Below, one piece after another: positions 1 through 32,000 of a stretch of DNA of 32,000 bases; position 1 is the stretch's first letter; every line of letters begins with the position of its first letter. Both the position numbers and the translations under genes were made by a program. The notes beneath the pieces were generated by a model. That model was not told the origin of the DNA and made no database searches. It saw only the letters and a list, made by a program, of their open reading frames with translations. Source of the DNA: Aliivibrio fischeri ES114 (GTDB taxonomy: Bacteria; Pseudomonadota; Gammaproteobacteria; Enterobacterales; Vibrionaceae); the NCBI RefSeq assembly GCF_000011805.1, contig NC_006841.2; one strand, given 5' to 3'.

Positions 1-1
1 G

Positions 2-523
2 GATGAGCGTTGCGTTACTCCTACTGATCCTGAAAGTAATTATGGAGAAGCAAATGAATTATTGTTCTCTCGTATTGATATTCCGTTAGAAAATATTCAC
101 CGTATTGAAGGCGAAAATGAACCTTTGGAAGAAGTGAATCGCTTCTCTAACGAGATGAGAGAATTGATTCCGTTAGAAGATGGGATCCCAGTTTTTGATT
201 GGATTTTATTAGGCGTAGGAGCAGATGGCCATACTGCATCATTATTTCCTAATAAGACAGATTATAACGATACAAACTTAGCCGTTATTGCGACTCACCC
301 AGAGTCAGGTCAACAAAGAGTATCGAAGACAGCAAAAGTATTAGAAGCAGCTAAACGTATTAGCTATCTAGTGTTAGGTAGTGGTAAAGCTGAAATTGTT
401 CAAGAAATTCATACTAAACCAGCAAATGAGTTGCCATACCCGGCAGCAAAAATTCACTCAACATTGGGTGAAACTGAATGGTTTTTAGATATAGATGCAG
501 CGGCTCGCATTATTAATAAATAG
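2..523 (+). CDS. pgl: 6-phosphogluconolactonase (5' end lies outside the window)
   Basis: Frame 2 is open from nt 2 (DERCVTPTDPESNYGEANELL...) into the listed ORF. It carries the LGVGADGHTASLFP motif typical of Pgl/NagB-fold lactonases and sits directly upstream of gnd, as in zwf-pgl-gnd operons. Confidence 0.85.
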   Translation, partial: DERCVTPTDPESNYGEANELLFSRIDIPLENIHRIEGENEPLEEVNRFSNEMRELIPLEDGIPVFDWILLGVGADGHTASLFPNKTDYNDTNLAVIATHPESGQQRVSKTAKVLEAAKRISYLVLGSGKAEIVQEIHTKPANELPYPAAKIHSTLGETEWFLDIDAAARIINK

Positions 524-559
524 AAGTTCGAGCATAACGCAAATTTTTGGAGTAAAGAT

Positions 560-2008
560 ATGAAAGGCGATATTGGCGTAATTGGTCTTGCAGTAATGGG
601 CCAGAACCTAATTCTAAATATGAACGATCACGGTTATAAAGTGGTAGCACATAACCGAACTGCTGAAAAAGTAGATGAGTTCTTACAAGGTCCTGCAAAA
701 GGGACAAATATTGTTGGTGCATATTCGCTTCAAGAGTTAGTTGATAAATTAGAATCACCACGCAAAATTATGTTAATGGTACGAGCTGGTGATGTTGTTG
801 ATTCATTTATCGACAAGTTGGTTCCTTTATTAGATAAAGGTGACATCATCATTGATGGTGGTAATACAAATTTCCCAGATACTAACCGTCGTGTTGCTGC
901 GCTGAAAGAGAAAGGAATTCACTTTATTGGTTCTGGTGTTTCTGGTGGTGAAGAAGGTGCTCGTTTTGGTCCTTCAATTATGCCTGGAGGTTCACCTGAA
1001 GCATGGCCATTTGTTAAACCAATTTTCCAAGCTATTTCAGCGAAAACTGAAAATAATGAGCCTTGTTGTGATTGGGTTGGTAACGATGGTGCTGGCCACT
1101 TTGTAAAAATGGTTCATAACGGCATTGAATATGGCGATATGCAGCTTATCACAGAAGCATACCAGTTCATGAAAGACGGCCTTGGTATGACGCACGATGA
1201 AATGCAGTCTGTTTTTATTGAGTGGAATAAAACCGAGCTAAATAGTTATTTAGTAGAAATCACTTCAGATATCTTAGGTTATAAAGATACAGATGGTGAA
1301 CCATTAGTAGAAAAAATTCTTGATACTGCTGGCCAAAAAGGCACAGGTAAGTGGACAGGAATTAATGCATTAGATATGGGTATCCCATTAACGCTAATTA
1401 CAGAATCTGTATTTGCACGCTGTTTATCATCATTAAAAGATCAACGTGTAGAGGCTGAAGAGTTATTTGGTAAGAAAGAATCGATTGTTGAAGGTGATAA
1501 ACAAGTTTGGATAGAAGCATTACGCCAAGCACTTTTAGCATCGAAAATCATCTCATATGCACAAGGCTTTATGTTGATGCGTGAAGCGTCAAACGAGAAT
1601 GGTTGGGATCTAAATTACGGTAACGTGGCATTGATGTGGCGTGGTGGTTGTATTATCCGTTCTGCATTCTTAAGTAATATTCGTGATGCGTACGATATTG
1701 ATCCTGAACTTTCCTTTTTAGGTTCAGATAGCTACTTCAAAGGTATTCTAGAAAATAGTATGTCTGCATGGAGAAAAGTAGCAGCAAAATCAATGGAAGT
1801 AGGGATCCCAATGCCATCAATGACATCAGCATTGACTTTCCTTGATGGTTATACAACAGCTCGTCTTCCTGCAAACTTACTGCAAGCACAACGTGATTAT
1901 TTTGGTGCTCATACTTACGAGCGTGTAGATAAACCAAAAGGTGAGTTTTTCCATACGAATTGGACAGGTAAAGGCGGTGATGTATCATCGACAACGTATA
2001 ACTCGTAG
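560..2008 (+). CDS. gnd: 6-phosphogluconate dehydrogenase, decarboxylating
   Basis: 482-aa ORF with an N-terminal Rossmann motif (IGVIGLAVMGQNL). Conserved blocks HNGIEYGDMQLI and RDYFGAHTYERVD are colinear with enterobacterial Gnd as I recall it. A GGAG RBS lies about 8 nt before the ATG. Confidence 0.97.
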   Translation: MKGDIGVIGLAVMGQNLILNMNDHGYKVVAHNRTAEKVDEFLQGPAKGTNIVGAYSLQELVDKLESPRKIMLMVRAGDVVDSFIDKLVPLLDKGDIIIDGGNTNFPDTNRRVAALKEKGIHFIGSGVSGGEEGARFGPSIMPGGSPEAWPFVKPIFQAISAKTENNEPCCDWVGNDGAGHFVKMVHNGIEYGDMQLITEAYQFMKDGLGMTHDEMQSVFIEWNKTELNSYLVEITSDILGYKDTDGEPLVEKILDTAGQKGTGKWTGINALDMGIPLTLITESVFARCLSSLKDQRVEAEELFGKKESIVEGDKQVWIEALRQALLASKIISYAQGFMLMREASNENGWDLNYGNVALMWRGGCIIRSAFLSNIRDAYDIDPELSFLGSDSYFKGILENSMSAWRKVAAKSMEVGIPMPSMTSALTFLDGYTTARLPANLLQAQRDYFGAHTYERVDKPKGEFFHTNWTGKGGDVSSTTYNS

Positions 2009-2032
2009 CTGTTACCTTTCATCGATAAAATA

Positions 2033-2068
2033 AAAAAGCCCCTAACTTGTATGAGTTAGGGGCTTTTT
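2033..2068. terminator. Bidirectional rho-independent terminator between gnd and the DedA-family gene
   Basis: Perfect 15-bp stem aaaaagcccctaact / agttaggggcttttt with a 6-nt loop. It has an A-run on the left and a T-run on the right. Confidence 0.85.
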
Positions 2069-2081
2069 ATATCGAATTAAT

Positions 2082-2753
2082 TTAACAGATTTTTTTACGA
2101 CGGTATTTTTTTAAACAGTAACCACTGATAAAACTACATACTGCAATCGCCAGTGTGATGACTGGTGCTGCCATTAGTGCCATGGTGATATATTTCGACA
2201 GCTTTTCCGGTAAAAATGATAATGAATAACCGAAACCAGTTAGTAATAAAATCCAAATAATAGCGCTCATCCAAGCAAAATAATGGAAGCGAGCTGCTTG
2301 TTGCATTCGTAGTCCCATCATTAACGGTAAAAGAGGGCGAACAACAGGAATAAAACGAGCTACAAAAAGAGCAATTAGCCCATGTTTAGTTAACAAAGAG
2401 TCAACTGTCTGTAATCTGTGTGGTGGAACTGCATTAATCCATTTCTGAATTGTTGGAAATTTATGTAACCAACGACCTTGTATAAAAGCCAATTGACTAC
2501 CAATTGCCGCGGCCATGATAAGACCAGCAACAATTACAGGGTAGCTAATTACATTAGCAGCAGCTAGAGAACCTGCAAGAATAACAACACTATCGCAAGG
2601 TAGTGGTGCAGCTGGAATAAAAGCACTTTCTAACCAAATAAATAGAATCAAACAAAAGTAGATCATCGTCATACTTGCTGGGTTTTGTAGAATTGTGAAA
2701 TCTTGTTGCCATAAAGCCGTTAGAATCGAAATAAATGAATCAAACATCGCCAT
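2082..2753 (-). CDS. DedA/SNARE-associated family inner-membrane protein
   Basis: Polytopic membrane ORF with DedA-type motifs (WLESAFIPAAPLPCDSVVILAGSLAA and ARFIPVVRPLLPLMMG). The start is placed at ATG 2753 (MAMFDSF...), which has a GGAGA RBS. The longer ORF to 2828 runs through a conserved upstream element and has no RBS. Confidence 0.8.
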   Translation of the reverse strand: MAMFDSFISILTALWQQDFTILQNPASMTMIYFCLILFIWLESAFIPAAPLPCDSVVILAGSLAAANVISYPVIVAGLIMAAAIGSQLAFIQGRWLHKFPTIQKWINAVPPHRLQTVDSLLTKHGLIALFVARFIPVVRPLLPLMMGLRMQQAARFHYFAWMSAIIWILLLTGFGYSLSFLPEKLSKYITMALMAAPVITLAIAVCSFISGYCLKKYRRKKIC

Positions 2754-2783
2754 TCTCCAGACGAAAATTAAGCCGAAACTTGT

Positions 2784-2857
2784 TGTGACAGATAGGTCGA
2801 GAGTAAGGTAAGTGATAGATAAAGTCACTAAGAATTTTCACTGTCATAAAAAGTTCA
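2784..2857 (-). repeat. Copy A of a ~75-nt conserved upstream element (candidate promoter plus leader) 5' of the DedA-family gene
   Basis: Aligns by hand to 15551-15625 with 61 identical of 75 columns (one 1-nt indel). This includes the exact 21-mer ttcactgtcataaaaagttca (2837-2857 = 15605-15625). Both copies lie about 30-108 nt upstream of a minus-strand start codon, in the same orientation. Confidence 0.75.
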
Positions 2858-3370
2858 CATAAGGTAGATAAACTAGATGATTCAACAAGTTGGGTCAACA
2901 TTTCCTTACAAATGTGCGTAAATTGTTACCAATAGATAGTAGGTTCACATTTTTGGTGAAGCGATAGAGGCACTTATCGAAAATTAACTGTTTTTATATT
3001 TTCGTTTTTAGAAATAAAATTAATGACAATTATTATATGTAATGCAATGTTGCATATAATATCAAAAAATATATTTTTATATAAACATTGGTAGTCTCAT
3101 AAGTTGTTGTATTTAATGACTTTTATTGTGTTGGTGATTATTCTTCAACTGTTCCCTCTAATTCAAACAATATAATTAACTAAGTAATTACGTATAATTT
3201 GATTGATTATTCGTATGGAGTATATTTCTCTCACCTAACTAAACCAATTAATCAAATCAATAATAATAGATTTATTGTTAGTTAGATTTTGTTTCATATA
3301 ACCATGTTTACTTCAAATTAATGAAGAGAGCATTAAGTAGTGTTAATCATTAACTACCGGAAATAAAAAG

Positions 3371-3994
3371 ATGAAAAAAATATATTTAGCTGCGTTTGTA
3401 TTTGGTGTTTTTTCTGTATCGTCTTCAGCTGAAATGATGCCTTATGTTGGGGGAAATATTGGTATTGGTGGTATTACTTCACCAGATGCTGATATTGACA
3501 ATATGAACTATTCTCAAGAGTCAGGAAAGTTTGCTTGGAGCTTGAATACTGGTCTATTATTTAACTCAGAAATGAATAATAAATTTCAATACGGTGCAGA
3601 AGTGAGTTATTCGACCTATGCAACAAATGAAAATCGTTTTGAAAATTTGAAGTTTGACTATGATGGCTACAACATTGCTGCATTAGGTGTAGCAAAGTAC
3701 AATTTCAATAATAAGTGGAGTATTTTTGGTAAAGCGGGTGCAGCTTATACAGTTCAAGAGCTAACAAGTAATGTAAACGTTTTTAATAAAAAAGAATCGA
3801 AAGTATTGCCAAAAATCGGTTTAGGTGCATCGTATAACATTACAGATAACTTTGCGATTAACGCTAGCTTCGAGCATATCTTTGGTGATGACTTAGCCGA
3901 GTTTACGAATAAACCAAATAACCATCAATTGTCGGACTACACAAATGTAGGATCGGTAAGTACCATGTATATTGGTATGGGTTATTCATTCTAA
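3371..3994 (+). CDS. Small outer-membrane beta-barrel protein (OmpA-like/OmpW-like 8-strand class)
   Basis: Signal peptide MKKIYLAAFVFGVFSVSSSAEM. The body shows alternating aromatic/glycine beta-strand periodicity and ends in a C-terminal ...GMGYSF with terminal Phe, typical of BAM substrates. Confidence 0.7.
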   Translation: MKKIYLAAFVFGVFSVSSSAEMMPYVGGNIGIGGITSPDADIDNMNYSQESGKFAWSLNTGLLFNSEMNNKFQYGAEVSYSTYATNENRFENLKFDYDGYNIAALGVAKYNFNNKWSIFGKAGAAYTVQELTSNVNVFNKKESKVLPKIGLGASYNITDNFAINASFEHIFGDDLAEFTNKPNNHQLSDYTNVGSVSTMYIGMGYSF

Positions 3995-4121
3995 TTATTT
4001 ATAGTCTTATTTTTTAAGTTTAGATTTTACCTTGTAAATAAGACGTAAACTAATTAACAATGAAGTAGGGTATTGCCTATTTCTGTTATGAAATAGGCTG
4101 CTCTATATTTGCTCAAAAATT

Positions 4122-4180
4122 AAGTATAAACAGCATTTCTGTATTACGTTTGTTCTTTTTGTGTTTATACTTTGTTTTTT
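4122..4180 (+). terminator. Probable terminator of the OMP gene (third of three hairpins)
   Basis: 11-bp perfect stem aagtataaaca (4122-4132) / tgtttatactt (4162-4172), followed by tgtttttt. The loop is long (29 nt). Two further hairpins lie at 4004-4044 (9-bp stem) and 4075-4098 (gcctatttc/gaaataggc, 6-nt loop). Confidence 0.45.
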
Positions 4181-4304
4181 ATTGGTTTTGGTTTTGAACA
4201 AAGTTAACGAATATAGATAAGTTGGTCTCAATATATTGACAATAAAGATGAATAGGTTTATTTATGACTTGTATTTAATTCGATAACTGTTAAGTCAGGA
4301 TGAT

Positions 4305-4916
4305 ATGGTTTTTAAACTCAATGAAATCTATTGGGATCCAGCAACAAAAAAATTGTACGATACGCTAGAAGATGCAGTTAATGGTAATAACGAATATGGT
4401 TCAACAACGCCTTTAGTTTCTGCAATTCTGACTTTGTTAATAAAAGAACATCCTTCTATTTGTAAAAATGAACATATTAAAGATGCTCTTTGGGGGACTC
4501 AGTGGATATCAAATGAAAGCATTCCTCAGTTAATTAAAAGAACAAGAGTATCAATAAAAGATACGAATAGACATGTTATCGAAAATGTAAAAGGCAATGG
4601 TTATAAAATAAACAATGTAGAAGAGATTAGAATAAATTCAAATAGCATACAATGCACAGAGAAAAAAACGTCACATTCTAAACTAAAAGAAACATCTATT
4701 TTTTTATTTTCAATCATCATTTTCATTTTATCTAGTTCAGCATTAATCTTTTGTATAGAAAAACATGTGTTTTACGATCTAATTCCTTTAGAAGAGATAA
4801 AAAAAGTCAAAGATTTTGATTTAATTAAAATCTCTGAAGATAAGTTTTTAATTAAGACTAAAGACCAAGAGTGTGAATTGAACCTTAAAAATAAAATTGC
4901 TCGATGTAAAATATGA
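4305..4916 (+). CDS. TcpP/ToxR-like membrane-anchored winged-helix transcriptional regulator
   Basis: N-terminal OmpR/PhoB-type wHTH (ALWGTQWISNESIPQLIKRTR ... VIENVKGNGYKI), closely resembling my recollection of V. cholerae TcpP. There is a single TM helix (SIFLFSIIIFILSSSALIFCI) and a short periplasmic tail with two Cys, C190 and C201, 11 residues apart, the second being 3 residues from the C-terminus. Confidence 0.75.
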   Translation: MVFKLNEIYWDPATKKLYDTLEDAVNGNNEYGSTTPLVSAILTLLIKEHPSICKNEHIKDALWGTQWISNESIPQLIKRTRVSIKDTNRHVIENVKGNGYKINNVEEIRINSNSIQCTEKKTSHSKLKETSIFLFSIIIFILSSSALIFCIEKHVFYDLIPLEEIKKVKDFDLIKISEDKFLIKTKDQECELNLKNKIARCKI

Positions 4917-5302
4917 AAAGTCAAATATCGAAAACATTAATTGTTTTTTCTGTAATTAATTTACTCATAATAATAATATGGCATAAATTTTATCGAGTCG
5001 ATTTAGTTGGAACAATAACAATAAATGAAAAACAAGTTAACTATGTAAAGTATGAAAAGTATTTAGATTCTGTCAATGTAGTTAATACTAAGTATAGTGA
5101 TGATATAGCTGTTCCTGCAACAAGTAGCGCAACAAAGTATTTTGTCGATTATAATTTATCTCAAGGTAAATTATATGCATATGATGGAACAAATTATTAT
5201 ATTTTAAATATATATTCATTAGGGGACTCTTGTTTTGTAACTCTTCCAGCAGGAAGTGGTAGTCTCAAAAAAATTGGTTTTTCTTGCAAATACAATAATT
5301 AA
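4913..5302 (+). CDS. TcpH/ToxS-like single-pass periplasmic partner protein
   Basis: The start overlaps the upstream stop (ATGA at 4913-4916). The 129-aa product has an N-terminal TM helix (TLIVFSVINLLIIIIW) and a periplasmic domain with two Cys (C107, C125) 18 residues apart. Size and topology match the TcpH/ToxS/VtrC partner class. Confidence 0.55.
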   Translation: MKSQISKTLIVFSVINLLIIIIWHKFYRVDLVGTITINEKQVNYVKYEKYLDSVNVVNTKYSDDIAVPATSSATKYFVDYNLSQGKLYAYDGTNYYILNIYSLGDSCFVTLPAGSGSLKKIGFSCKYNN

Positions 5303-5354
5303 TTTATTTTCAATAATTTGATTGTTATTTATAGAGTGTGTTTAGGGTACATAA

Positions 5355-7046
5355 TTGAATTCAACAATTTCTTTCTTATATCAACCAAAAGTACAGAATG
5401 GAAGTATTATCAGTGTTGAAGCTTTACTAAGAGTTCCTGGTGTTACAAATATTGAGAGCTATGTTTCAATGGTAACAAATAAACCTTTGTTTGATTATAC
5501 AATAATAAGGAAAGTATTATCAGATAGAAGGGAATATCACGAAAACATTGGTTACTCTTTCCCTGTATCTATAAACATTTCGATACAGAGTTTAGAATCA
5601 GATTATTTTATTAATAAAACATCTAAGTTATTGAAAAATGAACCTAATGTAACGTTGGAGATAACTGAAAATGACAGTTATTTATCTTTAGAACGTGTTA
5701 AAGAATCGATGGGAATACTTAAATCATTAGGTGTTAAGTTTTCTTTAGATGATTTTGGTAAAGGCTTTTCAGATATTGAACAAGTATTGTCATTAGACCT
5801 TGATGAAATCAAAGTGGATGGTTCTTTAGTTAATGATATTGAAAACAATTTTTATAAGTTTAGACATTTAAAATATACGCTAGATGAATTAGAAGATATC
5901 AGTAACTTTAATATTGTTATTGAGCGGGTTGAGAATAAAAAACAAGTTAACTTAATTGAATCCCTTGGAAAAAAAGTATCATACCAAGGATACTTTTTTT
6001 ATAAACCAATGAATTTATTTGACTTAACAATTGCGACACCAGAACCGCATAAAGAAGAAAAACATGAACCTAAGTTATTGTTAGAAAAATTGATTTATGA
6101 GTTGATCAAAACCGATAATGATAATGAGTGCGCACAGTTAGTTAATGATATTCACTCTGTAGATATATTTAATAATCTTGGTTCCAAGGTTTGTGACAGT
6201 TTAACTATAACAGAAGTAAAAAAAAGCATACTAAAAAAATACAATAAGATAGCGCTTAACCCGAATAGTCCTGAAAATTTGTTTTTCAAATCATATCTTA
6301 ATTGTATGAGTCGCTTAGTCATAATCCGAGATTCTGAAGGTAATGCTTTATTCAATAACCAAGCCCATATTAATTTTATGAATGTGGACTTGGTAGGAAT
6401 GCCTCTAGAAAGCATTTATGAAAAATTTGAACAATACGAAAGCTGTATTGCAATAGATAAGGAGTTGATTGAATCAAAATCCAACTTCTTAGCGGTAAGA
6501 GAAGTTGTCGACTTTGATGGGCAAACTAAATCGTATTATACGTTTAGGCAGAAAATTAACCATTATGGAAAAACACTAATAATTACGATTGTTTATGATG
6601 AAGATGATAGAGATTCGTTTCCTAGGGATGCATTAACAGATTGTTTTGATAGAACCATTTTGAACAGCTACTACATGAATCAATTTAACATGGTTGCTTT
6701 CATTGATATGGATGGGTTTAAAAAGATTAATGATAACTTCAGTCATAAGCTAGGTGACGACTGTTTAAGCAAATTTGTTATGTATTTAAAACATGAATTA
6801 AGAAAGGAAGACCTTATCATAAGATACGGTGGTGATGAATTTTTGATTTTTACTCAATGGGATGACCGACATACATTTGAAAGTCGCTTAAATCTGATAA
6901 GGAATAAAGTCGAAAAGCTGTTTAAATCAAACAACATAGACTTGTCATTTTCATATGGCATTGAAGATTTATCAAAAGGTATGGAAATTGCGATTAACTG
7001 TGCGGATGAAAAAATGTATGCTGACAAAAGCAGAAAATTACAGTGA
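5355..7046 (+). CDS. Cytoplasmic c-di-GMP turnover protein with inverted domain order EAL-PAS-GGDEF
   Basis: EAL motifs are all present: FLYQPKV, VEALLRV, VSINIS, LEITEND, FSLDDFGKGFS, EIKVDGS, ERVEN, YQGYFFYKP. The central region is PAS-like. The C-terminal GGDEF domain has FIDMDGFKKINDNFSHKLGDD, RYGGDEF (GGDEF at 6828-6842) and an I-site RKED (6801-6812) five residues upstream. The only start that keeps the EAL domain is TTG 5355, immediately after an in-frame stop, with AGGG 8 nt upstream. Confidence 0.85.
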   Translation: MNSTISFLYQPKVQNGSIISVEALLRVPGVTNIESYVSMVTNKPLFDYTIIRKVLSDRREYHENIGYSFPVSINISIQSLESDYFINKTSKLLKNEPNVTLEITENDSYLSLERVKESMGILKSLGVKFSLDDFGKGFSDIEQVLSLDLDEIKVDGSLVNDIENNFYKFRHLKYTLDELEDISNFNIVIERVENKKQVNLIESLGKKVSYQGYFFYKPMNLFDLTIATPEPHKEEKHEPKLLLEKLIYELIKTDNDNECAQLVNDIHSVDIFNNLGSKVCDSLTITEVKKSILKKYNKIALNPNSPENLFFKSYLNCMSRLVIIRDSEGNALFNNQAHINFMNVDLVGMPLESIYEKFEQYESCIAIDKELIESKSNFLAVREVVDFDGQTKSYYTFRQKINHYGKTLIITIVYDEDDRDSFPRDALTDCFDRTILNSYYMNQFNMVAFIDMDGFKKINDNFSHKLGDDCLSKFVMYLKHELRKEDLIIRYGGDEFLIFTQWDDRHTFESRLNLIRNKVEKLFKSNNIDLSFSYGIEDLSKGMEIAINCADEKMYADKSRKLQ

Positions 7047-8389
7047 GTTCTATTAGATATAAAGCATTAAGACTAAAAAGAATCGGCATTGTAGTGATGC
7101 TATCGTTTATTTATATGAGTGTCGGATATTTTATTTTTGATTTAAGCAATAACCTTACTGAAGAAAGAAATAAGACGAATATGCGACACTTATTGAAAAA
7201 ATATGAAAGTGAAATTTTAATAAAAGTAAATGAATACTTAACTTTATCAAAAGTTTATAAGTATATGCTTTTTAAGAATGATTCTTTTATATCAAAAAAC
7301 GACTTCACTTCAATATCTAAGAATTTAATCGAAAAAAACAAAGTAATTAAGAGTTTGCAATTAGCTCCTAATGGTACAGTGAAATATGCATATCCTGAGA
7401 AAGGAAATGAAAATGTGTATATCGATTTGTTTGCAGATAAAAAAAGAAGGGGAGATGCTATTTATGCCAGAGATAATAGAGTAAGTATCATGTCTGAACC
7501 ACTTGAGTTATTTCAAGGTGGGATTGGACTAATAATTCGTACTCCTATTTTTGTCGGCAAGGATTTTAATACATTTTGGGGTTTTAGCATCGTTATACTT
7601 AAGGTAAATGATTTTTTAAATACTTTATCATTACCTGAGTTATGTGATGGTGGATATAACTATAAACTGAGTGTTATACAAAGAAATAGCAATAACAAAA
7701 TTGTTATTAGTGAATCATCATCTGATGACTTAGTAAATGCAGTTGAGCATGAATTTAGTGTTCTTAACCAAAATTGGCTGATATCAGTGGGTTCTCCAGG
7801 TAAATGGATTAATGAATTAGAATATACCTACAAAACGTATATTTTAGTTTTCTTTGTCTTTGCTTTATCACTTATAACCTACATGTTTTACCGGTTGTTG
7901 ATAAAAAAAGAAAAAATGTATGAACTGTCTTATATTGATTCCTTAACAGGTCTTTATAATCGAAGGGCATTTGATAAAGATGCTAAAAAGTGTTTTAAGA
8001 GTTCAATTTTGTTTTTCTGTGATTTAAATGGTTTTAAAAAGATCAATGATATTTATGGTCATGAAGTCGGAGACCAACTACTCATTGAAGTATCTAAAAG
8101 GATGCGCTCTTTTATCGATAGTAAAGGAACTATATATAGATTAGGCGGCGATGAATTTTCAATACTCTTAAATAAAAATGATAATGTTGATGTTCATGTT
8201 TTTATTAATGAGTTATTTGAAATAATATCTGAGTCTTTATTAATTAGTGATGTTGTAATAAATATAAGCATTAGTACAGGTTACAGTGTTTATCCAGTTG
8301 ATGGCTTAATTCTAGAGGATTTAATCCGTATAGCTGATAAAAGAATGTATCAAGCAAAGTTTCAATATAAAAATAGAAATAAAGTATAA
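7043..8389 (+). CDS. Membrane diguanylate cyclase with periplasmic (CHASE-like) sensor domain
   Basis: The GTG start overlaps the upstream TGA (GTGA 7043-7046). Two TM helices flank a ~230-aa periplasmic domain (LQLAPNGTVKYAYPEKGNE...SEPLELFQGGIGLIIRTPIF), which I recall as CHASE-like. The GGDEF domain has FCDLNGFKKINDIYGHEVGD and RLGGDEF (8144-8158). No RxxD is present at the I-site position. Confidence 0.85.
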   Translation: MSSIRYKALRLKRIGIVVMLSFIYMSVGYFIFDLSNNLTEERNKTNMRHLLKKYESEILIKVNEYLTLSKVYKYMLFKNDSFISKNDFTSISKNLIEKNKVIKSLQLAPNGTVKYAYPEKGNENVYIDLFADKKRRGDAIYARDNRVSIMSEPLELFQGGIGLIIRTPIFVGKDFNTFWGFSIVILKVNDFLNTLSLPELCDGGYNYKLSVIQRNSNNKIVISESSSDDLVNAVEHEFSVLNQNWLISVGSPGKWINELEYTYKTYILVFFVFALSLITYMFYRLLIKKEKMYELSYIDSLTGLYNRRAFDKDAKKCFKSSILFFCDLNGFKKINDIYGHEVGDQLLIEVSKRMRSFIDSKGTIYRLGGDEFSILLNKNDNVDVHVFINELFEIISESLLISDVVINISISTGYSVYPVDGLILEDLIRIADKRMYQAKFQYKNRNKV

Positions 8390-8423
8390 ATCTAAAGTTC
8401 TGTTTCTTATTTATCTTATATAG

Positions 8424-8458
8424 ATAGTCATTTCCCTTTTTTGGGATGACTATTTTTT
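8424..8458 (+). terminator. Rho-independent terminator between the signalling operon and the receptor-synthase operon
   Basis: Stem atagtcat(tt)ccc / gggatgactat (11 bp with a 2-nt bulge), loop tttttt, followed by ttttt. It lies only about 50 nt upstream of the next start codon. Confidence 0.65.
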
Positions 8459-8509
8459 ATCAAACGTTAATACCAATTATTTTTGGTTTGCTGCACAAAT
8501 GGTTATTTT

Positions 8510-9862
8510 ATGAAGATGGAAAGTTCAGTGTCTATTCCTGTTTATGTTATCGGTGAATCTAAATCTGTGTATGGAAGTGATATTAATATAATTCATGTTA
8601 AGAGTGCTGATGCTCTTTTATTACACGAGCCAGCTATTTGTATTGTGTCATTACCATCTGAAGAACAAGATAGAACATTAGAATATCTGCATTCTAAATT
8701 ACAGCTATGGAATTGGCATATATATGTATTAAAAGCGAGCAAGTTAAGCTCTCATCTTTCCGATGGAGTATGGACACCGACTAATGTGGCTGAACAGTGG
8801 ATGCTACATAAAGCGAAGTTAGCTCTGATAAAAGATGAACCTCTGGATAAACTTCTTGCTTGGCTTTGGTTAGGCACTGAAAGGTGTTTAAAACCATTGT
8901 GTGATAGCAGTAAAAAAGAACTTTATCACTACCCTCTGATTACTGCGTACATTGGCTATAAAAATGCATCCAATAATTATCTTCAATTAGAAACTAAAAG
9001 AGGTTTTCTAAAGAAAGAGTATACAGTGGATCGAATTCGATTATGTCCATCGTGCAATAGCGGTCATCAAAACTATATTGAAACATGTCCATCATGTAAG
9101 AGTGTCGATATAGAAGAGATGGTTTCTCTACATTGTTTTACTTGCGGGCATGTAGGGAAACAAGACCACTTTATGCAACGTGGGAAATTAGAGTGTCCTA
9201 CTTGTTTAACACAGTTGCGTCATATTGGAGTGGATTACGACAGACCGCTTGAAAGCTATAAGTGTTTAGATTGTGATTATAGTTTTTCAGAATCGGTTGC
9301 TCGTGTTCGTTGCTTGTCTTGTACCGACAGTAATGAGATTGATGATTTAATCACCCGTCATATCAGTACCTATAAAGCGGGCGATCAAGTAAAAAACTTA
9401 ATGATGTATGGTCATCAATCTTTTCATCAAGAGTTGACGTTAAAAGGACTTATTGATGAGGATTCGTTTGATAATTTGCTTGTATGGATAAATAAATTGG
9501 CAATCCGTCATCAACACTCACATATCTTATTAGGTATAAAGCTCGCGGGTATTGAAGAATATTCTGCTCAATTTGGTGAAACTAAATTGATGCAATTGAT
9601 TGACCAGATATCAAATGATCTTAACTCAATACTACGTGATACCGATATTTGCTGCCAGTATCGATCAGATATGATCCTATTATTGATGCCGATGACTCCA
9701 ATTGACTCATTACCGGTGTTGCAAAAGAAGATTGAACTTATTGCTGGAAAAATTGAGTCAGAGTTAGTGCTTCTGAATGTTCATATATGGTCTTTGCCTA
9801 ATGTATCCCTTCAGGATGATGCGGCAAAGTGGTTAGTTGATGAGCTTGGTACTATTGAGTAA
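8510..9862 (+). CDS. Triple zinc-ribbon protein with C-terminal degenerate GGDEF domain retaining the I-site (candidate c-di-GMP receptor)
   Basis: Three CxxC-x10-14-CxxC pairs lie between nt 9044 and 9322. The C-terminal GGDEF-like fold has the active-site loop replaced by RSDMI (9662-9676), with RDTD (9635-9646) exactly 5 residues upstream. Its stop overlaps the GT2 start (TAATG). The start is uncertain: ATG 8510 is chosen, TTG 8483 or ATG 8516 are possible, and no strong RBS is visible. Confidence 0.75.
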   Translation: MKMESSVSIPVYVIGESKSVYGSDINIIHVKSADALLLHEPAICIVSLPSEEQDRTLEYLHSKLQLWNWHIYVLKASKLSSHLSDGVWTPTNVAEQWMLHKAKLALIKDEPLDKLLAWLWLGTERCLKPLCDSSKKELYHYPLITAYIGYKNASNNYLQLETKRGFLKKEYTVDRIRLCPSCNSGHQNYIETCPSCKSVDIEEMVSLHCFTCGHVGKQDHFMQRGKLECPTCLTQLRHIGVDYDRPLESYKCLDCDYSFSESVARVRCLSCTDSNEIDDLITRHISTYKAGDQVKNLMMYGHQSFHQELTLKGLIDEDSFDNLLVWINKLAIRHQHSHILLGIKLAGIEEYSAQFGETKLMQLIDQISNDLNSILRDTDICCQYRSDMILLLMPMTPIDSLPVLQKKIELIAGKIESELVLLNVHIWSLPNVSLQDDAAKWLVDELGTIE

Positions 9863-11175
9863 TGAGTGAATTTGAATACATTTTTTACTCAATAATAGGG
9901 ATGATAAGTGAAGATACAGAATTAATATTTATATTATTTCCAATCATGATCTTAATCGAAATGCCTCTATTTATTTTAGTTGCGAGCGGTGTTTTGCGTT
10001 GGTCTGTTAACTTATCAGAACTAGAAGCAACGTCATGTCCTTCAATTAGCTTTATTATTACTTGTTATGGAGAAGGGGAAGCCATTAGTGAAACGATCGA
10101 TACACTTGTCGAGCAGATTTATCCTAATAAGATAGAAATCTTAGTTGTAGTGGATGGTGCCAAACAAAATGCAGAGACTTATCAAGCAGCCTTATACGGT
10201 GCTAAAAAACATCAGCATAAGCAAATGCGGACAGTTAAAGTCATCGCTAAATGGCAAAGAGGTGGCCGTGTATCTACATTAAATGCTGGTTTATCGGAAG
10301 CAAAAAATGATTTAGTCATTAATGTTGATGGAGATACTTCATTTGACAACAACATGGCATGGGAAATGGCTAAGCAGTTTTCAGATCCAAACGTTTTAGC
10401 CTCTGGAGGTGCACTTCGTGTCCGAAATTGGGATGCTAATTTATTAACCAGAATGCAATCCCTTGAATATATGATGTCCATGCAGACGGGTAAAACTGGA
10501 ATGAGTAATTGGGGAGTCTTAAACAATATTTCTGGTGCTTTTGGTGCATTTCGGATTGAAGTGATTAAGCGAGTTGGTGGTTGGGATACTCATACGGCTG
10601 AAGATCTTGATTTAACCATGCGATTAAAACAATATAAAGGGCGACATCCAAATAGCCGTTTAGCATTTACTCCTCATTCTGTTGGGCATACTGATGCTCC
10701 AGATACGTTAAAAATATTGTTAATGCAGCGGTTACGATGGGATGGCGATTTACTTTTTCTCTTTTTAAGAAAACATAAACAGGGACTAAGTCCGAGTTTG
10801 TTAGGTTGGGGCAACTTTGTTTATACATTAGTTTATGGTGTGATTCAAAACGTGGTTCTACCATTATTAATGGCATTGTTTAGTTTATATGTTTGTTTAA
10901 GTTATCCAATTACATTTGTACTCTCAATGCTTTTGTTTATTTATCTAATATACATAACATTTATTGTTTTAACTTTTTCAATTTACATTGGTCTTGTTTC
11001 AGAAAGACCTAAAGAAGATATTAAATTATCAATATGGTTACCTCTTTATCCTATATATGCATTTTTTATGAGATTAATAACTGCATTTTCAATGGTGAAT
11101 GAAATAACCAGAAGAAGTCATGAGGAGTCAAGCATGGCACCTTGGTGGGTACTTAAACGTGGAAAAAGATTTTAA
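9862..11175 (+). CDS. Processive family-2 beta-glycosyltransferase (polysaccharide synthase, BcsA/PgaC/NodC/HAS class)
   Basis: Motifs present are DGD (10327-10335), TAED (10594-10605) and QRLRW (10726-10740). There is an N-terminal TM segment and several C-terminal TM helices. No PilZ-like extension is seen. Confidence 0.9.
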   Translation: MSEFEYIFYSIIGMISEDTELIFILFPIMILIEMPLFILVASGVLRWSVNLSELEATSCPSISFIITCYGEGEAISETIDTLVEQIYPNKIEILVVVDGAKQNAETYQAALYGAKKHQHKQMRTVKVIAKWQRGGRVSTLNAGLSEAKNDLVINVDGDTSFDNNMAWEMAKQFSDPNVLASGGALRVRNWDANLLTRMQSLEYMMSMQTGKTGMSNWGVLNNISGAFGAFRIEVIKRVGGWDTHTAEDLDLTMRLKQYKGRHPNSRLAFTPHSVGHTDAPDTLKILLMQRLRWDGDLLFLFLRKHKQGLSPSLLGWGNFVYTLVYGVIQNVVLPLLMALFSLYVCLSYPITFVLSMLLFIYLIYITFIVLTFSIYIGLVSERPKEDIKLSIWLPLYPIYAFFMRLITAFSMVNEITRRSHEESSMAPWWVLKRGKRF

Positions 11176-11180
11176 ATATT

Positions 11181-12224
11181 ATGAAAGTAAAATTTCACTT
11201 AGAAAAAGATAAGCAACCAACATCTGATAATGGAATGAAAATTATATACGGAAGTGCTAAGAGAGGTGGGTATAGATTTCGTTGGTATTGTATTTTAGCA
11301 TTAGTGTTAAGTCCTATATTAATAATGGCATACGTTTTTTTTCAACAATATATACTTACTTTAGCACCAGGGATTATTACAACAAGTCCAGTAGTGATAA
11401 CCGCTCCTCAAGATAGTATGGTTACAGCTATAAATGTCAAAGAAGGTAATCAGATTACCTATGGTCGGAATGTTTTAGAGTTAAATGATCCTGTATTAGA
11501 TTCAGATATTCAGTTTATTAAAACAGAGTTAACTAATTTAAATAAAAGGAAGTCTAAAGTACAACATGATCTAAAGTCTTATTTGTTAGCAATTAGAAAT
11601 GCGAAAGATAATTTAGAAAGCATAAAGAAAATAAAACTGAATTATGACAAGTTCATTAAAGAAGGGAAAGTATCACAAGTTGATTATGCCAATATCATTG
11701 GTATGTACAATAGTGCGCAAAATACGTTAACTAGTGCGGACATAGGATACCAAAAGGCACTATTAGACAGTGTGCAAGTTGAATTAGCTGGTGGTATTGC
11801 TCAAGTAGTTCGCTCATTAAATCAAGAGTTAGTTACCAAGTTAAGCCAGAAAAAACTACTAAGTATTCATTCACCATATGACGGAAATATCATAGAAATT
11901 AATACGGTAGTAGGACAAAGAATAAAAAAGGGTGATGTATTAGCGACGATTGCATCTAAGGCTGATCCATTTGTTATAGCGTACTTAGAACCTAAATTTA
12001 TTGAAAAGGCCAAAGAAGGTAGTGTCGTTACCGTCATACTTCCCAACCGTGAAAGATTAAAGGGTAATGTATCTTTAGCTATCGAAACCACAACTAAATT
12101 ACCAGCTCAGTTGGCTAAACCGTTTGAGGGACCAAAATCGTTGTTAAAAGTTAAAGTCACATTAAAGAAAAAAATAACTAAAGAGCAATGGGTAGAGGGG
12201 ATGCCAGTACAAGTTTCTTTTTAA
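11181..12224 (+). CDS. HlyD-family membrane fusion (periplasmic adaptor) protein
   Basis: Short cytoplasmic tail and one TM helix (WYCILALVLSPILIMAYVFF), followed by a lipoyl-like hairpin (VVITAPQDSMVTAINVKEGNQI ... IHSPYDGNIIEINTVVGQRIKKGDVLATIA) interrupted by a long predicted coiled coil. A C-terminal beta-rich domain follows. The gene starts 5 nt after the GT2 stop. Confidence 0.8.
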   Translation: MKVKFHLEKDKQPTSDNGMKIIYGSAKRGGYRFRWYCILALVLSPILIMAYVFFQQYILTLAPGIITTSPVVITAPQDSMVTAINVKEGNQITYGRNVLELNDPVLDSDIQFIKTELTNLNKRKSKVQHDLKSYLLAIRNAKDNLESIKKIKLNYDKFIKEGKVSQVDYANIIGMYNSAQNTLTSADIGYQKALLDSVQVELAGGIAQVVRSLNQELVTKLSQKKLLSIHSPYDGNIIEINTVVGQRIKKGDVLATIASKADPFVIAYLEPKFIEKAKEGSVVTVILPNRERLKGNVSLAIETTTKLPAQLAKPFEGPKSLLKVKVTLKKKITKEQWVEGMPVQVSF

Positions 12225-12292
12225 TATAACTATAAGGTTAATAAAATAAGAGGAAGCGACGATACATTTTATTTATAGATAGAGGTTAGAAA

Positions 12293-12541
12293 ATGAAAGT
12301 AGATTATATTCACTTAACAAATAAAATTTTAGATTCATGTGAATTTTTAAGGTTCGCAATAGAGAAAGATAATGAATTATTTAAAAATAACAAAGATACA
12401 ATATTAAAATTAATAAGTCTTAATGATTGGCTTATTAGTGAGTTATCAAGCTCTAATCTTAAAGATGAACAGCGTGAATTAATGCTAAGAAATTGTTTAA
12501 CTCTTAGTGAAATTACTAAAGAAGTTAGATTAGCTCTATAA
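12293..12541 (+). CDS. Small (82 aa) predicted all-helical protein of unknown function
   Basis: Good RBS (agagg, 7 nt before the ATG), co-directional with and located between the MFP and MCP genes. I recognise no motif. Confidence 0.5.
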   Translation: MKVDYIHLTNKILDSCEFLRFAIEKDNELFKNNKDTILKLISLNDWLISELSSSNLKDEQRELMLRNCLTLSEITKEVRLAL

Positions 12542-12606
12542 AATAAAATACTTACTATTATAAATTAGGATCTTAATGTTCTATTAGGATTATGGACGCG
12601 TGTAAT

Positions 12607-14235
12607 ATGAAAAACATTTCATTGAGAAATAAAATACTATTCCTAGTGGCATTTAATGCAACAGGTTTATTTGTGGCTCTTAATATTATTTATATGAACT
12701 ATGTAGATAATGATAAGACTGAACAGTTTTTATTTAGACAGGTAATTCAATCGTCAGAAATTTTTGATAATTTCGAAAAGAAACTAATTTCGTTAAGAAG
12801 AACAGATTTAGCTTTGATATCTATTCGATTTGAAGATGAAGAAGAGGTAACTGCAAGAGATAAGTTAATCTATGACATTAATTCATTATTAAATTCATAT
12901 AGTGAGTTTGATTTAGATGTGATAAAAAAAGAGAAAACACAATTAGCAACGCTAAACAATGAAATTAACGCATATGTTAATTACATCAATGATATTAGAG
13001 ATCGTCGATTATCAGAACCAAGAGCGAAACTAGTTGGTGATAGTCTCGGATTATATGAAGAAATTAATAATAATATTAGCTACTTATCTAATAAGATAAA
13101 TATCTTCCTTGAAGAATACAGACAGACATCTAAACAAGACCGATTGAACACACTGTATTTTGCAATATTTATTATTGTATCGATAACACTGGTATCAATC
13201 TTAAGTGGTTTATACATCTCAAAAGATTTAAATCGACGTATCGCGTTAATTAACTCATCATTAGATCAGTTTATTTCGTTAGATTTGAGAAGTGGGAAAG
13301 TGTGTAGCTTCATTGATAGTAACGATTTTATTAATGACGAAATCGGTAGCATTATGATGTCTATTCGCTCTTTCAGATTAAAAATTGTGACAGTAATTAA
13401 TGCAGTTAAAGAGAGTATTGAGGTTAGTAATGATGCATTTAGTTTGATGAATGAGCAGTCTAAAGAAAACGAGAAGGCCATTGTTCAACAGCTTAACTCT
13501 GTTGATATGCTTGCAACAGCGATCAATGAAATGCAATGTGCATCAAGTGAGATTACAAATAATATCAATAACTCCGCGAACTTTACTTCTGACGCATCTA
13601 AAGAGTGTAATCAAACTAAGCAAATGGTTTCTAATACCTCTGAAGTGATTAATCTAGCTTCAAATGAGATCGATGAATGTAATGCCTTGATTGCGGAATT
13701 ACGTAACGACAGTAATAAGATTTCAAGTGTTTTAGATATGATCAGTAATATTGCGGATCAAACAAACTTATTAGCACTAAACGCAGCAATTGAAGCAGCA
13801 AGAGCTGGTGAGCAAGGAAGAGGTTTTGCGGTAGTTGCTGATGAAGTTCGTGTATTAGCGCAAAAAACACAACATTCTACGATTGAGATTAATAATATCA
13901 TTTCAAACTTACAGGCTAAAACTCATGATGTAAGTGAAAAAATGGAGTTGAGTCAGACAACGATTAAAGAGTGTGTAGAACAGTCGACAATATCTCGAAA
14001 TAATATTGAAATTGTAGATAACAACTTAAACTCAATTTCAGATATGAGTCATCAAATATCCACAGCAAGTGAAGAGCAGAGCTGTGTTATTGAAGAAATT
14101 AACGGAAACGCGATTAACGTGAGAGACATGTCTCAAGTGTGTATGGATGTATCGAGTGTGATTTCTGAACAGGTTAAGAACATGAATAAGAGCATTTCTA
14201 ATTTGTCGAAAAACGTAGAGCAGTTTAAATTGTAG
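12607..14235 (+). CDS. Methyl-accepting chemotaxis protein
   Basis: Two TM helices flank a ~160-aa helical periplasmic domain. The highly conserved signalling hairpin is present ([39 protein letters not shown]). The start is set at MKNISLRNK (12607); an alternative ATG lies at 12592. Confidence 0.9.
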
Positions 14236-14247
14236 TGATGAAGATAA

Positions 14248-14279
14248 AGCTATAAGGCGTGGTGCCTTATAGCTTTTTT
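14248..14279. terminator. Rho-independent terminator after the MCP gene (convergent with gltS)
   Basis: Perfect 11-bp stem agctataaggc / gccttatagct with loop gtggt, followed by a T6 run on the plus strand. The T-tract on the minus strand is weaker. Confidence 0.8.
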
Positions 14280-14293
14280 ATTTACCGATTTAT

Positions 14294-15517
14294 TTATCCA
14301 ATAAAGCTAATATAAGCTTGTAAGATAATTAAGTTCGTAATATCAATGAAGAATGCACCTACAATAGGAACCACCATGAATGCTTGAGGTGAGGGTCCAA
14401 AGCGAGATACTAAAGAACCCATGTTCATAACTGCTGTTGGTGTAGCTCCAAGTCCAAATCCACAATGTCCGCCAACCATAACTGCAGCATCATAATTTGA
14501 ACCCATGACTCTAAAAGTAATGAAATAAGAGAACAGGGCTAAAACAATCGTTTGAATCGTTAAGATAATTAAAAATGGAATCGCAAGATCAAAGATGTTC
14601 CATAGTTTTAAACTCATTAGCGCCATTGCTAAAAATAGAGACAAAGAAACGGTCCCAAGGATATCTACGGTTTCATTATCTATCTTTTTAACTTTTGTTA
14701 CTTCACAAATATTAGTAATGAAAACACCAATAAATAACGCATAAACAAAATCAGGAATTTTAAGCCAAGCAATATCGAAACTGTTTACAAAATTACTTAA
14801 ATGCTTAGAGCCGGTAACACAGATAAGCAAGATGAATAAGATTTCAATGACTTTTTTAGCTGTCACTTTGTCTTCTTCACGTTCGTTATAAGTAATTAGC
14901 TCAGGAAAGCGGTCATGAGTATTTGTACCAGCGCCGTATTCAGATTCTAATTTATGTTTTTGAATTAATCGTTGTGCGATAGGGCTACCAATTAAACCAC
15001 CCATAATCAGACCAAACGTAGCTGACGCCATTGCAAGTTCAAGCGTATTTAATTGATAAGCATCGGCAAAGGTTTGTGACCAAGCTGCACCTGTACCGTG
15101 CCCGCCAGATAAAGTAATAGAGCCTGCAATTAAGCCTAGTAGTGGGTCTAAACCCATAGCAGAGGCAAGACCAACACCTACGGCATTTTGTATGATGATA
15201 TAAAACGATGCGACAGCTAAAAATAGAAAGACTTTAGTGCCACCTTTAAGCAATTGAGTGTAATTTGCTGCAAGACCAACGGTACTAAAAAACATTAGCA
15301 TGAAGGTATTTTGAAGTGGCAGAGAAAACTCAAGGCTAATTCCTTGAAAATGCAAAGCCGTAATTGCAAAGGCGACAATTAATCCCCCAACGATAGGCTC
15401 AGGGATATTATATTTTTTGAAAAGGTCAATTTTTGAGTTGATGAAATGACCCAGAAAAAGCACAGCGATTGCTATTAGAAATGATTCTAATGCGCCGATT
15501 GATAGTGAGTTTGTCAT
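14294..15517 (-). CDS. gltS: Sodium/glutamate symporter
   Basis: ~407-aa polytopic membrane protein with GltS-like repeats (ITLSGGHGTGAAW ... GGHCGFGLGATPTAVMNMG). The start is set at ATG 15517 (MTNSLSIG...); the longer ORF to 15541 looks like an extension artefact. Confidence 0.88.
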   Translation of the reverse strand: MTNSLSIGALESFLIAIAVLFLGHFINSKIDLFKKYNIPEPIVGGLIVAFAITALHFQGISLEFSLPLQNTFMLMFFSTVGLAANYTQLLKGGTKVFLFLAVASFYIIIQNAVGVGLASAMGLDPLLGLIAGSITLSGGHGTGAAWSQTFADAYQLNTLELAMASATFGLIMGGLIGSPIAQRLIQKHKLESEYGAGTNTHDRFPELITYNEREEDKVTAKKVIEILFILLICVTGSKHLSNFVNSFDIAWLKIPDFVYALFIGVFITNICEVTKVKKIDNETVDILGTVSLSLFLAMALMSLKLWNIFDLAIPFLIILTIQTIVLALFSYFITFRVMGSNYDAAVMVGGHCGFGLGATPTAVMNMGSLVSRFGPSPQAFMVVPIVGAFFIDITNLIILQAYISFIG

Positions 15518-15550
15518 AATAGCTCGAAATAAATATATCAAACCAAGAGG

Positions 15551-15625
15551 TGTGACGGGAAAGATCGAGATTATGCCAAGTTATTGATAATGTCACTATA
15601 AATATTCACTGTCATAAAAAGTTCA
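15551..15625 (-). repeat. Copy B of the ~75-nt conserved upstream element, 5' of gltS
   Basis: See copy A (2784-2857). It contains the exact shared 21-mer at 15605-15625, in the same orientation and at a similar distance from the downstream start codon. Confidence 0.75.
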
Positions 15626-15663
15626 TAATTCAAATGAGTGAATAATGAACGACTTATGACAGT
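15608..15663. repeat. Long imperfect palindrome between the rodA-like stop and the gltS upstream element
   Basis: Three nested arms: actgtcataa (15608-15617) / ttatgacagt (15654-15663), gttcat (15621-15626) / atgaac (15645-15650), and attca (15628-15632) / tgaat (15639-15643). That gives 21 bp paired over 56 nt. The left half is part of the conserved 21-mer. Confidence 0.7.
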
Positions 15664-15672
15664 AAAAAAGCA

Positions 15673-16770
15673 TTAGAGTCTATCTGGACGGTTTGGCTTG
15701 TATGGTTTGTATAAACACAATGACATGACAATACCAAAGCAAATACCTTGGGTTATCATTGCTGTACCACCATAACTGAAGAAAGGCAGTGGGCTACCCA
15801 TAACTGGAAGTAAACCACTTACCATACCCATATTAATGAAAGCATATAAGAAAAAGCTTAATGCAAAGGTACTACTTACCAAACGAGTAAAGGTGCTTTC
15901 ACTTTGATAAGCTAACCAAATTACTCGTCCAGTGATAAATAAATACAGTGATAGCAGTAGAGCGCAGCCAAAAAATCCCCATTCTTCTGCATAAGTAGAA
16001 AAAATGAAGTCAGTATGACTTTCTGGAATGAACCCCAGGTGTCCTTGTGTCGCATTCATCCAGCCTTTACCGCGTATCCCACCAGAGCCAATAGCGATTA
16101 AAGATTGAATAATTTGGTAACCAGCTCCAAGAGGATCCGACTCAGGGTCAAGAAACTGAGTAACACGCTTCTTCTGATACGCTTCCATAACAAAGATCCA
16201 CAAAAGCGGGACGGCAGTCGCTACGGTTGCTAGAAAAGAGCCGATGATTTTCCAACTCATACCGGCAAAGTACAGGACAAACAGGGCATATATAACAGTA
16301 AAAATGGCACCATCAAGGTCGGGTTGAATAAAAATCAAACCGGCAGGCACAGCAGTAACAAGCAAACAAATCCCTATTTTTTTTAAATCAGGGCGTGTGG
16401 CTTCTGCTGCTAATATCCAAGCAACCATGAGGGGAATGGCAACTTTAACTAATTCGGAAGGTTGAAATCGAATTGGACCTATGACTAACCAACGTTGTGA
16501 ACCGTTAGTGCTATCACCAGCAATAATTACTCCAATGAGAAGAACAACAGCTAACCCATATAGAAAGGGGGCCGAGCGTTGATAGTGCATAGGGGATATG
16601 CCTGACATCACGACGATACAACCAACAGCGATCATTGCTCGTATTAAGTGGCGCTCTAACATAGGCTCACTAAAACCACTTGCGCTCCAAACGGTTAAAG
16701 ATCCAAGCACAATTAATACTAAAATTGCAGCAAGTAAAGCGTAGTCTATTCGTGGTTTGTAGTCATACAT
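15673..16770 (-). CDS. SEDS-family peptidoglycan glycosyltransferase, RodA-like
   Basis: The 365-aa product is colinear with E. coli RodA as I recall it (WSASG, RFQPSELVK, QPDLG/DG, LDPESDPLGAGYQIIQS.IAIGSGG.RGKGW, ESHTDFIF, LPVMGSPLPFFSYGGTA). No class B PBP gene lies adjacent to it. Confidence 0.9.
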   Translation of the reverse strand: MYDYKPRIDYALLAAILVLIVLGSLTVWSASGFSEPMLERHLIRAMIAVGCIVVMSGISPMHYQRSAPFLYGLAVVLLIGVIIAGDSTNGSQRWLVIGPIRFQPSELVKVAIPLMVAWILAAEATRPDLKKIGICLLVTAVPAGLIFIQPDLDGAIFTVIYALFVLYFAGMSWKIIGSFLATVATAVPLLWIFVMEAYQKKRVTQFLDPESDPLGAGYQIIQSLIAIGSGGIRGKGWMNATQGHLGFIPESHTDFIFSTYAEEWGFFGCALLLSLYLFITGRVIWLAYQSESTFTRLVSSTFALSFFLYAFINMGMVSGLLPVMGSPLPFFSYGGTAMITQGICFGIVMSLCLYKPYKPNRPDRL

Positions 16771-16883
16771 AATGTTAATTCATCAGACAAAGTGAAAATA
16801 CACGGTGTTTGCGGTGTTGATAAGGAGACCTAAATTAACCTCTTTATAAATAAATGCAATATATTAATGCCGTAATGAAAGGG

Positions 16884-16915
16884 ATAACCCAACATTTCGC
16901 TTAATGATGGGTTAT
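16884..16915 (-). terminator. Hairpin downstream of the distal RluA-family gene (weak terminator candidate)
   Basis: 8-bp stem ataaccca / tgggttat with a 16-nt loop. The T-tract on the minus strand is poor (ccctttc). Confidence 0.35.
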
Positions 16916-16956
16916 TTTATGCAGTTAGGAGACAAAAATAGGTAAAACATGACGGG

Positions 16957-18663
16957 TTAAAAATCTTCAGGGCACGAGAATTCAACCGTCTCATTGGTTG
17001 TCGGGTGTTTGAATTTTAAATATCCAGCATGTAAATGCAGCCTATCTGCTTTAAAACCATACAAATCATCCCCCACAATAGGGGTATTCAATCCCGCTTG
17101 ATGAGCGCAATGAACACGCAATTGATGCGTTCGCCCCGTATGTGGGTAAAGGTGTACTTTGGTTCGTTTGCCTTCTTGAGCGATGACTTGGTAATGTGTT
17201 TCTGCTTTACGGCCACTTTTATGGTTGACCATTTGGCGAGGACGATCTTCCATATCACCTGTTAACGGTAAATTAATCGTCCCATTATCGGTTTCAATAT
17301 TACCTTCAAGTAATGCGGTATAACGCTTTTCAACCGTACGTTCGATAAATTGTTTTTGAACCTGTTTATTCGATTCAGCAGTTAATGTAAGAACCAATAA
17401 ACCAGAGGTCGACATATCTAAACGATGAACAATCAATGGTCCTGTTGCGTTAGGGTAACGAGCTTGAATACGAGCATGAACAGAATCTGAAATGTATTTT
17501 CCAGATACGGATAAAAACTCGACGGGCTTATTGACGATAACAAGCACATCGTCTTCATATACGATCTCTAATTCTTTACCATAAGACGGAGTTTGCTCTA
17601 ATGGGCTGCCGTCTGTGCTTATTCCTTCAAGCATGTGCTCTAGAATTTCAAAACATTTACTTTGGCATACCGGATAAAGGTTTTTATGCTGGCGAATTTG
17701 ATCATAAGGAGACGCTCCCCACCAAAATTCCCCTAAGGCTAAAGGCGTATAACCCAATGTAAACGCAGTTTGTAAAAGTTTAGGACAGTTTTGTTCACTG
17801 GAATTGGCAATAGGCTCTTGTTTCAGTTGGTCTGAATCACTGCGCTTAAATAAGTCGAATAGGCTTTTAATTACGCCATTTGAATTAAGAAATTGGGTTG
17901 CTTTTAACGTATCAATATGACGTTGTTGTACCAAATTATCATACGTTAATTCCGCTTGTGAAATGCGATACTCATTTTCTTTGAGTTGAGTAGAGAGCGT
18001 CAAAAGCGTGTTTTGCCAATCTTGCTTTAATTGTTTAAATGCTCTTTTTTCTCGACTGCTTTGGTTTCCAAGCTCAGAGATAAGAGCACTTAAATCATCA
18101 GGAGTCAGAGGGGATAGAGTATTTGACTCTGCCTCTGCACGTTGTTGCTTACGTTGCTTTTTAGAGTCCGCCATAGCCTGTTGAAATTGGGTGATTTCAT
18201 GTTCAGCTTGCTGTTGATTAGCGGACAGTTTTTCTTTTAGCTCAATAAACTCTGGGTCATTTTTTAATTGATGAATATGACTTTTTAGATGTTGTAACTC
18301 TGTTCTTTGTTGAGCACAAAGAGAATCGTGATTCGTTTTATCAAAAATAGCATCAACAAAAAAATCAGGCGTGTGGCTTAATTCAGGTTGTTTATCTGCT
18401 TCTTGAGCGGCAAAAGAAGCAAGATAACCAATCTCGCCATCTTGGTTTTTAACTACCAATACACCAAACATTTTTCCGTTAACGGTAAAGTCGTGTTGCC
18501 ACTCATTTTGAGTATCTAAATAGAGTTGCAGATCATCCATTGCTAATCTTGCTAATGGGTGAGGTGTATAATAATACGGGAACGTAAAATGTTGAGGCAG
18601 AGTAATACCGTCAATATCACCAGATAAACGAATAAATTTGTGGGTTAATGTATTGTTACACAT
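16957..18663 (-). CDS. Long-form RluA-family pseudouridine synthase, paralogue 1 (about 370-aa N-terminal extension)
   Basis: The C-terminal ~200 aa carry RluA motifs (HRLDMSTSGLLVL, GRTHQLRVHCAH, HLHA). The N-terminal extension is shared with the upstream paralogue. The start is set at ATG 18663 (MCNNTL...) because it aligns with the paralogue's N-terminus and avoids a 20-nt overlap; an alternative ATG lies at 18687. Confidence 0.85.
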   Translation of the reverse strand: MCNNTLTHKFIRLSGDIDGITLPQHFTFPYYYTPHPLARLAMDDLQLYLDTQNEWQHDFTVNGKMFGVLVVKNQDGEIGYLASFAAQEADKQPELSHTPDFFVDAIFDKTNHDSLCAQQRTELQHLKSHIHQLKNDPEFIELKEKLSANQQQAEHEITQFQQAMADSKKQRKQQRAEAESNTLSPLTPDDLSALISELGNQSSREKRAFKQLKQDWQNTLLTLSTQLKENEYRISQAELTYDNLVQQRHIDTLKATQFLNSNGVIKSLFDLFKRSDSDQLKQEPIANSSEQNCPKLLQTAFTLGYTPLALGEFWWGASPYDQIRQHKNLYPVCQSKCFEILEHMLEGISTDGSPLEQTPSYGKELEIVYEDDVLVIVNKPVEFLSVSGKYISDSVHARIQARYPNATGPLIVHRLDMSTSGLLVLTLTAESNKQVQKQFIERTVEKRYTALLEGNIETDNGTINLPLTGDMEDRPRQMVNHKSGRKAETHYQVIAQEGKRTKVHLYPHTGRTHQLRVHCAHQAGLNTPIVGDDLYGFKADRLHLHAGYLKFKHPTTNETVEFSCPEDF

Positions 18664-18667
18664 GACA

Positions 18668-20368
18668 TTAAAATTCCGCTTCGACATTAAATTCCATCGG
18701 TTCTTTAGTGATAGGATGAATTAACGACAAATAACCTGCATGCAAATGTAAGCGATTTGCTTTTTTTCCATATAAACCATCACCGGTGATTGGCATATTT
18801 AAACCAAGATAATGAGCACAATGCACTCTAAGTTGATGCGTTCGACCTGTTTTAGGGTAAAGATAGACTTTGGTTTTATTCTCCTTACGCTCAATCACTT
18901 GGTAGGTGGTTTCCGCTGGTTTCCCATGCTCAAAACACACTAATTGGCGAGGGCGATCATATAAATCACCACGCATAGGCAAAGTAATTAGTCCTTCATC
19001 TTGTTCTAAAACGCCATCAAGTAGAGCTGTGTAGCGCTTTTCTACCGTTCGATTAATAAATTGTTGTTGTAAGCGTTTGTGTGCTTTTGGCGTAAGGCCT
19101 AAAACCAGTAATCCTGATGTTGCCATATCCAAGCGATGAATTATTAACCCGCCAGTTGCATCGGGGTAACGTTGTTGTATGCGTGCATAAACCGAATCGT
19201 GAATGTTTTTACCTGGAACAGATAAGAAGTCAGCTGGTTTATTGACCACAACCATAAATTCATCTTCATAGACGATTTCAAGATCTTTCCCTTCTGCTGG
19301 GTTGATAAGCAGTGGGTTCTCATCCATTTCTATTCCATCTAGCATATGACCTAAAATTGGCTGGCATTTACTCTGACATGACGCATAGAATTTTTTATGT
19401 TGGCGGATTTCAGATTTTGGGGCAATACCCCACCAAAACTCCGCCAGTGCAAGTGGTGTGAAACCATGTGCAAAGGCATATTGAAGTAATTTAGGTGCAG
19501 CGCATTCGCCGGAACCGGCTGGTGGGATCTGGTTTGGTGTATCTTTGAAAATATCGTTAAGATCTTTCTCAATACCATGTGTATTTAAAAACTTGTATTG
19601 CTGAAATAATTTCTTTTGTAATCCGTTAGATAGATTTTTTCGCTTGGTTTTTAATTCATTAAGTGCGTCTTCTAACTCATTAAGTTGGCATTGAAGGGCG
19701 TTTATTTTTTCGTCCCAAATGAGTTTAATATCACGTAAAGTATTTTTTTCTTTAACGCTTTCTTTGCCAAGTACAACTTTGAGTTGTTCTAATTCCTCTG
19801 CACTTTTTTCAGTACCATCTTGAGCTGTGATTTCAGCCGCTGCTCGTTGTGCTTTACGAGATTTTCGCCCTTCAATCATTACTTGGCGTTGAATTTCTAT
19901 CTGTTGTAGTGAGGCAGTGGTTTCGGATTGGATAGAGGTCGCTAAGTGAGATAATTGTGGATTAGCTTCGAGCTGTTTAATTGTTGCATTGATCTCTGTG
20001 ATTTCTGCAAGTTCTGTTTTGAAAAAACCGTCTTCTTCCAGCATATCAAATACAGGTGGTACAAAATAAGGGAGATGATTACTGTCAGCAATTTTGCCTG
20101 AGAAAGCGGATAAATAGCCAATTTCCCCCGTTGGTGCTTTCACTAATAATACACCAAACATTTTACCAATCGCATTGCTTTTATCACCAGATAGGCCGAA
20201 ATTATGATGCCATTCTTGTTGCGCTTCTAAGTGACGTTGTAACTCTTCTGCTGCAAGTTCACATAAAGGATGTGGTTCATAACAAAAAGGGAAAGTGAAT
20301 TTTTCAGGAAGTGTATAACCGTCGATAGGCTGAGTAAATGAAGTAAAACAAGGGTTGGAGATAGGCAT
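18668..20368 (-). CDS. Long-form RluA-family pseudouridine synthase, paralogue 2
   Basis: It has the same architecture as paralogue 1: HRLDMATSGLLVL (Asp414), GRTHQLRVHCAH, an N-terminal FTFPFCYEPHPL...GKMFGVLLV...GEIGYLSAFSG block, a ~150-aa coiled coil and the block ECAAPKLLQ...FWWG...SCQSKCQPILGHML. Confidence 0.85.
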   Translation of the reverse strand: MPISNPCFTSFTQPIDGYTLPEKFTFPFCYEPHPLCELAAEELQRHLEAQQEWHHNFGLSGDKSNAIGKMFGVLLVKAPTGEIGYLSAFSGKIADSNHLPYFVPPVFDMLEEDGFFKTELAEITEINATIKQLEANPQLSHLATSIQSETTASLQQIEIQRQVMIEGRKSRKAQRAAAEITAQDGTEKSAEELEQLKVVLGKESVKEKNTLRDIKLIWDEKINALQCQLNELEDALNELKTKRKNLSNGLQKKLFQQYKFLNTHGIEKDLNDIFKDTPNQIPPAGSGECAAPKLLQYAFAHGFTPLALAEFWWGIAPKSEIRQHKKFYASCQSKCQPILGHMLDGIEMDENPLLINPAEGKDLEIVYEDEFMVVVNKPADFLSVPGKNIHDSVYARIQQRYPDATGGLIIHRLDMATSGLLVLGLTPKAHKRLQQQFINRTVEKRYTALLDGVLEQDEGLITLPMRGDLYDRPRQLVCFEHGKPAETTYQVIERKENKTKVYLYPKTGRTHQLRVHCAHYLGLNMPITGDGLYGKKANRLHLHAGYLSLIHPITKEPMEFNVEAEF

Positions 20369-20502
20369 AATAGATTTATATTTGAAAGCAAATGAATAGG
20401 GGTAAAGAAGAGTGCGTGGTTCGATATTATATCAAACCACAGCAATACCAATGACCATTAATGGATGAATAGCGATTGATGGTCATTGACAAAAGCAAAT
20501 GA

Positions 20503-20739
20503 TTATTCAGCTGCTTTTACGCGGATTTTAAGTTTACCAAACTTTTTGCCATCTTCAGCGGCGATTGCTGCTAATGCTTCTTCTTCGTCAAGCATTTCAA
20601 CAAAACCAAATCCTTTTGATTCACCTGTAATTTCGTCTAATACTATTTTGCAGTATTTAAATTCTCCGTGTTTTTTAAACATTTCACGTAGTTCAAATTC
20701 AGACATAGTACGAGGAAGATTGCGAACAAGTAATTTCAT
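20503..20739 (-). CDS. RRM-type RNA-binding protein
   Basis: 78 aa with RNP-2 (LLVRNL) and RNP-1 (KGFGFVEM) motifs at canonical spacing. Confidence 0.85.
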   Translation of the reverse strand: MKLLVRNLPRTMSEFELREMFKKHGEFKYCKIVLDEITGESKGFGFVEMLDEEEALAAIAAEDGKKFGKLKIRVKAAE

Positions 20740-20802
20740 GATTAACCATATAATAGTGATTTAAGAGTACGTTATAGCAGAAATTCGGTTCTGGGTATAT
20801 GC

Positions 20803-20844
20803 AAAATAGAAAATCCGAAATAGCGATTAAGCCATTTCGGATTT
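20803..20844 (-). terminator. Rho-independent terminator of the porin gene
   Basis: 11-bp perfect stem aaatccgaaat (20811-20821) / atttcggattt (20834-20844) with a 12-nt loop, followed on the minus strand by tctatttt. Confidence 0.65.
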
Positions 20845-20884
20845 GGTTTTAGCCCTCCACCCAGAGTGCTAAAATTCATAAAAC

Positions 20885-21808
20885 TTAGAAATCGTAGCGT
20901 AGACCAAATTGAATTTGATCATCTAAATCATCAATTTGTTCAAATTTGTATCCTGCATATGTGCGGAAACTTTTGTTTAGCTTGTAGATAGCTTCAATAG
21001 CAACGTTGATTTCAGTGTCTTTGCTATCAACTTCTTGGTAGTTATAAACGCCTTGAAACACCCATTTATCCATTTTATAAGCGGCGGCGAGTTCGTAACC
21101 GGCAGCATCGATCTTGTCGATTTCACCTGTTGTGAATAAACCTGAAACCATGAACGCATCAAGTGTGTAGCGAAGGGCAAGGTTAATTTGGTCGGCATCT
21201 AGCCCAGCTTGTTCACCAGAGGCATAACCTAAACCCAAATCTAAGCCAATTGGTAGGGCATACATGCCAGATAGGCCAAAGCTATCACTTTTCTTAGTAT
21301 TACTTGCAATGTAGTTTGCTTGCACGGTTAGAGCATCGAATTCACCAGAGTATACAAAGTTATTCTCACGTTTATCTTTGTTACCATCCGTTAAGTCTGC
21401 AGCATCACCACCAAAAGTGGCTAAAATATCAGTATAATCAGTAAGCATTACTTGTGCAGAATCTTGTTGTCCGTATGAGAAATTGCCAAAGGCAGTACTT
21501 AGACCAGCAAATAGATAACGGGTATTCACTAGATTGTTTTTTCCATCAGCAATTTCGACTTCATAAGTACCAAACGCACCTAAATCTTCATTAATTTTGG
21601 TTTTACCTTTTAAATTAATGCGTGCACGGCTCTTATCTTGAAATGAGCTCTCGGTTGCTGATTCATTATTATCAGAAATATTTGCACGTGCTTCGGCTCT
21701 GCCACCAACTTTTAATTGAGTGTCATCTTGATCGTAAACCGTAGCTGCTAAAAGAGGAGTTGATACAAAAGATGAAACGATAGCCGTTGATAGTAGTAAT
21801 TTTTTCAT
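20885..21808 (-). CDS. General trimeric porin (Gram-negative porin family)
   Basis: Signal peptide MKKLLLSTAIVSSFVSTPLLAA. The mature N-terminus TVYDQDDTQLKVGGRAEAR, alternating beta-strand pattern and C-terminal FGLRYDF are all typical of porins. The start is set at ATG 21808, not 21835. Confidence 0.85.
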   Translation of the reverse strand: MKKLLLSTAIVSSFVSTPLLAATVYDQDDTQLKVGGRAEARANISDNNESATESSFQDKSRARINLKGKTKINEDLGAFGTYEVEIADGKNNLVNTRYLFAGLSTAFGNFSYGQQDSAQVMLTDYTDILATFGGDAADLTDGNKDKRENNFVYSGEFDALTVQANYIASNTKKSDSFGLSGMYALPIGLDLGLGYASGEQAGLDADQINLALRYTLDAFMVSGLFTTGEIDKIDAAGYELAAAYKMDKWVFQGVYNYQEVDSKDTEINVAIEAIYKLNKSFRTYAGYKFEQIDDLDDQIQFGLRYDF

Positions 21809-21927
21809 TAGATTCCATACCCTTAAATTAACCAAAACACCCCGTTTTGGCCTAGTTATTTGCTTGGGATCTAAGATAGAAAATTCATATTAAAGATTGA
21901 TGTAAGTTTTATTTAACATTTATAAAA

Positions 21928-21969
21928 CTAATGTGTCATCTGTGTGACAACGTTGAGATGACACATTAG
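21928..21969 (-). terminator. 13-bp perfect inverted repeat just downstream of the fhuF-like gene (terminator candidate or operator upstream of the porin)
   Basis: Arms ctaatgtgtcatc (21928-21940) / gatgacacattag (21957-21969) with a 16-nt loop. On the minus strand it is followed by ttttata. Confidence 0.45.
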
Positions 21970-21981
21970 TAGGAGAAAGGA

Positions 21982-22857
21982 TTATGAAGGGATACGTTTA
22001 CTGTTTTTCTTGATTCGTTCTTCATCAGATAACAGGTGACAGGTTGCGCATTTTTTCTTGCCGTCGATTTTATATTTTAAACAACAAGTTTCACGCTGAA
22101 CGTACAAAATGGCTCGTTCTTTTTTCTCTGCTACATGAATATGCGCAAGATCTTTCCCTATATCAGGCATGATATTAGATAACCATTGCTGTGCATTGGG
22201 GAGTATTTGTTTTGCAAGATCCGCAGAAAGTCCTTTTTCGGTTAAGCGCATAAAGAAGACACTGACAGCCAGTGAAATGCTTCCCCAAAATGGACGGTGT
22301 TTTAATCGTTCTTTTTCAAATAATACACTTAAACCACCTCCAATTTGCTGAATTAGGTGAGTAAAAGCGTCATCCAGTTGTTCGTGACTTGCTACTACCG
22401 TTGATTGTGAACTTGATGCTAACGGATCACTCTCTAAGCAAACAAAATGACAATTATTATTGATTTGTAAGGACTTTATTTTTTCTCCGTTAGGAGTCGA
22501 AATGAAAATATCATTAAATTGAATAACAGGAACTCGGTTAAACTTTAAACGAAGCGCCACCAAACTGGTGAAGAATTGGTTGTTAAACGATTTTAGCCAC
22601 ATAGAGGCTGCAACATTATGATTAACTTCTGTTTTCTTTGAAAATAACTCAATAGCCTGAGTTAAGTTAGCGGATAACCAAGTATTAAGAGGCTGGTGCT
22701 TATCATCCAGTTTGTCTTGGTTTGTGGCTTTAAGTTTAAAATTATCGTCAGCATCATGCAGCCACGCCAATTGGTCTTTTAAAGAATGGCATGATTCTGA
22801 TGATTTTTTGTTGCGCCAAAGTGGCTGTAGTTGAGCTGAAATATGCATAGTTGTCAT
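21982..22857 (-). CDS. fhuF: FhuF-like ferric-siderophore reductase
   Basis: The C-terminal motif CC-x10-C-x2-C (ETCCLKYKIDGKKKCATCHL) matches the unusual [2Fe-2S] ligand pattern described for FhuF. The size is about 290 aa. Confidence 0.7.
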   Translation of the reverse strand: MTTMHISAQLQPLWRNKKSSESCHSLKDQLAWLHDADDNFKLKATNQDKLDDKHQPLNTWLSANLTQAIELFSKKTEVNHNVAASMWLKSFNNQFFTSLVALRLKFNRVPVIQFNDIFISTPNGEKIKSLQINNNCHFVCLESDPLASSSQSTVVASHEQLDDAFTHLIQQIGGGLSVLFEKERLKHRPFWGSISLAVSVFFMRLTEKGLSADLAKQILPNAQQWLSNIMPDIGKDLAHIHVAEKKERAILYVQRETCCLKYKIDGKKKCATCHLLSDEERIKKNSKRIPS

Positions 22858-23022
22858 TGGTTATAATACTTATTAACTTTAGTAATTCATGTTTATTTCA
22901 AGAATAAACTTAAAGGTACACTACACTCATATTTGAATTAGGTGAAGATAACTCTTCCAAAAATATCACATTTTTTATCGACTCTAAGTAATTGTAGTTG
23001 GTGTTTATAAAAACCACCATAT

Positions 23023-23955
23023 TCAACTTAGACTTAAAATAATAGCTTTTATATCATCTTCAAGTTGTCGGCTTATCATTGTTTGTTCCGATGAGTTAGC
23101 GGTATATAAGGCAATTTGATTTTTTGGGATAGAAGCTTCGATTGATGGAGAGAATTCAGCCAAAGTTAACGAACTTGGTAGGGAGGGGCGAATTAAACTG
23201 TGAATAGGCATAACACTTTCAGTTTTTTCCAAAGTAGATAGGCAAACCGACATAATGTCACTTTTCAGTGCAACCTTAGGAGTTAAATTGGCTTCTTTGA
23301 GTAAACGTTCTACGTGATTTTGTTGTTTAACATAGTCAGGCATGAGATTCATTACTAACGGGTATTTAGCAATATTTTCCATTGTTATCTCTTGGTTAAG
23401 AAGCGGATGTGCGGTAGATAAACATAAATTAAATTTAACGTCAGCTATGGGTTGTTGGACAATATGTTTCGTTAATGTGAGCGGATAATAGTTGATTCCT
23501 AAGTGGATCATCTGCTTTTTAATATGTAACTCGGTGTTCCAGCTCCAGTTGACTAATTCTAATGAGGCATTAGGAAGTTTTTCTTGAACATAGTTTTGAA
23601 TAAGCTCGGCGAAAGGAAAAGTTAACGAAGGATTAATGGCAATAGATACCGTACCTGAATATGAAGCATAGTCATTATTCGAGTGAGTGTCATAGAGTGA
23701 TGTTAACTCTTCCAGTAATCGAGGCAGTTTTAATTGGACTTCTTCGCAGAAAGGCGTTGCTTCTAATCCTTTATTTGAACTAATGAATAACTCGTTATCA
23801 AATTGTTCTCTTAGTTTTTTTAAGCCTTTACTGATTGCTGATTGAGTCACAAACAGGCGCTCTGCTGCTTTTCTCGTATTTTTCTCTTTCCCTAAAACTT
23901 GTAATAGAAGTAAGAGGTTTAAATCGACATTCATTAATCGTTTGTTATCAATCAT
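23023..23955 (-). CDS. LysR-family transcriptional regulator
   Basis: N-terminal LysR-type HTH (LNLLLLLQVLGKEKNTRKAAERLFVTQSAISKGLKKLREQFDNELF) followed by a ~200-aa substrate-binding-like domain. It is divergent from the two exported paralogues. Confidence 0.9.
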   Translation of the reverse strand: MIDNKRLMNVDLNLLLLLQVLGKEKNTRKAAERLFVTQSAISKGLKKLREQFDNELFISSNKGLEATPFCEEVQLKLPRLLEELTSLYDTHSNNDYASYSGTVSIAINPSLTFPFAELIQNYVQEKLPNASLELVNWSWNTELHIKKQMIHLGINYYPLTLTKHIVQQPIADVKFNLCLSTAHPLLNQEITMENIAKYPLVMNLMPDYVKQQNHVERLLKEANLTPKVALKSDIMSVCLSTLEKTESVMPIHSLIRPSLPSSLTLAEFSPSIEASIPKNQIALYTANSSEQTMISRQLEDDIKAIILSLS

Positions 23956-23998
23956 AATTCTGAATAAGTCTAAAATGGAATTGATTTGAGTCTAATAA

Positions 23999-24011
23999 TT
24001 CCCTGTGGGAA
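23999..24011. promoter_or_regulatory. T-N11-A dyad (candidate LysR box) in the divergent intergenic region
   Basis: TTCCCTGTGGGAA is a perfect TTCCC-N3-GGGAA palindrome fitting the generic LysR T-N11-A pattern. It lies 44 nt from the LysR start and 53 nt from the 24064 start. Confidence 0.35.
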
Positions 24012-24063
24012 CTGCAATGTATTTTTTATAATCAATACCTGTTTAACATTAGGTAGGTAAATT

Positions 24064-25059
24064 ATGAAAAAACTGAGTTTATTACTTCTGGCTTCCACCG
24101 TATCAAGTTCACTATTTGCATCAACCTTGCTCCCTGTTACGGAAAGTAATTATGAAAAAGCTGAGTCTGATTTATCGTTCAGTAATATCACTAAGTTAGT
24201 TGGGTCAAATGCTTGGTTTCATTTTCCGAAGCTAACGCCATTAGATAATCAAACAGTGGTACGAATGAACAGAGATACGATTTATTCAGGTTATGTTGCT
24301 GATGTTTCTAAAGGAGGAACCGTCACTATTCCAGATACTAATGGTCGTTATTTATCAGTGATGATTGTGCAAAATGATCACTATATCGATCAGGTATTTA
24401 CTAAGCCGGGGACTTACGAAATTAAATCTGATACTGATTTTGCGATGATAGTAGCAAGAACGCAGATAGATCCAAATGATCCGAGTGATATAAATAACGT
24501 TAAACGAATTCAAAACCAGATTACAGTAAAAACAAATTCACACAATCAACATAAATTGCCAAATTATGATTTAAAACAATTGGTTTCGTTACGTCATAAG
24601 TTGGTTGATGAAGGTAAAAAATTCGGTAGTTTGAATGGAATGCAAGGGGCAAGAGGTACTGTAGATAAGAGAATGCATTTATATGGAACAGCTCTTGGGT
24701 GGGGGCTACTTCCTGATAAAAATGCACAATATTTATCTTATTACAGTCAAGGACAAGCAGCGGATGCTACCAAGTGTATTACTGCTACTTACAAGCAACC
24801 GCCAGTGACTGGAAACGGTTTTTATTCAATCACTATTTATAATAAAGAGGGTTGGATAGCCAATGAGCGTTCTGTTTTAAATAAAAATAATCTTAAGTTC
24901 AACCAAGATGGTTCTTTTACTGTTAATTATGGAAATTGTCCTGAAAATGCCATTAATCACGTACCAGTAACAGATAATTGGGACATGTTAATGCGTGTGT
25001 ACGAGCCGGATATGAACGCATTAAAACAATATAAATTACCAAAAGTGACGGTTAAGTAG
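24064..25059 (+). CDS. Exported protein, DUF1254/DUF1214-like (paralogue 1)
   Basis: Signal peptide MKKLSLLLLASTVSSSLFA. The motifs NRDTIYS, GWGLLP..NAQY, FYSITIYNKEGW, DGSFTVNYG and NW..LMRVYEP are ones I recall as typical of DUF1254+DUF1214 proteins. The family assignment comes from memory only. Confidence 0.6.
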   Translation: MKKLSLLLLASTVSSSLFASTLLPVTESNYEKAESDLSFSNITKLVGSNAWFHFPKLTPLDNQTVVRMNRDTIYSGYVADVSKGGTVTIPDTNGRYLSVMIVQNDHYIDQVFTKPGTYEIKSDTDFAMIVARTQIDPNDPSDINNVKRIQNQITVKTNSHNQHKLPNYDLKQLVSLRHKLVDEGKKFGSLNGMQGARGTVDKRMHLYGTALGWGLLPDKNAQYLSYYSQGQAADATKCITATYKQPPVTGNGFYSITIYNKEGWIANERSVLNKNNLKFNQDGSFTVNYGNCPENAINHVPVTDNWDMLMRVYEPDMNALKQYKLPKVTVK

Positions 25060-25068
25060 AGGGTGGAT

Positions 25069-26073
25069 ATGAAATATTCTTATTTGACGTTATCAATAAT
25101 GATTTGTACTCCAGTCTTTGCAAGTACCATTGTTACGAATGATAATTTTATAGAAGCAGAAACAAACACTTATTTTTCTGAGCTGATGACTAAAGTACCA
25201 GTCAATACTTGGCGACATGCTCGTAATATATCAAGTAAAGATTTTCAATTTGTGATTCGTGAGAACCAAGATATCTTGTATTCTCATGCTGTAGTTGATG
25301 TATCAAAAGGTGCGACGCTTTTTGTCCCTCAATCTGGTCAATATCAGATAATCCAAGTGATTGATGAAAAACATTATACGGTTGCTGTTATTTATCCCGG
25401 GGAATCATTAATTATTACTCCAAATATGTTATCTAAAGGTACTCACGTTTTTTTAAATGCTAGAACAGGGATCATGACACCTGATAGTGCTGGGGTGAAA
25501 AGAGCCAACTTGTTACAAGATCAGCTAAAGATTGAAGCAAATTCTAATCGGCCTTATGTGGATAAAGACTTTGATAAAATATCTCAAGATAAATTACGTA
25601 GCGATCTCGAAAAACACGTACCAGAAGTAAAAGCATGGCTAGGGTTTGGAAATGTCACTAATAAGATGCTTGATTCTAAGCAACGCTTATATGTAGCTGC
25701 GGCTGGATGGGGAGGGTTACCTGCAAAAGATGCCTTTTATTTTCCTTTGAAGGGAACAGAAAATCAAGAATGTCGATCACTTACTTTTGATGCTCCACCA
25801 CTTAATTATGAAAAAGGTGGTTTCTGGTCGATTACTACTTATGATGATAAAGGTTGGATAGCAAAAGATAATTTTGCACTCAATAATTTCCAAGCCAAAG
25901 CGAACAACGATGGAAGTTATACGCTACATTTTAATTGCGGTGCGAAAGCCTTAAATAACATTGATACGATTGATGGAAATTGGCAACCTATGTTTAGAGC
26001 ATATTTACCACGTTCATTTGATGAAATATTGAAATATTCACAAGATTTTACGACTAATGTAACCTTCAAATAA
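25069..26073 (+). CDS. Exported protein, DUF1254/DUF1214-like (paralogue 2)
   Basis: Clearly paralogous to the upstream gene along its full length (NQDILYS, GWGGLPAKDAFY, FWSITTYDDKGW, DGSYTLHFN, NWQPMFRAYLP). The start is set at ATG 25069 with a GAGGG RBS; the listed GTG 25063 is unlikely. Confidence 0.6.
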   Translation: MKYSYLTLSIMICTPVFASTIVTNDNFIEAETNTYFSELMTKVPVNTWRHARNISSKDFQFVIRENQDILYSHAVVDVSKGATLFVPQSGQYQIIQVIDEKHYTVAVIYPGESLIITPNMLSKGTHVFLNARTGIMTPDSAGVKRANLLQDQLKIEANSNRPYVDKDFDKISQDKLRSDLEKHVPEVKAWLGFGNVTNKMLDSKQRLYVAAAGWGGLPAKDAFYFPLKGTENQECRSLTFDAPPLNYEKGGFWSITTYDDKGWIAKDNFALNNFQAKANNDGSYTLHFNCGAKALNNIDTIDGNWQPMFRAYLPRSFDEILKYSQDFTTNVTFK

Positions 26074-26086
26074 ATGAAGTAAATAC

Positions 26087-26118
26087 AAAAAGGTCTGCGT
26101 TAAAATGCAGACCTTTCT
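26087..26118. terminator. Bidirectional terminator between paralogue 2 and anmK
   Basis: Stem aggtctgc (26091-26098) / gcagacct (26107-26114) with an 8-nt loop. It has an A-run upstream and ttt downstream. Confidence 0.7.
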
Positions 26119-26144
26119 AATAAAGATTTTAATTATTCTTTAAA

Positions 26145-27248
26145 TTAATTAGCCGGGTAGATTACACCTAAACTCGCATAACGAGAAGCACCTGTCACAT
26201 CAGGTTCATTACTTGGCAAGCCATGAATTCTTTGATGAGCAAGCCATGCAAAGGCCATTGCTTCCATATTGTCACTATCTACATTGTAGTCGTTAGTGGT
26301 GGAAACTGCCCAATTAGGTAAATGATATTGCAGCCGTTCCATTAAAAACTGGTTATGAGCTCCGCCACCACAGACTAATAGCTTAGTGTCATTGCCAACT
26401 TGGAATCGGATCACTTGATCAACAATAGTTGTCACGGTGAATTCTAATAGCGTTGCTTGAACATCTTGTGGTTGATACGGTTTATTTTCGATGTATTGTG
26501 CAAACCAATCTAAATTAAACAGCTCTCGTCCGGTGCTTTTCGGGTATGGGCGCGCAAAATAATCGTGTGTTTTTAGCTGGTTGAGCAGCTCATCTATAAT
26601 TTGACCAGAACGAGCCCATGCGCCATCTTTATCGTAACTTTCCCCTTTATGCTCAGTAATCCATGAATCCATCAACATATTGCCAGGGCCTGTGTCATAA
26701 CCAATAACAGGAGAGTCTTTTTGTAAAATAGAGATATTAGAGATACCGCCAATATTTAGAATTACATTGGTGCTCTCTGGCTTTCCAAATAAAGTGTTAT
26801 GAAAAGCAGGAACTAAAGGTGCTCCTTGGCCTCCTAATGCCATGTCTTTTCTACGAAAATCGGCAACCGTATCAATACCTGTTTTTGCAGCAATAATATT
26901 GCTATCACCAAGTTGCATAGTGAAAGGGTATTCTGCATCAGGTGAGTGAAACACCGTTTGACCATGACTGCCAATCGCAGTGATGTCAGAGGAGGCAATA
27001 TTTAAAGTACTCAGTAAATGCAGAGTTGCTTCAGCAAAAAGATGACCAAGACGATGATCTATTTCACCAATCACTTTTAAATTGGTTTGTTGTCCCGTGC
27101 ATACAGCAAGTAAATCCGCTTTTAGTTGTGGATCCATAGGATAATCAGCATGACCAAGTAGATTGATTGTTGTACCGTTAGTCTCAACGATGACGGCATC
27201 CACACCATCTAAACTGGTTCCAGACATTAAGCCAATGTATTTTTCCAT
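26145..27248 (-). CDS. anmK: Anhydro-N-acetylmuramic acid kinase
   Basis: The 367-aa product has the diagnostic N-terminus YIGLMSGTSLDGVDAVIV and is AnmK-like throughout. Confidence 0.93.
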   Translation of the reverse strand: MEKYIGLMSGTSLDGVDAVIVETNGTTINLLGHADYPMDPQLKADLLAVCTGQQTNLKVIGEIDHRLGHLFAEATLHLLSTLNIASSDITAIGSHGQTVFHSPDAEYPFTMQLGDSNIIAAKTGIDTVADFRRKDMALGGQGAPLVPAFHNTLFGKPESTNVILNIGGISNISILQKDSPVIGYDTGPGNMLMDSWITEHKGESYDKDGAWARSGQIIDELLNQLKTHDYFARPYPKSTGRELFNLDWFAQYIENKPYQPQDVQATLLEFTVTTIVDQVIRFQVGNDTKLLVCGGGAHNQFLMERLQYHLPNWAVSTTNDYNVDSDNMEAMAFAWLAHQRIHGLPSNEPDVTGASRYASLGVIYPAN

Positions 27249-27420
27249 GTATATACTCCATAACTACGGATTTATTAACGGTTTTATTGTGCCATAAAGT
27301 CATAAGATTATATCTATATTACTCACACTATTGACATAAAATTGCCATATATGAGATTTCAAAATGATAACGAGCATGATACTTTAAGCCTATAAAAATT
27401 AAGATGATTTGGAGAATGCT

Positions 27421-28416
27421 ATGGGCCCGTTATGGCTAGATGTTGAAGGATATGAGATTGATGCAGAAGAGCGTGAGTTACTTCAGCACCCAACTGTTGG
27501 GGGATTGATTTTATTTGCTCGAAATTATCATGATCCAAAACAGTTAGCGGCACTGACTGCATCCATTCGTAAAGCAGCAGGTCGACCAATTCTTATCGGT
27601 GTCGATCAAGAAGGTGGACGTGTTCAGCGCTTTAGAGATGAGTTTACTCTTATTCCACCAGCACAAGCCTATGCTGAAATGGATAACGGACTTGAACTGG
27701 CTAAAACGGCGGGTTGGTTATTATGTGCAGAGCTAGTCGCTCATGATATTGACCTTACTTTTGCTCCAGTTTTAGATAATGGATTTGATTGTAAAGCTAT
27801 TGGTAATCGTGCTTTTGGCGATGACATTAATACCATTGTTAAGTACAGCACAGCATTCATGCAAGGTATGAAATCGGCAGGAACCTCAACGACTGGTAAA
27901 CATTTCCCTGGTCATGGTGGTGTTATTGCTGATTCGCATCTAGAAACACCTTACGATAACCGTAACAATATTTTTGAGCTTGATATGGCAATCTTTAAAG
28001 CTCAAATTGAAGCGGGAATTTTAGATGCAATGATGCCTGCTCATGTTATTTATCCTGAATACGATTCATCACCAGCAAGTGGGTCATCATATTGGTTAAA
28101 AGACGTGCTTCGTAAGCAACTTAGCTTCAATGGTTTAGTCTTTTCAGATGATCTAAGCATGGAAGGGGCAACTATCATGGGTGGTCCAGCAGAGCGCTCT
28201 CAACAAGCGTTAGATGCTGGCTGTGATATGGTATTGATGTGTAATAACCGTAAGTCAGCGGTAGAAGTATTGGATAATCTTGCTATTCAGTCAGTAGCTA
28301 AAGCGGATGCATTATTAAAAACACAGCATTTTGATAGAAAAACATTGCTAGGCACAAGAGAGTGGAAAGAAGCGAATGAGCTTATCACTCGTGCTTATGA
28401 TGGTTGGAAATCATAG
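27421..28416 (+). CDS. nagZ: Beta-N-acetylhexosaminidase (peptidoglycan recycling)
   Basis: [38 protein letters not shown]... is colinear with E. coli NagZ as I recall it. The motif KHFPGHG is present. The start is set at ATG 27421, using the GGAGA inside the listed TTG-extended ORF as its RBS. Confidence 0.93.
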
Positions 28417-28441
28417 CCAAATATCGTTATTTGGATGAAAT

Positions 28442-28480
28442 AAAAAAGCCCCGATGTTGATTTAACAGCGGGGCTTTTAT
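28442..28480. terminator. Bidirectional rho-independent terminator between nagZ and pykA
   Basis: Stem aaaagccccg / cggggctttt (10 bp) with a 15-nt loop, flanked by A-run and T-run. Confidence 0.85.
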
Positions 28481-28496
28481 TTTATGCGATGTTTAA

Positions 28497-29942
28497 TTAC
28501 TCAACAGTAATAATACGCATACAGTTTGTTGAACCAACGATGTCCATAACGTCACCTTGAGTGATGATTACTTGGTCGCCAGTTGATAGTAAACCTTTAG
28601 ATTTTAGCGTGTTGATTGCAGCATAAGTTGATGGAAGACCTGAATCGGCTTTCTCATCAAAGAATACTGGAGTCACACCACGGTAAAGCGCTGCACGGTT
28701 TAGCGTACCTTCGTTGCGAGATAGAGCAAAGATAGGTAGACCAGAACTTAGACGAGACATCATAAGTGGAGTACGACCAGACTCTGTAAGTGTGATCATC
28801 GCTGTGATGCCTTCCATGTGGTTTGCTGCATACATAGTAGACATTGCAATTGTTTCTTCTGGTGTCGTGAAGCGACGGTCTAAACGGTGGTTAGATACGT
28901 TAACTGTAGGTACTTTTTCAGCACCCATACAAACGCCAGCCATTGAAGTTACTGTTTCAACAGGGAAGTCACCAGCCGCTGTTTCAGCAGAAAGCATTAC
29001 CGCATCTGTACCATCAAGAACGGCGTTAGCAACGTCCATTACTTCAGCACGAGTAGGCATTGGGCTAGAAATCATTGATTCCATCATTTGTGTTGCAGTA
29101 ATAACCGTACGGTTAAGACTACGAGCACGACGGATTAGTTGCTTTTGAACACCAACTAGCTCTGGATCGCCAATTTCAACACCTAGGTCACCACGTGCAA
29201 CCATAACAACATCAGATGCAAGGATGATGTCATCCAGTGCTTCTTCAGACGCTACCGTTTCAGCACGTTCAACTTTAGCAACTAATTGCGCTTCAAGACC
29301 TGCATCACGAGCTAGACGACGAGCGTAGTTCATGTCTTCGCCGTTACGTGGGAAAGAAACCGCTAGGTAATCAACTTTCATTGCAGCAGCTGTAATGATG
29401 TCAGCTTTGTCTTTTTCAGTTAGTGCGTCAGCAGAAAGGCCACCACCTTGTTTGTTGATGCCTTTATTGTTTGATAGAGGACCAGCAACTGTTACTTCTG
29501 TGTGTACTTTGTTGCCTTCAACAGCAGTTACACGAAGTTGTACACGGCCGTCATCAAGAAGAAGAACGTCGCCAGTAGTTACATCTTGAGGCAGTTCTTT
29601 GTAATCAAGGCCAACAGAGTCTTGATTACCTTCACCTTTAGGTAAATCGCTATCTAGCGTGAATTTATCACCAATAGCTAATTGGATTTTACCTTCTTTA
29701 AACGTAGAAACACGGATTTTAGGACCTTGTAAGTCACCTAGAATAGCAACGTGAGTACCAAGTTTTGCTGCGATTTCACGAACTTTGCGTGTACGCTCAA
29801 TGTGATCTTCTGGGCTACCGTGAGAGAAGTTCATACGAACAACGTTTGCACCAGCGGCAATGATTTTTTCTAGGTTATTATCACGATCTGTTGCAGGGCC
29901 AAGAGTGGTAACGATTTTTGTTCTACGTAGTCTGTTAGACAT
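28497..29942 (-). CDS. pykA: Pyruvate kinase II
   Basis: [47 protein letters not shown]... is near-identical to the N-terminus of E. coli PykA as I recall it. The product is 481 aa. Confidence 0.95.
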
Positions 29943-30043
29943 ATAATCTCCAAAGTGGATGTTGTTTTATTTTTCCTATGCTTAAACATATATCGGCAAT
30001 AGTGACAATACCATGACTCAAACAGGGTAAATGTAAAAAATTC

Positions 30044-30724
30044 TCACGCAATCGCTAAATATTTGTGCGTTTGAATAGAAAGTCGCCAATTTCTTTTGAT
30101 ACACGTTTCAATACAAAGTTCGGTAGCTCTTGGTTTTTGGCTAATTGGCTGAAGAGCGATAGTGACATCTTCGAGTAACTCAACACCTTCTAATAATGCA
30201 TCAAGTTGTTCAATATCTTTTGTTGTACCAACTGGATGTTTAATCTCATTTGCACGAGATAGGGCGACTGGCAGAACTGGTAATTTGCCTTTCATGTTGA
30301 TTTTTGGTGACACTGTCACCCAAGTGTCGTCTGAAGCAAGAATAGGGTAAGTGCCACTGGTTTCTATCTGGCAGCGATAACCGTGTTGCTCTAGTTCTTG
30401 AGTCAATGAAGTCAGATCATACATACATGGTTCACCACCAGTAATCACCATGTGCTTTGCGGTATAACCTTGATTTTCCAACATTTCAATTATTTGAGTG
30501 CTCGACAGTTCCGTCCAACTAGGGGTATCTTCCGTTTTGGCTAAAATGGTCTGTAAATCTGTTTTATCACTTAATTCAACATCCCAAGTTTGCTTTGTAT
30601 CACACCAAGAACAACCAACAGGGCAACCTTGTAAGCGTAAAAATATAGATGGAACACCGGTAAATGTTCCTTCGCCTTGAATGGTCTCGAATAACTCGTT
30701 AATTTTAAATAATGGTGCTGACAT
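30044..30724 (-). CDS. queE: 7-carboxy-7-deazaguanine synthase (radical SAM)
   Basis: ETIQGEGTFTGVPSIFLRLQGCPVGCSWCDTKQTW matches the QueE CX14CX2C-type cluster region. The start is set at ATG 30724; the listed ORF begins at an upstream TTG. Confidence 0.9.
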   Translation of the reverse strand: MSAPLFKINELFETIQGEGTFTGVPSIFLRLQGCPVGCSWCDTKQTWDVELSDKTDLQTILAKTEDTPSWTELSSTQIIEMLENQGYTAKHMVITGGEPCMYDLTSLTQELEQHGYRCQIETSGTYPILASDDTWVTVSPKINMKGKLPVLPVALSRANEIKHPVGTTKDIEQLDALLEGVELLEDVTIALQPISQKPRATELCIETCIKRNWRLSIQTHKYLAIA

Positions 30725-30907
30725 AATTATTTTACTCAAATAAAAAACTATAAAATTTGGCGTTAAAATTCGTTGTGAAGTCGCATTTTTCGTAAATATT
30801 TCATAATCTTCGTGATAGATATCACGTAGGCAAATACTTAAGCTTCACAATTTGTTCGCAAAGTAAAAAAATTCAATTAATTGATATATTTTTTACTGGA
30901 GATACGT

Positions 30908-32000
30908 ATGTACGTGGCCCAACCCGGACACATTGATCATTTAAAACAAGTAAATGCGGGCCGGGTGTATAAGTTAATTGACCAACTTGGCCCTATCTCG
31001 CGCATCGATCTTTCTAAAGAGAGTAATCTAGCGCCGGCTAGTATTACCAAAATCACACGCGAACTTCTTGACGCACACCTTATCAAAGAAACTCAAGTAC
31101 AAGAAGCAAATAGTCGTGGTAGACCGGCAATTGGCCTTGAAGTGGACAATGAAGGCTGGCAATTCTTATCTCTTCGATTAGGTCGTGGTTACTTAACTAT
31201 CGCTTTGCACAGTCTTGGTGGAGAGCAACTCATAGAAGAAAGACAGTTAATTAAAGAGATTGAGCAAGATGAGTTACTTGCCAAGTTATTAAATGAAATT
31301 AACGTGTTCTTTCAAAAGCATTCTAAGATTTTGGGACGAATTACCAGCATTGCGGTGTCATTACCGGGATTAGTCATTTCTTCACAAGGTTTGATCATTC
31401 AAATGCCTCACTACAATGTGAAAAATTTACCATTGGGCCCTAAGATCTATGAATCTACAGGCTTACCAGTATTTATTGGTAACGATACAAGGAGTTGGGC
31501 ATTAGCTGAAAAATTGTTTGGTAATTCAAAAAACATCGACAACTCTATCTTAGTCTCTATTCACCATGGTGTAGGTGCCGGCATCATTATGAATGGGGAA
31601 GTGCTGCAAGGTAGAACAGGCAATATTGGTGAAATGGGACACATCAAGATCAACAAACTTGGTGCTCGTTGTCATTGTGGTAATACAGGTTGCTTAGAAA
31701 CCGTAGCAAGTGCAAAGGCGATTCGTGATCAAGTAAAAAACTTGATTAATAATGGTCATCAAACCGTCTTGAAAGATCAGACGATTACGATTGAAAACAT
31801 TTGTCTTGCCGCAAACCAAGGTGATGTATTAGCAAAACAAGTCATTACTGAGCTTGGACATAATTTGGGTGAAGCCATAGCTATTATGGTCAATCTATTT
31901 AACCCAGAAATGATATTGATAGGTGGGGAAATTAACCTTTCGAAAGACATTTTGTACCCAATTATCATGGATTCTATTCAAAACCAAGTATTGCCACTAT
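30908..32000 (+). CDS. mlc: ROK-family global sugar regulator Mlc (3' end outside the window)
   Basis: This gene is absent from the ORF track because no stop falls inside the window. My translation from ATG 30908 (GGAGA RBS) gives MYVAQPGHIDHLKQVNAGRVYKLIDQLGPISRIDLS...APASITKITRELLDAHL...SRGRPAIGL...CHCGNTGCLE. It follows the E. coli Mlc N-terminus (QPGHID..K) more closely than NagC. Confidence 0.8.
   Translation, partial: MYVAQPGHIDHLKQVNAGRVYKLIDQLGPISRIDLSKESNLAPASITKITRELLDAHLIKETQVQEANSRGRPAIGLEVDNEGWQFLSLRLGRGYLTIALHSLGGEQLIEERQLIKEIEQDELLAKLLNEINVFFQKHSKILGRITSIAVSLPGLVISSQGLIIQMPHYNVKNLPLGPKIYESTGLPVFIGNDTRSWALAEKLFGNSKNIDNSILVSIHHGVGAGIIMNGEVLQGRTGNIGEMGHIKINKLGARCHCGNTGCLETVASAKAIRDQVKNLINNGHQTVLKDQTITIENICLAANQGDVLAKQVITELGHNLGEAIAIMVNLFNPEMILIGGEINLSKDILYPIIMDSIQNQVLPL

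Follow-up and report, generated by a model that had tools for sequence, protein, structure and literature searches.

The three consecutive genes at positions 8510-12224 of a 32,000-nucleotide window from Aliivibrio fischeri ES114 very likely constitute this organism's version of Mxd, the biofilm-exopolysaccharide system encoded by mxdABC in Shewanella oneidensis, to which they are homologous; they would operate by a three-step mechanism. The first gene (8510-9862) encodes an MxdA-type c-di-GMP receptor of 450 aa, recognized by its open reading frame, Pfam matches, and MxdA homology. It is followed by a 437-aa MxdB-type processive family-2 glycosyltransferase (GT2; 9862-11175; MxdB homology and Pfam GT2 families) and a 347-aa MxdC-type HlyD/EmrA-like membrane fusion protein (MFP; 11181-12224; MxdC homology and Pfam HlyD_3). 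These genes, and the other genes, domains, motifs, and upstream hairpin described below by window position, lie on the plus strand. Gene for gene and in identical order, the trio matches the S. oneidensis proteins: the receptor is 35% identical to MxdA over 406 aa (E=1e-82), and the GT2 and the MFP are 53% and 30% identical over their full lengths to MxdB (E=3e-178) and MxdC (E=5e-57), respectively. In the mechanism we propose, the soluble MxdA-type protein would bind c-di-GMP, as published for Shewanella MxdA, probably through its I-site. It would then activate the membrane-bound MxdB-type GT2, which would polymerize a sugar nucleotide and thread the chain through its own transmembrane channel. 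Finally, the MxdC-type MFP would connect the synthase with an outer-membrane channel of the TolC type, in the style of a tripartite efflux pump.

The original prediction had described this locus as a c-di-GMP-linked exopolysaccharide module comprising a degenerate-GGDEF I-site receptor, a processive GT2, and an HlyD-type adaptor. That description is supported, the homologue MxdA being reported to bind c-di-GMP, and every sequence feature listed in it was found as described. Its further claim, that the composition matches no characterized system, fails: each of the three proteins has a homologue, in the same gene order, in S. oneidensis MxdABC, under study since 2006, and the trio thus belongs to an already characterized pathway. 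We found no published study of Vibrionaceae Mxd-type members, the sole paper found to mention the receptor's TackOD1 domain draws no connection to Mxd, and a published census of 50 V. fischeri c-di-GMP proteins does not list the receptor. Nevertheless, given the homology and synteny, a c-di-GMP-gated GT2-MFP module matching no characterized system is very improbable, and such a view stands only if "characterized" demands a known polymer.

On chromosome II, the trio comes immediately after VF_A0476. The spacing is close to zero, as had been noted: the receptor stop codon and the GT2 start codon overlap in TAATG at 9860-9864, and 5 nt separate the end of the GT2 TAA (11175) from the MFP ATG (11181). 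These overlapping or nearly abutting start and stop codons indicate co-translation. Upstream lie an EAL-GGDEF protein gene (5355-7046) and a CHASE-GGDEF diguanylate cyclase gene (7043-8389), assigned by Pfam and identified as VF_A0475 and VF_A0476 by zero-mismatch matches to the ES114 primers A0475_F and A0475_R, and A0476_F and A0476_R, respectively. The published VF_A0476 construct begins at 7097. The two enzymes, taken in the original prediction to be dedicated feeders of the module, may supply it with c-di-GMP. In a published screen, neither Congo-red binding (cellulose) nor motility changed when VF_A0475 or VF_A0476 was overexpressed in ES114, which counts against the proposed explanation. 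The receptor gene is separated from VF_A0476 by a hairpin followed by a T-run (8422-8461; RNA fold -20.1 kcal/mol, z=-2.3), a probable intrinsic terminator that a simple consensus terminator scan missed and that implies a separate promoter for the trio. Downstream, a small conserved ORF of 82 aa (12293-12541), kept in four Aliivibrio loci at 47-86% and showing no similarity to MxdD and no Pfam match, is possibly co-transcribed with the trio. It is followed by a gene for a methyl-accepting chemotaxis protein (12592-14235; Pfam MCPsignal), which is conserved with the trio in Aliivibrio. In a terminator scan, the first strong terminator after the trio was at 14246-14276, 3' of the chemotaxis gene. 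The GC content is low across the block that holds this copy of the trio, VF_A0475, VF_A0476, a ToxR-like regulator, and the chemoreceptor. A second, paralogous trio lies ~1.8 kb before the start of the window, giving A. fischeri two.

The original prediction had called for a survey of gene neighborhoods, and this revealed receptor, GT2, and MFP in the same order in 77 of 80 related loci from many gammaproteobacterial genera. Contig ends cut the remaining three, such that the trio is intact in every sufficiently long locus (77/77); because the order is kept so widely, the arrangement is not due to chance. Wherever a locus is long enough, the receptor and GT2 genes are coupled, in most cases by a stop/start overlap. 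Beyond the trio, no gene is conserved across genera in the locus comparison. MxdD was found only in loci resembling that of S. oneidensis and does not characterize the family as a whole, and VF_A0475 and VF_A0476 occur beside the trio only in Aliivibrio. Relatives of the receptor (E<=1e-10) fall into more than 1,100 clusters at 50% identity and are encoded in more than 570 species genomes.

The receptor comprises an N-terminal domain of ~105 aa, a TackOD1 zinc-ribbon domain (residues 106-289; 8825-9376), and a degenerate GGDEF domain. TackOD1, a Pfam domain common to the receptor and MxdA (receptor match 2.9e-70), contains six CxxC pairs in residues 179-271 (nt 9044-9322), and all 12 of their Cys residues are invariant in a 26-sequence alignment. 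Hydropathy identified no transmembrane segments, consistent with a soluble protein. The C-terminal domain (residues ~315-450; 9452-9859; AlphaFold model, pLDDT 84.8) gave top Foldseek PDB matches that were all GGDEF domains (E down to 1.4e-7, TM 0.7-0.8), among them 4urg (TM 0.74) and 6khu (TM 0.79). The Pfam GGDEF model (PF00990) scored 23.7 bits on the receptor, 0.1 bit below its cut-off of 23.8, and precomputed PF00990 assignments are present on many homologues. The single RxxD in the protein is RDTD at residues 376-379 (9635-9646), where MxdA aligns with RVTD; among receptor homologues, R376 is conserved in at least 90% and D379 is invariant. At the GGDEF-signature position the sequence and alignment reveal RSDMI (9662-9676), a catalytically dead A-site, and the family consensus is xxDxL. 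With RSDMI in place of GG(D/E)EF, an active diguanylate cyclase is ruled out. The proposed degenerate GGDEF domain with an intact I-site is supported by the conserved RDTD, the lost signature, and the modeled fold, and we infer that c-di-GMP would bind at the RxxD I-site of this dead GGDEF fold.

Two papers report c-di-GMP binding by Shewanella MxdA and its interaction with CheY3 and the cyclase PdgA (PMC7666153, PMC11395469). These interactions, together with published accounts in which MxdA "indirectly" controls c-di-GMP levels (PMC3691769, PMC3409153), would also suit a receptor that acts mainly as a c-di-GMP hub or sink, modulating cyclases and CheY signaling, instead of as an allosteric switch of the synthase. 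However, the receptor and GT2 genes are strictly coupled in all sufficiently long loci, and mxdA and mxdB mutants have an aggregation defect in common (PMC3691769), which makes a hub or sink improbable.

For the GT2, the predicted motifs DGD (10327-10335), TAED (10594-10605), and QRLRW (10726-10740) translate as proposed, and the processive-GT2 catalytic motifs (D, DxD, (T)ED, and Q(R/Q)xRW) are invariant across 77 homologues. Hydropathy places transmembrane clusters at residues ~14-49 and 319-381. The modeled fold best matched hyaluronan synthases (E=2.4e-14, TM up to 0.66), followed by BcsA and Chs1. Motifs and predicted fold together show the GT2 to be a processive membrane synthase. Its best NCBIfam match was PgaC_IcaA (TIGR03937; residues 48-429; 150.7 bits, E=5.6e-44), and NodC and chitin synthase models also matched in Pfam/NCBIfam; no NCBIfam cellulose-synthase model matched. 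Cellulose synthases are more distant from the GT2 than PgaC, NodC, and the hyaluronan and chitin synthases are. A PgaC/IcaA PNAG synthase was rejected, as the 150.7 bits are far under the equivalog cut-off of 422.3. Consistent with the earlier statement that the GT2 lacks a PilZ or other nucleotide-binding extension, it contains neither RxxxR nor (D/N)xSxxG, and its Pfam matches are GT2 families only. A PilZ-gated synthase of the BcsA/Alg44 type was likewise rejected, no protein of the trio carrying the PilZ motifs or a Pfam PilZ match.

These family matches bear on the size of the product. Besides PgaC, the GT2 fits models of NodC and chitin synthase, TolC-type conduits mostly carry small molecules or unfolded proteins, and we found neither an isolated polymer nor a chemical definition of the Mxd product in the literature, so that a short secreted NodC-like oligosaccharide or a periplasmic glycan, passed through an efflux-pump-like conduit, might be made instead of a long exopolysaccharide. 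Such a product is decidedly unlikely: the fold and transmembrane channel resemble those of the polymer-translocating hyaluronan synthase and BcsA, Shewanella mxd mutants are without a three-dimensional biofilm matrix and aggregation, and TolC-dependent export is documented for a true polymer, mixed-linkage β-glucan (MLG).

The MFP has the single-transmembrane, HlyD-type architecture originally proposed, in which a cytoplasmic N-terminal tail precedes one transmembrane segment (residues 33-59 by hydropathy) and a periplasmic body. It matched HlyD_3 (2.9e-13), HlyD_D23, and Biotin_lipoyl_2 in Pfam; in NCBIfam, the EmrA/EmrK family was best and the type_I_hlyD family also matched. The conserved cytoplasmic tail of the MFP and the C-terminal tail of the GT2, RRSHEESSMAPWWVLKRG (11110-11163), would be candidate docking sites in the proposed mechanism. 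The GT2 tail is nearly invariant over 77 homologues and predicted to be disordered, with low model confidence at residues 419-437.

As the original prediction stated, the 32 kb encode no BcsC/PgaA/Wza/Wzx/ABC-type exporter, deacetylase, or dedicated glycoside hydrolase; there is also no TolC-like gene within the window. The outer-membrane exit, which it had regarded as unknown, can be narrowed. In 20 loci from Pseudomonas, Stutzerimonas, Marinobacter, and Paucimonas, the GT2 and MFP genes flank a TolC-like gene, and its presence inside the operon of these Pseudomonas-type relatives points to a TolC-type exit. Its assignment is by Pfam, with OEP matched by 13 of 14 scanned orthologues (best E=2.8e-12), NCBIfam and PDB sequence searches having returned nothing. 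The MFP-TolC step is proposed because of this gene and the precedents of BgsBA with TolC and of cyanobacterial cellulose; use of TolC in Vibrionaceae would be an extrapolation from other genera. Alternatively, the MFP could be a periplasmic co-polymerase or scaffold like Alg44, the polymer bypassing TolC to leave by another porin or to stay cell-associated. In the Alg8/Alg44 pair, for example, an MFP-like protein accompanies a GT2 without recourse to TolC (PMC8892547), and an outer-membrane factor gene is absent beside the trio in ~57 non-Pseudomonas loci. However, the 20 loci in which the TolC-like gene falls precisely between those for the GT2 and the MFP, the TolC-dependent EmrA/HlyD-type adaptors as the best MFP families, and the TolC dependence of MLG synthesis by BgsBA all speak against an Alg44-like role, which we consider rather unlikely, and we retain the TolC-linked route.

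More tentatively, it is possible that Mxd-type trios represent a widespread, separate class of synthase-dependent secretion and, jointly, that TackOD1 is a docking module for CheY-type receivers. In such a class, a PgaC/HAS-like GT2 may use an efflux-pump-style MFP-TolC conduit. A docking role for TackOD1 would fit the direct fusion of REC to TackOD1 in archaea and the binding of MxdA by Shewanella CheY3 in two-hybrid assays. The chemoreceptor gene after the trio in Aliivibrio would fit this role as well. If true, a single polysaccharide synthase would be the meeting point of chemotaxis phospho-signaling and c-di-GMP.

Dead GGDEF folds that keep RxxD, as in PelD, Listeria PssE, Bacillus YdaK, and BcsE, serve as c-di-GMP sensors for glycosyltransferases. 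In contrast to these, the A. fischeri receptor is soluble and carries an N-terminal domain and the TackOD1 triple zinc ribbon, with no detectable relation to them beyond the GGDEF fold. Among curated families, PgaCD/IcaAD scores best on the GT2, but the window encodes no PgaD, PgaB deacetylase, or PgaA porin. Sinorhizobium meliloti BgsBA, like the trio, pairs a GT2 synthase with an HlyD-type MFP. There, c-di-GMP is reported to act on BgsA itself. BgsBA, which makes MLG, is c-di-GMP activated and requires TolC (PMC13438883); unlike the trio, bgsBA is bicistronic with no separate receptor gene described, and BgsA is described as a cellulose synthase homologue, whereas the GT2 here is nearest to PgaC and NodC. 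The cyanobacterial cellulose system of Thermosynechococcus resembles our proposal in that its synthase is joined to an efflux-pump-like pair of HlyD-like and TolC-like proteins, which replaces BcsB/BcsC (PMC8892547); it differs in having a BcsA-homologue synthase and a BcsZ homologue and no stand-alone GGDEF-type receptor described.

The closest counterpart is MxdABCD of S. oneidensis MR-1 (SO_4180-SO_4177), with the same gene order, tight coupling, and homology over essentially full length. MxdA is encoded there by SO_4180. In Shewanella, mxd is needed for three-dimensional biofilm and aggregation and is linked to c-di-GMP (PMC3691769, PMC7666153, PMC11395469). The S. oneidensis system includes the small membrane protein MxdD, of which A. 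fischeri has no homologue here; A. fischeri, in contrast, has two paralogous trios and a low-GC block with c-di-GMP enzyme genes and a chemoreceptor. The mxdABC operon of S. oneidensis is already known, and the trio described here adds a member to a partly understood system.

The three co-directional forward-strand genes encode a receptor (8510-9862; 450 aa), a family-2 glycosyltransferase, GT2 (9862-11175; 437 aa), and a membrane fusion protein, MFP (11181-12224; 347 aa). Re-examination of the sequence bore out the layout of the original prediction, with the receptor stop overlapping the GT2 start as TAATG (9860-9864) and five bases between the GT2 stop and the MFP start, and the DGD, TAED, and QRLRW motifs of GT2 lie exactly where it had placed them. 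A crude hydropathy scan reproduced the predicted transmembrane pattern (N- and C-terminal clusters in GT2, one segment in MFP, and none in the receptor), and motif and Pfam searches of GT2 agreed that it has no PilZ motif or other extension.

This layout resembles the mxd operon of Shewanella oneidensis, and we compared the two directly. In the S. oneidensis locus (L081; CP053946.1), genes for a TackOD1 protein, a 442-aa GT2, a 351-aa protein, and a 118-aa protein follow in a row. Pairwise alignment gave 35% identity over 406 aa between the receptor and MxdA (E=1e-82), 53% over the full length between GT2 and MxdB (E=3e-178), and 30% over the full length between MFP and MxdC (E=5e-57). Scanning genomes with the receptor alignment recovered 80 related loci; GT2 and MFP homologues follow the receptor in the same order in 77 of them, and the remaining 3 end at contig ends. 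The trio is thus very probably an Mxd-type, c-di-GMP-responsive, synthase-dependent polysaccharide module.

We examined each protein in turn. The receptor's predicted "Zn ribbon" is the TackOD1 domain, which Pfam matched strongly at residues 106-289 (2.9e-70). The GGDEF match was weak (23.7 bits vs. a Pfam cut-off of 23.8), RSDMI occupies the signature position, and the protein has six CxxC pairs and a single RxxD motif (RDTD, residues 376-379). In an alignment of 26 receptor sequences (33-76% identity), all 12 Cys and D379 are invariant, R376 is at least 90% conserved, and xxDxL is what remains of the signature. The C terminus adopts a GGDEF fold in the AlphaFold model (pLDDT 84.8), whose top PDB matches were diguanylate cyclase domains only (TM 0.7-0.8 relative to target). 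Because the RxxD is conserved, the signature is decayed, and the fold matches diguanylate cyclase domains, the predicted degenerate GGDEF domain with an intact I-site holds. Given an Mxd-type module, I-site sensing by the receptor would probably activate GT2 directly; that the receptor acts instead as a c-di-GMP hub or sink seems to us quite unlikely.

In MxdA (L081:8001-9389), residues 358-362 read NVDEF, the motif cited in older papers as its GGDEF-like signature. Aligned with window receptor residues 347-351, they fall ∼35 residues N-terminal to the true signature (TRDGL in MxdA and RSDMI in the window receptor). Judged from the alignment, NVDEF seems to be the counterpart of the DxDxF strand in GGDEF domains and not of the signature. 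The receptor's first 108 residues were also considered as a degenerate REC domain and ruled out, as profile comparison with hand-entered sequences of CheY, Spo0F, PhoB, and NtrC gave a probability of 0.3%. Clustered at 50% identity, the receptor family comprises 1,830 clusters at E≤0.001, of which 1,146 reach E≤1e-10. Among the 150 best, almost every one is ∼440-480 aa long and matches over both the TackOD1 and GGDEF-like regions. The published census of 50 c-di-GMP proteins of A. fischeri, which counts LapD, VF_0355, and VF_A0216 as degenerate, does not include the receptor.

GT2 matched the general GT2 and chitin-synthase families in Pfam. Its best curated NCBIfam family was PgaC/IcaA, at 150.7 bits far under the cut-off of 422.3, and cellulose-synthase models gave no match in the NCBIfam search. 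The GT2 model (pLDDT 76) resembles membrane-embedded processive synthases, with hyaluronan synthases first, followed by BcsA and chitin synthases; an oligosaccharide as the GT2 product is accordingly placed as a very improbable alternative to a polymer. For the polymer, these matches point to no single product: PgaC, the best family, scores well under its threshold, and NodC, chitin synthase, and hyaluronan synthase lie nearby as well. The GT2 tail RRSHEESSMAPWWVLKRG (window 11110-11163, residues 417-434) is nearly invariant across 77 homologues and disordered in the monomer model, a family signature. MFP is an HlyD/EmrA-type adaptor by its Pfam and NCBIfam matches, and its cytoplasmic N-terminal tail is partly conserved. 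Speculatively, the GT2 tail and the MFP N-terminal tail are candidate receptor contacts.

A lead to the export route came from 20 loci of Pseudomonas, Stutzerimonas, Marinobacter, and Paucimonas, in which an extra gene of ∼640-700 codons sits precisely at the junction of the GT2 and MFP genes. Pfam assigned the embedded protein to OEP (TolC family) in 13 of the 14 orthologues scanned (best E=2.8e-12); as NCBIfam and PDB sequence searches returned zero matches, the TolC-like assignment rests on these OEP matches. TolC is required for the GT2-plus-HlyD BgsBA glucan system (PMC13438883), and cyanobacteria, too, have a synthase-HlyD-TolC system (PMC8892547). From the embedded gene and these precedents together, a tripartite exit resembling an efflux pump is the route with the best support, and, for an Mxd-type module, we lean slightly toward TolC-type export of the product; MFP serving as an Alg44-like scaffold instead of a TolC adaptor is unlikely. 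No TolC gene lies within the window, so TolC would have to be encoded elsewhere in Vibrionaceae. The embedded gene of the Pseudomonas-type operons gives a hypothesis, open to experiment, for passage of the Mxd product through the outer membrane. The TolC-like protein (L060:10674-12788, in one of these loci, and orthologues in the 19 others) also has an additional C-terminal stretch of ∼250 strongly conserved aa (e.g., FDALHLDLEVEQLGWPVP) with many invariant Trp. This stretch matched nothing in Pfam, NCBIfam, or PDB sequence searches, and it may process the polymer or act as a plug.

Around the trio in the 80 loci, no accessory gene (hydrolase, deacetylase, or porin) is common across genera, and the sole multigenus neighbor cluster was dismissed as generic ABC-transporter cross-matching. 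With no other adjoining gene conserved across genera, the trio is a self-contained unit. Its enzyme, regulator, and chemoreceptor neighbors accompany it in only four Aliivibrio loci among the related loci.

In the window, these neighbors share with the trio a low-GC block at ∼3000-14250 (26-34% in most 1-kb windows and ∼36% across 9000-11000; flanks roughly 36-43%). At its left edge lies a small outer-membrane β-barrel protein of the eight-stranded type (3371-3994, +; Pfam OMP_b-brl and OmpA_membrane), too small for a BcsC/PgaA-type exporter. A membrane-anchored, ToxR-like wHTH regulator (4305-4916, +; Trans_reg_C) and its small single-transmembrane partner (4913-5302, +), whose genes overlap by 4 nt, form a ToxR/ToxS-like pair, which accompanies the trio in Aliivibrio and may control expression of the block. 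The EAL-GGDEF (5355-7046) and CHASE-GGDEF (7043-8389) genes are VF_A0475 and VF_A0476, because published ES114 primers match both ends of both with 0 mismatches, and this places the trio directly downstream of VF_A0476. The true start of VF_A0476 is uncertain, since its longest ORF begins at GTG 7043, overlapping the VF_A0475 stop, whereas the published construct starts at ATG 7097. In the published ES114 work, overexpression of each of the 28 predicted cyclases increased the signal of a c-di-GMP reporter, but neither VF_A0475 nor VF_A0476 altered cellulose staining or motility. Such a null phenotype would fit a local, dedicated role and would fit inactivity under laboratory conditions just as well.

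Between VF_A0476 and the receptor gene, a hairpin with a U-run (8422-8461; −20.1 kcal/mol, z=−2.3) suggests that the two are transcribed separately. Downstream of the trio follow an 82-aa ORF with no family match, orf82 (12293-12541, +), and a chemoreceptor gene (12592-14235, +), and the first strong terminator 3′ of the trio (14246-14276) lies past the latter. A chemoreceptor gene at this position is of note beside the reported binding of CheY3 by Shewanella MxdA. No c-di-GMP riboswitch or other Rfam family was found in the window. Elsewhere, two tandem overlapping genes (16957-18687 and 18668-20368, −) encode ∼570-aa proteins that end in a pseudouridine synthase domain and whose long N-terminal regions have no family match, and a DUF1254/DUF1214 tandem pair (24064-25059 and 25063-26073, +) adjoins a LysR-type regulator gene.

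The organism is A. fischeri (98% identity to strain emors.2.1), and in strain emors.2.1 a second trio (L005:8001-11715; contig NZ_WOBR01000011) lies between lolCDE and zwf-pgl-gnd. It is 56%, 63%, and 54% identical to the window trio (receptor, GT2, and MFP), its receptor keeps RDTD, and, with L005 aligned to the window, it ends ∼1.8 kb ahead of the window start. A. fischeri, therefore, carries two Mxd-type modules ∼14 kb apart. In this squid symbiont, the polysaccharides usually studied are cellulose and Syp; the two trios add candidate matrix systems that would respond to c-di-GMP, and the receptors of both are missing from the published census.

Mxd has so far been treated as Shewanella-specific. 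The trio core also occurs in Vibrio, Aliivibrio, Photobacterium, Aeromonas, Plesiomonas, Pseudoalteromonas, Pseudomonas stutzeri-type, and other genera, with the pathogens V. parahaemolyticus, V. cholerae, V. alginolyticus, and Aeromonas species among its carriers. Our literature searches met no characterized Vibrio homologue, no definition of the Mxd polymer or its outer-membrane route, and no connection between MxdA and TackOD1, a domain named from archaeal response regulators and of no known function (PMC5847659). MxdA as a TackOD1 protein offers a first functional handle on this domain. Published work describes for MxdA a degenerate GGDEF domain, c-di-GMP binding, and interactions with CheY3 and the cyclase PdgA (PMC7666153, PMC11395469, PMC3409153). 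The interest of the family lies in its breadth, the TolC lead, and a possible TackOD1-CheY link.

In Shewanella, both aggregation and the step from monolayer to three-dimensional biofilm require mxdABCD, in which MxdB is a GT2 and MxdC is efflux-pump-like; starvation induces the operon via ArcS/ArcA and BarA/UvrY (PMC3691769). S. oneidensis Mxd has MxdD, whereas the window trio lacks a counterpart; across the related loci compared, MxdD is restricted to close S. oneidensis relatives, and orf82 was ruled out as MxdD, with zero similarity. Because mxdABCD is homologous and has been studied in Shewanella, the trio represents an already characterized pathway, though only partially so, and it belongs to a known but under-characterized system. 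The original prediction of a c-di-GMP-linked exopolysaccharide module was, therefore, essentially right in function and wrong in the novelty of its composition: the trio does match a characterized system, being homologous to mxdABC with gene order kept.

What the first reader, a model, noticed from the sequence alone, without database searches (positions are those of the whole stretch)
8510..9862. Triple zinc-ribbon protein with catalytically dead GGDEF domain but a perfectly placed RxxD I-site
Seen, point 1: twelve Cys form three CxxC-x10-14-CxxC pairs between nt 9044 and 9322 (CPSC-x10-CPSC, CFTC-x14-CPTC, CLDC-x12-CLSC), which are three tandem rubredoxin-like zinc ribbons. Seen, point 2: the C-terminal ~150 aa follow the GGDEF fold by eye (ILLGIKLAGIEEYSAQFGETKLMQLIDQIS...LRDTDICCQYRSDMILLLMP). 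However, the GG[DE]EF loop is RSDMI (9662-9676), and the usual D-x-D-x-FK metal and substrate segment is K-L-A-G-I-E, so cyclase activity is not expected. Seen, point 3: RDTD (9635-9646) lies exactly five residues upstream of the degenerate loop, which is the I-site position. Established: degenerate GGDEF domains that keep RxxD act as c-di-GMP receptors (PelD, PopA, PssE, BcsE GIL). Inference: this is the c-di-GMP sensor that gates the downstream synthase. The role of the zinc ribbons (redox or metal sensing, nucleic-acid binding or protein docking) and of the N-terminal ~100-aa alpha/beta-looking region (possibly a degenerate receiver, without the phospho-acceptor Asp pattern) is open. I vaguely recall a multi-CxxC domain annotated in Vibrio GGDEF-type proteins (TackOD1) but cannot verify whether it applies here.
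Basis: partly seen in the sequence, partly recalled or inferred. Interest (0 to 1): 0.8.

Follow-up and report, generated by a model that had tools for sequence, protein, structure and literature searches.

The report
MxdA-type c-di-GMP receptor of Vibrio fischeri

Summary
ORF 8510-9862 (450 aa) has six invariant CxxC motifs inside a TackOD1 domain (Pfam E=2.9e-70). Its C-terminal domain has a GGDEF fold (TM 0.70 to a solved cyclase domain). The catalytic loop is RSDMI, the metal and GTP residues are lost, and RDTD sits exactly at the I-site position.

RxxD is nearly invariant in 119 close homologs and is kept in 131 of 148 distant representatives. It is kept or lost together with K/R407, the position of PleD R390. 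No homolog examined has a GG loop.

The window is V. fischeri chromosome II, directly after VF_A0475/VF_A0476. The gene heads a conserved three-gene module (receptor, GT2 synthase, membrane-fusion protein), found in 21 loci from five genera.

The module corresponds to mxdABC of Shewanella oneidensis. MxdA is 35% identical (E=1e-82) with the same architecture, MxdB is 53% identical and MxdC 30%. Held papers cite MxdA as a proven c-di-GMP-binding effector thought to activate the Mxd exopolysaccharide machinery.

The protein is therefore a new member of a known kind. Still open are the role of TackOD1, its invariant HIGVDYDRPLE loop, and the absence of this protein and a nearby paralog from the published V. 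fischeri c-di-GMP census.

The parts
8510..9862 (+). MxdA-like gene (450 aa): N-terminal alpha/beta domain, then TackOD1, then a degenerate GGDEF domain. By position it is presumably VF_A0477 (locus tag not verified).
   Evidence: ORF and translation. Pfam TackOD1 E=2.9e-70 plus a sub-threshold GGDEF hit. 35% identity and E=1e-82 to S. oneidensis MxdA P0321. No hydrophobic segment, so predicted soluble.
8510..8824 (+). N-terminal alpha/beta domain (aa 1-105), possibly a pseudo-receiver. S47 occupies the position where a receiver would carry its phospho-acceptor Asp.
   Evidence: AF2 pLDDT 85-97. Best Foldseek hit is receiver domain 2qxy_B (prob 0.82, TMt 0.50, E=0.18). No Response_reg Pfam hit, and hhalign against CheY gives prob 0.1. 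Position 47 is Asp in only 39/150 representatives.
8825..9376 (+). TackOD1 domain (aa 106-289).
   Evidence: PF18551, 236 bits against a cut-off of 32, covering 4-187 of 188 profile positions. No significant solved-structure relative by sequence or fold.
9044..9322 (+). Six CxxC motifs (12 Cys), predicted to form three Zn-ribbon-like sites.
   Evidence: Seen directly in the sequence. Invariant in close and distant homologs. Weak sub-threshold DZR and Zn_ribbon_6 Pfam hits.
9215..9253 (+). Invariant loop L236-RHIGVDYDRPLE-248, between the fourth and fifth CxxC motifs.
   Evidence: H238, I239, G240, D242, Y243 and D244 are invariant in 119 close homologs. D242 and Y243 are conserved in 149/150 distant representatives. 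This is the lowest-pLDDT stretch of the domain.
9422..9859 (+). Degenerate GGDEF-fold domain (aa ~305-450).
   Evidence: Foldseek PDB: 4urg_A TMt 0.70, E=3e-8, and 88 hits at E<=0.001, with every one of the 50 hits listed a GGDEF/diguanylate cyclase structure. Family profile versus PDB E=8e-6.
9635..9646 (+). RDTD (R376-D379): an RxxD motif at the I-site position.
   Evidence: Aligns to the RRSD I-site of 4urs. R is conserved in 116/119 and D in 118/119 close homologs. RxxD is retained in 131/148 distant representatives.
9662..9676 (+). RSDMI: the degenerate counterpart of the GG[DE]EF catalytic loop.
   Evidence: Aligned to GGDEF of 4urs. None of 148 distant representatives has a GG loop, and none of the 119 close homologs does either.
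9728..9730 (+). K407: the predicted third I-site residue, at the position of PleD R390.
   Evidence: The PDB profile alignment to PleD has a constant offset for positions 376, 379 and 407. K or R is found here in 131/148 representatives and co-varies with RxxD (2x2 table [[126,5],[5,12]], Fisher p=2e-10).
9862..11175 (+). MxdB-like processive GT2 synthase (437 aa). Its start codon overlaps the receptor gene's stop by 1 nt (TAATG).
   Evidence: Pfam GT2 families, and NCBIfam PgaC_IcaA at 150 bits (below its 422-bit cut-off). Nearest solved proteins are hyaluronan synthase (1e-9) and chitin synthase. QRLRW motif, transmembrane segments and gene junction. 53% identical to MxdB.
11107..11172 (+). 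Near-invariant C-terminal tail of the GT2: RRSHEESSMAPWWVLKRGKRF.
   Evidence: Present in 22/22 loci that include the GT2 C-terminus, across five genera.
11181..12224 (+). MxdC-like membrane-fusion (HlyD-type) protein (347 aa) with one N-terminal membrane anchor.
   Evidence: Pfam HlyD_3, HlyD_D23 and Biotin_lipoyl_2. 30% identical to MxdC over its full length, E=5e-57. Hydrophobic segment at residues 33-59.
8422..8455 (+). Terminator-like hairpin with a U-tract between VF_A0476 and the mxdA-like gene.
   Evidence: RNA fold -15 kcal/mol, z=-4.1 against shuffles. Sequence read.
12293..12541 (+). 82-aa ORF with a GAGG ribosome-binding site, specific to Aliivibrio. It may be a fourth gene but is not an MxdD homolog.

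Best explanation
The gene encodes an MxdA-type c-di-GMP receptor. It is a soluble three-domain protein: an N-terminal alpha/beta domain (possibly a pseudo-receiver), TackOD1 with three predicted Zn sites, and a catalytically dead GGDEF domain.

c-di-GMP binds the retained inhibitory site of the dead cyclase domain, formed by R376 and D379 of RDTD plus K407. The liganded protein then switches on the co-translated membrane machine encoded immediately downstream. That machine is a processive GT2 synthase (MxdB-like) and a periplasmic membrane-fusion adaptor (MxdC-like). Together they polymerise and export a biofilm exopolysaccharide, probably a beta-linked hexosamine-type polymer.

Shown here: the fold, the loss of catalytic residues, I-site register and conservation, operon conservation, and homology to the S. 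oneidensis mxdABC products.

Taken from the literature: MxdA binds c-di-GMP, interacts with CheY3 and the cyclase PdgA, and mxd genes are needed for three-dimensional biofilm and pellicle.

Inferred: binding goes through the I-site, activation works by protein contact with the GT2 (possibly its invariant C-terminal tail), TackOD1 is a zinc-stabilised docking module, and the polymer chemistry.
For: Identity of the window: published primers for VF_A0475 and VF_A0476 match exactly at 5355 and 7097 (PMC11575326).

Domains: TackOD1 E=2.9e-70 and a GGDEF fold with TM 0.70.

Dead active site: K343 replaces the metal-binding Asp and RSDMI replaces GGDEF. No GG loop occurs in 148 distant representatives.

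I-site: R376 116/119 and D379 118/119. RxxD and K/R407 co-vary, Fisher p=2e-10.

Synteny: receptor then GT2 then MFP in 18/18 Vibrionaceae loci, including a paralog, and also in Aeromonas, V. cholerae and S. oneidensis. The receptor stop and GT2 start overlap by 1 nt.

[quoted passage not shown] Published Pmxd primers map 308 and 154 bp upstream of that gene. Pairwise identities are 35% (MxdA), 53% (MxdB) and 30% (MxdC), each covering most or all of the protein length. MxdA has the same Pfam architecture.

Literature: MxdA binds c-di-GMP and is the presumed activator of the Mxd machinery (PMC7666153, PMC11395469). mxdA and mxdB mutants fail to aggregate or form biofilm (PMC3691769).
Against: No binding data exist for the V. 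fischeri protein.

I could not read the primary MxdA papers, so I do not know whether I-site mutants were tested.

The third I-site residue is Lys here rather than Arg. Position 370, which is Arg in 98/119 close homologs, is Asp in this protein.

An earlier study, as cited in held papers, concluded that MxdA modulates cellular c-di-GMP levels indirectly. That does not fit a pure receptor role (PMC3691769, PMC3672883).

The co-variation test does not correct for shared ancestry.

Nothing here shows contact between the receptor and the GT2. The polymer is unknown.
Confidence: 0.75

Rival explanations
1. Signalling hub rather than synthase switch. The protein mainly scaffolds diguanylate cyclases and a CheY-type regulator and feeds back on local or global c-di-GMP levels. 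Activation of the GT2 would be secondary or absent.
For: Held papers cite MxdA as indirectly modulating c-di-GMP levels (PMC3691769, PMC3672883) and as interacting with CheY3 and the cyclase PdgA (PMC7666153). In the window, a cyclase (VF_A0476) and an EAL-GGDEF protein (VF_A0475) lie directly upstream and an MCP gene lies directly downstream. The N-terminus is weakly receiver-like.
Against: The only universally conserved neighbours are the GT2 and the MFP. The cyclase, PDE and MCP neighbours are confined to Aliivibrio or vary between loci. The start/stop overlap with the GT2 gene suggests co-production with it. This hub role is also compatible with the main explanation rather than excluding it.
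Confidence: 0.1
2. c-di-GMP-responsive nucleic-acid-binding regulator. The three zinc ribbons of TackOD1 would bind DNA or RNA and control expression of the operon or other genes.
For: Zinc ribbons bind nucleic acids in TFIIB, TFS, RecR and PriA, and weak non-significant matches to such proteins appear. TackOD1 is an output domain of archaeal response regulators (PMC5847659).
Against: All of those matches are non-significant (E>0.1). Some archaeal proteins carry REC-wHTH-TackOD1 (PMC5847659), which suggests TackOD1 is not itself the DNA-binding part. The strict synteny and translational coupling with a membrane synthase across five genera resemble post-translational receptors such as PelD, PssE and YdaK.
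Confidence: 0.07
3. Unconventional but active diguanylate cyclase, as the database name 'diguanylate cyclase' implies.
For: NCBI names many family members 'diguanylate cyclase'. D387 at the third loop position is conserved in 101/119 close homologs.
Against: The GG of the loop, the metal-binding Asp (K343 here) and the guanine-contacting Asn and Asp positions are all replaced. No member of about 270 examined has a GG loop. Pfam GGDEF is below its threshold. The V. fischeri census of 50 DGC/PDE proteins does not include this protein.
Confidence: 0.03

Closest known systems
MxdA (SO_4180) of the Shewanella oneidensis MR-1 mxdABCD operon
   Same: The architecture is the same: TackOD1 plus a sub-threshold GGDEF domain. 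Identity is 35% over 406 residues, E=1e-82. RxxD (RVTD in MxdA), a degenerate loop (TRDGL) and Lys at the third I-site position are all present. The downstream genes match: GT2 53% identical to MxdB and MFP 30% identical to MxdC. The receptor and GT2 genes overlap in both organisms.
   Different: There is no MxdD homolog; the small downstream ORF is unrelated and specific to Aliivibrio. V. fischeri carries two copies of the module about 14 kb apart. The flanking genes differ: here a cyclase and a PDE upstream and an MCP downstream. No experimental data exist for the V. fischeri protein.
I-site receptors with a degenerate GGDEF domain next to a synthase: PelD (Pseudomonas), PssE (Listeria), YdaK (Bacillus)
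   Same: A dead GGDEF domain keeps RxxD five residues before the former catalytic loop, and it is encoded beside a glycosyltransferase or synthase that it is thought to activate post-translationally (PMC4125290, PMC7112168 and PMC9800504 came up in the literature searches; I did not open them, so the comparison rests mainly on my own knowledge of these families).
   Different: PelD, PssE and YdaK are membrane-anchored and have GAF or other N-terminal regions. This protein is predicted soluble and has TackOD1 plus an alpha/beta domain instead. The third I-site residue is Lys rather than Arg. The relationship is an analogy of mechanism through a shared GGDEF fold, not orthology.
BgsA/BgsB(/TolC) mixed-linkage beta-glucan system of rhizobia
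   Same: A processive GT2 synthase is paired with an HlyD-type membrane-fusion protein and activated by c-di-GMP. A tripartite complex with TolC has been proposed (PMC13438883, PMC5567048).
   Different: In Bgs, c-di-GMP binds a C-terminal domain of the synthase itself. Here the GT2 has no recognisable binding domain and a separate receptor gene precedes it. I did not test homology between the two GT2/MFP pairs.
Archaeal REC-TackOD1 response regulators (e.g. NKOR_04565)
   Same: Both have a TackOD1 domain with conserved CxxC motifs, preceded by a roughly 110-residue alpha/beta domain (PMC5847659).
   Different: The archaeal proteins have a genuine receiver domain and no GGDEF domain. Here the N-terminal domain has no receiver sequence signature, and a GGDEF-fold domain is appended.

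Membership tests
MxdA family (TackOD1 + degenerate GGDEF effector of the Mxd machinery) | Sequence homology to S. oneidensis MxdA across most of its length | tested here: met
   BLASTP gives 35% identity over 406 aa, E=1e-82. P0321 was identified as MxdA by its source names and by Pmxd primers mapping 154 and 308 bp upstream of the gene.
MxdA family (TackOD1 + degenerate GGDEF effector of the Mxd machinery) | Same domain architecture | tested here: met
   TackOD1 scores 236 bits here and 239 bits in MxdA. GGDEF scores 23.7 and 22.5 bits, both just below the 23.8-bit cut-off.
MxdA family (TackOD1 + degenerate GGDEF effector of the Mxd machinery) | Operon with an MxdB-type GT2 and an MxdC-type membrane-fusion protein | tested here: met
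   53% and 30% full-length identity. The gene order is conserved in 21 loci.
MxdA family (TackOD1 + degenerate GGDEF effector of the Mxd machinery) | Fourth gene, mxdD | tested here: not met
   The 82-aa ORF has no similarity to MxdD. The small downstream ORFs are unrelated between genera, so mxdD is not a conserved part of the module.
MxdA family (TackOD1 + degenerate GGDEF effector of the Mxd machinery) | Binds c-di-GMP | not testable with these tools
   Reported for MxdA (Gambari 2019, as cited in PMC7666153 and PMC11395469). Needs biochemistry for this protein.
GGDEF domain / diguanylate cyclase (PF00990) | GGDEF (palm-like) fold | tested here: met
   Foldseek: 4urg_A TMt 0.70, E=3e-8, and every one of the 50 PDB hits listed is a GGDEF domain.
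GGDEF domain / diguanylate cyclase (PF00990) | Pfam gathering score | tested here: not met
   23.7 bits against a cut-off of 23.8, and only profile positions 25-108 of 161 are matched.
GGDEF domain / diguanylate cyclase (PF00990) | Catalytic GG[DE]EF loop and metal-binding Asp | tested here: not met
   The loop is RSDMI and K343 replaces the Asp. No GG loop occurs in the family.
I-site (RxxD) c-di-GMP receptors with a degenerate GGDEF domain | RxxD five residues upstream of the former catalytic loop | tested here: met
   R376-D-T-D379, then ICCQY, then RSDMI. It aligns to the RRSD I-site of 4urs and is conserved in 116-118 of 119 close homologs.
I-site (RxxD) c-di-GMP receptors with a degenerate GGDEF domain | Third basic residue (PleD R390 / PelD R402 position) | tested here: met
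   K407 here; K or R in 131/148 representatives, and it co-varies with RxxD. The register follows from the constant offset of the PleD alignment. Lys instead of Arg is a conservative difference.
I-site (RxxD) c-di-GMP receptors with a degenerate GGDEF domain | Measured c-di-GMP binding that depends on RxxD | not testable with these tools
   Requires DRaCALA, ITC or MST with R376A, D379A and K407A mutants.
TackOD1 (PF18551) | Pfam gathering score and the conserved Cys pattern | tested here: met
   236 bits against a cut-off of 32. Six CxxC motifs here, compared with five CXXC plus one HXXC described for the family (PMC5847659).
TackOD1 (PF18551) | Zinc binding and three-ribbon geometry | not testable with these tools
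Needs ICP-MS or a structure.
Receiver (REC) domain | CheY-like fold | tested here: inconclusive
   The best Foldseek hit is a receiver (2qxy_B, prob 0.82, TMt 0.50), but E=0.18.
Receiver (REC) domain | Sequence signature and phospho-acceptor Asp | tested here: not met
   No Response_reg Pfam hit. hhalign against CheY gives prob 0.1. S47 occupies the end of the third strand, a position that is Asp in only 39/150 representatives.
PgaC/IcaA PNAG synthase (for the downstream GT2) | NCBIfam equivalog cut-off | tested here: not met
   150.7 bits against a cut-off of 422.3. It is related to PgaC/IcaA but is not a PgaC ortholog.

The most novel reading that the evidence does not exclude
TackOD1 may not be a passive zinc scaffold. 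It could be the true output or second-input module of a three-input switch.

In this reading, its invariant but poorly modelled HIGVDYDRPLE loop, held by three zinc sites, docks onto the equally invariant C-terminal tail of the GT2 (RRSHEESSMAPWWVLKRGKxF), or senses redox or metal status. c-di-GMP at the I-site and a CheY-type partner at the pseudo-receiver would control its exposure.

That would give the first function for TackOD1. By extension it would suggest how archaeal REC-TackOD1 regulators, found in type IV pilus loci, act on membrane machines.

It would also mean V. fischeri has two unrecognised c-di-GMP-gated exopolysaccharide systems. These could be fed locally by the adjacent cyclase VF_A0476, which showed no phenotype in global assays.
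Probability: 0.15. Interest if true: 0.6.

Novelty: new member of a known kind. Interest (0 to 1): 0.35.

Why it matters
The verdict assigns a V. fischeri gene of unstated function to an experimentally studied effector family (MxdA). It predicts a c-di-GMP-controlled exopolysaccharide system, in two copies, in a model symbiont whose biofilm polysaccharides (syp, cellulose) and c-di-GMP network are under active study.

The published census of 50 c-di-GMP proteins in this organism includes neither MxdA-like protein. The effector side of its network is therefore incomplete.

The family-wide analysis adds a specific, testable binding triad (R376/D379/K407), which agrees with the reported c-di-GMP binding by MxdA.

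It also flags two unexplained invariant elements: the TackOD1 loop and the GT2 tail. These are the obvious places to look for the still unknown function of TackOD1, a domain shared with archaeal response regulators.

Tried and rejected

Model coordinates are not exposed. I could not measure Cys-Cys distances, decide between sequential and interleaved zinc ligation, or check I-site geometry.

Primary MxdA papers (Gambari 2019, Rakshe 2011) are not held. A search for 'NVDEF' found no paper.

Searches for VF_A0477 to VF_A0479 found no paper.

The TackOD1 sequence logo in the supplement of PMC5847659 is an image. I could not tell whether the HIGVDYDRPLE loop is also conserved in archaeal members.

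Two synteny look-ups (Idiomarina, Aestuariirhabdus) returned no record.

Considered and rejected:
- Active cyclase: the catalytic residues are absent.
- PelD, PssE or YdaK orthology: the N-terminal architecture differs and there is no membrane anchor.
- PgaC orthology of the GT2: the score is below the cut-off.
- The 82-aa ORF as MxdD: there is no similarity.
Full report
**1. The observation**

The ORF at 8510-9862 (+) is real and encodes 450 residues. A 98%-identical 450-aa protein is called in Aliivibrio fischeri genomes.

The twelve cysteines sit at the stated coordinates (nt 9044-9322) as six CxxC motifs. The only error is the middle spacing, which is CFTC-x16-CPTC rather than x14. All twelve are invariant or nearly invariant in 119 close homologs and are Cys in 146-149 of 150 highly divergent representatives.

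RDTD (376-379, nt 9635-9646), the five-residue spacer ICCQY and RSDMI (385-389, nt 9662-9676) are as described.

**2. The C-terminal domain is a dead GGDEF domain with a conserved I-site**

Pfam GGDEF scores 23.7 bits against a cut-off of 23.8. Structure settles the fold question. An AlphaFold2 model built on 81 sequences has mean pLDDT 89.6. Its Foldseek hits in the PDB are all diguanylate cyclase domains: 4urg_A at E=3e-8 and TM 0.70 normalised to the target, followed by PleD, WspR, SiaD and DgcB.

A profile of the family matches solved cyclases at E=8e-6. The printed alignment places the family's R-D-T-D on the RRSD inhibitory site of the T. maritima enzyme, K-E-D-V-L (RSDMI here) on GGDEF, and K343-L-A-G-I-E on D-L-A-G-F-K. 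The glycines of the loop and the metal-binding Asp are therefore gone, and so are the guanine-contacting positions. Cyclase activity is not expected.

None of the 119 close homologs or 148 distant representatives has a GG loop. In contrast, R376 is conserved in 116/119 and D379 in 118/119 close homologs. RxxD survives in 131 of 148 representatives that share only 26-42% identity with the query.

K407 falls at the position of PleD R390, the third I-site residue. The profile alignment to PleD chains has the same offset for positions 376, 379 and 407, and an illustrative alignment agrees. That position is K or R in 131/148 representatives and is kept or lost together with RxxD: 126 have both, 12 have neither, and 5 fall in each mixed class (Fisher p=2e-10). 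The test ignores shared ancestry. Even so, the pattern is what one composite ligand site predicts.

**3. Genomic identity and context**

Primer sequences published for VF_A0475 and VF_A0476 match the window exactly at 5355 and 7097. The window is therefore V. fischeri ES114-like chromosome II. The target gene directly follows the EAL-GGDEF gene VF_A0475 and the CHASE-GGDEF cyclase gene VF_A0476.

It is not among the 50 c-di-GMP proteins analysed in that study, whose gene list runs from VF_A0398 to VF_A0475/0476 and then to VF_A0506.

A hairpin with a U-tract at 8422-8455 (-15 kcal/mol, z=-4.1) separates it from VF_A0476, so it probably heads its own transcription unit.

Its stop codon overlaps the start of a 437-aa GT2 by one base (TAATG). 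That GT2 has a QRLRW motif and N- and C-terminal membrane segments. Its nearest solved relatives are hyaluronan synthase and chitin synthase, and its best NCBIfam match is PgaC/IcaA, far below that family's cut-off. Five bases further on starts a 347-aa HlyD-type membrane-fusion protein with a single N-terminal anchor.

The order receptor, GT2, MFP holds in all 18 Vibrionaceae loci with enough flank. One of these is a second copy in the same A. fischeri contig, 14 kb upstream of the target and just outside the window. The order also holds in Aeromonas veronii, V. cholerae and S. oneidensis.

**4. It is the mxd operon**

The layout recalled the mxdABCD biofilm operon of Shewanella oneidensis, so I tested that recollection. 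[quoted passage not shown] In its locus, the published Pmxd-fw-300 and Pmxd-fw-150 primers match 308 and 154 bp upstream of the start codon, which confirms the gene is mxdA.

MxdA has the same Pfam profile as the window protein (TackOD1 239 bits, GGDEF 22.5 bits) and is 35% identical over 406 residues (E=1e-82). It carries RVTD, a degenerate loop (TRDGL) and Lys at the third site.

The window GT2 is 53% identical to MxdB over its full length and the MFP is 30% identical to MxdC. There is no MxdD counterpart. The 82-aa ORF at 12293-12541 is conserved only in Aliivibrio, and the small downstream ORFs of Shewanella, Aeromonas and V. cholerae are unrelated to one another. The conserved core is therefore three genes.

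According to held papers:
- The mxd genes are required for three-dimensional biofilm and aggregation (PMC3691769).
- MxdA is a 'degenerated GGDEF protein' that affects c-di-GMP levels indirectly (PMC3672883, PMC3409153, citing Rakshe 2011).

I could not read the two primary papers.

**5. Mechanism**

The best-supported model is a soluble receptor with no hydrophobic segment. It binds c-di-GMP at R376/D379/K407 of its dead cyclase domain and then activates the co-produced GT2/MFP synthase-exporter by protein contact.

Shown: the fold, the loss of the active site, the I-site conservation, the synteny and the homology to mxdABC.

From the literature: ligand binding by the Shewanella homolog.

Inferred: the I-site is the binding site, the output is the GT2, and the product is a beta-linked hexosamine-type polymer.

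A plausible contact point is the GT2 C-terminal tail RRSHEESSMAPWWVLKRGKxF. It is almost invariant in all 22 loci that include it, although the GT2s are only 53-70% identical overall.

By analogy with BgsA/BgsB/TolC (PMC13438883), the MFP may bridge to an outer-membrane channel.

**6. What remains unexplained**

TackOD1 has no significant solved relative by fold or sequence. The paper that defined the domain called its function obscure. That paper's supplement already notes that TackOD1 is often fused to GGDEF domains in bacteria.

Besides the cysteines, its most conserved feature is the loop L236-RHIGVDYDRPLE-248 (D242 and Y243 in 149/150 distant representatives). This is also the least confidently modelled part of the domain (pLDDT 61-73), as expected for a partner- or ligand-binding loop.

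The N-terminal 105 residues fold as an alpha/beta domain. Its best but non-significant structural match is a receiver domain (prob 0.82, TM 0.50, E=0.18). There is no receiver sequence signal, and the position where a phospho-acceptor would sit is Ser here and Asp in only a quarter of representatives. The resemblance to archaeal REC-TackOD1 regulators (PMC5847659) is suggestive but unproven.

**7. Rivals**

- Signalling hub. This role is compatible with the literature and with the Aliivibrio-specific cyclase, PDE and MCP neighbours, but only the GT2 and MFP are universally linked.
- Nucleic-acid-binding regulator. It rests only on non-significant zinc-ribbon matches.
- Active cyclase. The missing catalytic residues contradict it.

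**8. Verdict**

However, the protein belongs to a family that is already described experimentally (MxdA) and in databases ('TackOD1 domain-containing metal-binding protein').

It is a new member of a known kind.

Its value lies in annotation: two overlooked c-di-GMP effector/EPS modules in V. fischeri. It also provides testable details, namely the I-site triad, the TackOD1 loop and the GT2 tail.

Interest is 0.35.

Noticed in passing
L005:8001-11712 (same A. fischeri contig, about 14 kb upstream of the target gene and about 5.5 kb before the window start): A second, paralogous receptor/GT2/MFP module (56%, 63% and 54% identity to the window proteins). V. fischeri therefore has two mxdABC-like operons. 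Neither receptor appears in the published 50-protein c-di-GMP census (PMC11575326).
   Followed up: partly
window 11107-11172: The GT2 C-terminal tail RRSHEESSMAPWWVLKRGKRF is almost invariant in 22/22 loci from Aliivibrio, Vibrio, Photobacterium, Shewanella and Aeromonas, although the GT2s are only 53-70% identical overall. It is a candidate docking or gating element.
   Followed up: partly
window 9215-9253: The invariant TackOD1 loop L-R-H-I-G-V-D-Y-D-R-P-L-E is the most conserved non-Cys block in the protein, yet it is the lowest-confidence stretch of both AF2 models. Its function is unknown.
   Followed up: partly
L021:6001-7389 (S. oneidensis mxdA), residues ~357-361: MxdA contains the sequence NVDEF. 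From memory, the older literature treated this as its degenerate GGDEF motif; I could not verify that. In alignments it falls on the beta1/metal-site segment (the DxLxxFK position). The true loop equivalent is TRDGL, which follows RVTD.
   Followed up: partly
window 4305-8389: A tightly packed upstream cluster with overlapping stops and starts: a ToxR-like Trans_reg_C protein (203 aa), a 129-aa ORF, VF_A0475 (EAL-GGDEF) and VF_A0476 (CHASE-GGDEF). It ends at the hairpin at 8422-8455. VF_A0475 and VF_A0476 gave no phenotype when overexpressed in the published screen, which would fit a local role towards the adjacent receptor. This is speculation.
   Followed up: no
window 12592-14235: A methyl-accepting chemotaxis protein gene lies directly downstream of the module, conserved in Aliivibrio loci L001-L004. 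This is notable because Shewanella MxdA interacts with CheY3.
   Followed up: no
window 12293-12541: An 82-aa ORF with a GAGG ribosome-binding site, conserved only in Aliivibrio (86% and 47% identity). It has no Pfam hit and is unrelated to MxdD.
   Followed up: yes
window 16957-20368 (-) and L021:4801-5718: Two adjacent, unusually long PseudoU_synth_2 genes (576 and 566 aa) lie in the window. A PseudoU_synth_2 gene also sits immediately upstream of mxdA in S. oneidensis. This is probably coincidence.
   Followed up: no
window 9617-9619 (residue 370): Position 370, six residues before the I-site Arg, is Arg in 98/119 close homologs but Asp in this protein. If that Arg contributes to ligand binding in the family, this copy may bind differently.
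   Followed up: no
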